45,171 nucleotides of DNA, taken from IMG/VR virus record IMGVR_UViG_3300033746_000018; one strand, written 5' to 3'. Position numbers and translations under genes: made by a program. Position 1 is the first letter of the stretch, and every line of letters begins with the position of its first letter. The notes below the pieces were generated by a model that had not been told where the DNA came from, did not search any database, and was given only the letters and a program-made list of their open reading frames with translations. Shown here in pieces: positions 1 through 45,171 of the stretch. The DNA comes from a virus.

Positions 1-99
1 AAATATGGGAAGCGGCTTATCCTACCATTAACCGTGCAACTGGTGGTAAAGTTATCGGTATTTCTACTGCTGATAAAGGAACTTTGCACGAAGATATAT
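1..99. repeat. 99-bp exact terminal direct repeat, copy 1 (identical to 45073-45171). This is the overlap signature of a circular or circularly permuted assembly.
   Basis: I compared both ends base by base and the 99-nt string aaatatgggaagcggc...cacgaagatatat is identical. The terL frame is continuous across the junction. Confidence 0.95.
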
Positions 100-989
100 G
101 GCAGAACGCTAAATGGGAGTTTAAAGGGGAAAAAGGTAGCGGTAAAAACTCTTTTACTGGTATGTTTATACCCTGGTATGCTCACCCTGACCGTAATCAG
201 GAATGGTATGACAGGACAGCTGCAGATATTCCTAATTCAGTTAAGAAAGAGTATCCTGCTTCACCTGCCGAAGCGTTTTCTGCTGGTGCTGGGGCTATGT
301 TTCACGAATGGCGACCAGATATTCACATACCTTACGGACAGGACTGGTATCCGCCTTCTAGCTGGCGTATAGTTATGTCTTATGATGGTGGATATAATAG
401 AGCAGCTGCTTGCTGGTATGCTATTTCTCCTGATGGTTGGGCTATTATGTATAGAGAATATTATCCTTTCCACAAAACTGATCCAGAACAGGCCGAAGAT
501 ATACGAATGTTATCAAGAGATCCTAATGGTGTACCTGAACAAATAGATTATATTGTAGCTGATACATCTTGTTGGGCTAAAAATAAGGACACAGGTAAAA
601 CTACAATAGATATTATGGAAGAACACGGGCTAAGACCTTGGCGACAGGCTGACAAAGACAGGATTATGGGTTGGCGAAGATTTCACGAGTTTATTACTCC
701 TATTAAGGACGAGCAGGGAGAATATGTACTTGATAGGAATGGTAAACCTTTATGCAAGTTGAGATTTACTCAAAGCTGTAGTAACACTATCCGTATTTTC
801 CCAGGACTTAAAGTACACCCTCAAAAACCAGACGATTTAGATAGCGGACAAGAGGACCATATTCACGACTCTTTACGCTACTACTGCCTGTCAAGACCAA
901 GACCAAAGATGAATAATAAGACTAGAAAGAAGTTAAGGGAAGCTAGAAAACGCAGGATTAAGCCTATATCATCTTCTACAGGCTATTAA
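1..989 (+). CDS. terL: Terminase large subunit, C-terminal nuclease part. It continues 44457..45171 across the circular junction, giving about 534 aa in total.
   Basis: The frame is open from base 3 and in phase with the ORF ending the window. It has RNaseH-like nuclease-type acidic motifs (SYDGGYN, IVADTSCW, DHIHDSLRYY). Confidence 0.9.
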   Translation, partial: IWEAAYPTINRATGGKVIGISTADKGTLHEDIWQNAKWEFKGEKGSGKNSFTGMFIPWYAHPDRNQEWYDRTAADIPNSVKKEYPASPAEAFSAGAGAMFHEWRPDIHIPYGQDWYPPSSWRIVMSYDGGYNRAAACWYAISPDGWAIMYREYYPFHKTDPEQAEDIRMLSRDPNGVPEQIDYIVADTSCWAKNKDTGKTTIDIMEEHGLRPWRQADKDRIMGWRRFHEFITPIKDEQGEYVLDRNGKPLCKLRFTQSCSNTIRIFPGLKVHPQKPDDLDSGQEDHIHDSLRYYCLSRPRPKMNNKTRKKLREARKRRIKPISSSTGY

Positions 990-999
990 GGAGTCTATT

Positions 1000-1167
1000 A
1001 TGTATGATGATTATGACAGAGATACAGCCCAAATACTTGTTGAATATGCTAAATGCTGCGAAACTCCAGAAGATGACGGGTATATGGCTATGTGGTGTTC
1101 AGTTATCTTTGATTTGACAGCTGCCGAAGGTGTTAGGTTAGTTGAAGCCCTGCATAAAAGGTTGTAA
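1000..1167 (+). CDS. Hypothetical 55-aa protein
   Basis: ATG lies 7 nt after AAGGAG (988-993). The ORF is below the track cutoff and I translated it by hand: MYDDYDRDTAQILVEYAKCCETPEDDGYMAMWCSVIFDLTAAEGVRLVEALHKRL. Confidence 0.5.
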   Translation: MYDDYDRDTAQILVEYAKCCETPEDDGYMAMWCSVIFDLTAAEGVRLVEALHKRL

Positions 1168-1215
1168 ACCGAAGTTTGCAGTTTGCAAATTATTTAATTT
1201 GGTGGTATTCTTAAA

Positions 1216-1389
1216 GTGAGGTGGAAGACAATAGAAGAATTAAGATGTAAAAATTGTAATAAAGTATTGGGAGAAGCCGATTTTGAAGGTGTCATAAAGA
1301 AAAAATGTCCTAGATGTAGCAGTATGAACATATACTTTCAGCGTTTAGGAGGAAAAGTTTACAGATTTTTGGAACATAAAGAAAAATAA
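1216..1389 (+). CDS. Com-like zinc-ribbon protein (57 aa, GTG start)
   Basis: Hand translation gives MRWKTIEELRCKNCNKVLGEADFEGVIKKKCPRCSSMNIYFQ... The CxxC-N17-CPRC spacing resembles the Mu Com family. An intrinsic terminator follows. Confidence 0.55.
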   Translation: MRWKTIEELRCKNCNKVLGEADFEGVIKKKCPRCSSMNIYFQRLGGKVYRFLEHKEK

Positions 1390-1404
1390 TCAAGCGGCTC
1401 AAGC

Positions 1405-1449
1405 AGCCCCTACTATCAGGTAATAACTGGTGGTGGGGGCTTTTTCTAT
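1405..1449 (+). terminator. Rho-independent terminator
   Basis: A 15-bp stem agcccctactatcag / ctggtggtgggggct (with G-U pairs) is followed by tttttctattt. Confidence 0.7.
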
Positions 1450-1479
1450 TTATATAGTATTGTTTTAAGGAGGGTTATT

Positions 1480-1707
1480 ATGCCAATGGGTATGGGACAA
1501 CCACCACAACAACCTGGAGGTCCAGGAATGGCGGCTGGTCCTCAAAACGGAGGACAAATGCAACAGCTGCAGCAAAGATTATCTCAAATGGATCAACAGC
1601 AATTAGTAATGTTAGCTATGCAGCTGATTACTAGATTGCAGCAGGTAGAACAAGCAGGGGCAGGACCACAAGCACCACCACAACAACCACAGCAGCCGAG
1701 AAGGTGA
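1480..1707 (+). CDS. Q/P/G-rich low-complexity microprotein (75 aa) immediately upstream of portal
   Basis: ORF track. RBS is aaggagg. The composition is almost only Q, P, G, M, A and L. Confidence 0.6.
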   Translation: MPMGMGQPPQQPGGPGMAAGPQNGGQMQQLQQRLSQMDQQQLVMLAMQLITRLQQVEQAGAGPQAPPQQPQQPRR

Positions 1708-1711
1708 TTAA

Positions 1712-3643
1712 ATGATTTTTAACCGACCAACTACATTACAGCAGGAAGCAAGCGACTTATTCCAGGAACAAATATCGCTATTTAATCATTTTGACAGTTA
1801 TCGTAGTCAATGGGACGATATGGCGGTTAGATGGTATAAGCAGGTTGTTGGCTATAAAGAAAAATTTAGGGAAAAGGACGAGGAAGAAAATCACAGATCA
1901 GATATTCATATACCTAGAGCCTATCAGATTGTAGATACTATTCGGGCAAGGTATGTAATGGGATTGTTTAAATCTTCGCCCTATATAGATTTTCTGCCTA
2001 AGCCGACAAATTTTGACAGATTTCCTATGAATATGGCAGAAGATAAAGCGAAGGTGGCTGCTTCTTTAGTTAATGAGCAGTTGGATAAAAACAACATAGT
2101 TTCTAAATACTATGATTATATAACTTCTCTATTAATCTTTCCTTTAGGAATTATGGGTGTTGGGTGGCGATACGAGGAAGATTTTGTAAAGAAGAAAGTA
2201 CCAGTACCAGAGATAATCAGAAATCAATTTGGAGTACCTCAATATACAGGTAGGCAGATATATCAAACCAGGCAGAGTAGAGAAGCTGTTTGGGACGATA
2301 ACGAGATAACTAATATAGATTATTTTGATTTTTGGCCTGACCCTAAAGGTACTAACTTAGACGATTGTCGAGGAGTTTTCCAAAGGGAATTTGTTACTAT
2401 AGATCAGTTAAAAAGCAGATTAGAATTTTTAGATTATTTAGATGAAGGTCGTATTTTCCTAAGAGATCTTAAAGAATTACAGGAATTACAAGGTGCAGCC
2501 AACTTAGAACACGGCCGAGATAAAAGAATGTCAGAGATAGGTTTTTCTTCTGGTGATGTTGATATTTTCAGCAACAACGACTATAAGTCTAGCAAAAATT
2601 CAGAATTAGAATTGTTGCACTATTGGGAAGATAACAGGCATTGTATAACAGTCAACAGGCAGAAAACTATTTATGACGGACCTTCTCCTTACTGGCGACA
2701 CAGGAAGAAACCATTTGTAGTAGGCAAATATGACAGATTACCTTCTGAATTTTACGGAATGAGTGCAGTACAGGTCATTTCTGATATTCAGGAAGAAGAA
2801 AACACTCTCCATAATCAGCGTACAGATAATATTAACTTTATTTTAAATAAGATGTGGAAAGTTAGACGAGGGGCAGACATTGACGAGTCCGAATTGGTAT
2901 CAAGACCACACGGAATTATCTATGTTGATCGCCCAGAAGATGTACAAGAATTTGATATGACAGATGTAGCTTCTTCTGCTTTTAATCAGCAGGGTATGTT
3001 GAAAGGTTTAGCTGAAAATGCACTTGCGACTCCACCTGTTATGCAGGGAGCGGAAAGTACAGGCGACCAAACAGCAACAGAAACTATGAAGCAAACATCT
3101 AATGCTGGAATGAGATTTGAAGTTAAGCAAAAAATATTCGAGGAATTGGGTATTAAGCGTTTAGCACACTTAATGGATATGAACAATCAGCAATTTATTG
3201 ATAGCGAAAGGTTAATTAATATTCCGTTTGAACAGGGTAACGCTTGGCGTGCTATTGATACAGGTGATTTAATAGGTGAATTTGATTACAGGCCAGCAGG
3301 AACTAATGTTGATCCTGCAGCTAATAAAGATGTAAGACGAGAACAATTAACTCATATGCTTCAAATGTTATTACAGTCTGGAGTACCATTCGTTAATTAC
3401 AAAGAATTATTTGAAGAATGGTTGAAGGCTTTTGATATAGAAAATGCAGAAAAATTCTTGTTGTCGGACCAGGAAATGGCTATACAGCAAATGCAACAGC
3501 AACAACAGGCTGCTGCAGAGCAGGGAGGTAATAGACCAACAGCTGCCCAGCAGGCTGATAATGCAAGTACAGGTAGAGCAAGAGGAAGAAGGCCACAGAC
3601 TGAAAGAAACCCTAGTCAACAAGCGTCAGGACAGGTGAGATAA
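1712..3643 (+). CDS. Portal protein (643 aa) with a Q-rich, basic C-terminal tail
   Basis: It is the largest ORF directly after terL and before scaffold and capsid, with portal-typical size and position. The family was not verified by search. Confidence 0.75.
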   Translation: MIFNRPTTLQQEASDLFQEQISLFNHFDSYRSQWDDMAVRWYKQVVGYKEKFREKDEEENHRSDIHIPRAYQIVDTIRARYVMGLFKSSPYIDFLPKPTNFDRFPMNMAEDKAKVAASLVNEQLDKNNIVSKYYDYITSLLIFPLGIMGVGWRYEEDFVKKKVPVPEIIRNQFGVPQYTGRQIYQTRQSREAVWDDNEITNIDYFDFWPDPKGTNLDDCRGVFQREFVTIDQLKSRLEFLDYLDEGRIFLRDLKELQELQGAANLEHGRDKRMSEIGFSSGDVDIFSNNDYKSSKNSELELLHYWEDNRHCITVNRQKTIYDGPSPYWRHRKKPFVVGKYDRLPSEFYGMSAVQVISDIQEEENTLHNQRTDNINFILNKMWKVRRGADIDESELVSRPHGIIYVDRPEDVQEFDMTDVASSAFNQQGMLKGLAENALATPPVMQGAESTGDQTATETMKQTSNAGMRFEVKQKIFEELGIKRLAHLMDMNNQQFIDSERLINIPFEQGNAWRAIDTGDLIGEFDYRPAGTNVDPAANKDVRREQLTHMLQMLLQSGVPFVNYKELFEEWLKAFDIENAEKFLLSDQEMAIQQMQQQQQAAAEQGGNRPTAAQQADNASTGRARGRRPQTERNPSQQASGQVR

Positions 3644-3873
3644 TGGACGATAAACAGCGTGAATTAAGAGAAGTTGCGACATTGGCACAGTCAACAGGTT
3701 GGGAATATGTCAAAAAATTTATTGAAAAGCGTATAGGCGTTATTGAAACTGACCTTTTAGAAATGGAAGAACTGGAATTGGTGGAAAGAATAGCGTTGCA
3801 GAAGGAAAGAAAATCGTTGAAATCAGTCTTGCAGTATGTTGAGAAACGATTTAATAAGGCGTTAGAAACTTAG
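3643..3873 (+). CDS. Hypothetical coiled-coil protein (76 aa), head module
   Basis: ORF track. Its start overlaps the portal stop (TAATG). Confidence 0.6.
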   Translation: MDDKQRELREVATLAQSTGWEYVKKFIEKRIGVIETDLLEMEELELVERIALQKERKSLKSVLQYVEKRFNKALET

Positions 3874-3884
3874 GAGGTCAATAA

Positions 3885-5117
3885 ATGGGATTATTCGGTG
3901 AAAATGCTCAAGAGGGTAATGTTAGTGCAGAAAACCCTTTAGGCATTGAGCAAGCCCAGGAACAACCTGGAGAACTTGCTTCGGAAAACGGAAATGAAGG
4001 TAATGTGGAAGGCCAAAGTCAGCAGGCAAGTTTAGAAGATTTAGCACAGCAGGCAGATGGTAAGAAACCAGTTAATCAACAAAAATCGACAGATTATGAC
4101 AGAAAAGTTGATTATGTAAGAGAAAAGTTTAAGTCAGCGGAAGATCCAGCAAAAGAATTTGAAAGAAGTATCAATGAATTAGAACAAAAATTAGGCGTTA
4201 ATGAGCAAAAACAAATATCTAATCCAGAAGAAGCAATTAATTACTATATGGAGTTGGAACAGCGTTTAGGCCAGACTTCTAATGTGGATCAGACCAGACA
4301 GCAGTTAAGTAGATTAGAACAGGAAAATCAAAGATTAAGACAGATGTATTTAATGCAACAACAGCAGGCTATGCAAAACCCGCAAAATATGCAGCAGCCT
4401 AGAAGGGACCCTCAAACCGGCCGATTTGTCAGTCAACAACAGGTAAATAATCAGCAGAACTTTAACCAGCAGAATGTTAATCAACAGCAGCAACCACAAC
4501 AGCCACAGGAAAATACAGGTTTAACTTTAGAAGATGTAATGGCAGACCTTAACTTTGATGTATCAGCTGATGAAGCAATTAATGAACTTTATGAGAAAGG
4601 CTATAATTCTGATGTTTTCAAAAAAGTTGTAGCAGAAACTTCTCTAAAGACAGCTGAAAAATTAGTTGAACAGAAATTTAATGAAATGCAGCAACAAGAA
4701 CAGCAGAAAAAACAGGAAGAACAACAGAGATTGCAACAGGCACAGCAGCTTAACAATAGTTATCGTAGCCAGGTAGATACTATCAAACAGCAGTATGGGG
4801 AACAGGAATTTGAACAGCATAAAGACGATATGCTTAACTTTTTCCAACAATATCCTATGTATTTAGATCCTCAAATGTTTCCGAACGGCTTTGAGATAGC
4901 TTTTAATAATGTCCGAACTATGAATAACCAGTATCAGCAGCAACAGCAGAATATGCAACAGCAACAGCAGTATAATAATGCTCAAAAACAAGCTGCTAGA
5001 ATACCACAATCTCAACATAATAATAAATTGAGATTTCAAAATAATATGAGTCCCGAGGAAGAAATTAGGCAAAACATCTTCCACACGAATGATAAAAGAC
5101 AAGGGATATTTGGCTAG
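3885..5117 (+). CDS. Scaffolding protein candidate (410 aa, extremely Q/N/E-rich, coiled coil)
   Basis: It sits between portal and major capsid, has an AGGAGG RBS and a helical low-complexity composition with poly-Q tracts. Confidence 0.65.
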   Translation: MGLFGENAQEGNVSAENPLGIEQAQEQPGELASENGNEGNVEGQSQQASLEDLAQQADGKKPVNQQKSTDYDRKVDYVREKFKSAEDPAKEFERSINELEQKLGVNEQKQISNPEEAINYYMELEQRLGQTSNVDQTRQQLSRLEQENQRLRQMYLMQQQQAMQNPQNMQQPRRDPQTGRFVSQQQVNNQQNFNQQNVNQQQQPQQPQENTGLTLEDVMADLNFDVSADEAINELYEKGYNSDVFKKVVAETSLKTAEKLVEQKFNEMQQQEQQKKQEEQQRLQQAQQLNNSYRSQVDTIKQQYGEQEFEQHKDDMLNFFQQYPMYLDPQMFPNGFEIAFNNVRTMNNQYQQQQQNMQQQQQYNNAQKQAARIPQSQHNNKLRFQNNMSPEEEIRQNIFHTNDKRQGIFG

Positions 5118-5178
5118 CTGACAGGAATTTTAGGAACACCCTGCGGCAGCCAATAAAATATAAAGGAGTGTAATTAAA

Positions 5179-6387
5179 ATGGCAGTATTAGATTATAACG
5201 GTCGCAATATTTGGACAGGAACAGATGGAACTCCTGTTACTACTTACAATATTGACTCTGACCGCAGGGATATTGATGTATCGAATGATATAGCCCAATT
5301 AATGCCAGAAGCAACACCATTTTTAAGTATTTTAATGAGGGCTAGAAAAGTACCTGTAAATTCAATGGAATTTATTTGGTATGATGAAGAAGAACAAGTT
5401 TGGTGGACTAAGCTAACTGCCAGTTATTTAGCTGGTACAGCACATACAGAAGAAGTTATCTCTTTAGCTGACGCTTCATTTATCAGACCTAAAGACTTGC
5501 TGAAAAACGGATCAACAGGCGAGATTATGTATGTTAAGTCTAAAGCTGGTAATGATGTAACAGTTGAGAGAGGTTATGGTTATGACGCTCAGGCTTCTAG
5601 TGGTACTGACGCTGTAGCTTCAACTGGTACAGATGATAACATTATGAGAATGTCAAATGCTATGGAAGAAAACTCTAATGCACCTGAAACACACGCTACA
5701 CAGCCTAATAAGTTGTGGAATTTGGTACAAACATTCCGTACACCTTTTGACGCTTCAATGGCTAATCAAATTGAAGGAAAGCGTGCAGGAACTGACACTA
5801 GAACTAGACTCAGTAAGATAAAAGCAGTAGAACACCGAATTGATATTGAAAAGCAAATGATGTTTGGTGAAAGATACGAAGATGTATCTAATAAAGTGAG
5901 AATGACTGGTGGACTTATTCAGTTTATCAAGTCCAATGCTTATGATGTAGGAACTACAAACGGAGGTACATTGTCAGAAGCTGAATTTGAAAACTTCTGC
6001 GAAATGGCTTTCGATTGGGGTAGTAAGCGTAAGTTATTCCTGACTTCACCTAGAATTGGTAGTATTATTAATCAATTTGGTGCAAGCAGAATTGAAACTA
6101 CATCTGGCGAGGAAACCTACGGTATGAGATTAAGACGATTAATTTCATTCCACGGTGATGTAATTATCGCAACAACTAAGCTATTCGAGAAAGATTATGC
6201 TCATACAGGCTTAATGCTTGATATTGAGAATATCGACTATCGTCCAGCTGGCGGTAATGACTCTAAGCTAAGAAAGAATATCCAGGAGAATGACAAGTTA
6301 GGCTGGAAAGACGAGTACCTAACAATGGCTGGATTAAGAGTAAGACTGGAAAAAACACACAGTATTTTAACTGGTGTTACAGGCTAA
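5179..6387 (+). CDS. Major capsid protein candidate (402 aa)
   Basis: It follows the scaffold, has a strong RBS and ends at a strong intrinsic terminator. Size is typical of HK97-fold capsid proteins. Confidence 0.75.
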   Translation: MAVLDYNGRNIWTGTDGTPVTTYNIDSDRRDIDVSNDIAQLMPEATPFLSILMRARKVPVNSMEFIWYDEEEQVWWTKLTASYLAGTAHTEEVISLADASFIRPKDLLKNGSTGEIMYVKSKAGNDVTVERGYGYDAQASSGTDAVASTGTDDNIMRMSNAMEENSNAPETHATQPNKLWNLVQTFRTPFDASMANQIEGKRAGTDTRTRLSKIKAVEHRIDIEKQMMFGERYEDVSNKVRMTGGLIQFIKSNAYDVGTTNGGTLSEAEFENFCEMAFDWGSKRKLFLTSPRIGSIINQFGASRIETTSGEETYGMRLRRLISFHGDVIIATTKLFEKDYAHTGLMLDIENIDYRPAGGNDSKLRKNIQENDKLGWKDEYLTMAGLRVRLEKTHSILTGVTG

Positions 6388-6400
6388 TATACAACAGAAT

Positions 6401-6424
6401 AAGGGAGGGTAATTCCTCCCTTTT
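6401..6424 (+). terminator. Rho-independent terminator after the capsid gene
   Basis: aagggagg-gtaatt-cctccctt followed by a T run. Confidence 0.8.
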
Positions 6425-6448
6425 AATTATATCAAGGAGGAAATTAAG

Positions 6449-6793
6449 ATGGCTAAAAGAGGACCTAATGGTAAATTTAGACCAGCTATGGCAGAAAAAC
6501 CAGCAGTATTTGCAAGTGTAGGAAAAGGAACTTGTGGCTTTAGAAATTTAGTTTTAGTTATGGATACAGCAGTAACAAGTAAAGACCCGAATGTTGAGAA
6601 TAAGCGTGGCAGGCGTTTAGAATTTGGACCTGATGGCAAGTTAGAAACTGCAGAAACAGAAGTTATCTCATTTTTAGAATGGAAAGTAAAACACCCTTCT
6701 CCTTTTAGTCGGATCACTAAAATTCAAGAAGAAGTTTACAAAGGTGAAGAAGAAGATAAAGACGAAGATAAAGATAAATCTAAAAAGAAATAA
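6449..6793 (+). CDS. Hypothetical virion-module protein (114 aa) with a KDE-rich tail
   Basis: ORF track. RBS is aaggagg. Confidence 0.65.
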   Translation: MAKRGPNGKFRPAMAEKPAVFASVGKGTCGFRNLVLVMDTAVTSKDPNVENKRGRRLEFGPDGKLETAETEVISFLEWKVKHPSPFSRITKIQEEVYKGEEEDKDEDKDKSKKK

Positions 6794-6809
6794 TTAAAAT
6801 AAAGGACTG

Positions 6810-8756
6810 GTGAGTATGCAGGAATTAAACTGGAATAACGATAACGAACAAAATTTAGAATTTCCAGTCCATTATTGGAATTATATCGAGAAAATGTTTT
6901 CTCAATTTGGTACAGGTGAGCATATTGTCACTAAAGCTTTTGAAGCAGATAATGATTATTTAGGCTTCACAGATGATTATGATTTTTGCTGGGGGCCTCT
7001 TAATGAAGGCGAAGGATTACCAATACAAGTTTATCCTGACAATTGGGAAACCGACCCTGTTACTAAAATAGAATACACCACACAGGATTATGGATATAAC
7101 GAGTATTCGGGCAGGTTATGGGGGGTATATCAAGCAAGTATAGGCGAAATATATCTGCTTAAAGCTAATGAAGAATTAACTGGTTGGGATAGAAATGAAT
7201 TGTTAGCTTTTTCTCCTACAGGGAGTCAAAAACCGACAATAGAGTTTAATCCAGCAGGGCATTATGAAATAGCAGTAGAAATAACAATAGCTGGTACTGG
7301 AGTTAAAGAAATATGGCTAATGAGTTATCCTTATGAAGGAAGTAGTATAAGAAAAATTTGTAACGGCAGCTCGCCAACTTTAGTATTAAATCACAACAAA
7401 GAGTTAGTTTTGTTTTATGGCGATCAAGAACAAACTAATATTTATTATAGATTAGAAAATGAAAGTTATAATACTGAACACAGTATAGACTATATATTTG
7501 AGCCGGAAAGAACTTTAGACTTCATTAATGCTTTTAAAATTGATGAAAAAGAAATAGTTGCAAAACCATACCCAGAGTTTAGCCCTGACCCAATAGAATA
7601 CAGCGGAAAATTAATAGTTTTTTATAAGCGTGATGATGATTATAAACCTTATAAATACACAATAACAGATGAACTTTACAGATATGTATTTAAATATAAA
7701 GAACCTGTTTTAGAGCCTTATTTTGATGATATTATTAATAGCATTGATATAGATGTAAGTAATTTAACCTGGGAAGATATGAGATATTTAATTAATCTAT
7801 TTTCTTCACCAGAAGCAGATATATATATTGAAGGACAGAAAGAGCAGGAAAGCATATCAACAACGTTAAACACAGCAGGTGAAGGTTCAGTTTTAATAAT
7901 ACCATATAATACAGTATATAAACTTGTGTTAGAAAAAGAAGGTATTATAGAGGACAGCTGGGGATTATTAATATTTAACAATGATGAAACTAAAATGATG
8001 GATATAAATGTACCATTTTTAGGTGATGACAGTAAGCCTGTAGAAAATAACAATATAGATATATCAATTAGTAATATTTTGTGGGATTTAGCAGGTATAG
8101 ATTTAAATATACACGCTTTTAATCAGGAGGATTTAACTGATTTATTCGGAACAACAATAACTATAGAAGCACAAAGAGAACAACCTGAATTATCATCTGT
8201 AACAGATAGCACGGGTAATGCTTTATTTACTGATGTAATACCTTATGAAACAGTATATCAGCTTACTGTTGAGGACAGCAGTTTAGGAATAAATAGAGCT
8301 ATAGGATTATTAAATAATTTTACTCCTGGAAGCAGTCAGAATATAGAGTTGCCGTTTATATCTCCTTTTGTAGAAAATAGCAGTATTGATATTTTAACAG
8401 CGGTAGAATGGGAAACAATGTATATTACTACTACTATAACTGTAAAGGATTTAGCTGGAAATTCTATAGATGGTGCTGATATTACTATTGAAGCACAAAG
8501 AGATATGCCAGAGATTAACTTAACTACAGATGTCAACGGTCAGGTAATAGAAGATTTATTGGTTTATGATACAGCATATAATTTTATTATTTCTAAAACA
8601 GGATATGTAGTGGAAGATAATTTATCGCTATTAGTCGAAAATATAGCAAGTAAGGCAAGAAGTGTAGATATGTATATTTCTGACGGAGAGTTTGATAGAT
8701 CAGAAAATAACAGTATAGACATAGTTGTAAATTCAGTATTGTGGCTGGAGGTATAA
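6810..8756 (+). CDS. Tail or adhesin-like protein (648 aa) with three tandem ~109-aa beta-sandwich modules resembling CarboxypepD_reg domains
   Basis: The repeated motifs are IYIEGQKEQ.../ITIEAQREQ.../ITIEAQRDM..., each followed by TDxxG...Y-T-Y. They are separated by four N-SIDI-x5-W linkers. Confidence 0.6.
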   Translation: MSMQELNWNNDNEQNLEFPVHYWNYIEKMFSQFGTGEHIVTKAFEADNDYLGFTDDYDFCWGPLNEGEGLPIQVYPDNWETDPVTKIEYTTQDYGYNEYSGRLWGVYQASIGEIYLLKANEELTGWDRNELLAFSPTGSQKPTIEFNPAGHYEIAVEITIAGTGVKEIWLMSYPYEGSSIRKICNGSSPTLVLNHNKELVLFYGDQEQTNIYYRLENESYNTEHSIDYIFEPERTLDFINAFKIDEKEIVAKPYPEFSPDPIEYSGKLIVFYKRDDDYKPYKYTITDELYRYVFKYKEPVLEPYFDDIINSIDIDVSNLTWEDMRYLINLFSSPEADIYIEGQKEQESISTTLNTAGEGSVLIIPYNTVYKLVLEKEGIIEDSWGLLIFNNDETKMMDINVPFLGDDSKPVENNNIDISISNILWDLAGIDLNIHAFNQEDLTDLFGTTITIEAQREQPELSSVTDSTGNALFTDVIPYETVYQLTVEDSSLGINRAIGLLNNFTPGSSQNIELPFISPFVENSSIDILTAVEWETMYITTTITVKDLAGNSIDGADITIEAQRDMPEINLTTDVNGQVIEDLLVYDTAYNFIISKTGYVVEDNLSLLVENIASKARSVDMYISDGEFDRSENNSIDIVVNSVLWLEV

Positions 8757-8757
8757 A

Positions 8758-10647
8758 ATGAATTTAAACTTTGATTTTGGAATACAGGGTAAAGTTAAAT
8801 ATGAGTTAACTGATACAAGAAACGGAAAAAAAGAAATTATTGAAGAAAATAATATACTTTTGGATAATTATTTGAATAAGTTTTTTACTGGTAATTTTGG
8901 ATTACTTAATGCAAGTGTGTTTAATAGGTGTTATCTTGGAGATAGCAATATAGCACCAACCAGAAGCCAAACAGGACTGCAGGGAAATCAATTAGCGGTT
9001 GTAAATCCTGTAGAAAAAGTAGAAGATAATTTAGGCTTATTAATAAACAATAATAACCAAATAACAAACCTCACAGGACATTCAAATTATGTTTATTCTG
9101 TAGCCTTCTCACCTGACGGCAACTATGTAGTCAGCGGTAGTGATGATAACACAGCAAAGGTGTGGGAGTATGATACAGGTAATGTGATAACAACCTTCAC
9201 AGGACATTCAGATGATGTTCGTTCTGTAGCCTTCTCACCTGACGGTAACTATGTAGTCAGCGGAAGCTGGGATAACACAGCAAAGGTGTGGGAAGTAGCA
9301 ACAGGTAATGTGATAACAACCTTCACAGGACATTCGTATGATGTTTATTCTGTAGCCTTCTCACCTGACGGCAACTATGTAGTCAGCGGAAGCGGGGATA
9401 TCACAGCAAAGGTGTGGGAAGTAGCAACAGGTAATGTGATAACAACCTTCACAGGACATTCAGATGTTGTTTATTCTGTAACCTTCTCACCTGACGGCAA
9501 CTATGTAGTCAGCGGTAGTGATGATAGCACAGTAAAGGTGTGGGAAGTAGCAACAGGTAATGTGATAACAACCTTCACAGGACATTCGTCTGATGTTGAA
9601 TCTGTAGCCTTCTCACCTGACGGTAACTATGTAGTCAGTGGAAGCTGGGATAACACAGCAAAGGTGTGGGAAGTAGCAACAGGTAATGTGATAACAACCT
9701 TCACAGGACATTCGTATGATGTTCGTTCTGTAGCCTTCTCACCTGACGGTAACTATGTAGTCAGTGGAAGCTGGGATAACACAGTAAAGGTGTGGGAAGT
9801 AGCAACAGGTAATGTGATAACAACCTTCACAGGACATTCAGATGATGTTTATTCTGTAGCCTTCTCACCTGACGGTAACTATGTAGTCAGTGGAAGCTGG
9901 GATAACACAGCAAAGGTGTGGGAGTTTAATGATAAACTAATAAACTCTGTCAGGATGGGATATAAGTATAGATTTAATGCAGGCACAGGTACTTCTATGT
10001 TAATAAAAGAAATAGCATTAAGAACAGGAGATTATTCTACAAGTTCATCATATGATGATAGATATAATAATGACTGGGTGGCAAGACAGGTTCCAACTAA
10101 CGCTATAGATAAAAAAGATTATCATCAATTGGATATAACCTGGGTTATAGAAGTTAAAAGTCCAACTATTTATTATACAACTACAATAGCTGACGGGCAA
10201 AGAGATGGTACTTCAATAGATATTGATGTAGAAATAGCAAATAGAGCTTTAGCTGATATATCAAAATTTAATCTTAAATCATTAGATAGTTTTTTCGGAA
10301 TATCAGGTACACCGCAATTTGCATTAGGCACTTCAAATGCTAAGAAATATCCTTTAGGGACTGAAAATATTGAATTAGGCTTATCTTTAGAAGGAACTGA
10401 CATATCAGGCGGATTTATAGCACCATTTGAAGTAACACAAGAACCTTATACAGCTGGTAGTTATTCAAGAACATTTAGGGTAGGTTTAGAGTCAGACCAA
10501 GGCAATCACGCTGACGGTTTGGGAGAAATAATATTAAGGAATAGTGCAGGAGATTATTTCGGTAGAGTGTTATTCACTCCACCACTTGATAAGGTTAACA
10601 CTTATAGATTTTACTTTGATATAACATTTTCCTTAAACCCTAGTTAA
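8758..10647 (+). CDS. Tail-fibre-like protein (629 aa) with an inserted seven-blade WD40 beta-propeller
   Basis: There are seven consecutive 42-aa units FTGHSxxVxSVAFSPDGNYVVSGSxDxTxKVWEVATGNVITT. The flanks show a P2 gpH N-terminal-like pattern (LGDSNIAPTRSQTGLQG ... LIKEIALRTGD). Confidence 0.8.
   Translation: MNLNFDFGIQGKVKYELTDTRNGKKEIIEENNILLDNYLNKFFTGNFGLLNASVFNRCYLGDSNIAPTRSQTGLQGNQLAVVNPVEKVEDNLGLLINNNNQITNLTGHSNYVYSVAFSPDGNYVVSGSDDNTAKVWEYDTGNVITTFTGHSDDVRSVAFSPDGNYVVSGSWDNTAKVWEVATGNVITTFTGHSYDVYSVAFSPDGNYVVSGSGDITAKVWEVATGNVITTFTGHSDVVYSVTFSPDGNYVVSGSDDSTVKVWEVATGNVITTFTGHSSDVESVAFSPDGNYVVSGSWDNTAKVWEVATGNVITTFTGHSYDVRSVAFSPDGNYVVSGSWDNTVKVWEVATGNVITTFTGHSDDVYSVAFSPDGNYVVSGSWDNTAKVWEFNDKLINSVRMGYKYRFNAGTGTSMLIKEIALRTGDYSTSSSYDDRYNNDWVARQVPTNAIDKKDYHQLDITWVIEVKSPTIYYTTTIADGQRDGTSIDIDVEIANRALADISKFNLKSLDSFFGISGTPQFALGTSNAKKYPLGTENIELGLSLEGTDISGGFIAPFEVTQEPYTAGSYSRTFRVGLESDQGNHADGLGEIILRNSAGDYFGRVLFTPPLDKVNTYRFYFDITFSLNPS
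9067..9948 (+). repeat. Seven tandem 126-bp near-identical direct repeats encoding the WD40 blades
   Basis: Unit starts are at 9067, 9193, 9319, 9445, 9571, 9697 and 9823. Units 2 and 6 differ at about 5 of 126 nt. Confidence 0.95.
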
Positions 10648-10659
10648 GATGGTGATTAA

Positions 10660-11097
10660 ATGAATTTTGTAGAAAAAGGAGTTTACGGTGATGAAAATAT
10701 GCCTGATGTTAATAATTACCGTACATTAGCATTAGGCACACGAGAAAGTCCTAATATTGATTTATCAGAAGCATTTACAGTATTAGACGAGATAAATTCG
10801 GGCAAGATTAGTTGGTTTAGTAGACCTATCCAGGGAAATGAGATAGATATACTTACTTCTATGGATAGCGGCAATAGTTGGGATAAAATGATTAACGGGC
10901 AGTATATACAGAATGTTAAACAGCTAAATGATGATCCATTTATCAAGCTGCGGTATGTTATTAGAAGTTATATATCTATGATAATACCCGAAAACAGTCC
11001 TAAAGTTTATTCTTTAGTAATAACTTTAAGTGATAAAGAACAAAATACATGGGATAAAGAGGTAAAAATACCATTAGAGTGGAATGAGGTGAGCTAA
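10660..11097 (+). CDS. Hypothetical structural-module protein (145 aa)
   Basis: ORF track. Tightly packed in the virion module. Confidence 0.6.
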   Translation: MNFVEKGVYGDENMPDVNNYRTLALGTRESPNIDLSEAFTVLDEINSGKISWFSRPIQGNEIDILTSMDSGNSWDKMINGQYIQNVKQLNDDPFIKLRYVIRSYISMIIPENSPKVYSLVITLSDKEQNTWDKEVKIPLEWNEVS

Positions 11098-11628
11098 ATG
11101 ACAGGTACAGAGATACAAAGTTATGTAGAAAGCAGGTTAGGAAGGACATTAAGTCCTGATGATATATTGCTTGCTATAAATGAATGTTTAGACGAAATAG
11201 CTGATTTAGCCCTTCTTTATGCAACAATAGATTTAGATGTTACTGACGGCACTCAATGGTATGAACTGCCAGAAGATTTTTCAACAATAGAACATCTGAT
11301 TATCTATGACAACGGAGAACATTATTATGAAGGCTGGATATATAGAAATGGTAGTATAAGAATACCTGACGCTGGAAGTTATAAGATAGTTGCAAGAAAA
11401 ATGCCTGATTATCTAAATGATATAGCAGAGCCTATCAATAATCTTCACAGAATGTATAATAATGCAGTTAAATATTATGTTTTAGGCTGGATAAGAGAAA
11501 ATGAAGATCTAGACGATCAGATTTCAGAAAAGTATTATCAGAAGTTTACAGAAAAAGTCCAAAGAGCAGCAAGCAGTTTAATTTCTACTAAATCACCAGC
11601 TAAAGTACAGGTGATCCGCCGTGCCTAA
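11098..11628 (+). CDS. Hypothetical structural-module protein (176 aa), possible head-tail adaptor
   Basis: ORF track. The ATG abuts the preceding stop (TAAATG). The adaptor role is a guess from position only. Confidence 0.55.
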   Translation: MTGTEIQSYVESRLGRTLSPDDILLAINECLDEIADLALLYATIDLDVTDGTQWYELPEDFSTIEHLIIYDNGEHYYEGWIYRNGSIRIPDAGSYKIVARKMPDYLNDIAEPINNLHRMYNNAVKYYVLGWIRENEDLDDQISEKYYQKFTEKVQRAASSLISTKSPAKVQVIRRA

Positions 11629-13114
11629 TACTATTCAACAATTTGCTGACGCTGATTTTAATATGGGGTTGAATGTTGATATACCAGATATAATGAAAAC
11701 TAATGAAGAATTAACTGTAGCTGAAAACTTAGAGGTAATGAATAGAGGTGGTGTCCGCAAAAGAGGTGGATTAGAAAATGTAAATACCACAGCTTATACC
11801 GGGCGAGTAACACAGGTGTTTGAATGGCCTAGAGATGACGGGAACATTCATTTAATGGCTATTATTAATAAAGAATTGTGTGATTTAGCAGGTGATGGTA
11901 GTTATACAGCCATTAAAACTTTAAATTCCGATAGAGTAGCATATTTCTTCTTACAGGACAAGTTATACTTTATTGATCCTGGTACTGAATACTATGTATA
12001 TGATGGCTCAACAGTACAGGCAGTAACTCCTAATCCAGACGCAGAAAATAATTTAGCACCGATTAGAAACTGTCAATTTGCTCATTATCATTCTGAAAGT
12101 AATAGAATATTTTTTGCAGGAAATTATCAGGAAATAAATGCTTTATACTACAGCGAATATTTAGATCCGACTTTTGTTAAGGGAACAAGCGTTGTTTATC
12201 CTACAAGAGCAGAAGGGCCAATATTAGGCCTGTCAGTGTTAATGGACGCTATTATAGTTGGATATAGACATGGCAACTGGATATGGAGGGGAATAGACCC
12301 TGCAGCAGACGCTATTTGGGAGAAGTTGCCTACAGCACACGGACCGATAAATGGAGACGCCTTTGCTTTAACTACAGCCAGTTTATCTATGGTGTCAGAT
12401 GATGGTATATTTGCATTATTACCTTCTATCATTGGTATTTCAATGGAAAATGAAGCAGATCAAAATTATATAGCAAATATCACAAAAGATAGAGTTAGCA
12501 GCATAATTAAAAATTGCACTAATAAATCAGCTATCAGAACAGTATTCCATTCTGAAAGTGGTAGGTTTATGATGGCTTATTCTGACGCTGCAGATGGAAT
12601 AAACAATAAAATTTTAACTTTTGATTTTGATACAGCAGCTTTTTCTATATATACAGGAATACAGGTTAATGATTTTTGTCAGCTTATTAATGGTGATTTA
12701 TACGCTGCTAGCGATAACTTCATCTTTAAATTTACTGATGATAGTACAGAAGATATAAGACCAGACGGAACAGCTGCTATAATACCATTTAAGATGAGAA
12801 CGGCTAAATATAATTTTGGTAATCCTTTTTTAAGAAAAAATATCCATAAAATATTTATAATTTTTAAGAATTATGGCGAAATACACGAATTAAAAGTTAG
12901 CCTTTATGTAGATGATACCAAGCAGGACGAATTTATACTCAATGGTAATAACACAGATAATGAAACAATAACTAAGAGAATTAAAACTTTATATTCTGGC
13001 AACAGTTTTCAACTAGAGATAGAGAACGATCAATATTCACCAGTAGAAATTTACGGGTTAGGCTTCTATTATTCAGAAGCAGATACAGGAGGGGGTCAGG
13101 TAACAAATGCCTAA
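11621..13114 (+). CDS. Structural protein (497 aa) with repeated beta-strand-rich segments, possible tail, nozzle or propeller-like protein
   Basis: ORF track, GTG start overlapping the upstream gene. It has recurrent motifs of the type LYFID / IFFAG / IIVGY / LYAASD. Confidence 0.55.
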   Translation: MPNTIQQFADADFNMGLNVDIPDIMKTNEELTVAENLEVMNRGGVRKRGGLENVNTTAYTGRVTQVFEWPRDDGNIHLMAIINKELCDLAGDGSYTAIKTLNSDRVAYFFLQDKLYFIDPGTEYYVYDGSTVQAVTPNPDAENNLAPIRNCQFAHYHSESNRIFFAGNYQEINALYYSEYLDPTFVKGTSVVYPTRAEGPILGLSVLMDAIIVGYRHGNWIWRGIDPAADAIWEKLPTAHGPINGDAFALTTASLSMVSDDGIFALLPSIIGISMENEADQNYIANITKDRVSSIIKNCTNKSAIRTVFHSESGRFMMAYSDAADGINNKILTFDFDTAAFSIYTGIQVNDFCQLINGDLYAASDNFIFKFTDDSTEDIRPDGTAAIIPFKMRTAKYNFGNPFLRKNIHKIFIIFKNYGEIHELKVSLYVDDTKQDEFILNGNNTDNETITKRIKTLYSGNSFQLEIENDQYSPVEIYGLGFYYSEADTGGGQVTNA

Positions 13115-13442
13115 AGCTAGACGAATTTCAAGGGCTAGAGATAAAAGAGCAGATGTGCAGCTTCAAGAAACCATTGATAGTTCAGATAAGCCAGCACCGC
13201 ACGCTGAAACTCATTCAGCTGGAGGTAATGATACTATTACTCCTTCTTCTATAGGTGCTGAAACTCCAGCTGCAGCACAGGCAAAAGCAGACTCGGCAGA
13301 AACAGCAGCTAAAGATTATACTGATACTCATGAGTTGAAAGATAATCCTCATAGTGGATCTGCTAGTAATACTGATATAACTAATTTACAGCAGCAGATA
13401 GATGATTTAGAAGCAAGGATAACAGCATTAGAGAATGTTTAA
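13107..13442 (+). CDS. Small fibre-like protein (111 aa)
   Basis: The HAETHSAGGNDTITPSSIGA motif is typical of phage fibre N-termini. A C-terminal coiled coil is present (LQQQIDDLEARITALE). Confidence 0.55.
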   Translation: MPKARRISRARDKRADVQLQETIDSSDKPAPHAETHSAGGNDTITPSSIGAETPAAAQAKADSAETAAKDYTDTHELKDNPHSGSASNTDITNLQQQIDDLEARITALENV

Positions 13443-13454
13443 AGGAGGGATATT

Positions 13455-13904
13455 ATGTTAGGTGCATTAGTATCAGGGGCGTTGTTGGGTAGTGCATTGA
13501 GTGGCGGTGGCAGCGAGCCTAAAGCACCACAAAAAATGTCTTATGATGAAGCATTAAAACAAGCAGAGGACGCTTTAAGACAACCTTTCCAGGATAACAG
13601 AGAACAGGTAATAAATGATATTAATAGGAATATGGTATCTAAGGGTTTTTACGGTCAAGCACCTGGAGATTATTTAAAACAGGACGCTATGACTGATATG
13701 GAAAACGACTATCAGACACAAAAATCAAGATATGCACAAAATTTAAGAAATAGTAATTATGCAGAAGCATATCAGCAATATACTCACGAATTACAGCAGT
13801 ATAATCAGCCAGATCCTTTTTGGAGTATGCTGGGTACTATGTCTGGTAGCTTTTTAGGCAGCCCAGGCGGTTCTAATATGATTGCTAACTGGCTAACAGG
13901 ATAA
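13455..13904 (+). CDS. Putative internal or ejection protein (149 aa) with Gly-rich hydrophobic termini
   Basis: ORF track. N-terminus is MLGALVSGALLGSALSGGG and C-terminus is GSFLGSPGGSNMIANWL. Confidence 0.55.
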   Translation: MLGALVSGALLGSALSGGGSEPKAPQKMSYDEALKQAEDALRQPFQDNREQVINDINRNMVSKGFYGQAPGDYLKQDAMTDMENDYQTQKSRYAQNLRNSNYAEAYQQYTHELQQYNQPDPFWSMLGTMSGSFLGSPGGSNMIANWLTG

Positions 13905-13915
13905 GGAGGCGTATT

Positions 13916-14506
13916 ATGGGCTTAGGAAGTGGTTTTGGCTATGGAGGCTCGACTATAGACAGAACAAATTATAATAGTGGTAATAGTAGAAATGATACTG
14001 CAAATAACAGTTATAGTAAAAGCAACAGAAGTGGAAGCAGTAATCGCTATTCATCAAACACACCAACAAGTACAAATAATGTTTTTAGTCATAAAGGGGA
14101 AAGTGGAAGTAGTAATCGTTATTCATCAAACACACCAACTTTAAATTATGCAAATGATAAACAAAATATTTTAGAAAATGCACCTTCTAAATCAATTACA
14201 GAAAGCTATAAAATAGCAGAAAATCCTAATCCTTTTATAAGGGACGTTATGAGTATAGGACAGAAATACAATACTTATCAAAGACAGGCTGCTAATCCAG
14301 AATATAATCAATATATTCAAAATAAGAATAATGAATACAGCAATAAATACAGTAATTTCAGATGGGGCAATTATAATTGGAATGATTTAGGACAGAATGA
14401 TTTTCAAAGTCAGCAAAAATTAACTGGAATATTTAATAATACAGGAAGTAATTTTATGAATAATTCTGCGACTTTATCAATGGCAAAACAGGCTTTATTC
14501 GGCTAA
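13916..14506 (+). CDS. N/S-rich low-complexity virion-module protein (196 aa) with an internal duplication
   Basis: A 38-nt repeat occurs at 14030-14067 and 14102-14139 with 2 mismatches. It encodes GSSNRYSSNTPT twice. Confidence 0.6.
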   Translation: MGLGSGFGYGGSTIDRTNYNSGNSRNDTANNSYSKSNRSGSSNRYSSNTPTSTNNVFSHKGESGSSNRYSSNTPTLNYANDKQNILENAPSKSITESYKIAENPNPFIRDVMSIGQKYNTYQRQAANPEYNQYIQNKNNEYSNKYSNFRWGNYNWNDLGQNDFQSQQKLTGIFNNTGSNFMNNSATLSMAKQALFG

Positions 14507-14518
14507 GGAGGTGAGCAT

Positions 14519-16117
14519 ATGGCTAGAAAAGGTAGTGATTTTTTAACAGGTTTTATGCAGGGGTTTAATCAAGCAGGTGGTATGCAGAGGGTATCAAATT
14601 GGGCTGCTAAAAAAAGTGGTAGTTATGATGTATTTCAAGATCCTTTTGCTATGCAGGCTTATAGTCGAGCTAGACAGATTGGTACTCCTGCAGCACAGCA
14701 GGAATTTGTAGATAAGTACGGTCAATATGTAGATACACAGGAAGGTACAACTCCTACTGAAATGTTTTTTGGTAAAGAAACTCCTACTTATATGGGCATG
14801 AACAAAGGTCAGTTTTTAAACACAGCAGTACAGGCTTTAAGCAGCGGGGCGTGGGACGAAAATGAGTTTGGTAACATTATGGCTGGTGCTAGTGAAGCAT
14901 ACGGCGAAGATTTAACTAATAATCCTTTCCTTTCAGCTTTTATGCAGGAACAACCTGATATGAAAACTAAATTTTTGAATGATCGCTGGACACAAGCTGC
15001 TTTTGATGGTAACGAATTTGCACAAAATTTAGTATCTCAAGAATATGGCGACTTTTTGTCGAATTATGTTGATGTGCCAGAAGAATTTGTTAATCCTGAT
15101 GAAAGAATAAGTTATATTCAAAATGAAATTTTTGCACAGCCAGAAGAAGGACCCAGTTTTTATGAAAATATAAATAATCCGATAGAATTTTTAGCTGCAC
15201 GAGCCGCTTTAGACGAAAATTATAATTTAGAAGGCGAGATTGCTAATTATAATGCAGCTAGAGAAACTACAGCAGATGATATAACAGCACAAATGGTAAG
15301 AACTTATATGGAACAAATGCAACCTGAACAGGAAAGATTAATTAATTTAGGCGAGCTCGGGCTTCCTGGCGGGGAAATACCTATCAGCGAAGCAGGACAG
15401 TATATAAATGTTTTAAATGGTGCTATAAATTATCAAAAAACATTAAATCCTCAAGGAGCAGATTATGGACCTACCATTGATGGAAGCCAATTCGGTATAG
15501 AAGGGCAGATACCGCTTAAATATGCAAGTGGTATAGCAGCTTTATTGAGATTAAACGGTGGCGGCAGTCCAGGCGGCGGACCAGGTGCAGGTAGTGTGGA
15601 TATAAGCCAATGGCCTATCATTAATTTTGATAAAGAAGGCCCAATAAGAAGAAACCCTGATACTGGATTTTTAATGCGGGACGCTACTATTCCTTATGTT
15701 AATAAAGATGGCCAATTAGTTCAGGCTATTGGCGATGAAGAAATGGGATACCAATATCAATATCACGATACCTTCGTACAACCACAAGGCGGTGGCGGCG
15801 GCGGAGAAGAAGAAACCGGTGGTTTTTGGAATGGTGTATTTGATATAGTAACTTCACCTCCTAATACCCCTCCTGGCATAACAGGTGGAAGTTTAAATGA
15901 AGAATATAACAATTATATTGATGATGAAACAGGAAATTTAACAGAACAAGCGATTGTTGACGCTTATAAAAATACTTTTAATATGACAGAAGAACAATTA
16001 CTAGAACAATTCCAGGCTAATAAAAACAATGTCCAATTCGTAAGTGATTTTGAGAATACAAATAATATTACTATAGAAGAAATGATTAATTACCTAAGTA
16101 ATAATGGGGTGGATTAA
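14519..16117 (+). CDS. Putative internal virion protein (532 aa) with poly-Gly tracts
   Basis: ORF track. RBS is aaggagg. Tracts include NGGGSPGGGPGAGS and PQGGGGGGEEE. Confidence 0.6.
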   Translation: MARKGSDFLTGFMQGFNQAGGMQRVSNWAAKKSGSYDVFQDPFAMQAYSRARQIGTPAAQQEFVDKYGQYVDTQEGTTPTEMFFGKETPTYMGMNKGQFLNTAVQALSSGAWDENEFGNIMAGASEAYGEDLTNNPFLSAFMQEQPDMKTKFLNDRWTQAAFDGNEFAQNLVSQEYGDFLSNYVDVPEEFVNPDERISYIQNEIFAQPEEGPSFYENINNPIEFLAARAALDENYNLEGEIANYNAARETTADDITAQMVRTYMEQMQPEQERLINLGELGLPGGEIPISEAGQYINVLNGAINYQKTLNPQGADYGPTIDGSQFGIEGQIPLKYASGIAALLRLNGGGSPGGGPGAGSVDISQWPIINFDKEGPIRRNPDTGFLMRDATIPYVNKDGQLVQAIGDEEMGYQYQYHDTFVQPQGGGGGGEEETGGFWNGVFDIVTSPPNTPPGITGGSLNEEYNNYIDDETGNLTEQAIVDAYKNTFNMTEEQLLEQFQANKNNVQFVSDFENTNNITIEEMINYLSNNGVD

Positions 16118-19100
16118 ATGGCTAAAGCAATACCTTTTCCTGGAATGGAAAAAGAAAACAACAATAAAATAAATGTAAAAGCTATACCTTTTCCTGATAT
16201 GCAGATGAATACAGAACAAAATATCAGCCAGCCAGTTAATCAACCTCAGCCGCAGTATAATGACGGCAACATATTTACTGATACTGCCAAAGATTTCGCA
16301 GGAGGATCAGCTAGATTATTTGGTAATATAGCAAATGGTGCTAGATGGCTGGGTAAATTCGTTTATTCAGCTGCAGCACAACCTCAAAATGCTTTTGCAG
16401 AATTAACAGGTAATGAACAAATGAAAGTTGACAGCAGCGACGCTTTTAAGATACCAGGGTTTAATCTTATAGAAGAAGGGTTAGACAGCTATTCTGACGC
16501 TTCTAATCAAGCTGCAGAAACCATTTTTGATAGCAAGAGTATGGAAAGTAAGCAGTTGGGTAATAATATGATAGAAAGTCTAAAAGAAGGCAGATTTATG
16601 GACTTTGGCAAGCAGCTAGTTAGCGTAACAGCACTGACTGCTCCTAATATATTACTTGCTATGATGGGCGGTTTTGCAGGTACAGCAGCACAGGGTTTAG
16701 GTGCTACAAGCACAGCAGGTAGTATGTTAGGTACTTCTAATGTACTATCGCAAGCCCTACCCAAAGCAGTTATTGGATTATCAGCTGCTGGTGGCGAATA
16801 TAGAGAAACAGAAGGTGATCCTGAACTATCAGACCAACAAGAGTTACTATCAGCAGGTGTAAAAGGTACTTCCGAAGTGATTTGGGAAAGTTTAGTAACA
16901 CTCCCTATGATAGATGATATTGTGAGAACTAATAAAATAGCTGGCGACCAAATGCAAAAAGGTATAGAATGGGGTCTTGCAAACTGGCTTAAATCAGGTG
17001 CTAAAGGTGGTTTGAGTGAAGCTGGCGAGGAAATGGGTACAGAAGCAACAAACTATATTTCTGATGTAATAATTAAAGGAAAACAATTTAATGCAGACGA
17101 ATTCACTTCTTTAGTTGCTAACGCTGGATTAGGTGCTATTGCTACAGGTGCTATTTTATCTTCAACAGGTGATTATCGTCAAAATAATGCTCAAAATAGA
17201 AGGTATGAAATGAACGAGCTTTCAAAAGCACTTAGACAATTAGAAGAATTAAAGCAAAAAGCCGAACAAGAAGCTAATCAGCAAAAACAAAGAAGAATAG
17301 AAGAAGTAAGCAATCAAATTAATAATAAAATATCTCAAATGCAACAGCAAGAGGAAATAGAAAGGCAAAGACAACAAAGTGGAGAAGCTACCCAAAATGC
17401 TTTCCAAGGTTTTCAGGGAACAATGGCTGAACAAAAAGCTGCAGCAGTTGCTAAACAAAGAATTTTAGAAAACTTAATCAATAACCAGCAAGATTTAAAC
17501 ACTTTTACAGTTAATATAGATAACAATAATTATGCTATTGTAAGAAATATGAATGATAATATTTTAGTTGATGTATTCCAGGGCAACCAGCGACAGGGTA
17601 CTATGACTGCTGAAAGTATGGAAGAATTGTTTACCGTACTTGCTAACAACGGATATGATCTATCAACTGTTACTCCATTTGAAACAGCAACAAGAGAACA
17701 GGTGCAGCAGGCAGAAATAGCTGAAAATCAACCACAGGCAGCACAGAATTTACTTAGCAGCCGTCAGAAAATGATTAATGATATAGTAGGAAGAATTAAT
17801 CAGTATGGCGGCCAGGTAGATTTAAGTCAATATGATATGCCTACAGCTGCAGATGATGTAGATACCGTTCGACAAAAATCGCTAAATGTTTTATCAGATT
17901 TAAGAAAGCAGTTAGTAGAAGCTAGACAAAATTATACACCACAGCCACAGCAACAGGAAGATGTCGCTCAAACTCCAATTGAACAGCCAAATAATGTAGA
18001 TAATACTAATTTTAATGTAGATAATTTTATAAATAAACAATTAAATAATGGCGCTGGATATTATTCGGAAGTTCATTACACCAACACAGATAATTATAAT
18101 TCTATTATTAATTCTCAATTTGAAATTTTACCAGAAGATGACAAAAGAAAATTATATGGGGACAATATAATATCAAATGCTTTATATACAGCACCATTAG
18201 ACGCTGATGAATGGACTAGAGGTTCTAGAGCTAGATTGCCTAATTATGATAAAAGAATTATCGTTAAAATTCCTAAGCAAAATATAATTGAAATCAATAA
18301 TCCTAATGAATATGCTGAAATTTGGAAAAAATATGTTGATAACGATAAATACAATAACGCTATTAATTCTTTGAATGAAGCAATATCTAAAATAGGTCAG
18401 AGAAATGAAGTTACAGAAGAAATGACACAAAAATTTATCGAAAATGAATGGATTAAACCAAACGAAGCAGAAAAAAGTAAATATTATGATTGGGACAATG
18501 CTTTAGAACAAATTAATTTTTTACCAAAAGAAGCTGTAGAAAGAATGAAACAAGATGGTATAAAAGGTATTAAATTTAATATACCGATTTTAGGAGGAAG
18601 GCAAACTGCTATATTTGACCCTTCTATAATTGAAATTGAACAATCAGTAGAACAGGATAATACTATAGAGCAGGAAAGCCAAACTGATGAAGGTTTAAAT
18701 ACACAGTCAGATACAACAGTAGAAGAAACAGGCCAATATATACAACAGAGCAATGAGCAAATAGATAATTTTAGAGAAATGGCTTCGCAAGAGAATACTC
18801 CTGGTATTCCAGAAGAATTACAATCTTATGTAATTCATAACGGTGCTAAATTTGATGTTATAGATACGAACGGCAATACCTGGACTTATCAAAGAATAGA
18901 CGACGCTATCAATGAAGCCAGAAAAACTAGAGCAGCTATTGAAGGCCAACCTATCCAAGAAGGCCAACAGCAACAAGAAGATATTGTTGAAGATGAAGGA
19001 CAACAAGAAGGCGAAGTTGTAGAAGAACAGCCACAAATTAATATTCAGGCAGAAGGTAGAGAGTCAGAAACAGCTACACCAAATAATACAGAAGTGAAAA

Positions 19101-22100
19101 CTAAATTTGCTGTAATGAACGCTGATGATATACAGGCTTCTCACGATACCAGTTTAAATGTTAATGAGAACTTCCCGCAGGAATTGCAGCCACGAGATAG
19201 AGGTAAAGCAGCCACACAGGAACAGATCATAAACATAGTAAACAATCTTAATCCTAAAAAGTTGGGCGACTCTTATTCTACAGCTACAGGATCACCGATA
19301 TTAGGACCAGATGGATATGTAGAAGTTGGTAACGGTAGAACAATAGCCTTAAAAACTTTATATGAGCAAAATCATAAAAATGCTGAAACTTATCGTCAAT
19401 GGCTTAGAGATAATGCTGAACAATTTGGATTAACAGCTAAACAAATTGATAATGTAGATAACCCTGTATTAGTTAGAGTAAGGACTTCTGATGTCGAAGA
19501 TAGGGTAAGGTTTGTGCAGGACGCCAACGCTAGAGAAAGTGCCAGTATGTCTGCAAGTGAGCAGGCTATGGTGGACGCTGACAGAATAACACAGGACTTA
19601 TTAAATAAATTTGTACCCCACGATGATGGATTAATTAATATTTCAGCAAATAAACCTTTTATTAATCAGTTTATGGATCAGGTAGTGGGTAAAGCTGAAA
19701 AAGGCGAGTTTTTAGATGAAAAAGGTTATTTAAACCAAGCAGGTATCAGAAAAGTTAAAAACGCTTTATTCGCAGCAGCTTATGATGATATTAATATTTT
19801 AGCTGAAATATCAGAGTCAACTTCTAGTAATCTTAAAAATGTTACAGGTGCTATGATGGAAGCAGCACCACGAATGGTAAATATTCAAGACCAGATGAAT
19901 AAAGGAATACTACCTGATTTAGATATAAGCCAGGACTTAGTAGAAGCTGTTAAACTGTATAAAACAATCAAAAATTCCGATAAATCATTCGACAATTATT
20001 TTCAGCAGCAGAATATGTTTGGCGAAGATAACTATACTCCTATCCAGGAAAGTCTTGTAAGAATGTTTGAAAATAATAAGCGTAGTCGCAAAGCATTAAG
20101 AGAAATACTGATAGATTACACTTATAGAGTTGAACACGCTGGGCGTGCTGATATGGACTCTATGTTTGATATTGAGCAGCCGACTAAAGAAAATTTATTA
20201 AGGCAATCAGTAGAAGCTACAGTAGGAAAAACTAATACAAGTCAAGAAACACTATTCGGTAAAGAGCCTAAAAATATTAATATCAACGGTAAAAATGTTA
20301 AAATGAGCAACAATGCTACAGAATTTAGTCAGAAGAATAAGTATGCTAGAGCAAAGTTTACTCTTAACGATAAAAAAATAGAAATGCCTGAACTCTTAGA
20401 TATAATTCTAGCCTTATCAGAAGGCAAATATCCACAGATTATTAAAAGTTTACGGAATACAGGTACATTAGGATATTATGCTCCTAAAAAAGGTCAGATA
20501 GGGCTTAATCCTGATATATTTGTGGGTGAAACTATTGTAAGAGAAAGAGTACCTGTTAAACAATTCGACAGGAGATTTCAGGAAATACAGACTACAATAG
20601 CAAATGATCCTGATATTGGCGAAGTAGAATACAGGACAAGTTTTTCTAAAAATTATGTTGAGATAAGAGTTATTAGAGTCGATCCAGAATATGCTGCACA
20701 GACAATATCGCACGAATTAGGACACTTAATAGACTTTATACCCCGTGATGATTTTGATGATGGCAGCTTAATGGACCAAATGAGTATTATCTACAAAGGC
20801 CAGAAAGATGAAGTCCTGGACGCTATTAGAGATAGTAATAACTTAGGACCACGAATTAAAACTGAACTAAAAAGATTATCTATGAAGTGGAAACCTTTTG
20901 ATCCGAAAAATAATCTTAAATTTACCAAATATCGCTTTAGCCCAGAGGAACTTTACGCTGACGCTATGAGTGTGTTCTTCTTAGACCCTGATATGCTGCA
21001 GCAGGAAGCACCATTATTTAGTCAGTTTATCCAGAAAAGTATATCTAAAAAGCCAGCAGTAAAAAAATCATATAATACTGTAAGGCACTTAATGGAAAAT
21101 AGATCTGAAATGATAAACAAAACCTTTGACAATTTACAAGAAGGTATGGTTGACGGTGTAGAACAGACTAAAAAGAAGATACAGCGTAGAGAACGGGGAG
21201 TAAAAAGTGGTTTTGATTGGCTAATAGAAAGTTTTATTGATAAAAATTCAGCCCTCTACAAATATTTCAGGGGTGAATACAGCGATACTGGAGAAAAAGG
21301 ACGGTTATCCAGGGAAGCAAGAAATAAAATGGAGGAAATAGCTTATATGTCCTCTGAGGTAGAAGATTACCTCTACAATATAGGCCAGATAATAGAAGGA
21401 TTATCAAATTATGATATAGACTTCTTAGATTTTAACTCTTTCTTATTTAATAAAAGAGTTTTGGGCGACAGAAGTAAATTTGCTAACCCACTTTTTGTTA
21501 ATACAGTTAGAGCAGAAGAAATGCAGCAGGCTTTATTAGATAAATATGGAGAAGAAAAATATCAAAAAATAGTTAACGCTGCAGAAAAATATTATCAATT
21601 AAGACAGGAAAGAATTATACCTATAATGGAAAAATCTAATATGTTTACAGAAGCGGCTATGGAAAAAGTTAAAAATAATAAAGAGTATGTAACTTTTGAG
21701 GTAGTAGATTATATTAATACTGAATTTGGCGAAGGTACTGGCGATATAATTATGCGGCAATATGGTACAGGTAGGAAAATAAGTAATCCACTTGTTGCCA
21801 CAATGCTTAAAGATATGAGTATAATCAGTTCTATCCGTATTAACGAGTCTAAGGTGGCTGCAGTAAAAGCATTAAAGAAAATAGCCCCAGAGTCAATAAG
21901 ACAAGCACCAACAAAAGAAATATACGGTAAGATAATACCTAAAGACTCTACAGACGCTGATGAAGGATTAATAACTTTTACAGTTAACGGCAAATTAGAC
22001 GGATATTTAGTTGAAAAAGATATAGCTGACCTATACGAATATACTCCACACAAGGCTAATGCAGCTACAAATACTATTTTATCAATAGTCCAGGGTATGA

Positions 22101-23602
22101 AGTCGATAATGGTATCTCACAACCCAGGTTGGATGATTTTTAACATTCCACGAGATTTCTTTGCTACAGTTATGAATAACCCTGAAATTGGTATAAAAGA
22201 TATTCCAGCATTAGCCCACGAGTACAAGAAGGCTTTTTCAGAAGCCTGGAATAATGTAAGGCACAATAAGAGATCAGAAGATATTTCATATATGAGAAGA
22301 AATAGAATGTTAACCATAGACAGAATGTATAGACCTTCTGACAGTTATATGGAAGATGATACTCAACAGCTATTAACTGAAATCTTTGATTATAACGAAC
22401 AAAGTGGGGAAGAACACAGCAGATTGCAGAAATTAATACCTGATAAAGTCCGTAGTGCTTGGGAGGGATTAGACAACTTCGGTCAGGTGTCAGAAATGAC
22501 AGGCCAGATTGCTGGATATAGAATGTTGAAGAATATGACTAATCTATCAGAAGGCGATTTAGCCCACAGAGTAAGGACCAGAGTCGGTACTCCTGACTTC
22601 AAGCAAAGAGGTGCTTTACACTCAATTACTAATAACTTATTTATCTTCTCAACAATTAGGAAATCAGGTTGGACTGCTGCAGCTGAAAGTTTTAGGCAAA
22701 ATCCAGGCACATTCTTATTTAAAGTTGCGTTATTAAGTTTGCTGCCTAAATTACTGCAGTTAGGAGCAGAAGAAGCTGATGAGTTATTCCCTGAAAGCGA
22801 ATTTGCTAAAAAGATAGCAGAAACAATGGAAGGCGTCAGCGAATATAAAAAAGAAACTTATTTAGTAGTTCCTGTATGGAAAGCAAACGGCAAAGCAATA
22901 ACTATACAACTGCCACAGGATTTTATCGGGCAGGCTGTAACTTCATTAGTTTATAATGCAGCCCGTGGAGAATGGGGAGATGTTGCAGGTACAGCCTGGA
23001 CTGAATTACCGTGGAATACAAGTAATCTTAACCCGTTATTGCAGGCCGCAGCTGATGTTCAAAGGTTAACATCTGGAGAGAATATTTACGATACCTGGCG
23101 GGGAAGAAATGTAATTTCAGAGGAAGCTATGCTGACTAATAATGTCGGTCAGAAACTTAAAGAATTTGGATTATATGAGTTCTTTAACTTAGGAGGTAGT
23201 GCAATAGTTAATCCTTCTATTGCTTATGCTGACGGCACTTTAGAAGCATTAAGTAATATCATACCTTTTAATGCAGTTAAGCGGCTAATAAGTGTGTCAG
23301 AGTCTGGATATTATGAAGATGTAACAAAAGTGTACCAGGATCAGAAAAAATATACTCAAATGGTCGCTAATTATAATAATTCAAGGAGATATGGCGAAGA
23401 TTTAAGGTACTCACGAAAAGAAATAATGGAAGCTAAAAGGAATTTATCACAACTAAATAAGCTGATTAGGCACTTCGCTAATATCAACAGGCAAATTAAG
23501 TACGCTCAAAGCCAGGGTAAAAAAGAAACAGTAGATAAACTAGAAAGACAAAAAATTAATTTGGCTCGTAGATATAATAGCAAAGAGCCGCTTAGTGATT
23601 AG
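16118..23602 (+). CDS. Giant virion-associated polyvalent protein (2494 aa). It has a Gly/Ala-rich membrane-like N-terminus, a coiled coil, a ParB/Srx-like segment and a zincin HExxH metallopeptidase.
   Basis: It is a single uninterrupted ORF. QPRDR is at 19187-19201, GNGR at 19328-19339 and HELGH at 20711-20725. It is the last gene before the lysis cassette. Confidence 0.7.
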   Translation: MAKAIPFPGMEKENNNKINVKAIPFPDMQMNTEQNISQPVNQPQPQYNDGNIFTDTAKDFAGGSARLFGNIANGARWLGKFVYSAAAQPQNAFAELTGNEQMKVDSSDAFKIPGFNLIEEGLDSYSDASNQAAETIFDSKSMESKQLGNNMIESLKEGRFMDFGKQLVSVTALTAPNILLAMMGGFAGTAAQGLGATSTAGSMLGTSNVLSQALPKAVIGLSAAGGEYRETEGDPELSDQQELLSAGVKGTSEVIWESLVTLPMIDDIVRTNKIAGDQMQKGIEWGLANWLKSGAKGGLSEAGEEMGTEATNYISDVIIKGKQFNADEFTSLVANAGLGAIATGAILSSTGDYRQNNAQNRRYEMNELSKALRQLEELKQKAEQEANQQKQRRIEEVSNQINNKISQMQQQEEIERQRQQSGEATQNAFQGFQGTMAEQKAAAVAKQRILENLINNQQDLNTFTVNIDNNNYAIVRNMNDNILVDVFQGNQRQGTMTAESMEELFTVLANNGYDLSTVTPFETATREQVQQAEIAENQPQAAQNLLSSRQKMINDIVGRINQYGGQVDLSQYDMPTAADDVDTVRQKSLNVLSDLRKQLVEARQNYTPQPQQQEDVAQTPIEQPNNVDNTNFNVDNFINKQLNNGAGYYSEVHYTNTDNYNSIINSQFEILPEDDKRKLYGDNIISNALYTAPLDADEWTRGSRARLPNYDKRIIVKIPKQNIIEINNPNEYAEIWKKYVDNDKYNNAINSLNEAISKIGQRNEVTEEMTQKFIENEWIKPNEAEKSKYYDWDNALEQINFLPKEAVERMKQDGIKGIKFNIPILGGRQTAIFDPSIIEIEQSVEQDNTIEQESQTDEGLNTQSDTTVEETGQYIQQSNEQIDNFREMASQENTPGIPEELQSYVIHNGAKFDVIDTNGNTWTYQRIDDAINEARKTRAAIEGQPIQEGQQQQEDIVEDEGQQEGEVVEEQPQINIQAEGRESETATPNNTEVKTKFAVMNADDIQASHDTSLNVNENFPQELQPRDRGKAATQEQIINIVNNLNPKKLGDSYSTATGSPILGPDGYVEVGNGRTIALKTLYEQNHKNAETYRQWLRDNAEQFGLTAKQIDNVDNPVLVRVRTSDVEDRVRFVQDANARESASMSASEQAMVDADRITQDLLNKFVPHDDGLINISANKPFINQFMDQVVGKAEKGEFLDEKGYLNQAGIRKVKNALFAAAYDDINILAEISESTSSNLKNVTGAMMEAAPRMVNIQDQMNKGILPDLDISQDLVEAVKLYKTIKNSDKSFDNYFQQQNMFGEDNYTPIQESLVRMFENNKRSRKALREILIDYTYRVEHAGRADMDSMFDIEQPTKENLLRQSVEATVGKTNTSQETLFGKEPKNININGKNVKMSNNATEFSQKNKYARAKFTLNDKKIEMPELLDIILALSEGKYPQIIKSLRNTGTLGYYAPKKGQIGLNPDIFVGETIVRERVPVKQFDRRFQEIQTTIANDPDIGEVEYRTSFSKNYVEIRVIRVDPEYAAQTISHELGHLIDFIPRDDFDDGSLMDQMSIIYKGQKDEVLDAIRDSNNLGPRIKTELKRLSMKWKPFDPKNNLKFTKYRFSPEELYADAMSVFFLDPDMLQQEAPLFSQFIQKSISKKPAVKKSYNTVRHLMENRSEMINKTFDNLQEGMVDGVEQTKKKIQRRERGVKSGFDWLIESFIDKNSALYKYFRGEYSDTGEKGRLSREARNKMEEIAYMSSEVEDYLYNIGQIIEGLSNYDIDFLDFNSFLFNKRVLGDRSKFANPLFVNTVRAEEMQQALLDKYGEEKYQKIVNAAEKYYQLRQERIIPIMEKSNMFTEAAMEKVKNNKEYVTFEVVDYINTEFGEGTGDIIMRQYGTGRKISNPLVATMLKDMSIISSIRINESKVAAVKALKKIAPESIRQAPTKEIYGKIIPKDSTDADEGLITFTVNGKLDGYLVEKDIADLYEYTPHKANAATNTILSIVQGMKSIMVSHNPGWMIFNIPRDFFATVMNNPEIGIKDIPALAHEYKKAFSEAWNNVRHNKRSEDISYMRRNRMLTIDRMYRPSDSYMEDDTQQLLTEIFDYNEQSGEEHSRLQKLIPDKVRSAWEGLDNFGQVSEMTGQIAGYRMLKNMTNLSEGDLAHRVRTRVGTPDFKQRGALHSITNNLFIFSTIRKSGWTAAAESFRQNPGTFLFKVALLSLLPKLLQLGAEEADELFPESEFAKKIAETMEGVSEYKKETYLVVPVWKANGKAITIQLPQDFIGQAVTSLVYNAARGEWGDVAGTAWTELPWNTSNLNPLLQAAADVQRLTSGENIYDTWRGRNVISEEAMLTNNVGQKLKEFGLYEFFNLGGSAIVNPSIAYADGTLEALSNIIPFNAVKRLISVSESGYYEDVTKVYQDQKKYTQMVANYNNSRRYGEDLRYSRKEIMEAKRNLSQLNKLIRHFANINRQIKYAQSQGKKETVDKLERQKINLARRYNSKEPLSD

Positions 23603-23604
23603 GA

Positions 23605-23970
23605 GTGGTAGAATTGGATAAACACGAATGCCCTTATAAAGAAAAAATAGAACAACACGAAAAAGAAATAGACAGACTAAAACACGGTGATTGGTATGAT
23701 AATAAGCAGCTGTTTGAAACTATGATGGCTAAATTCGAAGAAGTTAGTATTAAAATGGACGAAATGAATAAGAATATGGTTAAATATAATGGTCTGATTG
23801 AAAAAAGACAGGAAGATAGAAGATTAATGGAAAATAACAAGGCCAGATTAGCCAGGTTAGAAGTTGAAAATCAAACAAAAGAAAAAAGTAATAGCACCTG
23901 GAAAGATAATATACGCTGGATCATATATGTTTTATTATTTTTAGGTGGTGTAGCGACTAGATTTATTTAG
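23605..23970 (+). CDS. Lysis-associated membrane protein, XhlA-like (tentative). It has an N-terminal coiled coil and a single C-terminal TM segment.
   Basis: ORF track. An in-frame TTG at 23614 has better spacing to AGGAG (23601-23605) than the GTG at 23605. C-terminus is WIIYVLLFLGGVATRFI. Confidence 0.5.
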   Translation: MVELDKHECPYKEKIEQHEKEIDRLKHGDWYDNKQLFETMMAKFEEVSIKMDEMNKNMVKYNGLIEKRQEDRRLMENNKARLARLEVENQTKEKSNSTWKDNIRWIIYVLLFLGGVATRFI

Positions 23971-23979
23971 GAGGTAACT

Positions 23980-24351
23980 ATGAATGATATTCAGATAAGC
24001 AAAAATTTTAAGATGTCAGAGTTTGAATGTACTCACCCAGATCACAGGCATACTAGAATAGATGAAGAATTATTAGATAAGCTGCAGCAGTTAAGAGATA
24101 GATTAGAAGTACCTTTAATTATCAATTCAGCTTATCGCTGTCCTGAAAGAAATAAGCAGGTTAATGGTGCTAAAAATAGCCAACATCTTTATGGAAAAGC
24201 AGTAGATATTAGTTTACACACAATTCCTCTACAGATTGAAGAAATCAAGCGTATAGCAAAGCAAATAGGTTTTAGGGGTATTGGACTATATAATACTTTT
24301 ATCCACTTAGATGTACGGCACAGGCCAGCAGAGTGGGATAATAGAAGATGA
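23980..24351 (+). CDS. Endolysin, peptidase M15 (M15_3-type) cell-wall peptidase
   Basis: Motifs present are SAYRCPERNKQVNGAKNSQHLYGKAVDI and GIGLYNTFIHLDVR. Confidence 0.85.
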   Translation: MNDIQISKNFKMSEFECTHPDHRHTRIDEELLDKLQQLRDRLEVPLIINSAYRCPERNKQVNGAKNSQHLYGKAVDISLHTIPLQIEEIKRIAKQIGFRGIGLYNTFIHLDVRHRPAEWDNRR

Positions 24352-24530
24352 AGTTAGTTAAGGATTGGTTAGATTTATTTATGGATAATGATTTTCAGCA
24401 AGACTTAGTGTTTTTGCTAATCGTTTTTATAGGCAAAATAACAGGCATATTTGATGAGAATACATTTACTACTTTAGCGGTAGTAATAATAGGTGGTGAT
24501 GCCGTAAAAAAGTTAGGAGCAAAGAAATGA
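24348..24530 (+). CDS. Holin candidate (60 aa, two hydrophobic segments, basic C-terminus)
   Basis: ATGA overlap with the endolysin stop. Segments are LVFLLIVFIGKITGIF and LAVVIIGGDAV, followed by KKLGAKK. Confidence 0.6.
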   Translation: MKLVKDWLDLFMDNDFQQDLVFLLIVFIGKITGIFDENTFTTLAVVIIGGDAVKKLGAKK

Positions 24531-24895
24531 GCCTATCTATCAGCAGAGATTTAAGCAATTTGACACCAGAGCAGCAAATAGTTGTAGAAAATATAGCGAA
24601 AGCAAACAGAATACTCAAAGATTATGCAGATAGTTTAGATCGTGAGGAATTGCCTATGTGGCTAACTCAATTAATAATAAGGGTATTTACGAAAGGAGAT
24701 GAAGATTTCATGAATGAAGCTGTTTTAGTTTTTTTGAAAACCGTGATGGAGGAAACAACTTTAGAAGATGTAGTTTACAAAAAGGCTGCTGACGCTATGA
24801 AAGAAACCATACCTGGCACACAGTATGAGCCTATTATCGGCGAAATTATGGTCGGATTGGGTACAGAACTTAAAAAGCCTGAACAAGTTAAATAG
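24527..24895 (+). CDS. Hypothetical protein (122 aa), last gene of the late operon
   Basis: ORF track. ATGA overlap with the holin. A terminator follows. Confidence 0.6.
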   Translation: MSLSISRDLSNLTPEQQIVVENIAKANRILKDYADSLDREELPMWLTQLIIRVFTKGDEDFMNEAVLVFLKTVMEETTLEDVVYKKAADAMKETIPGTQYEPIIGEIMVGLGTELKKPEQVK

Positions 24896-24905
24896 ATATA
24901 AAAAA

Positions 24906-24940
24906 AGCCCTACACTTAAAAAATGTGGGGCTTTCCATTT
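24906..24940 (+). terminator. Rho-independent terminator ending the late operon
   Basis: agccctaca / tgtggggct stem followed by tttccattt. Confidence 0.65.
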
Positions 24941-24967
24941 GCAATTAAGATTTAAAAGTAGTATAAT
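24939..24967 (+). promoter_or_regulatory. Sigma-A/sigma-70-type promoter TTGCAA-17-TATAAT
   Basis: The -35 is at 24939-24944 and the -10 at 24962-24967. The extended context TTGCAATTAA...TATAATAAT is shared with the promoter at 39689. Confidence 0.6.
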
Positions 24968-25209
24968 AATTTTAACATAATAATATATTTGTACCGAATA
25001 CATTTTCGGTGGGGTGAAGCTGGTATCTTTGCCCCTTAAAATTTAGAAAATTAAAAATTACATATAGAAAAAGAAAATCCGCTCAGCACTACAAATGCTA
25101 GCGGGTTGACTGCTACTTCTCGCACAAGTAACAGATTTTTTGTTAAGTTAATTATACCAAAATCAAGCTAACTTAGCAAATGAATTACATAAAATCTGTA
25201 GAAATTTTA

Positions 25210-25241
25210 AGGACTTGTCGGGAAACTGGCAGGTCCTTTTT
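25210..25241 (+). terminator. Rho-independent terminator with a GAAA tetraloop
   Basis: aggacttgtcgg-gaaa-ctggcaggtcct followed by ttttt. With the promoter at 24939 it delimits a non-coding transcript of about 270 nt. Confidence 0.75.
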
Positions 25242-25289
25242 GTGTTTGTAGAACAAAAAGGTTAGTGGTTAAGGAATAACACTATTATA

Positions 25290-25600
25290 AAAAACTGGTA
25301 GGCTGGTCGTCCTATCTTCAAAAACAGACTTTTCGTAATAAAACCGCTCCAGGGATTGTAATTTCAGCAATCTATTCTGTAGCACTCTTGTAGTGTGGGG
25401 ACTGGAATACAGCGGACACCCCCTTCCTGTTACCTTTACGGTAGGGTGTTGGTGCAAACAGGTGAAACTCCTGTAGGGCGTTAAGGCAGAAGCGAAGCCC
25501 TTAGAGCATTGCCGTAAGGCCTGTGTCGATACCTCGCTTCGGGGTTAAGATGTACCCGTAAACACAGAACACCTCTTTTGCACAAGGGGTGTTCTATATC
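25290..25600 (+). ncRNA. Candidate structured non-coding RNA of unidentified class. Strand is tentative.
   Basis: By my count G+C is about 53 percent over 25381-25560, against about 23 percent at 25021-25080. Hairpins are dense, including GCC-GUAA-GGC, ACAGG-UGAAACU-CCUGU, the long-range CTGTGT/ACACAG pair (25521/25562) and an 11-bp terminal stem at 25568-25596. There is no credible ORF. Confidence 0.35.
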
Positions 25601-25699
25601 AAATTTTGCCGTACTTCAAGGTTAAGCTGTTCAATTCAAGTTCTTTATAATAAGGATAACTAGATAACTTTTACACTTTTAATGAAAGGAGAATAGAAA

Positions 25700-26131
25700 A
25701 TGAAAGTTACAATTTACTTGTATGCTAATAAACGCATATATACTGCTGTTTTAGTCGCTGATAATAAAAAACAAAGTATTAAAAATATAGGGCAAAAAAA
25801 TAAAGGTGAAAGTATAATGCAAAACTACATTATAGCGGCTTTAAAAGCATTAAGAACATTAAAATTTCCTGTTGATATACACATAATTAGTCCTAGAAAT
25901 TCTTTTAAAATGTTACCTGGCATTGAAGAAAAAATACCTAAACAAGATTTTGTAGAAGAAAACTTAGAAAAATGGATAGAAATAAGTGATCTAATTAAAA
26001 AACATAAAAGTTATAAAGCCAACAAACATAATGACAATAAAAATTTAAAAAGTAAATGGCATTATTATAGAAAGTCTATGGTTACTTCTAAAGATAATCC
26101 AAATATAGATAAAATGGATAGTTTATTTTAA
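25700..26131 (+). CDS. Hypothetical K/N-rich protein (143 aa) with a possible degenerate RNase H-like fold
   Basis: ORF track. RBS is aaggag. The secondary-structure-like order VTIYLYA / IYTAVLV / NYIIAALKAL / VDIHIIS loosely mirrors RNase HI, but without the acidic catalytic residues. Confidence 0.6.
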   Translation: MKVTIYLYANKRIYTAVLVADNKKQSIKNIGQKNKGESIMQNYIIAALKALRTLKFPVDIHIISPRNSFKMLPGIEEKIPKQDFVEENLEKWIEISDLIKKHKSYKANKHNDNKNLKSKWHYYRKSMVTSKDNPNIDKMDSLF

Positions 26132-26222
26132 AACACTAATGAAAATTAAAAGGAATTTAAGAAGATATGTATAAAAAGTTAACTGTTTTCTGCAAAAAGT
26201 AATATTTTTTCCTAAAAAACCC

Positions 26223-26251
26223 TTGACAACTACCAAAAAGTATATTAAAAT
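26223..26251 (+). promoter_or_regulatory. Early promoter TTGACA-17-TAAAAT
   Basis: The -35 is at 26223-26228 and the -10 at 26246-26251, upstream of the Cro-like gene. GTTAAC-containing near-palindromes flank it. Confidence 0.6.
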
Positions 26252-26313
26252 GTATTTAACAAGTTAACAAAAACGAAATTAATTATATTAATCGGAGGTG
26301 AAATTCCACTTTT

Positions 26314-26517
26314 ATGGGAACAAATTATAAATTAAAAGGTAAAATAGTAGAAGCAGGATTAACAGAAGGAAAAACAGCAGAAATGATAGGAATTGATTAT
26401 AAAACTATGTCGAATAAAATTAATGGCAAAACTGATTTCAAGCAAAGTGAAATAAATAAAATATTAAGTATCTTACAGGAAAGAGGCCTAGAGGTAACCT
26501 ATGAAGATATTTTTTAA
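26314..26517 (+). CDS. XRE/Cro-type helix-turn-helix regulator (67 aa)
   Basis: GLTEGKTAEMIGIDYKTMSNKINGK is a classic HTH_3 pattern. It is the first gene after the early promoter. Confidence 0.75.
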   Translation: MGTNYKLKGKIVEAGLTEGKTAEMIGIDYKTMSNKINGKTDFKQSEINKILSILQERGLEVTYEDIF

Positions 26518-26593
26518 TGCCTATTGGTTTTGTATTAGTAGATTTTAGGCTATTTATTAGCCAGTAGTTTACAATTATGAAAGGGGGAAAAAT

Positions 26594-26947
26594 TTGAGCT
26601 TTTGGAATAGTAATGCAGAAAAATTTGAGCGTGTTAATGGCAGAATTGATGAATTGCACCAAATGATTGACGGTGGTTATAATCCTTATGGTAAAAATTC
26701 AATCGGGTTAAAAAGTAAAGTTGCTAATTTAGAAAGAAATTTAACTGAAAAAATGGATAACTTAATAATGATGAATAAAAAATCTGATGTTGAGATAGAA
26801 GATAATAAATTAACAATTGAAATTGATATGCCTACTAAAGAAGAATTTAAAATGTTATCCAGGGGCTATTTGCAAAATCATATTGAAAACATAGTATCTC
26901 GTAAACTTTGGGAATGGCGACATAACTTAAATAAAAAGGAGGTTTAA
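26594..26947 (+). CDS. Hypothetical protein (117 aa, TTG start)
   Basis: ORF track. Confidence 0.55.
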   Translation: MSFWNSNAEKFERVNGRIDELHQMIDGGYNPYGKNSIGLKSKVANLERNLTEKMDNLIMMNKKSDVEIEDNKLTIEIDMPTKEEFKMLSRGYLQNHIENIVSRKLWEWRHNLNKKEV

Positions 26948-26950
26948 ATT

Positions 26951-27106
26951 ATGCCTAAAGTTTTAACTCGCAAAATTATTAGAAACAGGATTAGAAACAA
27001 GTATAGTAATAAGGCGGTTAATTCTGTATTTCAGAATTATCAGCAAGCAGGTGCTAGAGGTAAAAAATATTCTGAAAGGGATATAGAAAAAGCAAAGAAA
27101 CTTTAA
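26951..27106 (+). CDS. Hypothetical basic microprotein (51 aa)
   Basis: Hand translation gives MPKVLTRKIIRNRIRNKYSNKAVNSVFQNYQQAGARGKKYSERDIEKAKKL. AGGAGG lies 8 nt upstream. Confidence 0.5.
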   Translation: MPKVLTRKIIRNRIRNKYSNKAVNSVFQNYQQAGARGKKYSERDIEKAKKL

Positions 27107-27117
27107 GGAGGAATAAG

Positions 27118-27357
27118 ATGAGTGAATATAACAAAGAAAAAGCAATAGCAGCTCAAAAAGCATTTGCTAAAAAAACAAATTCTCCCCATTTTGCACCTGA
27201 TAATGGAGTGTGTTGGAAGTGTCATAAAAATATTTATGAGCCAGAAACTGCCGTTAATGCAAATGGTAATGAATATACTACTGGAGTTACAGTTGAGAAA
27301 GCGAAGACAGGATTGATTACTGGTTGCCCACATTGTAATAGAAGTTACTGCAGTTAA
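27118..27357 (+). CDS. Zinc-ribbon protein (79 aa)
   Basis: CWKCH ... CPHCN. RBS is aaggagg. Confidence 0.65.
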   Translation: MSEYNKEKAIAAQKAFAKKTNSPHFAPDNGVCWKCHKNIYEPETAVNANGNEYTTGVTVEKAKTGLITGCPHCNRSYCS

Positions 27358-27371
27358 TAAGGAGGAATAAG

Positions 27372-27926
27372 ATGTCAGAAGCAGTTAAAAAAGAAGTTCA
27401 GGAGGAAGTCCAGGAAGAACAGGAACGATTTCAAATAGACAACGATGATAAAGCTTGTTGGGCTCTACAGAAGATTAAGGAATTAGAGGATCAGGTAGAA
27501 GAAAAGGAAGCTCTTGCTCAAAGACAGATAGACCAGGTTAACAGCTGGCTGGATAAAGAAACTTCTTCATTAGAAAAGAAGATTAATAACTTTAAGAATA
27601 TGTTATTTGAATATGCTCAACAGTTAAGAGAAGAAGATCCTGCAATGAAAACTCATTCATTACCGTTTGGCAAGCTACAGTTTAGAAAAAGACGGCCTAA
27701 ATGGCAGTATGAAGATGAATTACTGGATACCGTCAAAGAGAAGATACCTGACGCTGTAAGAGTGAAAGAAGATGTTGATAAACGAACACTCAAGAAAATT
27801 GTTAAGGATAGTGGAAACTATAAGATACTTGATGATGGCAGGGTAGTTAATACTGAAATTGGCGAATTTGTGGAAGGTTTAAAAGTAGTGGACCGAGGGG
27901 AAAGTTTTAAGGTTAAAACAGTATAG
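27372..27926 (+). CDS. Gp157 / Mu Gam-like host-nuclease-inhibitor family protein (184 aa)
   Basis: It has an N-terminal coiled coil with DDKACWALQKIKELE and the C-terminal pattern SLPFGKLQFRKRRPKW typical of this family. The call is by recall only. Confidence 0.5.
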   Translation: MSEAVKKEVQEEVQEEQERFQIDNDDKACWALQKIKELEDQVEEKEALAQRQIDQVNSWLDKETSSLEKKINNFKNMLFEYAQQLREEDPAMKTHSLPFGKLQFRKRRPKWQYEDELLDTVKEKIPDAVRVKEDVDKRTLKKIVKDSGNYKILDDGRVVNTEIGEFVEGLKVVDRGESFKVKTV

Positions 27927-27938
27927 GAGGGGTAAATA

Positions 27939-29207
27939 GTGGCGAATGAAGTAGTGGAAGCTCAAAACAATATAGTTAGCCGTGATATGTTGCCTGCTGA
28001 CATAACGGAAAGAGTAAAAGAAGCAGCCAGGCAGAATAATGCTTTAATGACAATGATGGATAGTTTATTGGAGGAAGGAACTGACTTCGGCAGAGTACCT
28101 GGAGTACCAAAACCTTTTTTACATCAGCCAGGGGCCCAACAATTAGGATTAGTTTTCAAATTAAGGCCGGAATTTGAAATTTTAGATAAGACTGTAGATT
28201 TTGATATGGACCCGACCCTTGTAGTGTATGATATTAAATGCAAAATTTATCAGCGTGAAAGTGAAGCGTTTTTAGGCGAGGGTGTTGGAAGTTGCACTAA
28301 TTATGAAAGAAAGTATAAGTATTATAAAGATAAGACAGTATTTGAAGATCCTTTAGATAGGATTAACACAATTCTTAAAATGGCTAAAAAAAGAGCATAT
28401 GTTGACGCTATATTAAATGTAACTGGTGCAAGTAGATTATTCACACAGGACCCTGATTTAGTAGATGGCAGTAATGGTAGTAAACAGCTGGACGATAAGA
28501 AGCCAGAAAATGTAGAAATTTGGTTTGGTAAGCATAAAGGTAAAAAATTATCAGAATTGCCTACCAGTTATCTTAACTGGCTTAAAGATAATGCGAAACA
28601 GAATGACTTGCAAGAAGCAGCTGCTAAAGTTTTAGAGCAAATGCAGGATAAGTATAGTGCTGGAAGCCAATCTAAGGGTAAAAAGAATAGCAATAGTAGT
28701 AGTTCTTCAAATAATAGTAGTGATGAAAGTATAAATAGCAAGATTAATCAGGAACACCCAGAAAAAACAATATTATGGTTTGGTAAATTCGAAGGTAAAA
28801 AGTTAGAGGAAGCTAATTCAGGTTATCTTAAATGGCTAATTGATAATGATAAGACTAATAAGCAACTGAAAATGGCTGCTAAACTAACTTTAGATAAGCA
28901 TAAGAGCAGCAAAGAAGAAAGGCCTAAGAAGAAAGAAAAAAGAGAAACTACTGAAAGAGAAGCTGAAATTAAAGAGTTAATTGGGGACGATCAGAAAAAG
29001 AAAAATATGTTGTTTAATTTATTATCCAGTTTTAATGCAAAAAGTATTAATTCTTTAGACGAAGAAGAATACTTGATACTTAGAAATTCATTGAGAGATA
29101 AGGACGCTGGACCAACAGAGGAAGATTTAAAAGCATATGATGATATGAGTATGGAAGAAGTTTATGAAGACTTTGAGAAAACTTTAGAGGAGGAAGATAA
29201 TGAGTAA
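27939..29207 (+). CDS. Putative ssDNA-annealing or recombination protein, family unresolved. It has two tandem DUF3820-like C-terminal repeats and an acidic tail.
   Basis: It lies between the Gam-like gene and the replication genes. MAKKRAYVDAILNVTGASRLFTQD is present, and WFGKHKGKKLSELPTSYLNWLKDN is repeated as WFGKFEGKKLEEANSGYLKWLIDN. Confidence 0.45.
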   Translation: MANEVVEAQNNIVSRDMLPADITERVKEAARQNNALMTMMDSLLEEGTDFGRVPGVPKPFLHQPGAQQLGLVFKLRPEFEILDKTVDFDMDPTLVVYDIKCKIYQRESEAFLGEGVGSCTNYERKYKYYKDKTVFEDPLDRINTILKMAKKRAYVDAILNVTGASRLFTQDPDLVDGSNGSKQLDDKKPENVEIWFGKHKGKKLSELPTSYLNWLKDNAKQNDLQEAAAKVLEQMQDKYSAGSQSKGKKNSNSSSSSNNSSDESINSKINQEHPEKTILWFGKFEGKKLEEANSGYLKWLIDNDKTNKQLKMAAKLTLDKHKSSKEERPKKKEKRETTEREAEIKELIGDDQKKKNMLFNLLSSFNAKSINSLDEEEYLILRNSLRDKDAGPTEEDLKAYDDMSMEEVYEDFEKTLEEEDNE

Positions 29208-29478
29208 ATATCAAATTGTAAAAGTTAATGATGAAGGCGAAAAGAAAGTTTTGAAAGACGATATTAGAAATATTGTGTATATAGCAGAAAGAAAAGAAAA
29301 TAATGAGTTAGATTTTGGTTATACTGCCGATAAATTAAAAACTGAGAAAATGGCATTTATGAAATTTATTTTTGATAGAGAAATGACTAAACTTTTAGAT
29401 AGTAATTATAGGAATATAGATAATAAGCGTTCTTCAAATCCTAGCGAAAATATAAAAAGGTTACTTGATATGATTTAA
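29200..29478 (+). CDS. Hypothetical protein (92 aa)
   Basis: ORF track. Overlaps the upstream stop. Confidence 0.6.
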   Translation: MSKYQIVKVNDEGEKKVLKDDIRNIVYIAERKENNELDFGYTADKLKTEKMAFMKFIFDREMTKLLDSNYRNIDNKRSSNPSENIKRLLDMI

Positions 29479-29548
29479 ACTCATAAATATAAAGATGAAG
29501 TAATATTTGAATATATTTGAGTGTTGCTTCATCTTCAAGGAGGTAAAA

Positions 29549-29731
29549 ATGGATAAGAATTTACAGAAAATTTTTGATAAGTTGCTAAATAAAAATGTTG
29601 AAATGCTGGCGACTGATGAAATCACAGGAGAAAGTGCTGATGATGTGATTGCTATTTTAGAGGAATATGACGAGTATATAAACTCAATGGAACAGCCAAA
29701 TGACGATTATCAGAGGAAGTGGAACAGGTGA
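29549..29731 (+). CDS. Hypothetical acidic protein (60 aa)
   Basis: I chose the ATG at 29549 because it lies 6 nt after AAGGAGG. The track start at 29507 lacks an RBS. Confidence 0.55.
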   Translation: MDKNLQKIFDKLLNKNVEMLATDEITGESADDVIAILEEYDEYINSMEQPNDDYQRKWNR

Positions 29732-29871
29732 GTAAAGAAAAAATATGCGAATGTGGAACAGTTATCAAAGAAGGTCGGGCTGGTAAGTGTAGAAAATGTT
29801 ATGAAAGAGAATTAACTTATAGTGATGAAAAGGCTCAAAAATATTGGCAACATATGGCAGGTGGTAGATAA
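29728..29871 (+). CDS. Zinc-ribbon microprotein (47 aa, GTG start)
   Basis: Hand translation gives VSKEKICECGTVIKEGRAGKCRKCYERELTYSDEKAQKYWQHMAGGR. It is coupled at both ends (GTGA and ATAATG overlaps). Confidence 0.5.
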   Translation: MSKEKICECGTVIKEGRAGKCRKCYERELTYSDEKAQKYWQHMAGGR

Positions 29872-30137
29872 TGGAATATTTTGAAATAATGGATAAATTG
29901 AATATGAAGCAGCCAAAAGATTTAGAAAAAGATTGGTTTGAATATTTCATAAATGATTATATACCAAGCCAAAACGGTAATGATGAAGAAATGTTTATTG
30001 ATTTAGGTTTTAGTCCAACTGCTTATATTATTTGGAAGGCATTAGAGGAAGATATATTAGATGGAGAATTTGCAAAAGAAGCAGAAAAAGCGTTAGATGA
30101 AAGAATAAAAAAATTAAATAAAAGTGGTGGTATTTAA
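29871..30137 (+). CDS. Hypothetical acidic protein (88 aa)
   Basis: ORF track. Confidence 0.6.
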   Translation: MEYFEIMDKLNMKQPKDLEKDWFEYFINDYIPSQNGNDEEMFIDLGFSPTAYIIWKALEEDILDGEFAKEAEKALDERIKKLNKSGGI

Positions 30138-30580
30138 TGGCGTGTAGTGAATGGACTAAAAACTTAGAAGGATTAGAATTTGAAGGTTTTGAGTATTGTC
30201 CTTATTGTGGCAGCAAATTAGATGAAAAAGGCTGCACTTATAACAGAAGTAACATTCCTTATGATGAAATAGTCAGCTATCTTAATGAAAGATTAGGCAC
30301 AAGGTATAGATCCAGCACTCAAAAGACTAGAAAGATGATTAAGGCCAGGTGGAATGAAGGTTTTAGGCTGCAGGACTTTAAAGATGTGATTGATAAGAAG
30401 GCAGTCGAATGGATAGGTAATAAGGAAATGGAAAAATACTTGCGGCCAGTAACACTATTTTCGACTAAGTTTGAAAGTTACTTAAATCAGATCAGCGTTA
30501 AAAGCAAAGGGCAAAGCAAAGCACAAAGACTACAGGAACTTTATGGGGAGTTATCAGATGGAGAAGAAACAGACTTTTAA
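30137..30580 (+). CDS. Replication protein with an N-terminal zinc ribbon and a Phg_2220_C-type (DnaD-like) C-terminal domain
   Basis: YCPYCGSKL...GC is followed by IVSYLNERLGTRYRSSTQKTRKMIKARWNEGFRLQDFKDVIDKKAVEW...YLRPVTLFSTKFESYLNQ. Confidence 0.7.
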   Translation: MACSEWTKNLEGLEFEGFEYCPYCGSKLDEKGCTYNRSNIPYDEIVSYLNERLGTRYRSSTQKTRKMIKARWNEGFRLQDFKDVIDKKAVEWIGNKEMEKYLRPVTLFSTKFESYLNQISVKSKGQSKAQRLQELYGELSDGEETDF

Positions 30581-31118
30581 GGTATTAACTTTAATCAGTA
30601 GCATTTATCAAAAGAAGTTTGAATTTGGCGAAAATAAAGATGATGATAAGTTAACCGTCAATGCCTGGCACCGCTATTTGAGCAGTTATAACTATGAAAT
30701 AGTGCAGTCAGTAGTGGATAAACTTATTCTTAATAAGCCTACCTGGCCGCCGACAGCTGGAGAAGTGGTCCAGGAAATAGAGAAATTGAAAGCAGGTGAT
30801 AAATTACTTCCAGGGGAAGCCTGGGATAAGGTGTTAAGAGCAATAAGAGTACACGGGGCATTATACGGTACTGAAAAGGCTATGAATAGTTTAGATAAGA
30901 GAACAAAGTTAGCAGTCAGAGGGGTTGGAGGATTGACAGCTATAGCAAAAGCTGATGATAAAGAACTATCTTATATGAAAAATGATTTTAAGAAAGAATA
31001 TGCAGCTATAACTGATAAGGAAATTAACGAAAATTATTTGCCCGTAGGATTAAAAAAGAAGTTTAAGCAGCTAAGAAATAGTTATAGTAATTTAATTGAA
31101 GGAGGACAAAATGGGTAA
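30558..31118 (+). CDS. G39P-like replicative helicase loader candidate
   Basis: I preferred the ATG at 30558, 7 nt after GGGGAG. The pattern is VNAWHRYLSSYNYEIVQSVVDKLILNKPTWPPTAGEV. No phage helicase is present in the window. Confidence 0.45.
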   Translation: MEKKQTFKVLTLISSIYQKKFEFGENKDDDKLTVNAWHRYLSSYNYEIVQSVVDKLILNKPTWPPTAGEVVQEIEKLKAGDKLLPGEAWDKVLRAIRVHGALYGTEKAMNSLDKRTKLAVRGVGGLTAIAKADDKELSYMKNDFKKEYAAITDKEINENYLPVGLKKKFKQLRNSYSNLIEGGQNG

Positions 31119-31455
31119 AAAAATTGAGTTTTCAAAGTCTGATTTGGGATATATTGTTAATGCTATTGATATTTCAGGTATGAGTTATTCGGAAGTAGGA
31201 AAAGAATTTGGCTGCAGCAGGACAACAATCTGGAGAAGGTATAAGGAAGCTAAGGCAGATTTACCTGAAACTGAATTAGCCAGGTTAAGTGATGAAAGAA
31301 AACAGGCTTATAAAGATAGAGAAAAGGCTTTTGAAGAACAAAAAAATAAATTCGGAGTTATTCATATTCAAGAAGAAGTAGAAGAAGGGTTCTTTGAGAA
31401 AGTTAAGAGTTGGTTTAAATACATACTAACTGGAGGGGATAGCGGTTTATGGTAA
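31111..31455 (+). CDS. HTH DNA-binding protein (114 aa)
   Basis: ATG lies after AAGGAGG. The HTH segment is MSYSEVGKEFGCSRTTIWRRYKEAK. Confidence 0.6.
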   Translation: MGKKIEFSKSDLGYIVNAIDISGMSYSEVGKEFGCSRTTIWRRYKEAKADLPETELARLSDERKQAYKDREKAFEEQKNKFGVIHIQEEVEEGFFEKVKSWFKYILTGGDSGLW

Positions 31456-31799
31456 ACAATACTCCGCTAGAAGAAGATGAACAAAAAGTCATAGCAGAAT
31501 ATTTAGATTATACAGTAGGCGAGTTAAACTGGTGTCATGTACCGAATGAAAGTAAAAGCAAAGTGCAGTATTATGTCAAGCAAAAAGCATTAGGAGTTAA
31601 ATCTGGAGTGCCTGATATATTAATTTTCAAAGCACCAGAAGAATATAATGGTATAGCAATAGAAATGAAAAGAAGAAAAGGCGGCAGGGTTAGCGATAAT
31701 CAAAAGAAATGGCTTAAAAGTTTAGAAGAAAACGGCTGGCTAACTACTGTTGCCAAAGGTGCTGATGAAGCAATAGAATTTTTGAAGGAAGTCAGATAA
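31449..31799 (+). CDS. VRR-NUC domain nuclease (116 aa)
   Basis: HVPNES...GVKSGVPDILIF...IAIEMKRRKGGRVSDNQKKWLKSLEENGW. Confidence 0.8.
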   Translation: MVNNTPLEEDEQKVIAEYLDYTVGELNWCHVPNESKSKVQYYVKQKALGVKSGVPDILIFKAPEEYNGIAIEMKRRKGGRVSDNQKKWLKSLEENGWLTTVAKGADEAIEFLKEVR

Positions 31800-32068
31800 T
31801 GAGTGTTAAAATATGTGAGATTACAGGGTGCGACAATCATTTCCCTGCTGATAGTAAATTTAAACACTGCTTATATCATAGGTATTTGCTTGATCGCCCC
31901 TGTGCTTACTATTTTCATAAGAAGGAAGGGTTTTTAATACCAGTTGAGTGGTGTAATAAGCATAATAAAAGGTATGATGATTTACCGTGTGAATACTGTC
32001 CTGATAAAACAGATCCGCTGGAAGCGTTGGAGGAAGTGGTGAAAATACAGGAAGAAAAAGGAGGATAA
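31799..32068 (+). CDS. Cys/His-rich hypothetical protein (89 aa)
   Basis: ORF track. Multiple C and H clusters. Confidence 0.6.
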   Translation: MSVKICEITGCDNHFPADSKFKHCLYHRYLLDRPCAYYFHKKEGFLIPVEWCNKHNKRYDDLPCEYCPDKTDPLEALEEVVKIQEEKGG

Positions 32069-32069
32069 G

Positions 32070-32222
32070 ATGAAATTATGTCCACTTAAATTTAATAATA
32101 AAAATATAAATGCTGACAATATTATAAACAATAAAGAATATAAATGCGAAAAAGAAAATTGTGCTTGGTGGGACGAGGAAAATAATTGTTGTTCAATGTT
32201 AAATTTAAAAAATATATTTTAG
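32070..32222 (+). CDS. Cys-rich microprotein (50 aa)
   Basis: Hand translation gives MKLCPLKFNNKNINADNIINNKEYKCEKENCAWWDEENNCCSMLNLKNIF. RBS is aaaggagg. Confidence 0.5.
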   Translation: MKLCPLKFNNKNINADNIINNKEYKCEKENCAWWDEENNCCSMLNLKNIF

Positions 32223-32232
32223 GAGGTAGCAA

Positions 32233-32508
32233 ATGAAAGATTATGCTTTTCCAGACGAGAGAAGGATTAACATAATCTTGCTTATATACGCTGTCCTGGA
32301 GGAAGTAACAGTTGATGAAGCGTTTGATTTTCTGCAGCACGATCATAAAGTAACAAGTGGTGGCCGAAAAAAACCTTTCACTAATAGTGAAATAGTCAGG
32401 CTGCATAATGATTTAGATTTAACCTTTACAGAAATAGCGAAAATATATGGAGTAGCAGTATCGACAATAACAAGAAGATATAAGAAGGAGGTTGAAAATG
32501 AGCGATAG
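32233..32508 (+). CDS. Small HTH protein (91 aa)
   Basis: C-terminal segment is LTFTEIAKIYGVAVSTITRRYKK. Confidence 0.6.
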   Translation: MKDYAFPDERRINIILLIYAVLEEVTVDEAFDFLQHDHKVTSGGRKKPFTNSEIVRLHNDLDLTFTEIAKIYGVAVSTITRRYKKEVENER

Positions 32509-32677
32509 CAATAATAGTTCAGGAGTAGGATTTTTAGGAGTGTTAGAATTAATATTTATAACTTTAAAGCTAACAGGTTATATTGAATGGTCCTGGTGGT
32601 GGGTATTATCTCCTACCTGGATACCATTAGGAATTGCAGGTTTGATATTTATTATAGCTTTAATAGCTCATTTATAA
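32492..32677 (+). CDS. Small membrane protein (61 aa), Fragile-X-F-like transmembrane family
   Basis: LELIFITLKLTGYIEWSWWWVLSPTWIPLGIAGLIFIIALIAHL. Confidence 0.6.
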   Translation: MKMSDSNNSSGVGFLGVLELIFITLKLTGYIEWSWWWVLSPTWIPLGIAGLIFIIALIAHL

Positions 32678-32688
32678 GGAGGTAGAGA

Positions 32689-33039
32689 GTGAAAAAAATT
32701 AAATTTAGAGCTTGGAATGATATAAGCAAAGAAATGTTATATCATGGTAAAGATATACAAGGTTTGATATGGTGGAATGAGTTTGGTGAAATTCAAAGTT
32801 TAGCAAAGGCAGAATTAATGCAGTCAACCGGTTTAAAAGATAAAAATGGTAAAGAAATATATGAAGGGGATTTCATAAAAGCAGAGTGGGGTATAGGAAA
32901 CGCTGATTATAGAATAGTTGGTGAAGATGGATTGCCAGAATTTTATCATTGGTTTATTGAGTATTGTTTTGAAGAAGATAATTTAGAGGTTATCGGCAAC
33001 AAATATGAAAATCCAGAGTTGATAGAAAATGAGGAATAA
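32689..33039 (+). CDS. YopX family protein (116 aa)
   Basis: KIKFRAWNDISKEM...LMQSTGLKDKNGKEIYEGD. Confidence 0.8.
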   Translation: MKKIKFRAWNDISKEMLYHGKDIQGLIWWNEFGEIQSLAKAELMQSTGLKDKNGKEIYEGDFIKAEWGIGNADYRIVGEDGLPEFYHWFIEYCFEEDNLEVIGNKYENPELIENEE

Positions 33040-33193
33040 AGCAGAAACTGAACTATCAGTATTAGCTGATATTGAGAGAAAGGTTAATTATCTTAGGCAC
33101 TCTATAGGTGGGGACAGGAAAGAGGATTATGAGAATTTGAAGATGAAAATTAGTCGTCTGAAAGAACAAATTAAGGGGGAAGATAATGACTAA
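33029..33193 (+). CDS. Hypothetical coiled-coil microprotein (54 aa)
   Basis: Hand translation gives MRNKAETELSVLADIERKVNYLRHSIGGDRKEDYENLKMKISRLKEQIKGEDND. It overlaps both neighbours. Confidence 0.4.
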   Translation: MRNKAETELSVLADIERKVNYLRHSIGGDRKEDYENLKMKISRLKEQIKGEDND

Positions 33194-33500
33194 ATTAGAA
33201 AGAAGAGATTTCTGGGCTATTAAGAGAATGGATATTATTCAGCGTAGATTAAGAATTATTCAAAGAGAAATTAATGAGATGAAAGCTGATTTAGGGAGGG
33301 CTGGGTTTAAAGTTGACTTTTTCGGTGAGGGAATTACCACTACCTGCCGTATTCTTCCTAAAAAAGACGAATATCAGAAAGAAGAATTAAGAACTAAAGC
33401 TGAACTAGCCGAAGATGATTATAACATACCATTGTTAGGCAAATACTTAGCTTTAAGAAGGGCACACGCTATGGTAATTCTTGATAATAAGGAGGAATAA
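33186..33500 (+). CDS. Hypothetical protein (104 aa)
   Basis: ORF track. Confidence 0.6.
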   Translation: MTKLERRDFWAIKRMDIIQRRLRIIQREINEMKADLGRAGFKVDFFGEGITTTCRILPKKDEYQKEELRTKAELAEDDYNIPLLGKYLALRRAHAMVILDNKEE

Positions 33501-33501
33501 T

Positions 33502-34032
33502 TTGAAGTCAGCAAGAGTAATAACTACATTTGAGTGTAACAGGAATTGTCCTTACTGCAGCAACAACTATGAAAGTTTGATTAGTCAGGGCAGAGAAGAA
33601 GATAACTTAAATTTTATTGAGGATTATGACGAGATTATATTAACTGGCGGAGAGCCAATGCTTTATCCTGAACAGATAATAGATTTAGTTATAAGGATTA
33701 GAGAAATCAAATCTGACATTATAATATATCTTTATACTGCTAATTACAAGTTTTTGTTGGAACGTTTGATAGGACTTATTGATGGTATTACTTATACCTT
33801 GCATGAACGCTGCAGCTTTAAAGATGTTGAAAATTTTCAAGTTGTTCAACAAATGGCAATGGAATTTTCTTATGACAAAAGTTTTAGGTTGTTTATTAAT
33901 AAAAATAATGAAAAAGCTATAACTATAATGCCTGATTTGTGGGATCGCATTAAAATAGCTGGTACTTTATCAGAGGAAGATTGCGACTATCCAGAAGATG
34001 ATCTAATTATTTTAAAGGAGTGGGGTTTATGA
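33502..34032 (+). CDS. Minimal radical-SAM-like protein (about 176 aa)
   Basis: A TTG at 33502 lies 6 nt after AGGAGG. The CNRNCPYC (CX3CX2C) cluster motif and ILTGGEPMLYPE are present. Confidence 0.65.
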   Translation: MKSARVITTFECNRNCPYCSNNYESLISQGREEDNLNFIEDYDEIILTGGEPMLYPEQIIDLVIRIREIKSDIIIYLYTANYKFLLERLIGLIDGITYTLHERCSFKDVENFQVVQQMAMEFSYDKSFRLFINKNNEKAITIMPDLWDRIKIAGTLSEEDCDYPEDDLIILKEWGL

Positions 34033-34178
34033 TACACGCTAAAACTAATAAAGAAACATTAGAGTTGAATTATGAGAGGGAAGGCCGAAAGGTTATGGCA
34101 ACTATAGATATTAGCAATATGCAGCCAGGGGAGATATTAGAAGAAGTTAAGAAAATAACAGGAAAGGGGGTCAGTTAA
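34029..34178 (+). CDS. Hypothetical microprotein (49 aa)
   Basis: Hand translation gives MIHAKTNKETLELNYEREGRKVMATIDISNMQPGEILEEVKKITGKGVS. ATGA and TAATG overlaps occur at its ends. Confidence 0.45.
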   Translation: MIHAKTNKETLELNYEREGRKVMATIDISNMQPGEILEEVKKITGKGVS

Positions 34179-34384
34179 TGCCTGAATATAAGAGTAGAGA
34201 ATTTTGCAGAGATATTGGTTGTGGCATGCAAAAACTAATTGATAATGATAAAGAAAATGAATTAGGCAAAAGTTTCGCTAAGAGTTTTTGCAGAAAAGAA
34301 TGTGAGGCATATAAATTTCACCAATGGCTGCAGGAAAATAATTATAAAATTGTGAAGGGGAATGGAGGAGAAAACTATGAGTAA
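34178..34384 (+). CDS. Cys-rich hypothetical protein (68 aa)
   Basis: ORF track. Confidence 0.6.
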   Translation: MPEYKSREFCRDIGCGMQKLIDNDKENELGKSFAKSFCRKECEAYKFHQWLQENNYKIVKGNGGENYE

Positions 34385-34733
34385 ACACACACCAGGACCA
34401 TGGAAGTGGGTTATTGAGGATGGAGATATTGAAATAAGGATGGGGGATGCAATAGAAAGCCCTGGCAACCATTTAGCTCATAATAGTTTCAAATATGTAG
34501 ATATGATTGAAACTTACAAAAAAGAGCAGAAAGAACAGGCGATTGCTAATGCTGATTTGATGACAGCTGCACCTGAGCTGTTGAATGTTGCAGAATATAG
34601 CTTAAAAATAGTTGAAAACTTACCTTGTGAGTGTGATTCTTACAATGGATTCACATGTAAAAAACATGAGTGGGAAAGAAAATTGAGAAAAGCAATTAAT
34701 AAAGCTAAAGGAGGTGATGAAAATATTAAATAG
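34377..34733 (+). CDS. Hypothetical protein with an N-terminal HTPGPW motif (118 aa)
   Basis: The ATG at 34377 follows GGAGGAG. The N-terminus is MSKHTPGPWKW. Confidence 0.6.
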   Translation: MSKHTPGPWKWVIEDGDIEIRMGDAIESPGNHLAHNSFKYVDMIETYKKEQKEQAIANADLMTAAPELLNVAEYSLKIVENLPCECDSYNGFTCKKHEWERKLRKAINKAKGGDENIK

Positions 34734-35166
34734 AATAATTTTAATTGGACGCCTGACTAAAGATCCTTCACTCCGCTATACAGGAAATGGTACTCCTGTG
34801 TGTAATTTTCGGATAGCCTGTGAAAGAAATTATACCAATCGGGACGGCGATAGAGATGTAGATTTCATTAATATAGTTACCTGGCGGGGATTAGCTGAAA
34901 ACTGTGCCAGGCACTTAGGAAAAGGCCGTCTTGTAGGGGTTGACGGGTCCTTGCAGATAAGAAAATCAGAGAATAATAACCGCACTTATATTAACCCAGA
35001 AGTTAAAGCTGATAATGTCAGATTTTTAGATTTTGCAAATAAGGATAAGCAGCAGTCGGTATCAGATCAGCATAAAAAAAGAGTAGAAAAAACTTTGAAA
35101 GGAGAAGAACAAGACCAGGAATTTGATGATAACTTTAATGCAGATGATTTTGATGTACCATTTTGA
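34714..35166 (+). CDS. ssb: Single-stranded DNA-binding protein
   Basis: OB-fold signature LNRIILIGRLTKDPSLRYTGNGTPVCNFRIA...FINIVTWRGLAE and an acidic tip DDFDVPF. Confidence 0.9.
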   Translation: MMKILNRIILIGRLTKDPSLRYTGNGTPVCNFRIACERNYTNRDGDRDVDFINIVTWRGLAENCARHLGKGRLVGVDGSLQIRKSENNNRTYINPEVKADNVRFLDFANKDKQQSVSDQHKKRVEKTLKGEEQDQEFDDNFNADDFDVPF

Positions 35167-35180
35167 AAAAGGTGATTTAA

Positions 35181-35471
35181 GTGGCTGAAAAAATTGTAGG
35201 TAGTAAGATAACCAGAAGTAGATCAGAAAAATTAAATATGAAGAATGACTATATAGCTTTATTAGATGATGTAGAATTAGATTTTAGTTGGAGGCAGGAA
35301 CAAATACCAAGGGTAATTAAGATGTGGGAGGAAGGTTATAGTCTGGAGAAAATCTCAATCGAAATGAAAAGACGAATAGAAGATGTTTTTATTCTTCTAT
35401 ATGATTTATCTTTGAAAGAGAAAATCAAAGCAAGAAAAGGGGGCCTATTCGGGAGCAGGGAGGACGAATAA
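35181..35471 (+). CDS. Hypothetical protein (96 aa, GTG start)
   Basis: ORF track. Confidence 0.55.
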   Translation: MAEKIVGSKITRSRSEKLNMKNDYIALLDDVELDFSWRQEQIPRVIKMWEEGYSLEKISIEMKRRIEDVFILLYDLSLKEKIKARKGGLFGSREDE

Positions 35472-36031
35472 TGTTTCGTATTAGAGTAAGCAATCACGCC
35501 CATAGCAGGTGGACTGAAAGAGTCGGGAAGTTTTGGAAAAAGAATAAGATAGCGGGTTATATATCTACCCGCTTTCTCCCTAAGTTAAGGCAGGGGATTA
35601 AGCCGTATGTAATAGAAAATCAATCGTTTTACTTATTTTTTACAGGCGAAATTAATGAAAAGCTGGTGTTTTCAGTATTGACACCTGATAGCAGCGGACT
35701 TTGGAGCGGGTGGTCGGTGGTTACGGTTATTACTGACGAGCAGATAGACAGCATAACAACTTATTATGATGTATTATATCAGGAGGTTACGGGTAATGAG
35801 CAAAAAAGTAGTGGACCTGGCAAAGTACAGAAAACTGGCAGAGAGAAGGAAGGAACTCAAGAAAAGAGAGCGGGCGTTGATCCGATACCTGATGAAGTTA
35901 GCAAAGGAGGACTAATGGACCTTACAAAAATTAAGGAAGATTTGAGAGAAGATTATCCAGGACTGCCTAATTATATGATTGACAGGATAGCAGAGGAAGC
36001 TGCGGAGAAGGTAGCAGCAGAAGATGATTAA
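35471..36031 (+). CDS. Hypothetical protein (186 aa)
   Basis: ORF track. The ATG overlaps the upstream stop. Confidence 0.6.
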   Translation: MFRIRVSNHAHSRWTERVGKFWKKNKIAGYISTRFLPKLRQGIKPYVIENQSFYLFFTGEINEKLVFSVLTPDSSGLWSGWSVVTVITDEQIDSITTYYDVLYQEVTGNEQKSSGPGKVQKTGREKEGTQEKRAGVDPIPDEVSKGGLMDLTKIKEDLREDYPGLPNYMIDRIAEEAAEKVAAEDD

Positions 36032-36110
36032 TGAAATAGCCCGCTGGTTAGTAATGATATGTTTTATAGTAATGTTTATTGCTGCAGGTGGTAGCAAAGG
36101 AGGTAGTTAA
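36024..36110 (+). CDS. Possible 28-aa transmembrane micropeptide
   Basis: Hand translation gives MINEIARWLVMICFIVMFIAAGGSKGGS. It has an ATGATTAA overlap with the upstream stop. It conflicts with the 5' end of the 36079 ORF. Confidence 0.3.
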   Translation: MINEIARWLVMICFIVMFIAAGGSKGGS

Positions 36111-36261
36111 TATTACACGCTGGAATAACCTGACTAGAGAAAAAGCCCGCAAGTTAGGGATAGAAGGCTTTTATGAGTTGCACCAAATGGAAATGAAGGA
36201 AGCCGACAGTATTAATGATCTATTAGAAAAACAGGAGAACAAAGAAAAAGACCAGGATTAA
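36079..36261 (+). CDS. Hypothetical protein (up to 60 aa) with an uncertain start
   Basis: ORF track. AAGGAGG at 36098-36104 lies inside the ORF and has no canonical start codon after it. Confidence 0.35.
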   Translation: MLQVVAKEVVNITRWNNLTREKARKLGIEGFYELHQMEMKEADSINDLLEKQENKEKDQD

Positions 36262-36281
36262 GCCCCTGGTCCTTTCTTTTT
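36250..36281 (+). terminator. Rho-independent terminator at the convergence of the rightward early operon and the leftward operon
   Basis: gaccagg-attaagcc-cctggtc followed by ctttcttttt. Confidence 0.7.
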
Positions 36282-36327
36282 GAGTATAGCAGCCACCACC
36301 AATAGCCCGCCAGTTATCAATATATAA

Positions 36328-36621
36328 TTAGTTATCGCTATCATATTGTAAAGCCCTGACTAATTCTTTTGCTGCAGGCTCATTAATCTGGCCTGATAAC
36401 CATAGATCATCTATTACCTGTCTAGCTTCTTCTATCGCTTCTCTTTCCTTAATACCTGGTAGCTTATAATATTTATCTACCATTCTGCTGCCTGGATCCT
36501 GGTGGCCGTTCATTATCTTAGACATATGAGATTTACTGACTCCGATTAGCTTTCCCATTTCCTGCTGGTTGAGATTTCTTTCCTCCATATATTCTTTGAT
36601 TTTTTTTGTGATTTCGTGCAT
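36328..36621 (-). CDS. XRE-family HTH regulator (97 aa)
   Basis: I chose the start at 36621 because it follows AAGGAGGG. The HTH segment is NLNQQEMGKLIGVSKSHMSKIMNG. Confidence 0.75.
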   Translation of the reverse strand: MHEITKKIKEYMEERNLNQQEMGKLIGVSKSHMSKIMNGHQDPGSRMVDKYYKLPGIKEREAIEEARQVIDDLWLSGQINEPAAKELVRALQYDSDN

Positions 36622-36769
36622 TTTTGCCCTCCTTAATTGCTGTTCTGATTTCATCTGCTAATTCGCTGTCTACCTGATCTAGTGCTGTTAATATTCTGGC
36701 CGCTTGGTCTGTTGTTAATTCTGATATAGCGATTTTATATTCGCCGTCAAAATATCTTAATACCTTCAT
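36533..36769 (-). CDS. Hypothetical protein (78 aa) whose last ~29 codons overlap the HTH gene in another frame
   Basis: The start at 36769 follows GGAGGTGG. The N-terminus is MKVLRYFDGEYKIAISELTTDQAARIL... Confidence 0.45.
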   Translation of the reverse strand: MKVLRYFDGEYKIAISELTTDQAARILTALDQVDSELADEIRTAIKEGKNARNHKKNQRIYGGKKSQPAGNGKANRSQ

Positions 36770-36874
36770 TTTTCCACCTCCTATAATTAAAAAGTAGGTA
36801 TAATTACCCACTAAAGAAAAACTTTTACCTTGTAGAGCGGGTAGTTTTGCAGCTTACCCAGGCTGATAGAGTTA

Positions 36875-37468
36875 TTATCTTATTAATTCATAATATTTTT
36901 TTAGCTGTTCAATGGTCCAATCTTCCCAACTATCTCCCCCCCAAGGACCTTGATTTTGAGAAGGATCTTCTCCTGGTTGTGTGCTACTGCCTTCAAAATC
37001 TCCGTAATATCTGACGCCTTCTTCATCAAATCTTAACTCAACAATAGCTTCTGAGCGGTCGGGTGTATAGTCATAACCTCTGCCCCAGTATTTGCTTGAT
37101 GTAATCCAATCTAATAACTCAGGGTCTATTTCTTCTAATTCATCAGCAGTCAAAATAATTCTGCGACCTTCCAATTCATTGATAATTATATCTTTTTTTG
37201 GCTTCCATATTGCTGCAACTCTGTCCCTTAGATAACCTCTGTCGTCAACCTTGTAGATATATGCTTTTCCTATTTCCTTATCAAAATCAGCTATAGTCAT
37301 TTCTGCTGTTGCTGGGTCGTTGCTTTCTTGCCATTCTTCTTCCTCTGCCTGCATTAATAATTCGTCTATACTTAATAATGGACTTGCATTATCTTTATAC
37401 CATTCAAACCCCTGCTCTTTTGCTTCCTCTAGGACCTTCTCCATCATAGTTTTTTCACGCTTAGTCAT
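36875..37468 (-). CDS. Highly acidic hypothetical protein (197 aa)
   Basis: ORF track. RBS is aaaggagg. It is D/E- and W-rich. Confidence 0.65.
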   Translation of the reverse strand: MTKREKTMMEKVLEEAKEQGFEWYKDNASPLLSIDELLMQAEEEEWQESNDPATAEMTIADFDKEIGKAYIYKVDDRGYLRDRVAAIWKPKKDIIINELEGRRIILTADELEEIDPELLDWITSSKYWGRGYDYTPDRSEAIVELRFDEEGVRYYGDFEGSSTQPGEDPSQNQGPWGGDSWEDWTIEQLKKYYELIR

Positions 37469-37553
37469 TATAATTTCCTCCTTTTGATTTTGTGCAGCCA
37501 GCGGTTAACTGGCCGCTTAATTATTAATTCTTGATTATCTGCTCAACTCCTGC

Positions 37554-37670
37554 TTAATAATTTGGATAAGTCGCCACATAATCAGCCCAAACTACTATAA
37601 GATAGTACCAAAACCCGCCACCGACAACTGCAGCCAACAAGTATATAATCAGATCTTTGAGTTTTCTCAT
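37554..37670 (-). CDS. Possible 38-aa transmembrane micropeptide
   Basis: Hand translation gives MRKLKDLIIYLLAAVVGGGFWYYLIVVWADYVATYPNY. GGAGGGGGG lies 6 nt upstream. Confidence 0.4.
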   Translation of the reverse strand: MRKLKDLIIYLLAAVVGGGFWYYLIVVWADYVATYPNY

Positions 37671-37861
37671 ATTCTGCCCCCCTCCTGGAATAGATTATCC
37701 TGCCGCATAACCTGACCCTCTCCGCAGATCATTCGCTTTCTTTCCGCTTCTGCTTTCGTGGCTGCTTTTGCTAATATCAAACCCTTGTTGTCAACTACGA
37801 AATATCGTGGCCTGCAGCGACCTGTAAACTCGTCAAACAATGGATTCCGCTTCATATTCAT
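37667..37861 (-). CDS. Hypothetical protein (64 aa)
   Basis: ORF track. RBS is aagggggcg. Confidence 0.55.
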   Translation of the reverse strand: MNMKRNPLFDEFTGRCRPRYFVVDNKGLILAKAATKAEAERKRMICGEGQVMRQDNLFQEGGRI

Positions 37862-37863
37862 AA

Positions 37864-38031
37864 TTACGCCCCCTTATTAATGTAATATTCAGGCTGTATG
37901 CTTTCGGCCTGGACCTGTATTTCCTCCAGGACCTGCAGCACTTCTGTTAATTCTGCAGCTTGTCCCGTCCTACCTAAATCGTTAATATGTCGGACCAACT
38001 TTTCTAATAACATTTGGCTGTATTCTTGCAT
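37864..38031 (-). CDS. Hypothetical helical microprotein (55 aa)
   Basis: Hand translation gives MQEYSQMLLEKLVRHINDLGRTGQAAELTEVLQVLEEIQVQAESIQPEYYINKGA. RBS is aggggtg. Confidence 0.45.
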   Translation of the reverse strand: MQEYSQMLLEKLVRHINDLGRTGQAAELTEVLQVLEEIQVQAESIQPEYYINKGA

Positions 38032-38054
38032 TTTTTCACCCCTTTACATTTGAT

Positions 38055-38110
38055 TTGAGAAAAATTAAAACTTAATGCAGCCTGCCAGGTAGTGGGACCC
38101 TGACAAGCTG
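38055..38110 (-). terminator. Possible intrinsic terminator or processing hairpin inside the leftward operon
   Basis: A 12-bp stem joins 38078-38089 and 38099-38110. On the minus strand it is followed by CAUUAAGUUUUAAUUUUU. Confidence 0.4.
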
Positions 38111-38118
38111 GATAAATT

Positions 38119-38505
38119 CTAATAACCTTTTGCGTAAAATTCGCCTGCTTCTTTTAAATCTTTTTCAAAGTCTTTTTTGTTATCAAATACTTTTAAAATT
38201 AAATCTCCTTCAATATAAGTGAACTTTGCTTTTAAATCTTTATTTATAAATACTTCCCTGTAGGCTGTGGTCCATTCCCAAACTCTTTCAAAATCAAAAA
38301 GCTGTAGCATAACTTTTGGCCAATTGCTTTCCTGAAATTCAGGCTTAAATCCTCTGTAAAGCCTATAACCTTCCTCAACTTCTACCTTATCCATTAAAGT
38401 GGTTAATACATCAATTTGGTGGTCCTCTGTTCTTGCTATACTCATAAAGTCCTTATATTCTTGAGTGATTTTGTGGCCGTCCAATTTCTTTTCATAAGTA
38501 GTCAT
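38119..38505 (-). CDS. Hypothetical protein (128 aa)
   Basis: ORF track. It is preceded by the conserved leader element. Confidence 0.65.
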   Translation of the reverse strand: MTTYEKKLDGHKITQEYKDFMSIARTEDHQIDVLTTLMDKVEVEEGYRLYRGFKPEFQESNWPKVMLQLFDFERVWEWTTAYREVFINKDLKAKFTYIEGDLILKVFDNKKDFEKDLKEAGEFYAKGY

Positions 38506-38592
38506 TATTTAACACTCTCCTTTTAATTTTTTTCTAGCTTAAAAGCTAGCTCCTGCAGATCTTTCAGGACCTGCAAGAGTTAACCGTTAAGA
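38506..38592 (-). promoter_or_regulatory. Conserved intergenic leader element, copy A. It contains the palindrome CTAGCTTTTAAGCTAG, an upstream hairpin and an identical RBS context.
   Basis: About 50 nt are near-identical to 39043-39092, and the remainder is hairpin-forming with a different stem sequence. Confidence 0.6.
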
Positions 38593-39042
38593 TTAGATTA
38601 TACCTTTTTCCTTGAAACTGATATATTGACTATCAGCTATAATAATATGATCTACAACATTAATTCCTAATATATCGCCACCTTTGACTAATTTTTTTGT
38701 TATGCTGACATCATCGCCGCTCGGCATTGGGTCGCCACTTGGATGGTTATGGCACAAAACTATACCTGCAGCATTTTGCATTATTGCCCGCTGAAAAACT
38801 GTTCTAGGTTCTACAATTGAAGAAGAAAGGCCGCCTTTGTGGACCTCAAAAACTCCAGTTATATTATTTTTGACATCTAATGTCGCCATTGCTAACACTT
38901 CCTGACCTCTGATATCCATTTCTAGTACCTTGTTGAAGAATTCAGCTGCGACTATTGGGTTTGTGATTTTCTCGTTATCTATTGCCTGATAATCCACCTC
39001 GTTCTCCTTGATTAACCTGATATCAAACTTTGTAATTTTCAT
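38593..39042 (-). CDS. radC: RadC-like JAB/MPN+ domain protein (149 aa)
   Basis: The JAMM motif is present: VLCHNHPSGDPMPSGDD, with VVDHIII downstream. Confidence 0.85.
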   Translation of the reverse strand: MKITKFDIRLIKENEVDYQAIDNEKITNPIVAAEFFNKVLEMDIRGQEVLAMATLDVKNNITGVFEVHKGGLSSSIVEPRTVFQRAIMQNAAGIVLCHNHPSGDPMPSGDDVSITKKLVKGGDILGINVVDHIIIADSQYISFKEKGII

Positions 39043-39128
39043 TATTTAACACTCTCCTTTTAGATTTTTTCTAGCTTAAAAGCTAGTACCTGCTGACCTG
39101 TGAAGATCAGCAAGAATTAACTTTCAGT
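39043..39128 (-). promoter_or_regulatory. Conserved intergenic leader element, copy B
   Basis: See 38506-38592. Confidence 0.6.
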
Positions 39129-39509
39129 CTAATATGTTTTATCAAAGTACCATTTAAAGATGTTTTTTGCGGTTTGTCTATCCTCAATCTTCATTAGTAG
39201 TCTGTCGAAAACTCTTTCCATAGTTCCCTCTGTCCTTATATGCTGATTATTAACAATTACATTCAATTCGTGATAAGAGTCAACCCAAACTTGATACCCG
39301 CCTATTACTTCTACTTTGTCAGCCATTTCTGCAAGTCTGCCGAATTGATATTCTAGTTCTTCCAAATCAGGTAAACCTATTTCATTAATAACATTTAATA
39401 CTGTTTGTTCTTCGTGGCTGTCTAACTGCTGTATTTCATAGACTAATGAAGTTAATTCCTTGTCTATCCTGTCCGCCAATTCAATAATTTTCTGCTTGTT
39501 TTCAATCAT
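39129..39509 (-). CDS. Hypothetical protein (126 aa), first gene of the leftward operon
   Basis: ORF track. RBS is aaggagg. Confidence 0.65.
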   Translation of the reverse strand: MIENKQKIIELADRIDKELTSLVYEIQQLDSHEEQTVLNVINEIGLPDLEELEYQFGRLAEMADKVEVIGGYQVWVDSYHELNVIVNNQHIRTEGTMERVFDRLLMKIEDRQTAKNIFKWYFDKTY

Positions 39510-39553
39510 TATTAATTCCTCCTTGAAATTTGTTTTTTCCTTCTTGCAACTTC

Positions 39554-39582
39554 ATTATATAGATAGTAGAGCAGTTCTTCAA
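39554..39582 (-). promoter_or_regulatory. Leftward promoter TTGAAG-17-TATAAT
   Basis: On the minus strand the -35 is at 39582-39577 and the -10 at 39559-39554. That places it about 40 nt upstream of the ATG at 39509. Confidence 0.6.
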
Positions 39583-39688
39583 CATCTATATTCTAGCTTA
39601 TAGACTGATTAGATTAGATTATAGCCGTAAAACCTCCATAATACTCTATTATTCTTAGTTATTTGAATTACTCATAGTAAGCTATATT

Positions 39689-39717
39689 TTGCAATTAACA
39701 ATATAAAAGCATATAAT
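39689..39717 (+). promoter_or_regulatory. Rightward promoter TTGCAA-17-TATAAT upstream of terS
   Basis: The -35 is at 39689-39694 and the -10 at 39712-39717. It shares the context TTGCAATTAA...TATAATAAT with the promoter at 24939. Confidence 0.65.
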
Positions 39718-39827
39718 AATAGTAGAGATAGGACCTGCAGCAACAAGCAAAAAATTAACTCAGGTAAGCGATAACCTGAACAGGTTTTTCTCTGACTCTT
39801 GCAGCAGATCTTCAAAAAAGATTTGCG

Positions 39828-39855
39828 GAAAGAGGAAGAACTCTTTTTCTTTCTT
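39828..39855 (+). terminator. Weak terminator or attenuator hairpin in the terS leader
   Basis: gaaagag-gaagaa-ctctttt followed by tctttctt. A second hairpin, gcagatc/gatttgc, precedes it at 39804-39826. Confidence 0.35.
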
Positions 39856-39936
39856 ATATAATTCTTTCTTTTTCTGAGATGGAGTTATAAATATTTAATT
39901 AGATAACTATTAATATAATTAGAAGGTGAAATTATT

Positions 39937-40392
39937 ATGCCAGAAGTTAAATATAAACCTGATGAACTAGCTGCAGCTATAAATGATTATTTTCAAGCTA
40001 AACTTGATAAGGAGAAAAAAATTAACTTTGTCAGCATTGTTGACCTCTGCAGATTTTTAGATATAGACCGCTCAACCTTTTATAGATATAAAAATAAGCC
40101 AGAGTATGCAACAGCAGTAAAAAAGGCTGAAAATACTATTATAAGTTTGTGGGAACAACAATTAATGCTACCTGGCCGAAATACCACGGGAGCCATCTTC
40201 TGGCTTAAGAATTTTGGAGGAATGGCGGACCGAGTAGAACATCAGCACCAGGTATCAGGCCAAATTGACCATAATAAGGTGGATAAGCTGGAAGAATTGG
40301 ACGAAAAGACGCTGCAGCAGCTAAGTAAGGCGGTAGATATGATTGAGCAACGGCAAAATGCAGTAGATGTTGAGCCTGAAGAAGAAGAATAA
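39937..40392 (+). CDS. terS: Terminase small subunit (151 aa)
   Basis: N-terminal HTH-like segment IVDLCRFLDIDRSTFYRYK and the motif GAIFWLKNFGGMADR, typical of Terminase_2-type small subunits. Confidence 0.7.
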   Translation: MPEVKYKPDELAAAINDYFQAKLDKEKKINFVSIVDLCRFLDIDRSTFYRYKNKPEYATAVKKAENTIISLWEQQLMLPGRNTTGAIFWLKNFGGMADRVEHQHQVSGQIDHNKVDKLEELDEKTLQQLSKAVDMIEQRQNAVDVEPEEEE

Positions 40393-40412
40393 GCTATAAT
40401 GAAGGTAAAAGT

Positions 40413-40442
40413 TTCGTAAAATCTATGTTTTGCGAAGTTTTT
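40413..40442 (+). terminator. Rho-independent terminator after terS
   Basis: ttcgtaaaa-tctatg-ttttgcgaa followed by gttttt. Confidence 0.6.
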
Positions 40443-40552
40443 CAGTTCAGCAATATAAATGAAGGTAGGGGGAGGGGTGAGCCGGTATCGGTATCCTATA
40501 ATATATATACCTCTATCAAACCAATATAAAATTTTAAAAAGGGTGGTTAATT

Positions 40553-40969
40553 TTGGAAATGGGAATGAGTAGCCAAAAACAAGGGACTTTAGGGGAAATA
40601 ATTTTTTTGAAAGAGGCTGTTAAAAGGGACTTGAAAGTATCAAAGCCATTTAGCCATCATAATAAATATGATTTTATAATAGATGATGACGAAAATCTTT
40701 ATAGAGTACAAATAAAATCTTGTAGAATGGAAGGGAAAGGTAATGGATATAGGGTTAGAATATGCAACGGGAATGGTAGTTATGGAAAGAAAAGTGCTTA
40801 TGGCAAAAATGAAATTGATTTTTTTGGCATTTATCTAGTCCCTGTAGAAACCTGGTTTATAATACCTAGAAAAGCAACTGCAAATAATAAATCAGTATAT
40901 TTGTTACCTAATGATAAAAGTTCTAAATATGGTAAATATCAAGAAAATTGGGGTTTTGAATATTTTTAG
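40553..40969 (+). CDS. Free-standing PD-(D/E)XK endonuclease (PDDEXK_5-like, homing-endonuclease-type), 138 aa
   Basis: GTLGEIIFLKEAVKRDLKVSKP...KYDFIIDDDENLYRVQIKS. The TTG start lies 6 nt after GGGTGG. Confidence 0.6.
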   Translation: MEMGMSSQKQGTLGEIIFLKEAVKRDLKVSKPFSHHNKYDFIIDDDENLYRVQIKSCRMEGKGNGYRVRICNGNGSYGKKSAYGKNEIDFFGIYLVPVETWFIIPRKATANNKSVYLLPNDKSSKYGKYQENWGFEYF

Positions 40970-41125
40970 TACAAAGTGGAGGTTTGAAATCACTCAAATA
41001 TATATTTTTTAGCTTTTAAAAGGGGTATATTTATATAGAATAGTCTTATAAAAGGGTTAACATAAGGAAATATACCTTTAAGCAGTAAAAAAATAAGGAT
41101 AATAGTATATAGGAGGTTTGAGCAA

Positions 41126-41371
41126 GTGAAAGAAGTTGAACAAGTGCAGCCTATTATGGTAGCCAGGTGTCCTAATTGTCATTACACAGATAAAATAGAT
41201 AAATACGAGCAATTTTGGCAGGAGTTTGAAGATGGGAAAACAAAACGAATGAAGATTTGCCCTAAATGTGGGATTGTATTTGCTCATAACATAAGATATA
41301 TAGGCGACGAATTATATAGAGTCGCAGAAGGATTTGGGCTTATAGGAGGAAAGGACGGTTTTCACAGATGA
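41126..41371 (+). CDS. Zinc-ribbon protein (81 aa, GTG start)
   Basis: CPNCHY ... CPKCG. RBS is aggagg. Confidence 0.6.
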   Translation: MKEVEQVQPIMVARCPNCHYTDKIDKYEQFWQEFEDGKTKRMKICPKCGIVFAHNIRYIGDELYRVAEGFGLIGGKDGFHR

Positions 41372-41679
41372 AATACAATGGTATGGAAATAGTGTCAGAT
41401 GGTAGTTTAGACAGTTCAGAGAAGGAAACGATAATAGTATTTGATAGGAGAACAGTATCAGAGGACGGCACTATGGATATTTCTAGCTTTGACAGGATAG
41501 TGGTCGAGCATTTACTCCAATCTCCTAATTTTGTAGTAAAAAAGCTGCACTATTCCTATGTAGAGGACGATATATGTATAGTTGGTGTTGATGGCAAACT
41601 TCCTTTAGGTCATTTAAGGATAAAGCAGGATTGCAAGACCCCGAATAATGTTAGTTTTACACTTTCAAAGCAGTTTTAA
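41368..41679 (+). CDS. Hypothetical protein (103 aa)
   Basis: ORF track. ATGA overlap with the upstream gene. Confidence 0.6.
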   Translation: MKYNGMEIVSDGSLDSSEKETIIVFDRRTVSEDGTMDISSFDRIVVEHLLQSPNFVVKKLHYSYVEDDICIVGVDGKLPLGHLRIKQDCKTPNNVSFTLSKQF

Positions 41680-41684
41680 GGAGG
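41643..41684 (+). repeat. 42-bp direct repeat R1, covering the 3' end of the 41368 gene plus its RBS
   Basis: 36 of 42 nt are identical to 41957-41998. Confidence 0.85.
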
Positions 41685-41689
41685 GCAAT

Positions 41690-41962
41690 ATGAATTTTGG
41701 TAAAGCATTAGAAGAATTAAAAAAAGGCAAAAAAATTGCACGAAAAGGTTGGAATGGTAAAAATATGTGGCTGTGCTATATGCCACCTGTAACTATTGAA
41801 GAAAGCATGGTTAATGGTAGAAGCAGAAAATTTTTACCAGAAGGGAAAGATTTAGAATGTCAGGGGTATATAGTTATGTGGACCGCTGGCGAGAAATGGC
41901 AGCCAGGGTGGTTAGCTTCACAACCTGATATGCTATCAAACGATTGGGAAGTTGTTGAATAA
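41690..41962 (+). CDS. DUF2829 / Tad2-like protein (90 aa), candidate anti-Thoeris signal sponge
   Basis: The ATG at 41690 follows AAGGAGGG. It has MNFGKALEELKKGKKIARKGWNGKNMW and the C-terminal GWLASQPDMLSNDWEVV. Confidence 0.7.
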   Translation: MNFGKALEELKKGKKIARKGWNGKNMWLCYMPPVTIEESMVNGRSRKFLPEGKDLECQGYIVMWTAGEKWQPGWLASQPDMLSNDWEVVE

Positions 41963-41998
41963 TGTTAGTTTTGTCTTATCAAAGCAATTTTAAGGAGG
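41957..41998 (+). repeat. 42-bp direct repeat R2
   Basis: It retains a remnant reading frame NNVSFVLSKQF-stop that matches the C-terminus NNVSFTLSKQF of the 41368 gene. Confidence 0.85.
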
Positions 41999-42002
41999 TA
42001 AA

Positions 42003-42305
42003 ATGGCAAAATATCGTAAAAAACCAGTTGTTATTGAAGCTATACAATTTAAGTTGATAGAAAAAATACCTTGTAAACACGGAATAGCAAAAAAATATAA
42101 TGATTTAGAAATAGCAGAATTTATGGATAAAGCTATAAGAGTTAAAACTATACCAAATGGAAGTTCAGAGGGAAAAATTGAAATTGAAACTTTAGAAGGA
42201 ACAATGATAGCTAGTGTAGGCGATTACATCATTAAAGGTGTTAATGGCGAATTTTATCCTTGCAAACCTGATATATTCCATAAGACTTATGAGAAGGTGA
42301 AATGA
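42003..42305 (+). CDS. Conserved phage hypothetical protein (100 aa)
   Basis: YRKKPVVIEAIQF ... GDYIIKGVNGEFYPCKPDIFHKTYE is a motif pair common in phage proteins of unknown function. Confidence 0.65.
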   Translation: MAKYRKKPVVIEAIQFKLIEKIPCKHGIAKKYNDLEIAEFMDKAIRVKTIPNGSSEGKIEIETLEGTMIASVGDYIIKGVNGEFYPCKPDIFHKTYEKVK

Positions 42306-42376
42306 TGTTAAGACTATTCAACGCTTTACTTTTAGCTGGGTTGTTAGCAGCGATAGTTATGTGGATTAGTGTTTAG
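42302..42376 (+). CDS. Possible 24-aa transmembrane micropeptide
   Basis: Hand translation gives MMLRLFNALLLAGLLAAIVMWISV. It has an ATGA overlap with the upstream stop. Confidence 0.3.
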   Translation: MMLRLFNALLLAGLLAAIVMWISV

Positions 42377-42385
42377 GAGGTAAAT

Positions 42386-42916
42386 ATGGACAACGAGGAA
42401 TATGCCAAAATGGTTATGAAAGAAGCTAAAAGTAGGGAAATATTAGTTGGAGATTGTGGACCGTCGCCAATAGAAGATATACCAGTAATTGAGCCAGATG
42501 ATAGTCCTTTAATGCGAATGTATAAAGAAGCAAAGCAAAAAGCATTTGTAACTGATACATCTCAAATGGAAAGAGAACATCAGGTTGACGCTTTAAGATA
42601 TACTTGTGGAGGTATTGCTAATTTTATGGGACCAACAAAGGAGGAAGGTAATATGACAGCAACAGGTATGAGGGCAAATGAGCCAAGAGAGCCAAGAAAA
42701 ATGTGGAGTCTTTATCAAGTTATAGCAGTTGACAAAGGTAAAATAGAAAATATTGTGCCTGAAATAGACAGAAAAGTTATTGCTAAAAATACTGAACACG
42801 CTAAAGGTTTAGCTGGTGTTAATGATTTGCTGGAAAAATACAACTATGATAATACTAAACTAGCTGTAAGAGTTAGTAATATTCTTGATATAAGGCCAGT
42901 TGAAGATGATGAATAG
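42386..42916 (+). CDS. Hypothetical protein (176 aa)
   Basis: ORF track. RBS is aggagg. Confidence 0.65.
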   Translation: MDNEEYAKMVMKEAKSREILVGDCGPSPIEDIPVIEPDDSPLMRMYKEAKQKAFVTDTSQMEREHQVDALRYTCGGIANFMGPTKEEGNMTATGMRANEPREPRKMWSLYQVIAVDKGKIENIVPEIDRKVIAKNTEHAKGLAGVNDLLEKYNYDNTKLAVRVSNILDIRPVEDDE

Positions 42917-43199
42917 CTTAGAAATGGCTATAACTGAAAATAGAGCTATTCAGGATAAGATTATAGATGTTGTAGCCGATTATGATGTGGAATTTGCAGC
43001 TGAATTAGATGATTTAGTAGAACATAAGATAAAAGCTGATGAATTAGACTTAGATAGGCTGCAGATAATGGTTGAAAATTCCTGGGACGGCTTTGAAGAT
43101 TATTTTGTACTATATTTGGATAAAAAACCGATATCAAAATACTGGATTGAAAGGAATTTAGATAGTTTAAAAGCTGAAATACACTTCAAAAAACTTTAA
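42900..43199 (+). CDS. Hypothetical acidic protein (99 aa) with an uncertain start
   Basis: ORF track. Confidence 0.55.
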   Translation: MKMMNSLEMAITENRAIQDKIIDVVADYDVEFAAELDDLVEHKIKADELDLDRLQIMVENSWDGFEDYFVLYLDKKPISKYWIERNLDSLKAEIHFKKL

Positions 43200-43204
43200 G
43201 CAAT

Positions 43205-43269
43205 AAAGAGGGTAGTGAGAAGGCGTTGCATTAAGTGTCGCAAACTCTCCGTATAAGGCTGCCCTCTTT
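43205..43269 (+). other. Long-range stem closing a ~43-nt structured insert, possibly a terminator or RNA element
   Basis: An 11-bp stem aaagagggtag / ctgccctcttt is followed by atatag. The U-tract is weak. Confidence 0.35.
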
Positions 43270-43290
43270 ATATAGATTTAGGAGGTAATC

Positions 43291-43524
43291 ATTAAATACT
43301 TATTAGTACCAGCTGGGAAAGAAAAACAATGGCTAAAATGGCTAAATGGTGATTTTTCTAGCAATGAAAAAGAAGAAAGAAGGGTTAATATGGGTAGATA
43401 CAGACCAAAATTAGTAGGTAAAGCTGACACTAAATTCGGGCATTTAGTCAATATTAAGAATTTATTTAGAGCTGGGGCATATAAACAGCTACAGCGTGAA
43501 ATTAAAATGCTGAAAGAGGTATAA
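43291..43524 (+). CDS. Hypothetical protein (77 aa) apparently initiating at ATT
   Basis: The frame is open from 43282. AGGAGG at 43280-43285 lies 5 nt before ATT at 43291, and there is no ATG, GTG or TTG until 43396. The stop abuts the next gene. Confidence 0.4.
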   Translation: MKYLLVPAGKEKQWLKWLNGDFSSNEKEERRVNMGRYRPKLVGKADTKFGHLVNIKNLFRAGAYKQLQREIKMLKEV

Positions 43525-43526
43525 AT

Positions 43527-43847
43527 ATGAGTAAAAATTTTAGAAAATTGCTTGATAAATCAGAAACATTACACGATATAATTTCTACTTCTGCTTTTCC
43601 AATTGATATTAACGAAAATGAAAAGGATTATTTAACAGACAAACAAGCGGCAAGGATTGGTAGGGAATTAATTAACTATTTGAAATCAACAAATAATAAT
43701 TGGTTTATTATTAATATATCAGCACCAGGTTGGGAATTTATTAGAGAAATGCCAACAGAAGAACACAGGATAGATTTGACAATGCTTCCGTTAGATTTTG
43801 AAGATAAAGAAAAAGTTTTTGATAGTTTAAAGGGTGAAAAAAAATGA
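43527..43847 (+). CDS. Hypothetical protein (106 aa)
   Basis: ORF track. Confidence 0.6.
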   Translation: MSKNFRKLLDKSETLHDIISTSAFPIDINENEKDYLTDKQAARIGRELINYLKSTNNNWFIINISAPGWEFIREMPTEEHRIDLTMLPLDFEDKEKVFDSLKGEKK

Positions 43848-44005
43848 GTAAACAGCGTAAAATAGAGAATTTGCAGAAAAAATTGCTTAAACAGAAGTAT
43901 AATGCAGGTAATTATCCACAATTAAAGCAATTTGAGCGTGAAAATATAGCCAAAAGTGAAGCTATAGGTATTATAGAAAAAAGAATAGATAACGATTTGG
44001 AGTGA
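43844..44005 (+). CDS. Hypothetical microprotein (53 aa)
   Basis: Hand translation gives MSKQRKIENLQKKLLKQKYNAGNYPQLKQFERENIAKSEAIGIIEKRIDNDLE. ATGA overlap with the upstream stop. Confidence 0.45.
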   Translation: MSKQRKIENLQKKLLKQKYNAGNYPQLKQFERENIAKSEAIGIIEKRIDNDLE

Positions 44006-44009
44006 TTAA

Positions 44010-44447
44010 GTGAAATACAGGGTAGGGGATAAAGTTTGTTCTATTTGTGGCGGCAATTTCTTTTCAGGCACAGCAACAGGCACAATGCTTGAAGGTAATA
44101 TTTGTGTTGAATGTGTTATGGCATATTATAGACTGCTTTTTTCTTCAAGAAGGAGGTTTAATGTGGAGGAATTTGTTAAAAACGGCGAAGATATATCAGA
44201 AGTTATCGAAATATTAGAAGAAATTGATTTAGAAATAGAGGAAGCTGATTTAAACGGTGTAAAAATAGATAGATTATTTTTAGGAAAGAATGTTCACGAA
44301 AAACTTTTAGCAGCGGAAGATTTTTTTATACACGGTGTAGGTGATGGCGAATTAGAAAACAAAGTTTTAAAAAGTTATAGAGGAATACCAGTAGTTATAT
44401 TAGAGGGCGAAAAATACAAAGATGATATAGATTTTTCTATATTTTAG
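44010..44447 (+). CDS. Hypothetical protein with an N-terminal zinc ribbon (145 aa, GTG start)
   Basis: CSICGG ... CVECV. Confidence 0.6.
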   Translation: MKYRVGDKVCSICGGNFFSGTATGTMLEGNICVECVMAYYRLLFSSRRRFNVEEFVKNGEDISEVIEILEEIDLEIEEADLNGVKIDRLFLGKNVHEKLLAAEDFFIHGVGDGELENKVLKSYRGIPVVILEGEKYKDDIDFSIF

Positions 44448-44456
44448 GTGGTTAAT

Positions 44457-45171
44457 ATGGCTAATGCTAATGAAATACAGCAAAAATTTGAAGAATTGGG
44501 TTTTGATTTAAGAGATCCTACCGACAGGAAAATGGTTAAATATATAGCTTATAAGAAAAATAAAGCTGATTTTATCGAGGAATTTGTGCATATCGAGGAT
44601 AAAGACTCCGAAGATATAGTTATTCCTTTCAAATTGTGGGACGCTCAAAAGGAATTATTAGATTTATTTATCAAAGAGGACCGAGTGGTTACCTTGAAAG
44701 CCAGGCAGCTTGGTATAACCTGGTTAGCCTTAGCTGATACTTCTCACGATTTAATCTATAATCCTGGTTTTTCTGCTAATACTATCTCACAGACCGAAGG
44801 TGATGTTAAGGAATTAGTCAGAAGAATGGGCTTTATTTTCAAATATATGCCGAATTGGCTAATTGTCGATAAAAAAGGCGAAAAAGAGGATAAAAAAGAG
44901 AACATTACTGGTATTATGTACGAGCAGCATAAGCTGGATATAATTATTCATCACCCAGGCGATAAAGAGCCTTCTGTTTTTAAAGGTTTTACATCTTCTC
45001 CTGGTGCTGCTAGATCATTTACAGCAAATAAGGTAATAATGGACGAGTGGGCTTTCCACCCTTTTGCAGAAGAAATATGGGAAGCGGCTTATCCTACCAT
45101 TAACCGTGCAACTGGTGGTAAAGTTATCGGTATTTCTACTGCTGATAAAGGAACTTTGCACGAAGATATAT
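44457..45171 (+). CDS. terL: Terminase large subunit, N-terminal ATPase part. The ORF runs off the window end and continues at base 1.
   Basis: Hand translation gives MANANEIQQKFEELGF... It has the Walker-A-like LKARQLGITW and the Walker-B/catalytic KVIMDEWAF. It is absent from the ORF track because there is no stop before the window end. Confidence 0.9.
   Translation, partial: MANANEIQQKFEELGFDLRDPTDRKMVKYIAYKKNKADFIEEFVHIEDKDSEDIVIPFKLWDAQKELLDLFIKEDRVVTLKARQLGITWLALADTSHDLIYNPGFSANTISQTEGDVKELVRRMGFIFKYMPNWLIVDKKGEKEDKKENITGIMYEQHKLDIIIHHPGDKEPSVFKGFTSSPGAARSFTANKVIMDEWAFHPFAEEIWEAAYPTINRATGGKVIGISTADKGTLHEDI
45073..45171. repeat. 99-bp exact terminal direct repeat, copy 2
   Basis: Identical to 1-99. 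Confidence 0.95.

Follow-up and report, generated by a model that had tools for sequence, protein, structure and literature searches.

Tail-fibre tips decide which host a phage infects, and they are known to vary by module swapping, point mutation or DGR mutagenesis. In Bordetella phage BPP-1, such a DGR, consisting of a reverse transcriptase and a template repeat, diversifies the tail-fibre tip protein Mtd, whose fold is that of C-type lectins. Beta-propellers also act as host-contact modules: Staphylococcus phage phi11 Gp45 has a five-bladed platform, and the K1F endosialidase a six-bladed sialidase propeller. These propellers are not known to be of the WD40 type or made of near-identical repeats, and they are linear fibre modules, not loop insertions. 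The WD40 propeller is the commonest protein-interaction platform of eukaryotes. In the fungal protein HET-E, the variable WD40 codons (7,9) and (25,27) are under selection and map to the top interaction face of the propeller (PMC1805685). Among phage proteins, the gp40-type subunits have a position in the virion that was left unresolved even in the cryo-EM study of Ar-KM; in that phage, no structural genes vary more than those that follow the conserved anchor fibre, and the products of these genes were proposed to make up a flexible complex at the distal end (bioRxiv 10.64898/2026.05.18.726046). In phage 41S1, a swap of gp40 or a C206Y change in gp40 alters the plaquing range (PMC12846835). 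Both Ar-KM gp46 and 41S1 gp40 are, by gene order, probably gp40-type.

The window analyzed here is a stretch of 45,171 nucleotides of viral DNA (IMG/VR record IMGVR_UViG_3300033746_000018). It contains an ATG-to-stop open reading frame at exactly 8758..10647 on the plus strand, which also carries all other features described below. The frame, seven Pfam WD40 matches and AlphaFold2 modelling led us to read its product (629 aa plus stop) as a putative gp40-type tail-fibre subunit with an inserted WD40 propeller. The AlphaFold2 model of the whole protein had a mean pLDDT of 79.5 and a pTM of 0.70.

The insert occupies 9061..9942 (aa 102-395, placed at about 104-397 in an earlier first-pass annotation) and comprises seven units of 126 bp (42 aa). 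The Pfam family PF00400 (WD40) matched seven stretches (E 3.8e-99, 321 bits against a cut-off of 27), and models of whole propellers matched as well (e.g., PF25173, E 3.9e-112). Tandem Repeats Finder reported a 126-bp unit in 6.8 copies with 92% matches at 9061..9923. The signature residues (..TGHS..V.SV.FSPDG..VVSGS.D.T.KVWE..), including GH, the S/T of strand b, the D of the b-c turn and the W of strand c, were present in seven of the seven units. In the AlphaFold2 model, residues 101-389 form 28 strands arranged as seven blades of four (pLDDT 92-97), the first propeller strand lying N-terminal of the first GH motif, as a 3+1 'velcro' closure predicts. Superposition on a 298-aa Moumouvirus WD-repeat protein gave a TM of 0.81 and an rmsd of 2.2 Å over 279 columns. 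As a predicted structure, the insert is confirmed to be a complete, closed seven-bladed WD40 propeller, in agreement with the seven canonical units originally proposed. GC3 was 0.357 in the insert versus 0.18-0.19 in the flanks. All seven units are distinct from one another, so the array is no assembler loop. Pfam found no NACHT/NB-ARC NTPase domain in the protein.

The scaffold that carries the propeller has two domains. The N-terminal part of domain 1 (8758..9060, aa 1-101), delimited by alignment with insert-free relatives and modelled at pLDDT 70-93, contains a long beta-hairpin, a helix, a 'CYLGDSNIAP..R.QTGLQG' strand and, of the insert-bearing hairpin, the first arm; it is covered by the hhalign matches to phiKMV gp40 and Ponderosa gp046 given below. 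The C-terminal part (9943..10290, about aa 396-511; pLDDT 75-92 for aa 397-500), also placed by alignments, starts with the return arm of the hairpin, 'MGYKYRFNAGTGT', followed by 'IKEIALR...WVARQVP..IDKKDYHQLDITWVIEV' and 'GQRDG'. Domain 2 (10291..10644, about aa 512-629) is a duplicate of the domain 1 core and carries the motifs 'ALGTSNAKKYP' and 'GLGEIILRNS..YFGRVLFTPPLDKVNTYRFYFDITFSL'; the boundary between the two domains is approximate, being drawn from the model of the insert-free relative P0007 and from the internal-duplication alignment. Comparison of the N-half with the C-half of the family by hhalign showed that the two domains are homologous (prob 97.9%, E 4.6e-13), as the first-pass annotation had supposed when it noted a second similar domain at the C-terminus, and the flanking motifs that it quoted are present. 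Domain 2 is weaker in the model of the window protein, with a pLDDT below 50 for aa 510-554, while the P0007 model is a confident two-domain beta-sandwich (pLDDT 91.8, pTM 0.89). Alignment and models place the insertion point at the tip of a beta-hairpin formed by strands 92-101 and 104-113 of P0007, as expected for a propeller grafted into a loop of a fibre-type scaffold. With its tolerance of a 300-aa insert, the tip of this hairpin is probably exposed and distally placed.

A profile that combined P0007, P0009 and P0010 with the two flanks of the window protein retrieved a scaffold family of 328 cluster representatives. PHROG 4176, 'tail fiber protein', was matched by 65 of 71 insert-free relatives (best E 9e-79); the interrupted window protein matched only phrog_5417, weakly. 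Foldseek searches against BFVD gave full-length matches to annotated tail fibres of Ponderosa and Xaa_vB_phi31 (E 1e-12 to 1e-17, TM 0.57-0.67), and hhalign aligned the scaffold family over its full length with Ponderosa gp046 (prob 98.9%) and with phiKMV gp40 (prob 98.3%), which is labelled 'structural protein' in its GenBank record (CAD44231). A tblastn search of 50,697 GenBank phages with the insert-deleted scaffold and with the central member P0041 gave no match, so the link to cultured phages runs through fold search and profile comparison only. Scanning IMG/VR with the C-flank of the window protein gave no match, nor did the scaffold sequence profiles find a significant match in the PDB. 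The profile comparisons support the view that the scaffold is a tail-fibre-type protein, as initially suggested, and a full-length homologue of phiKMV gp40. The only significant fold match in the PDB was the middle region of HFTV1 gp44, a baseplate hub and not a fibre, where hhalign located the similarity at residues 418-533 with weak statistics; we read this match as a domain common to tail-tip proteins and not as a sign that the window protein is a hub.

The flanks had also been likened to the tail-collar fibre N-domain of P2 gpH (PF12571, formerly DUF3751, shared with Mu gpS), and membership of that family is unproven. The order of motifs is similar, with a strand and a helix, then '..VGDG..P.P...QTGL..' and '..E(L/I)G(L/I)....G.L.A..'. 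When the scaffold N-half was compared with 114 PF12571-annotated N-domains, hhalign gave a probability of 43% (E 2.5e-4, 67 columns) in the expected register; the probability was 20% for the full scaffold against the PF12571 alignment and 0.8% (E 0.066) for the C-half. The PF12571 profile came from a large protein search; a scan of IMG/VR for gpH N-domains gave 80 loci, all at least 96% identical. No Pfam model matched the flanks of the window protein at E<=10, PF12571 was matched by one of 71 relatives (E 0.0087), and no PDB fold match of the scaffold to myophage fibre bases was obtained. Furthermore, gpH continues into a long fibre shaft, whereas the window scaffold consists of two globular domains only. 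Taken as a sequence relationship, the link to P2 gpH/DUF3751 is no more than suggestive.

The uninterrupted scaffold, sought among relatives, was found in P0007 and about 100 clusters, and about 80% of family members lack any insert. In at least 21 clusters (50% identity), an insert of propeller size occupies the same profile position and hairpin as in the window protein, so the architecture is recurrent and no chimera. WD40-clan models matched eight of the ten inserts tested; the inserts of some family members match Lactonase and PD40 models weakly, and relatives in BFVD are automatically named 'Lactonase, 7-bladed beta propeller'. Moreover, a protein of an uncultured phage that is already in UniProt appears to have the same architecture, on the basis of a long Foldseek alignment only. 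The first-pass annotation had thus overstated the novelty of the gene, which is not a one-off. Literature searches combining WD40 with phage tail fibres or receptor-binding proteins returned only incidental co-mentions and no description of this architecture.

The gene is located between the major capsid gene and the head-to-tail adaptor. Upstream lies a gene for a 648-aa protein with a CarboxypepD_reg/Ig-like domain (6810..8756; PF13620, E 2e-9), which is syntenic in all related contigs (L001, L004, L089 and L090) and may share an appendage with the WD40 protein. Downstream come a 145-aa ORF with no assigned function (10660..11097), also syntenic in all related contigs, and the SU10-type head-to-tail adaptor (11098..11628; PF24175, E 9.6e-11), where the tail genes proper start; the adaptor family is also annotated in L001 and L005. 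The neighbours of 648 aa and 497 aa had no sequence match in the PDB. The gene does not simply lie among tail genes, as the first-pass annotation had it. The phage is short-tailed (a podophage). Over its last 900 nt, the 648-aa gene keeps 96-97% identity with relatives whose WD40 gene matches that of the window at only 70-84%; in the comparison with L089 and L090, identity is 89-97% over the neighbouring 900 nt and only 70-84% over the flanks of the WD40 gene. Judged by these identities, the WD40 gene is a divergence hot spot within a conserved module. Between L004 and L089, the flanks are 100% identical and the propeller loop residues entirely different.

We then considered variation among the units of one array. 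In the window, pN was 0.356 at unit positions 9, 10, 12, 28, 30 and 32 and 0.005 elsewhere, with a pS of 0.171. The L089 array, taken as an independent replicate, gave a pN of 0.445 at the six positions and 0.005 elsewhere, with a pS of about 0.17, and P0013 and P0054 vary at the same unit positions. The invariant residues V11 and D29 lie between the members of the pairs (10,12) and (28,30), and the spacing of these pairs matches that of the HET-E codons (7,9) and (25,27). By analogy with the WD40 literature, the six variable positions would form the top face of the propeller. The array thus resembles the highly internally conserved (HIC) repeats of the HET-E/NWD type, which are marked by more than about 85% DNA identity between units, nonsynonymous change limited to loops of the top face and dN>dS there; in the window, the dN/dS values above 1 rest on small counts within paralogous units. 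Relaxed constraint could be partly responsible for the variation at loop positions. A DGR, which would call for a template repeat about 90% identical to the variable region and a reverse transcriptase in the vicinity, was also considered and rejected: blastn with the unit found only the array itself, with no further copy elsewhere in the window, and no ORF with an RT-like YxDD motif was present.

The number of units differs among related contigs. Two units were found in L001 and three in L004, instead of seven, with 100% identical flanks; some related contigs carry one to four units with identical flanks, and the L091 contig ends inside the array. L089 and P0013 have seven near-identical units each, and P0054 also has seven, but its units 5-7 repeat units 1-3, which makes the count less secure. 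In L090 and P0023 the blades have diverged, so that collapse or duplication by the assembler is impossible, and every array with such uncollapsible blades has seven of them. When metagenomes are assembled from short reads, WD40 units of this kind can come out in the wrong order and number, and the documented errors, in which repeats are omitted or created, mainly shorten arrays (PMC12222747). The short versions are therefore the suspect ones, and two of the short alleles come from MEGAHIT k141 contigs. The contigs with one to four units and identical flanks are probably short-read collapses. An oligomeric propeller with one to three blades per chain, considered for the short alleles, was rejected as the main reading because trimers of one, two, three or four blades would give inconsistent totals, the uncollapsible arrays all have seven blades and the short alleles share identical flanks.

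The propeller is probably a fast-evolving host-recognition head. We assign a probability of about 0.6 to the proposal that it is a head that binds a receptor and owes its diversity to selection and the shuffling of repeats. The analysis shows the architecture, the homology with gp40, the recurrent use of one insertion site and where the variation lies; we infer the presence of the window protein in the virion, its oligomeric state, receptor binding and recombination as the process that keeps the units alike. The gp40-type scaffold, with its two tandem homologous beta-sandwich domains of about 165 aa, would anchor the protein there and, by homology, would place it in the distal, variable part of the podophage fibre apparatus; given that the gene lies between capsid and adaptor, and that gp40 of phiKMV-like phages occupies the T7 gp17 position, the protein may also be an appendage of the neck or head. 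Splicing of the WD40 propeller into the tip of the domain 1 hairpin would be sterically easy, since a velcro-closed propeller joins its own N- and C-termini. The top face, made of the loops after 'GHS' and around 'GS-x-D', would be the ligand-binding surface for a host-cell surface structure, with the propeller as the receptor-binding head and the scaffold as the anchor. Recombination or gene conversion among the 126-bp units would keep the seven units near-identical, and amino-acid change would be focused on about six loop positions under diversifying selection. Near-identical units with focused loop change would then allow specificity to be re-assorted quickly without a DGR. A further step, which we regard as possible but doubtful, would be to see the array as a self-contained, retroelement-independent generator of host-range diversity, in which unequal crossing-over and gene conversion reshuffle the loop residues of the binding face and the alleles with one to four units are genuine population variants. 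If so, viruses would have their own equivalent of the fungal NLR WD40 sensors, used in the arms race by the attacker.

The protein could instead be a virion appendage that does not set host range, be it a general adhesin or decoration (attaching, for example, to glycans or particles in the environment), a neck or head fibre akin to accessory Ig-like decorations elsewhere, or a purely structural docking platform for another fibre subunit such as the 648-aa or 145-aa neighbour. This explanation is unlikely, though it deserves serious attention: the gene lies between capsid and adaptor beside the Ig-like/CarboxypepD_reg protein, WD40 domains are classic protein-protein scaffolds, and about 80% of the family functions without the insert. 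A conserved docking partner, however, should not drive diversifying change on the binding face, nor should a docking platform be the most divergent gene of a conserved module, and the homologue gp40 affects host range (PMC12846835). An action of the propeller inside the host cell, after ejection or expression, with capture of a variable host protein (a defence or takeover target), is decidedly improbable. WD40 domains do bind mostly intracellular proteins, and it is in intracellular immune sensors that WD40 arrays of near-identical units with hypervariable sites typically occur (PMC1805685; PMC12222747), but the scaffold's homology with a tail-fibre structural protein runs along its entire length, the gene belongs to a conserved virion module and features of ejection proteins are absent. 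Still less probable is an enzyme acting on a host surface polymer (a lactonase, sialidase-like enzyme or depolymerase), as in propeller-containing tailspikes. The weak Lactonase and PD40 matches and the automatic BFVD names point that way, but the units are canonical G-beta-type WD40 with the structural residues H7, S in 'SGS', D29 and W35, no conserved catalytic motif is present, and the only variable residues are exactly those that an active site would keep fixed. Finally, an assembly artefact, in which the repeat block is a chimeric misjoin or has a wrong copy number and the true gene lacks a closed propeller, is hardly credible: although the two- and three-unit alleles of L001 and L004, the break in L091 and the known misassembly of near-identical 126-bp WD40 units from short reads (PMC12222747) would favour it, the window has seven distinct in-frame units, seven also occur in L089, P0013 and (less securely) P0054, blades are diverged in L090 and P0023, and the site holds an insert of propeller size in at least 21 clusters.

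The locus suggests another route of fibre variation, in which WD40 repeats within a gp40-type fibre subunit are kept near-identical and the ligand-contact residues alone are diversified. If the propeller is a receptor-binding head, a new fold would enter the receptor-binding repertoire, and with it a compact, engineerable display scaffold with about six variable residues on each of seven blades; such a head would also explain why such genes assemble poorly and are neglected in metagenomes. It further gives a testable role to the poorly resolved gp40-type subunit of phiKMV-like therapeutic phages.

Like Mtd, the window protein would be a rigid scaffold displaying few hypervariable ligand-contact residues, which could permit fast switching of tropism. 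Unlike Mtd, it has a WD40 fold, with no template copy and no RT, and its variation would come from mutation and unit exchange. Related by descent are the gp40-type 'putative tail fiber' proteins of Autographiviridae (phiKMV gp40, CAD44231; Ponderosa gp046; PHROG 4176), with full-length scaffold homology and the same two-domain fold (Foldseek E about 1e-17). Like the gp40-type genes of Ar-KM, the window gene is hypervariable within a conserved structural module (bioRxiv 10.64898/2026.05.18.726046). The gp40-type proteins of phiKMV-like phages are about 290-320 aa long and have no insert, whereas in the window protein the domain 1 hairpin holds a WD40 propeller of 294 aa. In phiKMV and Ponderosa, the gp40-type gene follows the internal virion (core) proteins, at the T7 gp17 position, whereas the window gene lies between capsid and SU10-type adaptor; the phages with such insert-free gp40-type proteins encode an RNA polymerase, while the window phage has an SU10-type portal and adaptor.

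The repeat array itself finds a parallel in fungal immune receptors, which use the same logic. The HET-E, HET-D and NWD proteins of Podospora anserina likewise have WD40 units of 42 aa (126 bp) with very high mutual identity (PMC1805685). In HET-E/NWD and in the window array, amino-acid variation is restricted to the D-A and B-C loops, where it affects two pairs of positions, each on either side of a conserved residue, and dN/dS is above 1 (PMC1805685), and both show apparent repeat-number polymorphism and trouble in short-read assembly (PMC12222747). In fungi, the arrays have 2-15 units and belong to intracellular immune receptors with a NACHT domain, encoded by a multigene family that exchanges units, whereas the window has a single seven-unit array in a phage structural protein, without a NACHT domain or a gene family, and recombination between its units is putative. 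The window array works like the HET-E/NWD family and is not a member of it.

The WD40-insert gene is an ATG-to-stop ORF of 629 aa, located exactly at the position given in the first-pass annotation (8758..10647, +), and the seven-unit WD40 propeller proposed there was recovered in both sequence and model. The Pfam WD40 model matched seven stretches of the protein (321 bits, E 3.8e-99); models of the whole propeller scored higher still. At the DNA level, the tandem array consists of 6.8 copies of a 126-bp unit with 92% matches (9061..9923); in the protein register, residues 102-395 form seven 42-aa units. AlphaFold2, with a small family alignment as input, gave a mean pLDDT of 79.5 and a pTM of 0.70 for the 629-aa protein, and modelled residues 101-389 as 28 strands, i.e., seven blades of four, with a pLDDT of 92-97. 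The first propeller strand lies N-terminal of the first GH motif, which fits the expected 3+1 velcro closure. Superposition of the model on a 298-aa Moumouvirus WD-repeat protein gave a TM of 0.81 and an rmsd of 2.2 A. By GC3, the propeller (0.357) stands above both the flanks of its own gene (0.18-0.19) and other virion genes (0.20-0.29). With a single unit present in seven amplified copies, the array effectively samples ~42 codons, and its composition gives no more than a hint of recent acquisition: the founder unit may have been acquired recently, or the difference may be chance in so short a unit. Codon preferences in the propeller (9061..9942) also differ from the rest of the gene, with ACC, GCC and AAC enriched and ACT and GCT absent.

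The flanks alone (aa 1-101 and 398-629) matched no Pfam model, even at E<=10, and nothing among GenBank phages (tblastn). With the insert-deleted scaffold as query, 5.8 billion proteins yielded seven relatives, five of them full-length or nearly so. Relatives with common flanks carry 0, 1, 2, 3 or about 4 units at the insert site; the insert-free scaffold that the first-pass annotation proposed to look for in relatives therefore exists, for example in P0007, with 0 units. An insert-free profile, searched against 1.84 billion cluster representatives, retrieved 328 proteins at E<=1e-3, and most of the 150 best-scoring ones measure 275-375 aa and lack the insert. In 21 family members of 607-707 aa, the profile match is split in two and its C-terminal part restarts at about profile position 88-103 (position 52 in one exception, P0054), as a propeller-sized insert at a common site would produce. 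The inserts are diverse: P0013 and P0054 contain near-identical WD40 arrays of seven units each, P0023 contains diverged WD40, and further inserts are scarcely repetitive. WD40-clan propeller models were matched by 8 of the 10 inserts tested. A second search, seeded with P0007, revealed a sister clade whose insert is made of YVTN/PD40-like units ('LPxxGxGCAFSPDGKYLAVAH..PYITVYD') in 1, 2, 4 or at least 6 copies, suggesting the same diversification logic as in the WD40 arrays with a different blade sequence. In this clade (P0008-P0012, P0014, P0015, P0018 and P0022), near-identical units sit at the insert hairpin of the scaffold and vary in two loops, 'GxGxG' and 'AHxxxP'.

With 71 insert-free sequences as input, P0007 was modelled as two beta-rich domains (pLDDT 91.8, pTM 0.89). 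The alignment places the insert between two beta-hairpin arms, P0007 strands 92-101 and 104-113. The propeller is thus grafted into a loop, as had been proposed, at the tip of this hairpin, and a closed propeller fits there because closure brings its termini together. The N- and C-terminal halves of the scaffold are homologous (hhalign, probability 97.9%, E 4.6e-13), which bears out the second similar domain described at the C-terminus.

Scaffold homologs point to a phiKMV-type tail fibre. Of the 71 members, 65 have a match to PHROG 4176 ('tail fiber protein'). The two-domain model gave full-length Foldseek matches in BFVD (E 1e-12 to 1e-17) to ~300-aa proteins of cultured podophages, among them proteins annotated as tail fibres in Stenotrophomonas phage Ponderosa and Xanthomonas phage Xaa_vB_phi31. 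Ponderosa gp046, a 'tail fiber' of 311 aa, a length that fits the BFVD match, belongs to a cluster of four tail-fibre genes at the T7 gp17 position, and its annotation notes similarity to a phiKMV tail fibre. In full-length profile comparisons, the scaffold matched gp046 (probability 98.9%, E 4e-17) and phiKMV gp40 (98.3%, E 1.4e-14), labelled 'putative tail fiber protein; structural protein' in GenBank. The likeness to P2 gpH/DUF3751 (PF12571) noted earlier held only in part: when 114 aligned N-domains with a PF12571 annotation were compared with the scaffold by hhalign, the motif register was reproduced, but with a probability of 43% (E 2.5e-4), and just 1 of 71 relatives matched the Pfam model (E 0.0087). 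From these sequence comparisons, a distant relationship is possible, rather than membership. The only significant PDB fold match was HFTV1 gp44, a baseplate hub (E 7.9e-7); hhalign placed the likeness in its middle region (residues 418-533) with weak statistics. The scaffold domain therefore seems to be common to tail-tip proteins. The two-domain gp40-like fold (model md257d5b9d908) has further BFVD matches among proteins of archaeal filamentous viruses (SIFV ORF60, the SIFV2 gp53-like protein and SBFV2; E 1e-8 to 1e-9) and, in haloarchaeal tailed viruses, among small proteins with a single domain.

The gene order from the SU10-type portal (1712..3643) to the SU10-type adaptor (11098..11628) is kept in all related contigs, and more virion genes lie 3' of the adaptor. 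Between the two are a capsid protein (5179..6387), a 648-aa CarboxypepD_reg/Ig-like protein (6810..8756, +), the WD40-insert gene and a 145-aa ORF (10660..11097). The 648-aa neighbour has a CarboxypepD_reg/Big_1-like domain, visibly repeated ~100-aa segments and no PDB sequence match; the 3' end of its gene is 96-97% identical among relatives with a strongly diverged WD40 gene. Further along the virion module, a 2494-aa ORF (16118..23602, +) has a ddrB-like ParB superfamily domain (aa 989-1122, PF18763, E 3.5e-35) and may encode a giant protein, internal or ejected, whose module is DNA-binding or nuclease-like. Among the tail genes, a low-complexity ORF of 196 aa that is rich in Ser and Asn (13916..14506, +) contains an internal duplication, 'GSSNRYSSNTPT'. 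A minus-strand ORF block with inverted GC and AT skew (36000..40000) interrupts the otherwise plus-strand genome, and no tRNA gene was found anywhere in the window.

Divergence is concentrated in the WD40 gene, which points to host-range-type pressure on it. Between the window and the related contigs L089 or L090, identity is 96-97% over the 900 nt upstream and 89-95% over the 900 nt downstream of the gene, but only 70-72% in its N-flank and 76-84% in its C-flank. Contigs L004 (3 units) and L089 (7 units) have 100% identical flanks and completely different variable propeller residues. In the window array, nonsynonymous differences fall at unit positions 9, 10, 12, 15, 28, 30 and 32 and at boundary positions, and the remaining core positions differ only synonymously. 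The pN is 0.356 at positions 9, 10, 12, 28, 30 and 32; the rest of the unit has a pS of 0.171 and a pN of 0.005. The independent L089 array has a pN of 0.445 at these six positions, 0.005 outside them, and a pS of 0.165-0.176. Variation in the P0013 and P0054 arrays falls at these positions too. A DGR was excluded because the window contains neither a second unit copy nor a reverse-transcriptase-like ORF. P0013 (628 aa) combines an N-flank of L089/P0002 type with a C-flank of window/P0004 type and units with 'TK' framework residues stand beside 'NY' units in its array; judged from its sequence, it looks recombinant, through either recombination inside the array or chimeric metagenome assembly.

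The best-supported reading is that the WD40 gene encodes a gp40-type tail-fibre subunit, with the propeller mounted on its exposed hairpin as a variable ligand-binding head. The sequence and model comparisons show the architecture, the scaffold homology, the recurrent insert and where the variation lies; we infer a virion location, an oligomeric state and receptor binding. The head would be diversified by mutation, exchange among near-identical units and selection, with recombination as the presumed homogenising force. The protein could instead be a virion adhesin or docking platform without a host-range role, the propeller could bind a target inside the host cell, or it could be an enzyme. 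A further rival is that the repeat block is an assembly artefact; no two units of the window array are identical, and the array is therefore not an assembler loop.

Seven units are probably the real state and the short forms artefacts, because L001 and L004 are MEGAHIT k141 contigs, the L091 contig breaks within its array, near-identical 126-bp WD40 units are documented to be omitted or created in short-read assemblies (PMC12222747), and arrays of diverged blades, which are not collapsible, have seven (L090, P0023). The pattern of L004/L089 is repeated by the pairs P0010/P0011 and P0009/P0012. Over 5.3 kb, L001 matches the window at 100% identity, save exactly 630 bp (five units) that it lacks. 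When L001:2588-3847 is set against window 9294..9923, the L001 junction links R2-specific sequence to the 3' end of R7, the second and seventh units, with only ~32 bp of exact sequence common to both; this gap may come from the assembler or represent a true deletion allele.

Some phage receptor-binding proteins contain propellers. Our literature search turned up no account of a WD40 propeller in a phage fibre, and none of near-identical-repeat diversification in a phage receptor-binding protein. In BFVD, uncultured-phage proteins align over nearly the whole model (e.g., A0A6J5SDD4, 647 aligned columns), suggesting the same architecture as the window gene. For the scaffold family, published studies supply a function. 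The plaquing range of the phiKMV-like phage 41S1 changes when gp40 is exchanged for an orthologue or carries the single substitution C206Y (PMC12846835). Among the structural genes of phage Ar-KM, divergence is greatest in the three that lie downstream of the conserved anchor fibre; their products were proposed to form a flexible distal complex, unresolved by cryo-EM (bioRxiv 10.64898/2026.05.18.726046). The window gene precedes the adaptor, whereas gp40 in phiKMV does not. Within the units, an invariant V11 is flanked by the variable pair (10,12) and an invariant D29 by (28,30). These pairs have the geometry of two positively selected codon pairs, (7,9) and (25,27), in the WD40 repeats of Podospora HET-E/NWD; those codons lie on the propeller's top interaction face (PMC1805685).

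What the first reader, a model, noticed from the sequence alone, without database searches (positions are those of the whole stretch)
9067..9948. WD40 blades are near-identical at the DNA level, and variation falls on the top-face hot-spot codons
The seven 126-bp units are so similar (about 5 differences in 126 nt between units 2 and 6) that they must be recently amplified or homogenised by recombination.

The amino-acid differences cluster at a few positions:
- the two residues after GHS (NY, DD, YD, DV, SD, YD, DD)
- the residue in V-x-SV (Y, R, Y, Y, E, R, Y)
- the residue before the conserved Asp (D, W, G, D, W, W, W)
- neighbouring positions (N/I/S and A/V)

In WD40 architecture these correspond to the R1, R1-2 and D-1 positions that line the ligand-binding top face. 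The same pattern of high internal repeat identity with diversifying top-face positions is known from fungal NLR WD40 arrays. It implies repeat shuffling as a diversification mechanism, here possibly for host-range switching without a reverse transcriptase.

Near-identical 126-bp repeats are also an assembly hazard, so copy number and repeat order may be wrong.
Basis: partly seen in the sequence, partly recalled or inferred. Interest (0 to 1): 0.7.

Follow-up and report, generated by a model that had tools for sequence, protein, structure and literature searches.

The report
Variable WD40 propeller on phage fibre
An uncultured short-tailed phage carries a tail-fibre-like protein with a seven-bladed WD40 propeller set into one of its loops; the blades are kept almost identical, while a few residues on the propeller's binding face differ from blade to blade and between closely related phages, the pattern known from fungal and bacterial immune receptors.

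Summary
ORF 8758-10647 (629 aa) holds seven in-frame 126-bp WD40 units. They are 83-97% identical in protein, and units 2 and 6 differ at 4 nt.

Amino-acid variation falls on codons 5, 6, 8, 24, 26 and 28 of the unit. Codons 6, 8, 24 and 26 are the R1-2, R1, D-1 and D+1 top-face positions, and the same four codons are under positive selection in fungal HET-E/NWD arrays. At these four codons pN/pS is 3.1, against 0.17 in the rest of the unit (exact P = 3e-4). Three related arrays show the same pattern.

The propeller sits in a loop of a ~300-aa scaffold that matches PHROG 4176 ("tail fiber protein"). Orthologues without the insert occupy the same gene slot.

Blades within one array are more alike (framework pS 0.15-0.19) than blades from different lineages (0.44), with no correspondence by position. 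That is concerted evolution.

A near-identical genome (L052) has an identical N-flank, blade 7 and start of the C-domain, but a different top face on blades 1-6. No reverse transcriptase or template repeat is present. The array is identical in six samples, so this is selection plus recombination, not hypermutation.

Receptor binding and host range are inferred, not shown. I rate it a new variant of a known kind.

The parts
8758..10647 (+). Gene for the 629-aa tail-fibre-like protein that carries the nested WD40 propeller
   Evidence: ORF listed. Pfam WD40 PF00400 E=3.8e-99 with 7 stretches. The exact protein occurs on 6 contigs from 6 samples.
8758..9057 (+). N-terminal part of the scaffold (aa 1-100), upstream of the insertion point
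   Evidence: Aligns to residues 1-~89 of the insert-less orthologue P0155. It is 100% identical at the DNA level in L052 (0 of 306 nt).
9058..9075 (+). First propeller strand (aa 101-106, QITNLT), read as the outer 'velcro' strand that completes blade 7
   Evidence: DSSP strand E101-106 in the AlphaFold model. It is the first of 28 strands (7 blades x 4) with pLDDT mostly 90-97, about 77-86 around blade 6. The velcro role is inferred from general WD40 architecture.
9073..9198 (+). WD40 unit 1. Hot-spot codons 5-8 at 9085-9096 and 24-26 at 9142-9150. Top-face residues N,Y,Y,D,N; linker YD.
9199..9324 (+). WD40 unit 2. Hot-spot codons at 9211-9222 and 9268-9276. Top-face residues D,D,R,W,N.
9325..9450 (+). 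WD40 unit 3. Hot-spot codons at 9337-9348 and 9394-9402. Top-face residues Y,D,Y,G,I.
9451..9576 (+). WD40 unit 4. Hot-spot codons at 9463-9474 and 9520-9528. Top-face residues D,V,Y,D,S. Also T at position 11 and V at position 28.
9577..9702 (+). WD40 unit 5. Hot-spot codons at 9589-9600 and 9646-9654. Top-face residues S,D,E,W,N.
9703..9828 (+). WD40 unit 6. Hot-spot codons at 9715-9726 and 9772-9780. Top-face residues Y,D,R,W,N. V at position 28.
9829..9924 (+). WD40 unit 7, strands a-b-c only (32 codons). Hot-spot codons at 9841-9852 and 9898-9906. Top-face residues D,D,Y,W,N.
   Evidence: Identical (0 of 126 nt) in L052.
9925..10647 (+). C-terminal part of the scaffold (aa 390-629) plus the stop codon
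   Evidence: Matches phrog_4176 'tail fiber protein' at E=5e-6. Conserved in 38 metagenomic loci. Aligns to P0155 from about residue 94 onward.
6810..8756 (+). Upstream 648-aa gene with a CarboxypepD_reg / Ig-like domain, ending 2 nt before the WD40 gene. Possible proximal fibre or partner protein.
   Evidence: The gene order is conserved in L043, L014, L052 and L055. The role is inferred.
10660..11097 (+). Conserved 145-aa gene between the fibre gene and the adaptor gene; function unknown
11098..11628 (+). SU10-type head-to-tail adaptor gene (context that places the locus in the virion module)
   Evidence: PF24175 E=9.6e-11

Best explanation
What it is. ORF 8758-10647 encodes a virion surface protein of an uncultured podophage with an SU10-type portal, capsid protein and adaptor. 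Its scaffold is a ~300-aa two-lobed beta-sandwich protein of the PHROG 4176 'tail fiber' family. A complete seven-bladed WD40 propeller of the highly repetitive (WRAP-like) kind is nested in one surface loop of that scaffold.

How it most likely works. The propeller's top face is the evolving ligand-binding surface, most likely for a structure on the host cell surface. The 126-bp blades exchange sequence with one another by gene conversion or unequal crossing-over, using ordinary homologous recombination. This keeps the fold-determining framework nearly uniform within an array. Diversifying selection keeps and reassorts differences at about six codons per blade: positions 5, 6 and 8 in the d-a loop and at the start of strand a, and 24, 26 and 28 in the b-c turn. 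The outcome is discrete alleles with different top faces on an unchanged scaffold.

Shown: the anatomy, the clustering of variation, concerted evolution, allelic replacement between near-identical genomes, and the absence of a reverse transcriptase.

Inferred: that recombination between blades generates the variants, that the protein is a tail fibre on the virion, and that the top face binds a host receptor and sets host range.
For: Anatomy.
- Seven WD40 units: PF00400 E=3.8e-99.
- The AlphaFold model has 28 strands, i.e. 7 four-stranded blades, with pLDDT mostly 90-97 (about 77-86 around blade 6).
- The best match among solved structures is the highly repetitive Nostoc WD40 protein 2YMU, E=9e-159.

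Scaffold.
- Insert-less orthologues of 287-352 aa exist. One, in L043, lies in the same gene order: portal, scaffolding protein, capsid protein, x, [this gene], 147-aa gene, adaptor.
- They match phrog_4176 'tail fiber protein' over the full length, E=1e-14 to 1e-17. The window's C-domain matches at E=5e-6.
- A confident model of the insert-less form (pLDDT 90, pTM 0.86) resembles ~300-aa proteins annotated as tail fibre in Stenotrophomonas phage Ponderosa and Xanthomonas phage phi31, TM 0.66-0.71. It also matches a chain of the HFTV1 tail, E=4e-8.
- The propeller is inserted at the same loop (P0155 residues ~89-94) in every propeller-bearing relative aligned (window, L012, L014, L021).

Hot spots.
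- At positions 6, 8, 24 and 26, fixed beforehand from the literature, pN/pS is 3.05, 6.18, 2.07 and 1.53 in four separate 7-unit arrays. In the rest of the unit it is 0.17, 0.19, 0.10 and 0.18. Exact subset P values are 3e-4 to 6e-5.
- The rate of minimum changes at hot-spot non-synonymous sites is 3.5 and 4.9 times the framework synonymous rate (P=0.011 and 1.8e-4).
- 28 blades carry 25 distinct top-face signatures.
- A lineage with 48-aa units (P0011) varies at the equivalent positions.

Concerted evolution.
- Framework pS is 0.148 within the window array and 0.185 within L011, but 0.438 between them, and 0.433 for blades at the same position. The flanks differ by pS 0.33-0.52.
- 21 of 55 and 28 of 66 informative site pairs fail the four-gamete test.

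Allelic diversification, window versus L052.
- The N-flank differs at 0 of 306 nt, blade 7 at 0 of 126 nt, and the start of the C-domain is 100% identical.
- Blades 1-6 differ at 6-16 nt each, mostly in codons 4-8 and 24-26, and the linker types are redistributed.
- Hot-codon pN is 0.417 against framework pS 0.117 (Fisher P=2e-6). Neighbouring genes have pN/pS of 0.04-0.21.

No mutator.
- No reverse-transcriptase domain and no extra copy of the unit.
Against: - No experiment or annotation tested by experiment links this protein to the tail or to adsorption. 'Tail fiber' is only a PHROG or UniProt label on distant relatives.
- The gene lies between the capsid and adaptor genes. In SU10 that slot holds an Ig-like protein resembling head-decoration proteins, and SU10's fibre genes follow the adaptor.
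- The array is invariant in six samples whose neighbouring gene carries up to 63 SNPs, so turnover is not fast on that time scale.
- Synonymous divergence of the array between the window and L052 (0.13) is not raised above the rest of the genome (0.085-0.39). The whole array could therefore be one more imported recombination patch rather than a product of exchange between its own blades.
- Four-gamete failures over 96 nt could also come from recurrent mutation.
- Pairwise counts within an array are not independent, so the P values are approximate.
- Some mosaic relatives (L008, L055) could be chimeric short-read assemblies.
Confidence: 0.57

Rival explanations
1. One-off amplification without continuing exchange. 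Each lineage rebuilt its propeller once from a single blade. The blades have since diverged only by point mutation, with positive selection on the top face. There is no repeat shuffling.
For: Highly repetitive WD40 propellers are thought to arise by amplification of all blades in one event (Pereira and Lupas 2022). Family members with fully differentiated seven-blade propellers (P0010, L012, L014) look like later stages of such a cycle. A within-array pS of 0.11-0.19 fits a single past event.
Against: The window and L052 have identical flanks and an identical blade 7, yet blades 1-6 are no closer to their positional counterparts than to any other blade, and the YD and VA linkers sit in different blades. 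Top-face motifs recur in new combinations and positions, for example NYVY in window unit 1 and L052 unit 6. Many site pairs fail the four-gamete test. L055 mixes two framework types in one array.
Confidence: 0.17
2. Adhesin, but not the host-receptor-binding protein. The protein decorates the capsid or collar and binds something else, such as environmental polysaccharide, mucus or a secondary attachment site. Variation would then tune where the virion sticks rather than which host it infects.
For: The gene sits between the capsid and adaptor genes. In SU10 that slot holds gp10, an Ig-like protein resembling head-decoration and head-fibre proteins, while SU10's fibre genes follow the adaptor. 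The upstream partner gene has Ig-like / CarboxypepD_reg domains typical of decoration proteins.
Against: The scaffold matches phrog_4176 'tail fiber protein' over its full length. It resembles annotated tail fibres and a chain of the HFTV1 tail rather than capsid decoration proteins.
Confidence: 0.15
3. Relaxed constraint. The variable positions are exposed loop residues that simply tolerate any amino acid. The pattern would reflect neutral drift on a conserved framework, not selection for diversity.
For: These positions are variable in WD40 proteins generally, and in highly repetitive WD40 proteins the hot-spot sites are the diverse ones (Hu et al. 2017). With only four codons per blade, pN/pS estimates are noisy.
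Against: Non-synonymous divergence at the four codons exceeds synonymous divergence in all four arrays: 1.4-3.5 times the framework pS. It also does so between two near-identical genomes (0.417 against 0.117, P=2e-6). Neutral sites should not exceed the synonymous rate. Multi-nucleotide codon differences are the rule.
Confidence: 0.06
4. Assembly artefact. The seven-unit order, or the variants themselves, were produced by short-read assemblers mis-joining near-identical repeats.
For: Contigs with the same flanks carry 2 units against 7 (L007 against the window), 3 against 7 (L008 against L011; L034 against P0011), and 1 unit (L009). K-mers of 84 nt or less are repeated within the array. L008 joins a window-type blade to flanks of another lineage.
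Against: For the window itself, six samples and two sources gave identical gene DNA, and no k-mer of 99 or more is repeated. The count is exactly the 7 blades (28 strands) needed to close a propeller. Seven units recur in L011, L052, L055, P0010 and P0011.
Confidence: 0.03
5. Targeted hypermutation. A diversity-generating retroelement or another dedicated mutator rewrites the hot-spot codons.
For: Variation is confined to a few codons, and some allele series (AAT/GAT/TAT, AAC/ATC/AGC) look superficially like the output of adenine mutagenesis.
Against: No reverse-transcriptase domain in any ORF of 250 aa or more. No template copy of the unit elsewhere in the genome. Changes affect all four bases and third codon positions, for example GAT/TGG/GGG/AGG/GTT. 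The array is invariant in six samples. The synonymous rate is not raised.
Confidence: 0.02

Closest known systems
Fungal NACHT-WD40 NOD-like receptors (HET-E, HET-D and the NWD family of Podospora anserina)
   Same: They have 42-aa WD40 units with very high internal identity. The units evolve in concert and exchange sequence. Positive diversifying selection acts on the same four codons, two either side of the conserved hydrophobic residue at the start of strand a and two either side of the conserved Asp, all on the propeller's top face. Unit number is unstable.
   Different: No NACHT NTPase or effector domain is present. The array here is a single closed seven-blade propeller nested in a virion protein, not a C-terminal array of variable length in an intracellular receptor. 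Repeat-induced point mutation (RIP) has no counterpart. The organism is a phage, so the module would be used for attack rather than defence.
Bacterial highly repetitive WD40 (WRAP-like) propellers, for example Nostoc punctiforme Npun_R6612 (PDB 2YMU), and caspase-, kinase- or peptidase-WD40 proteins
   Same: They are the closest sequence relatives of the blades (2YMU E=9e-159; cellular arrays 45-64% identical). They meet the same criterion for 'highly repetitive', and their hot-spot sites are the diverse ones. Rapid turnover and a role in conflict have been proposed for them.
   Different: Those proteins carry 14 or more blades after an N-terminal effector or NTPase domain and are cellular. 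Here exactly seven blades are inserted in a loop of a tail-fibre scaffold. Synonymous divergence among the blades is 0.15, not about 0 as reported for Npun_R6612.
Phage receptor-binding proteins varied by diversity-generating retroelements (Bordetella phage Mtd; tentaclins)
   Same: A few surface codons of a stable fold in a phage tail protein vary while the framework stays constant. The presumed purpose is to switch ligand specificity.
   Different: There is no reverse transcriptase, no template repeat and no adenine-specific pattern. The fold is a WD40 propeller, not a C-type lectin. Variation appears as discrete alleles between strains, not as within-population hypervariation.
Beta-propeller receptor-binding modules of phages, for example the five-bladed platform of Staphylococcus phage phi11 Gp45 (paper surfaced; details from my own knowledge)
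   Same: A propeller domain in a tail protein is used to recognise a cell-surface ligand.
   Different: Those propellers have differentiated blades that are not of the WD40 type. No concerted evolution or hot-spot diversification has been reported for them.
Mosaic recombination of tail-fibre genes, as in the T-even gp37/gp38 hypervariable segments (from my own knowledge)
   Same: Host-range determinants are exchanged between related phages by homologous recombination. The window and L052 genomes are mosaics of patches 65-100% identical.
   Different: Here the recombining substrates include seven internal paralogous copies in the same gene, which gives a combinatorial source of variation within one genome.

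Membership tests
WD40 repeat beta-propeller (Pfam PF00400) | Tandem units of about 40 aa that match the WD40 profile | tested here: met
   PF00400 E=3.8e-99, 7 stretches. Many whole-propeller families also match.
WD40 repeat beta-propeller (Pfam PF00400) | [quoted passage not shown] | tested here: met
   H3, S21/S23, D25 and W31 are invariant in all seven units. The tetrad definition is from Wu et al. 2012.
WD40 repeat beta-propeller (Pfam PF00400) | A closed propeller of four-stranded blades | tested here: met
   The AlphaFold model has 28 strands between aa 101 and 389, with pLDDT mostly 90-97 (about 77-86 around blade 6). This is a prediction, not an experimental structure.
Highly repetitive (HR) WD40 class (Hu et al. 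2017) | Internal repeat identity of at least 0.7 | tested here: met
   Pairwise unit identity 0.83-0.97, mean 0.89.
Highly repetitive (HR) WD40 class (Hu et al. 2017) | Diversity concentrated at the predicted interaction hot spots | tested here: met
   Pooled entropy over 28 blades: 2.85, 2.72, 2.18, 1.99 and 1.66 bits at positions 24, 8, 6, 5 and 26; 0.97 bits at 17-18 (a difference between lineages); 0.73, 0.44 and 0.22 bits at positions 28, 11 and 2/4/7; zero at every other position.
Fungal HNWD / NLR system (HET-E type) | N-terminal effector domain plus a NACHT NTPase upstream of the WD array | tested here: not met
   The flanks carry no NACHT or HET domain. They match a tail-fibre PHROG.
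Fungal HNWD / NLR system (HET-E type) | Concerted evolution of the WD units | tested here: met
   Framework pS 0.15-0.19 within arrays against 0.44 between lineages, with no positional orthology.
Fungal HNWD / NLR system (HET-E type) | Positive diversifying selection on the four top-face codons | tested here: met
   pN/pS 1.5-6.2 at positions 6, 8, 24 and 26 in four arrays, and 3.6 between the window and L052. These are counting methods only, with no likelihood site model.
Diversity-generating retroelement | Reverse transcriptase gene nearby | tested here: not met
   All ORFs of 250 aa or more in this complete 45-kb genome were scanned against Pfam. None has a reverse-transcriptase domain.
Diversity-generating retroelement | Template repeat that differs from the variable repeat at adenines | tested here: not met
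   No copy of the unit outside the array. Substitutions involve all bases.
PHROG 4176 'tail fiber protein' | Profile match over the length of the family model | tested here: met
   Insert-less orthologues match profile positions 9-308 of 309, E=2.6e-14 to 3.5e-17. The window's C-domain matches positions 215-305, E=5e-6. The window's N-flank was not matched on its own.
PHROG 4176 'tail fiber protein' | Location on the tail and a role in adsorption | not testable with these tools
   Only annotation labels and fold similarity to annotated tail fibres are available.
SU10-like podophage virion module | SU10-type portal, major capsid protein and adaptor | tested here: met
   PF23899 E=2e-26, PF17236 E=3.7e-37, PF24175 E=9.6e-11. 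The portal is at most 24% identical to any cultured phage, so this is a distant relationship.

The most novel reading that the evidence does not exclude
The phage uses a self-homogenising array of seven WD40 blades as a combinatorial generator of binding specificities. It needs no dedicated enzyme: recombination between blades, and between co-circulating phages, reassorts short top-face cassettes on an invariant fold. This would be a third route to receptor-binding diversity in phages, beside retroelement mutagenesis and invertible or mosaic fibre genes. It would also be the viral mirror image of the WD40 sensor arrays in bacterial and fungal NLR-like immune proteins, from which the module may have been captured: the array's GC3 is 0.36 against 0.17-0.20 in the flanks.
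Probability: 0.35. Interest if true: 0.8.

Novelty: new variant of a known kind. Interest (0 to 1): 0.66.

Why it matters
Highly repetitive WD40 arrays with a hypervariable top face are known as recognition modules of cell-death and immune receptors in fungi and bacteria. Finding the same architecture and the same selected codons on what is most likely a phage tail fibre suggests that viruses use this evolvable scaffold for attack.

It also gives a tractable natural system. Two near-identical 45-kb genomes differ essentially by the top face of six blades, so the link from sequence to binding specificity and host range could be tested directly.

The family also shows three states side by side: no insert, a differentiated propeller, and a re-homogenised propeller. 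That makes it a useful case for the amplification-and-differentiation cycle of beta-propellers.

In practice, such propellers could be engineered as modular binders. The copy-number differences among related contigs also warn that short-read metagenome assemblies can under-report such genes.

Tried and rejected
- A search of IMG/VR with close peptide patterns from the flanks found nothing. INPHARED phages gave only WD40-only hits, in Salicola phage SCTP-2 and a Clostridioides phage.
- My profile for the exhaustive HMMER search accidentally kept about 44 WD40 columns. Eighty-five thousand WD40 proteins swamped the output, and only seven family members could be picked out of the top 150.
- The Foldseek search with the full-length model returned only propellers. 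I therefore modelled an insert-less orthologue instead.
- A sequence profile of the insert-less family has no relative among solved structures.
- I looked for a DGR: no reverse transcriptase and no template repeat.
- I first suspected that L007 (2 units) was a chimera of two strains. It is not: it equals the window minus exactly 630 bp, with a 32-nt stretch of identity at the junction. Whether it is a real deletion or an assembly collapse remains open.
- I considered that 1-4-unit proteins might form propellers by oligomerisation. I could not test this, and collapse is the simpler reading.
- Host identification failed. The genome has no tRNA, the only genome-collection hits are two probably mis-binned MAG contigs, and the sample identifiers appear in no paper in the library.
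Full report
**Observation.** Tandem Repeats Finder reports one strong array at 9061-9923: period 126, 6.8 copies, 92% matches. It lies in frame inside ORF 8758-10647, which encodes 629 aa. In the register T-G-H-S the seven units start at 9073 + 126n. Units 1-6 differ from each other at 4-19 of 126 nt, and units 2 and 6 at 4 nt. Unit 7 is a full a-b-c blade for 32 codons and then joins the C-terminal domain. Amino-acid variation occupies codons 5, 6, 8, 11, 24, 26 and 28, plus linker codons 33-34 in unit 1. Six other codons vary only synonymously.

**Is the clustering more than chance?** I fixed the test positions from the literature before testing.
- Wu et al. 2012 define R1 as the residue after the first hydrophobic residue of the motif (V/L/I)-R1-R2-(V/L/I), R1-2 as two residues earlier, and D-1 as the residue before the tetrad Asp. 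Here these are positions 8, 6 and 24.
- Paoletti et al. 2007 found codons 7, 9, 25 and 27 of fungal NWD repeats under positive selection, flanking conserved codons 8 and 26. Here these are positions 6, 8, 24 and 26.

Those four columns hold 60% of the amino-acid diversity of the 32-codon core. Only 11 of 35,960 four-column subsets reach that value. Nei-Gojobori counts give pN 0.370 and pS 0.121 at the four codons (ratio 3.05), against pN 0.027 and pS 0.159 elsewhere (ratio 0.17). By a minimum-change count, the hot-spot non-synonymous rate is 3.5 times the framework synonymous rate (P = 0.011).

**Structure.** An AlphaFold model built on the family alignment (mean pLDDT 81; propeller mostly 90-97, about 77-86 around blade 6) has 28 strands between residues 101 and 389. 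That is seven four-stranded blades. The strand before unit 1 probably supplies the outer strand of blade 7 (the velcro reading is inferred). In this model positions 5-6 precede strand a, position 8 is the second residue of strand a, and positions 24-26 follow strand b. These are the d-a loop and the b-c turn, which form the top face. The closest solved structure by sequence is the highly repetitive Nostoc protein 2YMU.

**What the protein is.** The window is a complete, circularly assembled genome of about 45 kb; its first 99 nt equal its last 99 nt. It has an SU10-type portal, major capsid protein and adaptor. It is only distantly related to cultured phages: the portal is at most 24% identical to any of them. 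The WD40 gene lies between the capsid and adaptor genes, immediately after a 648-aa gene with an Ig-like domain.

The non-WD40 parts define a small family, found in 38 metagenomic loci. It has three kinds of member:
- Orthologues of about 300 aa with no insert. L043 is one, in the same gene order.
- Members of about 610-675 aa with seven differentiated blades: P0010, L012, L014 and the L021 group.
- Members with highly repetitive arrays: the window, L052, L011 and L055 with 42-aa units, and P0011 with 48-aa units.

In the four propeller-bearing members aligned to P0155 (window, L012, L014, L021) the insert sits in the same loop, at P0155 residues ~89-94. The insert-less proteins match phrog_4176 "tail fiber protein" end to end (E = 1e-14 to 1e-17), and the window's C-domain matches it at E = 5e-6. 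A confident model of the insert-less form (pLDDT 90, pTM 0.86) resembles ~300-aa proteins annotated as tail fibres (TM 0.66-0.71) and one chain of the HFTV1 tail. The tail-fibre assignment is therefore supported by profile and fold, but it has never been tested by experiment. The gene's position recalls the slot of SU10 gp10, a decoration-like protein, so I keep a non-receptor adhesin as a rival.

**Replication.** Three further seven-unit arrays with DNA show the same pattern. pN/pS at the four codons is 6.18 (L052), 2.07 (L011) and 1.53 (L055), against 0.10-0.19 elsewhere, with exact P values of 1.4e-4 to 5.6e-5. Over 28 blades the entropy is 2.85, 2.72, 2.18, 1.99 and 1.66 bits at positions 24, 8, 6, 5 and 26. 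It is 0.97 bits at positions 17-18, which differ between lineages, and 0.73, 0.44 and 0.22 bits at positions 28, 11 and 2/4/7. It is zero at every other position. The 28 blades carry 25 distinct top-face signatures.

**Homogenisation.** With the hot codons masked, synonymous divergence among blades is 0.148 in the window and 0.185 in L011. Between the two arrays it is 0.438, and 0.433 for blades at the same position. The flanks differ by 0.33-0.52. Blades therefore resemble their neighbours within the array, not their positional counterparts. This is concerted evolution or independent re-amplification. The divergence is not zero, so "recent" is relative. Within arrays, 21 of 55 and 28 of 66 informative site pairs show all four gametes. 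That indicates mosaicism, although recurrent mutation cannot be excluded.

**Allelic diversification.** The 90%-identity cluster of the window protein holds a second member, P0181, on a 45,007-bp contig (L052) from the same sample series. Compared with the window:
- The N-flank differs at 0 of 306 nt, blade 7 at 0 of 126 nt, and the first 300 nt of the C-domain are identical.
- Blades 1-6 differ at 6-16 nt each, mostly in codons 4-8 and 24-26.
- The YD and VA linker types sit in different blades.

Hot-codon pN is 0.417 against a framework pS of 0.117 (Fisher P = 2e-6). Seven neighbouring genes have pN/pS of 0.04-0.21. The array's synonymous divergence (0.13) lies within the range for the rest of the genome, and the genomes are recombination mosaics. 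So this is replacement or reassortment under selection, not hypermutation.

In line with that, the window allele is identical at the DNA level in six samples. All SNPs between those samples fall in a neighbouring gene. No reverse transcriptase and no template repeat exist.

**Assembly.** The window's structure is reproducible. It can also be resolved from short reads: the longest internal exact repeat is 84 nt, and no k-mer of 99 or more is repeated. Relatives with the same flanks but 1, 2 or 3 units (L009, L007, L008, L034) cannot close a propeller. They are most simply assembly collapses or defective deletion variants. L007 equals the window minus exactly five units, with 32 nt of identity at the junction. 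L008 joins a window-type blade to the flanks of another lineage, which could be real exchange or a chimera.

**Comparison with known systems and novelty.** The behaviour matches fungal HET-E/NWD arrays and bacterial highly repetitive WD40 (WRAP-like) proteins feature for feature. The protein is not a member of those systems, because it has no NTPase or effector domain. The closest cellular blades (45-64% identity) belong to caspase-, kinase- or peptidase-WD40 proteins. The protein is not a DGR target. I found no paper in the searchable library that describes a highly repetitive WD40 propeller in a phage fibre or its concerted evolution. Pereira and Lupas note only that highly repetitive propellers occur in viruses too. 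I therefore rate it a new variant of a known kind.

**Limits.**
- The counting methods use non-independent pairs.
- Only four arrays with DNA were available.
- Function, virion location, oligomeric state and host are all unknown.

Noticed in passing
window 1-99 and 45073-45171: The first 99 nt are identical to the last 99 nt. The window is a circularly closed (or terminally redundant) assembly of a complete genome of about 45.07 kb. The source contig is ERZ27245726 k141_44203.
   Followed up: partly
window 11782-12559 (inside the 497-aa gene 11621-13114, phrog_3287 'virion structural protein'): Within the WD40 gene and its flanking genes, nearly all SNPs that separate the samples carrying the identical WD40 gene fall in this patch: 63 nt / 16 aa in L005, 29 nt / 2 aa in L004, 17 nt / 1 aa in L003. 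Most are synonymous, so these look like imported recombination tracts in the gene after the adaptor.
   Followed up: partly
window 9073-9948 versus flanks 8758-9072 and 9955-10647: The array is richer in GC than its own gene flanks and the genome: GC 0.437 and GC3 0.356, against flanks of GC 0.28-0.33 and GC3 0.17-0.20, and a genome GC of 0.350. This fits a foreign origin for the blades or GC-biased gene conversion.
   Followed up: no
window 6810-8756: The 648-aa protein upstream of the WD40 gene has a CarboxypepD_reg / Ig-like domain. Its length varies among syntenic relatives: 342 aa in L043, 529 aa in L014, 645 aa in L055. It may be a partner protein or the proximal part of the fibre.
   Followed up: partly
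window 16118-23602: A giant 2494-aa ORF in the virion module. Its only recognisable domain is a ddrB-like ParB domain at aa 989-1122 (E=3.5e-35). It may be an ejected internal protein.
   Followed up: no
L034 7254-8654 versus P0011: A second lineage carries highly repetitive 48-aa WD40 units with a longer a-b loop (HPDPNSN), and its variable positions are equivalent. P0011 has seven units, with units 5-7 repeating units 1-3 exactly. L034 has near-identical flanks (one residue differs at the C-terminus) but only three units. One of the two assemblies is probably wrong.
   Followed up: partly
L007 2588-3847: A two-unit variant of the window gene: the window sequence minus exactly 630 bp (units 3-6 plus parts of units 2 and 7), with 32 nt of identity at the junction and otherwise 100% identical. 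It is either a real unequal-crossover deletion or an assembly collapse.
   Followed up: partly
window 27372-27926, 30543-31118, 33481-34032, and about 36300-39500 (minus strand): A Mu Gam-like protein, a G39P-like helicase-loader inhibitor and a small radical-SAM protein are encoded. A block of minus-strand genes coincides with a reversal of GC skew. No tRNA genes were found.
   Followed up: no
L053 and L054: Relatives of the fibre scaffold lie on contigs binned into a Candidatus Iainarchaeum MAG and a Halanaerobiales MAG. These are probably phage contigs mis-binned into the MAGs and are not reliable evidence of the host.
   Followed up: no

Follow-up and report, generated by a model that had tools for sequence, protein, structure and literature searches.

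The gene at positions 16118..23602 (+ strand) of the window, the 45171-bp stretch of viral DNA that was analysed, in our reading encodes a giant protein that sits inside the virion of an SU10-like podovirus, namely a polyvalent protein of the phage type with a fixed frame and exchangeable cargo, and we put the probability of this at roughly 75%. It is a single ORF with an ATG start, and with 2494 aa and 16.6% of the window the earlier note's description of one giant ORF filling about a sixth of the genome was accurate. The ORF is intact in relatives, where it falls into 8 protein clusters of 2317-2612 aa. All motifs listed in the earlier note were present in the translation, and its proposal of a polyvalent protein was borne out, since a ddrB-ParB domain was found above threshold, the C-terminal module is homologous to LPD38 proteins, and family members carry polyvalent cargo, so that domains typical of polyvalent proteins and of phages are present. 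Moreover, several unrelated domains share the one polypeptide, namely the ddrB-ParB domain, a HExGHxxD...E domain and an orphan cassette. No match was obtained when the gene was compared with 50,697 phage records by megablast or the whole protein with PDB sequences by phmmer, an NCBIfam search with five protein pieces gave nothing meaningful, and no internal repeats were found within the protein. The protein class is already known; what is new here are seven cassettes in varying combinations, a 10-bp flanking repeat, and the family-wide recurrence of a duplicated N-terminal motif.

The gene is the final one of the structural operon and is translationally coupled to genes for proteins of 196 and 532 aa. 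The stop codon of the upstream ORF abuts its start (TAAATG), and the downstream ORF begins 3 nt past its own stop. Lysis genes come next, starting with an endolysin-like M15 peptidase (23980..24351, + strand; PHROG 894 endolysin, E 8e-35), and a Peptidase_M15 is also found on the relatives' contig. The gene thus has SU10-type genes for capsid and adaptor on one side and the endolysin on the other, which is the late, virion-gene position that goes with the polyvalent class. The neighbours include SU10_MCP and SU10_adaptor, which indicates a podovirus context, and the structural ORFs that were scanned gave no match to a tail tube, sheath or TMP. The phage is a short-tailed podovirus of the SU10-like kind. 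A 1.4-kb binned contig is all that hints at Halanaerobium as its host. The two upstream genes (13916..16117, + strand) encode candidate partner internal or ejection proteins, whose order and sizes parallel JC1 gp67 (196 aa) and gp68 (510 aa) and Bcep22 gp74 (532 aa). They showed no sequence similarity to virion proteins of Baldr or Bcep22, and Pfam and PHROG searches with them gave no match.

These surroundings bear on the possibility that the product is a conventional tail structural protein, a tape measure or fibre, in which the motifs are incidental. Such a protein would be large, with helical and low-complexity stretches, and would come last in the structural module, as is the case here. 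However, the gene has no tube, sheath or tape-measure neighbours, its capsid and adaptor genes being of SU10 podovirus types, no PHROG or Pfam tail family matched, the ParB domain is genuine, the HExxH is conserved, and the cargo of the family is enzymatic. The podovirus neighbours, the lack of a TMP family match and the enzymatic domains refute a tape measure or fibre identity, and we regard its probability as negligible. The earlier note had made its reading depend on the same two points, and the searches placed the protein in no tape-measure or tail-fibre family, while the HExxH turned out to be conserved.

The resemblance to ddrB-ParB noted earlier proved to be a genuine domain at aa 989-1122 (19082-19483, + strand; Pfam PF18763, E 3.5e-35), which scored 121.2 bits against a gathering score of 27.6 and covered model positions 2-120 of 121. 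It forms part of a DdrB-type cassette (19010..20246, + strand; aa 965-1376), which matches PHROG 5143 and 2299 and in which aa 980-1363 align with aa 27-422 of P1 DdrB at 32% identity (E 4e-53). The motif LQPRDRGK is located at aa 1023-1030 (nt 19184-19207, 3 nt off the 19187 given earlier), and EVGNGRTIALKTL at aa 1069-1081 (nt 19322-19360, 6 nt off the earlier 19328). The active-site arginine that has been described for the ParB/Srx superfamily (PMC5512222) is seen in this sequence as EVGNGRTIAL, at aa 1069-1078. No function has been demonstrated for any ddrB-ParB domain, and P1 DdrB is described mainly as an aid to the incorporation of DarB.

Comparison with relatives that have 88-98% identical frames revealed seven central cassettes in varying combinations. 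The variable parts are aa 631-846 and aa 965-1376, to which the alternative cassettes of the relatives have to be added; the ends of the gene are a fixed frame, and its middle consists of modules that near-identical phages swap in frame. The ParB module, too, is a cassette that can be exchanged and is missing from five close relatives, and unrelated sequence takes the place of the ddrB-ParB cassette in L003, P0002 and P0004-7. The other variable part, cassette A, is an orphan module of 657 nt or 219 codons (18009..18665, + strand; aa 631-849) that is present in P0002 and absent from L003, P0001, P0003 and P0004-7. It is flanked by a 10-bp direct repeat, GATAATACTA, with the left copy at 17999..18008 (+ strand) and the second copy at 18656-18665, and the cassette-free site of L003 contains one copy of GATAATACTA. 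The stretch from 18656..19009 (+ strand; aa 847-964), comprising a small conserved domain and a Q/E linker, shows 94.6% nucleotide identity to L003, and in P0003 it is replaced by cassette D.

Searches of Pfam, NCBIfam, PDB sequences and phage records with cassette A gave no match. An identity as ADP-ribosyltransferase is at most hinted at, by Tox-ART-HYD1 at E 0.44 in Pfam, and tblastn and PDB searches were empty. By eye, the end of cassette A (...TAIFDPSII) looks like the ART-like ends in P0008 and P0011, the latter of which has no ART match in Pfam.

Taken together with the N-terminal motif described below, the centre of the gene could be a strain-level arsenal locus within an essential virion protein, the N-terminal duplicate being a general capsid tag, a joint reading that we put forward tentatively and consider rather doubtful. 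If it were true, at least seven in-frame cassettes would be gained and lost through short direct repeats in three or four slots, and cassettes A, C, D, E and F, for which no relatives were detected, would be novel effectors, co-injected along with the DNA. Selection of the cassettes would then come from the defences that individual host strains possess, and the N-terminal tag, being general in the family, could load foreign cargo into podovirus heads.

Downstream of the ParB cassette lies a zincin-like domain (20369..21121, + strand; aa 1418-1668) with H1532, E1533, H1536, D1539 and E1611. Its HELGH is found at aa 1532-1536, at exactly the nucleotides reported before (20711-20725), with EELYADAMSVFF further downstream at aa 1610-1621. 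The HExxH and the downstream Glu were kept in all but one of the 147 homologues that could be scored (146/147), and HExGHxxD and ELYAD were invariant across 19 diverse members. In the predicted model, the HELGH falls within helix 108-120 and the Glu within helix 192-205, with a beta strand ahead of each, thus motif conservation and model together give the gluzincin motif, an HExxH with a Glu from a later helix as third zinc ligand. An Asp three residues past the HExxH is a trait of a phage-type MPTase clade according to Iyer et al. (PMC5512222). Member-wise Pfam searches gave sub-threshold matches, mainly to zincin families (M48 at 5e-5, SprT at 6e-4, ATLF at 1.4e-3), and P0011 matched the putative metallopeptidase family DUF6782 at E 9e-7 with 28.8 bits versus a 27-bit cut-off. 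The zincin profile found a snake-venom metalloproteinase among PDB sequences at E 0.61, and Foldseek against the PDB gave a best E of 0.04, with no zincin among the top matches. The zincin motif reported in the earlier note is therefore well conserved, whereas a zincin fold was not recovered by structure search. Its likeness to the polyvalent-protein metallopeptidase does not extend to membership of the Pfam family, as MPTase-PolyVal (PF18818) was not matched at E up to 10 by the whole protein or 400-aa pieces, nor at E up to 0.05 by any of the 19 diverse members.

We propose that the conserved HExGHxxD...E zincin would cut the polyprotein, as has been proposed for P1 DdrB, and that the cargo would thereby be freed. 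Alternatively, the domain may be an effector or wall-degrading peptidase that cuts peptidoglycan cross-links or host proteins at entry, instead of serving in autoprocessing. In the phi24B study, the metallopeptidase of gp47 is suggested to degrade peptidoglycan, and Iyer et al. consider that MPTases might also be effectors (PMC5512222). It would further fit this alternative that the 2494-aa protein has no transglycosylase of its own and that the HExGH domain is invariant while the cargo varies. Yet the weak profile matches point to zincins of intracellular or toxin type (M48, SprT, anthrax lethal factor, M78) and not to cell-wall families, relatives that carry an SLT domain still keep the zincin, and P1 DdrB is known to be processed (PMC5512222), so we consider a wall or effector peptidase unlikely.

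The zincin-like domain is included in a conserved C-terminal module (C-module; 20222..23599, + strand) of 1126 residues (aa 1369-2494). The family defined by this module has 1803 representatives at 50% clustering, and the module is always C-terminal, in proteins of 1400-4400 aa, with a median of 77 residues beyond it. Using hhalign, the C-module aligned with LPD38-bearing C-termini over 407 columns (probability 97.6%, E 3e-12), and the family HMM matched aa 3991-4248 of Bcep22 gp75 at E 6e-15; the C-terminus of this protein, which bears LPD38, and the C-module are homologous. An AF2 model of the C-module (mean pLDDT 70.6) was compared by Foldseek with BFVD and retrieved terminal fragments named 'Large polyvalent protein associated domain' at E 6e-32 to 1e-13 and a TM of ~0.45-0.5, including proteins named 'Large polyvalent protein associated domain 38'. 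The LPD38-like stretch itself (22832..23131, + strand; aa 2239-2338) was sub-threshold for Pfam PF18857, with 20.2 bits (E 7e-4) at a gathering cut-off of 27. Against the PDB, Foldseek gave chance-level matches only (gyrase, kinases) and recovered no solved ejection protein. The module contains a hydrophobic helix, FLFKVALLSLLPKLLQLGA (22712..22768, + strand; aa 2199-2217), with a Kyte-Doolittle value of 1.56. Equivalent hydrophobic segments were seen by eye in P0008 and P0011.

Elsewhere in the family, the module is combined with SLT (at the N-terminus of P0148, aa 47-145), ART-PolyVal, InPase, PBECR5, RadC, Zeta_toxin, GGDEF, 2H, methylase and helicase domains. The earlier note had recommended the unassigned residues, about 60% of the protein, as a reservoir of new effectors. 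This expectation has to be revised, since the C-terminal 45% is conserved frame, and these ~1100 residues are thus not a hunting ground for new effectors. With more than 1800 protein clusters that are largely uncovered by Pfam, PHROGs and NCBIfam, a defined C-module would improve the annotation of many viral metagenomes.

At the other end of the protein, the KAIPFP motif is duplicated as reported earlier (16124..16195, + strand), with copies at aa 3-8 (nt 16124-16141) and aa 21-26 (nt 16178-16195). Tandem short motifs at the N-terminus were detected in 60 of 146 family members, versus 20 in a control region, and the duplicate may be a capsid-targeting signal by analogy with P1 DarB, which is targeted by an N-terminal signal of 30 aa (PMC9024508). 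A region rich in Gly, Ala, Ser and Thr follows at aa 165-355 (16610..17182, + strand), as defined by composition, which includes LTAPNILLAMMGGFAGTAAQGLGATSTAG at aa 173-201. Its richness, claimed in the earlier note, was clear (G+A+S+T = 42%), but the hydrophobicity claimed along with it was only moderate, with 19-mers of Kyte-Doolittle 1.3-1.55 at aa 167-196 and 329-347. The next segment, likewise defined by composition, is a helical linker at aa 356-445 (17183..17452, + strand) that is indeed rich in Q and E (36% over aa 355-445). In 80% of family members, the 100-aa window richest in G and A lay within the N-terminal 20% of the protein. Iterated profiles of the N-terminal region reached only 23 of 156 proteins and did not establish a homologous domain throughout the family, the common features being composition and position only. 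A membrane-penetrating role of the N-terminus is suggested by this composition.

Giant proteins of the polyvalent class are packed in virions and thought to pass into the host cell together with the DNA. Packaging of the 2494-aa protein in the virion is suggested through its homologues JC1 gp69, phi24B gp47 and P1 DdrB, and the position of the gene fits. In the mechanism that we propose, the protein would be loaded into the procapsid, for which the duplicated N-terminal motif may serve as signal in the manner of P1 DarB, and at infection it would exit via portal and nozzle, either ahead of the DNA or together with it. To cross or bridge the envelope it would be helped by the C-module and by the N-terminal helices rich in Gly and Ala. 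Once cleaved off by the zincin, the ParB cassette and other cargo would target nucleotides, DNA or host defences in the cytoplasm, as the Dar proteins of P1 do with type I restriction. If the cargo consists of anti-defence effectors, then the turnover of cassettes among close relatives would reflect selection by differing host defences.

It is also conceivable that the protein is no machinery but pure cargo, a co-injected anti-defence polyprotein with conserved ends that serve only for capsid loading and for folding or unfolding, whereas the trans-envelope channel is made by other proteins, such as the 196-aa and 532-aa neighbours. This would agree with the C-terminal region of the N4 virion RNA polymerase, which includes the MPTase and is required for encapsidation (PMC5512222), with the targeting of P1 DarB by its first 30 residues, with the weakness of the hydrophobic segments (Kyte-Doolittle at most 1.56), and with the fact that the P1 Dar proteins are head cargo of a myovirus that needs no such channel. 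However, N4 gp50 has no detectable homology, and the N-terminal lytic transglycosylases of some C-module family members (SLT in P0148, LT-like at aa 80-192 in JC1 gp69), comparable to that of T7 gp16, point to a role at the cell wall. In addition, the gene sits in the gp16 slot of podoviruses, and for gp47 a function as conduit has been proposed in the phi24B study. We therefore hold the pure-cargo explanation to be possible but on the improbable side, and prefer an internal virion protein whose frame takes part in ejection.

Giant polyvalent proteins are thought to be a route by which ready-made countermeasures are delivered when the phage DNA is most exposed, and almost none have been studied. 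The present protein is a compact case, with 2494 aa in a 45-kb podovirus and a conserved frame that can be separated from the cargo. Since natural near-isogenic variants differ only in cargo, plating tests with swapped cassettes and mutation of the zincin would be straightforward.

When compared with known systems, the N4 virion RNA polymerase gp50 has the same three-part layout, with an N-terminal injection region, a central effector, and a C-terminal HExxH MPTase with a second domain for encapsidation (Iyer et al., PMC5512222), a comparison of how the proteins work only. Homology to gp50 was rejected because two family HMMs gave no match, as was an N4-like virion RNA polymerase, with vRNAP_dom_2 matched only at chance level (E 0.99). 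The likeness to T7 gp16 is one of gene position only. The slot agrees with that in a pelagiphage relative, Baldr, whose homologue is preceded by tail tubular proteins A and B as well as smaller proteins and followed by the tail fibre. The N-terminal transglycosylase of the T7 gp16 type occurs in some C-module family members, whereas the 2494-aa protein has no SLT domain, and no PHROG match for internal virion proteins, Pfam match or PDB fold match supported a likeness to gp16.

P1 DdrB, found in virions with 39 peptides, also has a ParB module followed by a HExxH domain, but it is a free-standing myovirus protein of 995 aa, whereas the DdrB module is here one cassette in a 2494-aa frame. The HExxH domains of the two are barely related (profile E 0.003 versus a single sequence), and neither the N-terminal region nor the 800-aa C-terminal part has an equivalent in P1. 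Another giant polyvalent protein of a podovirus is gp47 of the Stx phage phi24B (2811 aa; LPD5, LPD1, LPD38, MuF-C metallopeptidase), which is abundant in virions by proteomics and invisible in the reconstruction, and for which a role as encapsidated ejection protein has been proposed (bioRxiv 10.64898/2026.04.10.717836). Its peptidase family (MuF-C) and cargo differ from those of the 2494-aa protein, and its class is linked to the C-module stepwise only, in that the gp75 C-terminus matches Stx-converting podophages and the family HMM matches gp75.

Finally, Bcep22 gp75 and JC1 gp69, 'DarB-like antirestriction' proteins of Lessievirus podophages to which the giant proteins of Stx-converting, Ralstonia and Vibrio podophages are related, are likewise encoded by a giant single ORF, of about one fifth of the genome. 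This ORF is also the last of the morphogenesis module, preceded by genes for virion proteins of 196 aa and ~510-532 aa and followed by lysis genes. The 2494-aa protein is half their size, lacks their lytic transglycosylase, methylase and helicase, and carries the ddrB-ParB cassette and zincin, both of which gp75-type proteins lack at that place. Only part of the C-module shows similarity to Bcep22 gp75, and BLAST does not detect it. What the three proteins have in common is the polyvalent domain make-up and the homologous C-module, and mass spectrometry of virions revealed the gp75 homologue JC1 gp69 with 51 unique peptides.

The giant gene is a single plus-strand ORF in the ORF listing (nt 16118-23602), which starts with ATG, encodes 2494 aa and covers 16.6% of the 45171 bases, as expected from the earlier note, which had described one large ORF of about one sixth of the genome. 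The stop codon of the upstream 532-aa ORF adjoins its start (TAAATG), and 3 nt separate its own stop from the next ORF. All motifs quoted in that note were found, although two of the nucleotide positions assigned to them were wrong, by 3 and 6 nt. The two KAIPFP copies occupy aa 3-8 and aa 21-26 (nt 16124-16195 spans both), the Gly/Ala-rich string covers aa 173-201, LQPRDRGK aa 1023-1030, EVGNGRTIALKTL aa 1069-1081, HELGH aa 1532-1536 (nt 20711-20725), and EELYADAMSVFF aa 1610-1621. The composition also matches the reported Gly/Ala-rich and Q/E-rich stretches, with 42% G+A+S+T in aa 165-355 (Kyte-Doolittle peaks 1.3-1.55) and 36% Q+E in aa 355-445.

The proposal that the central motifs are of the ddrB-ParB type was borne out by a Pfam match to PF18763 at aa 989-1122 (E 3.5e-35, 121 bits, cut-off 27.6), which PHROGs 5143 and 2299 widened to aa 962-1424. 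When phage records were searched by tblastn, this stretch was ~32% identical to P1 DdrB and related proteins, and direct BLASTP aligned aa 980-1363 with aa 27-422 of P1 DdrB (E 4e-53). No other Pfam family exceeded its threshold in the window protein; sub-threshold matches were LPD38 (aa 2239-2338, E 7e-4), Reprolysin_5 at the HELGH motif (E 0.046), and Tox-ART-HYD1 (aa 653-683, E 0.44). For the ddrB-ParB domain, Iyer et al. prefer a role in NTP sensing or hydrolysis, or in nicking (PMC5512222), and P1 DdrB has been reported to help DarB incorporation and protection against EcoB/EcoK (PMC12810830, PMC9024508).

The C-terminal part had been regarded as unassigned and a place to look for new effectors, but exhaustive phmmer with aa 1369-2494 (the C-module) as query matched 1803 cluster representatives at E ≤ 0.001, and 1121 at E ≤ 1e-30. 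The last 45% of the protein is a conserved module and not unexplored effector space. In all 170 members examined, the match ends near the C-terminus (median 77, maximum 250 residues left), in proteins with a median length of 1996 aa and up to 4407 aa. Compared profile to profile with the C-terminal ends of the ddrB-ParB polyvalent proteins from the first homology search, most of which have a Pfam LPD38 match, the C-module scored a probability of 97.6% (E 3e-12, 407 columns). The family HMM (159 members) matched aa 3991-4248 of Bcep22 gp75 (E 6e-15), and the C-terminal module of gp75 was present in 337 cultured phage records, including Stx-converting, Ralstonia, Vibrio, and Burkholderia phages. 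The C-module was modelled with AlphaFold2 from a 17-sequence alignment (mean pLDDT 70.6, pTM 0.62), and this model had no significant match in the PDB. In BFVD it matched 60 models at E ≤ 0.001 (the top 50 listed at E ≤ 4e-7; best matches with TM about 0.45-0.5), which are fragments from the ends of giant viral proteins. Many of these bear the name 'Large polyvalent protein associated domain(-38)-containing protein', and others are labelled LT_GEWL, RelA/SpoT, methylase, or helicase.

The likeness of the zincin motif to the polyvalent-protein metallopeptidase, also proposed in the earlier note, held for the motif, since 146 of 147 scorable members have HExxH followed within 420 residues by an ELYAD-like motif, but not for the family assignment, as MPTase-PolyVal had no Pfam match in the window protein. 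In an alignment of 19 diverse members, H1532, E1533, G1535, H1536, D1539, E1583, R1606, and E1611-L-Y-A-D are invariant; an Asp three residues past HExxH is a trait of one widespread phage-type MPTase clade (Iyer et al., PMC5512222). Searched individually, members gave sub-threshold Pfam matches to Peptidase_M48 (5e-5), SprT-like (6e-4), and anthrax lethal factor (1.4e-3; 0.019 for the window protein itself), further ones to M90, M78, M64, M10, and a few unrelated chance-level families, and one (P0011) exceeded the threshold of DUF6782, 'putative metallopeptidase'. A model of aa 1418-1668 (nt 20369-21121; pLDDT 79) shows strands followed by the HExxH helix and a later Glu helix. There was no zincin fold among its Foldseek matches (best E 0.04), and the domain profile hit only a snake-venom metalloproteinase among PDB sequences (E 0.61). 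Taken together, the convergent but weak motif-level evidence tentatively points to a zincin. About half of the zincin-like domains, that of the window included, have an extra insertion of ~60 residues (aa about 1470-1520; a predicted helix and beta-hairpin) that separates the HExxH helix from the first strands (columns about 165-230 of the domain alignment, A5), and the other half lack it.

Other C-module proteins contain SLT, Zeta_toxin, GGDEF, InPase, PBECR5, ART-PolyVal, RadC, 2H, MTS methylase, AAA_34/Helicase_C_4, ResIII, DEAD helicase, and ddrB-ParB domains, a predicted cargo set that corresponds to the repertoire defining polyvalent proteins. Among the cargo of P0024, P0176, P0178, and P0148 are a GGDEF diguanylate cyclase, Zeta-toxin kinases, and an SLT transglycosylase located at the N-terminus; GGDEF or Zeta domains injected by a phage would merit a study of their own.

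In the nearest relatives, P0001-P0007 and P0174, the frame formed by the conserved ends is 88-98% identical and the centre is mosaic. Compared with the DNA of one relative, L003, identity is 91-95% on either side of the centre with sharp breakpoints; cassette A (nt 18009-18654) is missing there, and 2.2 kb of unrelated sequence stands in place of the ParB cassette (nt 19010-20246). With the cassettes lettered by our own labels, the window combines A, a small domain L, and ParB, P0002 has A, L, and F, P0001 has L, C, and ParB, P0003 has D (replacing L) and ParB, P0004-6 have L and F, P0007 has L, E, and F, and P0174, with a divergent N-terminal region, has E and ParB. Cassette A comprises 657 nt, or 219 codons in frame, and is bracketed by an exact 10-bp direct repeat, GATAATACTA (nt 17999-18008 and 18656-18665), of which the empty site in L003 retains one copy, suggesting that the cassette may have been gained or lost by microhomology. 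Cassettes C and D are each confined to their own protein, A is shared with P0002, and E and F occur in a few other family members. No match to cassette A was found in phage records, PDB sequences, or NCBIfam, and no Pfam family in P0001 or P0007, the carriers of C, E, and F. The C-module of P0174 is 97% identical to that of the window and its N-terminal region (aa 41-348) just remotely so (E 6e-36 over aa 46-358), so this part of the frame, too, is swapped between lineages.

A short hydrophobic/acidic motif in two or three copies recurs at the extreme N-terminus throughout the family (the window, P0026, P0029, P0033, P0044, P0070, P0072, and others), with a sequence that differs by lineage: KAIPFP or KTIFSGIKLP twice, RDLSVVYT or DIFDKV three times. 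An exact 4-mer was repeated within the first 80 aa in 60 of 146 members, versus 20 in a control window. The tandem motif may be a capsid-targeting or docking signal; P1 DarB has its capsid-targeting sequence within the first 30 residues (PMC9024508).

Gene position, module homology, conservation of the zincin motif, and cassette exchange are the observations from which a delivery route can be envisaged. The protein would be loaded into the procapsid, the duplicated motif perhaps acting as the DarB targeting sequence does, and be ejected like the P1 Dar proteins, which leave ahead of or with the DNA (PMC12810830). The Gly/Ala-rich N-terminal helices and a hydrophobic helix at aa 2199-2217 could help it cross the envelope, and the zincin might cleave its own polyprotein, in the way suggested for P1 DdrB, whose processed form is 76 kDa (PMC5512222), after which the ParB cassette and other cargo would act in the cytoplasm. 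The main alternative is that the conserved ends serve packaging only, as in N4, where the C-terminal region of the virion RNA polymerase, with its MPTase, is required for encapsidation (PMC5512222); N4 gp50 shares the three-part layout of the window protein but has no homology to it detectable with the family HMMs.

Against a conventional tape-measure or tail-fibre protein, the structural genes scanned include no tube, sheath, or tape-measure protein, and HExxH is widely kept. The capsid (SU10_MCP, E 4e-37) and adaptor (SU10_adaptor, E 1e-10) proteins are of SU10 podovirus type and both also found on the relatives' contig, the portal is similar to that of T7-like cyanophages and pelagiphages, and an M15 endolysin lies downstream of the giant gene. 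Of note, the tail region encodes a 629-aa textbook WD40 beta-propeller (nt 8758-10647; repeat E 4e-99, whole-propeller models to 4e-112), which is not usual among phage structural genes; it falls within the segment most unlike L003 (about 6800-10400) and may thus serve in receptor binding or host range. At nt 36328-39509, a run of ORFs on the minus strand has reversed GC skew; taken with the Cro-like DUF739 and Mu Gam genes of the relatives' contig, this gives a hint of a temperate phage. The only relative in the species-representative genome collection was a 1403-bp contig of a Halanaerobium MAG (L007, QBLP01000407.1), 94% identical to residues 409-875 of the C-module. The G+C content of the window is roughly 35%. 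That of Halanaerobium is similarly low, in the same range, which makes this genus a weak lead for the host.

The window protein belongs to an already known class: a 2017 study (PMC5512222) described polyvalent proteins, the DdrB-ParB, MPTase, and LPD38 domains of the class, and how these are confined to the late regions of phages, and virions of podoviruses have already yielded giant LPD38 proteins (JC1 gp69, phi24B gp47). New relative to the literature read are the delimitation of a ~1100-aa zincin and LPD38-like C-module, which is very common in metagenomes and for the most part lacks annotation, the in-frame, combinatorial turnover of cassettes in near-identical genomes with microhomology at one junction, and the recurrent N-terminal tandem motif; none of these overturns current views. 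The 2811-aa phi24B gp47 (LPD5, LPD1, LPD38, MuF-C) abounds in virions although the reconstruction does not show it, and its authors propose an encapsidated ejection protein (bioRxiv 10.64898/2026.04.10.717836). In Bcep22-like JC1, gp67 (196 aa), gp68 (510 aa), and gp69 (4515 aa; LT-like N-terminus, LPD38 C-terminus), all virion-associated by mass spectrometry, precede the lysis genes. The window order is alike, with genes for 196 and 532 aa (nt 13916-16117) before the 2494-aa protein and the lysis genes, and Bcep22 gp74 also has 532 aa. BLAST detected no similarity of the two neighbours to Bcep22 or Baldr virion proteins, so the sizes agree either by chance or because the architecture is conserved and the sequences have diverged. 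The homologue in the pelagiphage EXVC032P (Baldr; 2329 aa, family HMM E 3e-134, HELGHLIDFLPQR at aa 1164) lies downstream of the tail tubular A and B proteins and of three smaller ones and upstream of the tail fibre, in the slot that gp16 occupies in T7.

Follow-up and report, generated by a model that had tools for sequence, protein, structure and literature searches.

Among described systems, the closest to the locus analysed here is the EGFOA motif (RF02955), a catalogued orphan RNA that is credited to Weinberg et al. 2017 (PMC5737381) by bioRxiv 10.64898/2026.07.01.735769. According to the same preprint, two EGFOA members solved by cryo-EM form RNA-only homo-oligomers, as a trimer or a strand-exchanged dimer. 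The present locus is an island in a phage genome, which an earlier note had taken for a candidate large structured RNA at 25290-25600, either of the ROOL or GOLLD kind or new. Positions are those of the window, which is the whole 45,171-nt stretch of DNA that was analysed (IMG/VR record IMGVR_UViG_3300033746_000018). The window RNA is like ROOL and GOLLD in that all are phage-borne, GC-enriched, hairpin-dense orphan RNAs; however, neither of the two models matches it at E<=10, it is much shorter, and no common motifs were seen. The HEARO, OLE, raiA and riboswitch models, which the note had also suggested, likewise gave no match even at E<=10 in the region 24850-25750, and at ~345 nt the RNA falls below the sizes of the "large ornate" RNAs. 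Nor does the element appear to be wholly new, as its core looks like a divergent relative of EGFOA, a family that the note had not named. On the sequence comparisons set out below, it is probable that the RNA is an EGFOA variant, larger than the known type and strongly diverged from it, which is carried as an accessory cassette.

The window is the complete or nearly complete ~45 kb genome of an uncultured short-tailed phage. Its genes include those for a portal protein, an M15 endolysin and Mu Gam, among others, and for a 2494-aa virion protein with a ParB-like domain; no close relative of the genome was found among the GenBank phages. The island is held in a gene-free gap of 800 nt (24896-25699), positioned at a phage module junction (late/early) with the lysis genes on one side and the next operon on the other. 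The terminator upstream of the island, which had been assigned to an sRNA, is real (25209-25238); it closes a small upstream transcription unit and forms the left limit of the RNA gene. The features of the locus are given in Table 1.

The G+C content of the island, put earlier at about 53% over 25381-25560, was recomputed as 0.533 (53.3%), which is the maximum among all 180-nt windows of the 45-kb genome (mean 0.35, sd 0.052). Over 25290-25600 it is 0.476, a value reached by only 0.02% of 311-nt windows, and in the spacer downstream of the island (25601-25699) it is 0.273. A second G+C peak, at 1480-1708, corresponds to a small Gln/Pro/Gly-rich ORF just upstream of the portal gene, and the region 1500-1700 was accordingly rejected as a second RNA element. 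Compared with shuffled sequence, the folding energy of the island is nothing unusual (z = -0.89 for the plus strand, -1.12 for the minus strand), so that the evidence for an RNA is comparative and not thermodynamic. ARAGORN reported 0 tRNA or tmRNA genes in the window.

Relatives of the RNA were found in IMG/VR (G001/L017, L002 and L016) and in JGI metagenome contigs (L086, L089, L101 and, as an incomplete copy, L088). Together they make up only four haplotypes, effectively three lineages, which keeps the covariation counts small. The window and G001 have 86% identity in the RNA, compared with 96-98.7% in the genes and spacers around it. The four haplotypes were scored against a curated structure with 92 pairs in 17 helices, one pseudoknot included. 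Standard pairs were formed in 100% of 366 cells, compensatory double changes were present at 6 pairs in six different helices, and 8 pairs had one-sided changes that were G-U compatible. In a control in which the 3' partners were shifted by 1-3 columns, 38-48% of the cells were paired, with 0 compensatory changes. With a second pseudoknot (PK2) and helix T included, each of which has one compensatory pair as support, the model comes to 95 pairs in 18 helices, 100% paired in 379 cells, with 7 compensatory pairs; over the two models, the shifted controls range from 37 to 48% paired, with 0 compensatory changes. In terms of the covariation check that had been proposed for homologous regions, 95/95 pairs are kept. 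About 13 G-U pairs of the model would become A-C mismatches on the opposite strand, and every one-sided change is compatible with G-U pairing on the plus strand but not on the minus strand. Both observations fit only the plus strand, which is therefore taken as the RNA strand.

The minus-strand ORF that overlaps the island had been dismissed as spurious, and the relatives bear this out: no ORF >30 aa remains at its place in variant B, and within it the variants differ by indels of 1 and 2 nt. Conserved pairing, strand-specific G-U pairs, the lost ORF and the indels together identify the island as a plus-strand structured RNA, as had been proposed from the single sequence. To the extent that comparison of the four haplotypes can decide, the island is the gene for a folded non-coding RNA, neither a coding remnant nor a cluster of DNA hairpins. 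The conserved RNA runs to ~25601, and on the left it extends beyond the 25290 given before, to ~25257-25263, where hairpin H0 is found.

The helices drawn in the earlier note are all present, with coordinates exact or 1-2 nt off, and are kept in every relative. Three of them (GGUAGG/CCUAUC, ACAGG/CCUGU and CUGUGU/ACACAG) have compensatory double changes; GAUUG/CAAUC lies within 25353-25373, ACACCC/GGGUGU at 25416-25449 encloses UACC/GGUA, and the terminal stem is found at 25567/8-25594. All pairs of the EGFOA-type core are retained in the four haplotypes. Outside the core, H0 has a compensatory change of U-A to A-U in L002, the P5 domain has two compensatory pairs, and P9 retains 10/10 pairs, with a C-G to U-G change. 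For the 5' strand of H1 there are two possible partners, 25311-25316 and the tail of the RNA (helix T); both pairings are complete and each has a compensatory change, helix T being paired throughout in all haplotypes. Complementarities of 7 nt between a 5' segment and the tail after the terminal hairpin were also noticed by eye in L104 and L107, and are individually not significant. A pairing between CGCUUC in P8 and the P4 loop was considered and rejected, as by eye it is not conserved in variant B.

Table 1. The RNA gene, its structural elements and its borders (window coordinates; the RNA is read from the plus strand)
Feature	Position	Strand	Description
Last late gene	24527-24895		Left border of the gap; plus-strand genes resume after the gap
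Upstream intrinsic terminator	25209..25246	+	13-bp stem, GAAA loop, T-run; kept in sister phage L085
Swap slot	25257..26129		Replaced by ~360 nt with a canonical EGFOA in L085 and L087
H0 hairpin	25263..25284	+	Stem 25263-67 with 25280-84, loop GUUAAGGAAUAA
62-aa ORF, spurious	25269..25457	-	Absent in variant B; indels between variants inside the ORF
A-rich linker AUUAUAAAAAACU	25285..25296	+	Between H0 and H1
Helix T	25296-25300 with 25597-25601	+	Alternative partner for the H1 5' strand
H1 hairpin, GGUAGG/CCUAUC	25297..25316	+	Loop CUGGUCGU; U-A to C-G in variant B
PK2 5' strand, UUCG	25332..25335	+	Pairs with 25493-25496 of the P4 loop
P5 domain	25344..25415	+	Closing helix 25344-48 with 25411-15, CCAG/CUGG, hairpins 25353-73 and 25376-25401
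EGFOA-like core	25416..25510	+	P1a, PK1 strand, P1, P2, P3, P4, P4 loop
P1a	25416-21 with 25444-49	+	Core helix
PK1 5' strand	25423-30	+	C25427 bulged; pairs with the P4 loop
P1	25431-34 with 25440-43	+	Core hairpin
P2	25451-55 with 25506-10	+	Core helix
P3	25458-62 with 25470-74	+	Core helix; compensatory change present
P4	25475-79 with 25497-501	+	Core helix; 17-nt loop 25480-96
3' domain	25511..25567	+	P6, P7, P8
P6, GCC-GUAA-GGC	25511-25520	+	3' domain
P7, long-range	25521-26 with 25562-67	+	G-C to A-U in variants B and C
P8	25531-36 with 25540-45	+	One-sided, G-U compatible changes
Terminal hairpin P9 and tail CUAUAUCA	25568..25601	+	P9 is 25568-77 with 25584-93

At the gathering score, a search of the whole window against Rfam gave no match. 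Of the 22 weak matches obtained at E<=10 in the region 24850-25750, the one with the best E-value was EGFOA, on the plus strand at 25405-25513, with 22.4 bits (E 0.12) against a gathering score of 37.7. The alignment spans model positions 1-108, that is, the whole model, with P1-P4 formed. EGFOA was not reported for variant B at E<=5, and an Rfam family search on the relatives G001-G003 found nothing. A covariance model of the window-type core (R1) did not retrieve the canonical EGFOAs, its matches being biased 15-mer loci. Given the low score, the loss of conserved nucleotides described below and the failed reciprocal model, the RNA is filed here as an EGFOA-related variant and not as an ordinary member.

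The likeness is clearest at the level of architecture. For comparison, four bona fide EGFOAs were used (L085, L104/L108, L106 and L107). The window RNA shares with them its setting as a plus-strand orphan RNA in an unusually large gene-free region. As in EGFOA, its P1 hairpin is placed within an internal loop, flanked by a pyrimidine-rich 5' strand on one side and by AGG on the other. The P2/P3/P4 three-way junction has the same joints, with 2, 0 and 4 nt for P2-P3, P3-P4 and P4-P2, and the same 17-nt P4 loop, starting GUnAnG and pseudoknotted with two upstream strands. In the first of these pseudoknots (PK1), positions 7-12 of the P4 loop pair with the strand that immediately precedes P1, leaving one C bulged. 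This pairing reads GUC(C)UAG/CUAGAC in two of the EGFOAs and GUC(C)CAG/CUGGAC in the other two. In the window it reads UUC(C)UGU/GCAGAA, with 6/6 pairs, and falls exactly at the positions aligned by the Rfam model, which is blind to pseudoknots. All 6/6 pairs are thus formed in the window type, L085, L104, L106 and L107, with three sequence solutions; by our own estimate, from random 6-mers with G-U allowed, 6/6 pairs would arise by chance with a probability of ~0.003. In variants B and C, a seventh pair has U-G in place of C-G. It is from the sequences of the EGFOAs and the window type that we infer the PK1 of EGFOA here. The PK2 partner of loop positions 13-17 in the EGFOAs is CCCAG, CCAG or CUCAG, located upstream. 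The register of PK2 in the window type is shifted by one position relative to the EGFOAs, and one of its pairs changes from U-A to C-G in variants B and C.

The differences are equally plain. The upstream strands of the two pseudoknots are 10-25 nt apart in the EGFOAs and 88 nt apart in the window type, where the P5 insertion of 72 nt, with two hairpins, lies between them; at this site the canonical EGFOAs have a small variable hairpin or nothing, in only 10-25 nt. In sequence, PK1 of the window differs from the family's GUC(C)YAG/CURGAC, and its PK2 is UUCG/CGAA in place of CCCAG/CUGGG. The most conserved nucleotides of the family (CCGUC and GCUAGACCUGG) are not retained in the window type, which carries CCUUCCUGU and GUUAAGGCAGAAGCGAA at the EGFOA-conserved CCGUC..UAG and GUAAAGCUAGACCUgGG. 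Unlike EGFOA, the window RNA also has an extra helix, P1a, and a 3' domain of its own, and it is conserved over ~345 nt compared with the 108 nt of the Rfam model.

Outside the core, the resemblance extends to the 5' leader (H0, linker and H1), which is recognisable in L104 at the EGFOA locus; this phage has 48% G+C and otherwise no relation to the window phage. The loops are common to the two leaders and the stems differ. When the leader (25266-25311) was compared by blastn with 834 kb of unrelated loci, the best match was to L104/L108 (E 0.025), and it lies 29 nt upstream of the L104/L108 EGFOA core. Hairpins like H0, with a similarly purine-rich loop on different stems, are found in L104, L085 and L107. 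The linker piece AUAAAAAACUG is common to the window RNA and the L104 locus, AUAAAAUAACC is present in L085 and L107, and the H1 loop motif CUGGnnGU recurs in L104 on a different stem. The canonical EGFOA loci themselves share sequence beyond the 108-nt model (L085 4770-5075, L104 575-870 and L107 8890-9170): L085 and L107 have GCCGUUAGAGGG 5' of the core, L085 and L104 have a long 3' hairpin (AGUUAU...GGGAUAACUA), and all three have a terminal hairpin with CC/GG adjoining the loop. Natural canonical EGFOA RNAs are probably ~300 nt long.

No match was obtained by blastn with the island, or with three canonical EGFOA loci, against 50,697 GenBank phages. Scanning IMG/VR with the P4-loop 15-mer gave 82 loci, all of which, except the known relatives, are coding sequences encoding VKAEA. 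Scans of IMG/VR with the two-loop, 5'-leader and GCCGUUAGAGGG patterns returned only the known relatives, L104/L108, L107, and L111 and L112, which are two further truncated loci of the window type. A pattern scan of genome contigs gave a single match, in an Acidimicrobiia MAG, which was discarded as chance. A search anchored on the downstream protein yielded only one close relative.

How the RNA is carried can be seen from two sister phages, L085 and L087, which were retrieved via the neighbouring 122-aa protein and are 94-98% identical to the window on either side of the slot. BLAST homology between them and the window ends at 25292 and restarts at 26130; by local alignment, the sequences diverge from ~25257 onwards. 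In place of the intervening DNA, both sisters have a bona fide EGFOA (59.3 bits) on the same strand as the window RNA. Three states of the slot can be distinguished: the window-type RNA with a 143-aa gene (window, L002, L016 and L089), the window-type RNA with a different, Cys-rich gene (G001, L086 and L101), and a canonical EGFOA alone (L085 and L087). In the second state only the gene part is replaced (25702-26110).

The 143-aa gene (window 25700-26131) is absent from L085 and L087, and in G001, L086 and L101 an unrelated ORF of ~107 aa, rich in Lys and Cys, takes its place (L086 5166-5490). The spacer between RNA and gene (25634-25699), with a TATAAT and a ribosome-binding site, is retained despite the replacement of the gene downstream. 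In L101, RNA variant B stands beside a divergent (52% identical) upstream 122-aa gene, a combination that points to mosaic exchange around the slot. No island was found in L092-L099, where the neighbouring 122-aa protein is ~52% identical.

The EGFOAs of other phages also lie at module junctions and are oriented as the operon that follows. In L107 the order is giant ORF, endolysin, EGFOA and DNA polymerase, and in L104 it is EGFOA, terminase and portal; the EGFOA of L106 is found between SbcCD and tail genes. The order in L107, an unrelated phage of 38% G+C, is the same as in the window, with a giant ORF of >2458 aa, an endolysin, the EGFOA and replication genes in 6-9320. The two giant ORFs, each lying 5' of the RNA in its own genome, have no similarity by BLASTP.

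As to the ends of the transcript, no sigma-70-type promoter was called between 25246 and 25263, directly upstream of H0, and read-through into the RNA from a promoter at 24939-24967 is possible. There is no canonical terminator after the RNA; P9 was not called as one, as no T-run directly follows it. In L107, a promoter that matches the consensus perfectly (8722-8750) precedes the EGFOA core by 225 nt, and in L104 a promoter-like site immediately precedes H0. A transcript of the L107 EGFOA would begin at the 8722-8750 promoter, and its leader opens with a ACCGAAUA hairpin; a hairpin resembling it follows the promoter at 24939-24967 in the window. Read on the minus strand, the linker and H1 (25285-25316) form a hairpin followed by a U-run. 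The same linker-hairpin arrangement is seen in L085 and L107, and in L104 it was called as a minus-strand terminator (617-634). The linker and H1 may therefore also stop antisense transcription.

Several other explanations of the locus have to be set against that of an enlarged EGFOA variant. An unrelated new class of structured RNA might occupy the EGFOA slot, its core resembling EGFOA by convergence or chance, which would sit well with the sub-threshold Rfam score, the lack of a match in variant B, the failure of the reciprocal core model on the canonical EGFOAs and the conserved nucleotides that are not retained. We regard this as unlikely, in that it leaves to coincidence the joint lengths and the 17-nt P4 loop, which are identical to those of EGFOA, as well as the 6/6 PK1 pairs at model-aligned positions with their chance estimate of ~0.003, the use of adjoining loop positions by PK2, and a 5' leader that recurs at a true EGFOA locus in an unrelated phage. 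The main rival is of another kind, namely that the RNA is a cis-acting leader (an attenuator, a riboswitch-like sensor or a processing site) of the plus-strand early operon that starts from 25700. Its orientation is always that of the downstream genes, no canonical terminator follows P9, and the H1 5' strand can pair in two ways. In L107, the consensus promoter precedes the core by 225 nt, and there is no terminator between the RNA and the DNA polymerase gene. However, the first gene downstream may be the 143-aa gene, the Cys-rich gene, a DNA polymerase gene, a terminase gene or none, the more distant phages of the group express the region without the element, a TATAAT stands between RNA and gene, and two very different alleles precede the same downstream genes. 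A leader function thus seems quite unlikely.

The remaining two explanations do without an RNA. The position at a late/early junction, in a gene-free hub of 800 bp, and the recombination breakpoint between the sister phages at the island could mark a replication origin, a packaging site or a recombination hotspot, with the hairpins formed in DNA. Against this, ~13 of the pairs are G-U and would be A-C mismatches on the other strand, the one-sided changes are G-U compatible on the plus strand only, and the canonical allele belongs to a family with members solved as RNA (bioRxiv 10.64898/2026.07.01.735769), so that we consider a DNA-level element very unlikely. That the island is a decayed protein-coding remnant, the case that the earlier note had named as contrary to its proposal, is hardly credible: the 62-aa minus-strand ORF does overlap the island, but it is unconserved, being lost in variant B and interrupted by indels of 1-2 nt between the variants, and the substitutions track base-pairing and not codon positions.

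Under the favoured reading, the gene at ~25257-25601 would produce a plus-strand non-coding RNA of ~345 nt, compact and doubly pseudoknotted, as an EGFOA variant. The RNA would be a stable structural RNA that acts in trans, rather than the leader of one gene, since the downstream genes differ or are absent among the carriers, distant phages lack the RNA, and the same genomic context is served by either of two very different alleles. With two EGFOAs known to be oligomeric by cryo-EM, it is plausible by analogy that the window RNA also self-assembles into small oligomers. Its sequence evolves several times faster than the surroundings, with the tertiary pairings conserved, and this structure-preserving divergence, along with the exchange of the cassette, offers a hint of an accessory role in phage-host or phage-phage interplay. 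Each of the slot alleles has its own self-consistent pseudoknot and terminal pairings. It is conceivable, as a distinctly improbable extension, that the two EGFOA-class alleles are kept apart by selection, with the RNA serving as a specificity determinant or a decoy in conflict. If intermolecular pairing drives assembly, as in the cryo-EM dimer, each allele would form only its own oligomers, and, were selection of this kind at work, the alternative between H1 and helix T would be a switch between monomer and assembly.

If the assignment to EGFOA is right, the Rfam model captures only part of the class, the RNA conserved at this locus is ~3x longer than the 108-nt motif, and the double-pseudoknot architecture survives near-complete replacement of the "conserved" nucleotides. 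The RNA behaves as an accessory cassette that is exchanged at the late/early junction between phages which are near-identical elsewhere. The natural allelic series, in which the window variant is represented by three lineages of uncultured phages, should be a useful entry to structure work, where the co-varying pseudoknots give tertiary restraints, and to tests of function such as allele swaps and deletions.

Further signals were noted upstream of the RNA gene. On the minus strand, a strong promoter (25179 to 25151, TTGCTA-17-TATAAT with TG) is directed into the upstream gene-free region, where, by eye, a hairpin followed by a U-run at ~25076-25100 could terminate an antisense RNA of ~85 nt. 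On the plus strand, a hairpin and U-run were likewise judged by eye at ~25108-25145. With these promoter and hairpin/U-run signals at 25060-25180, the 800-nt gap seems to contain several small units.
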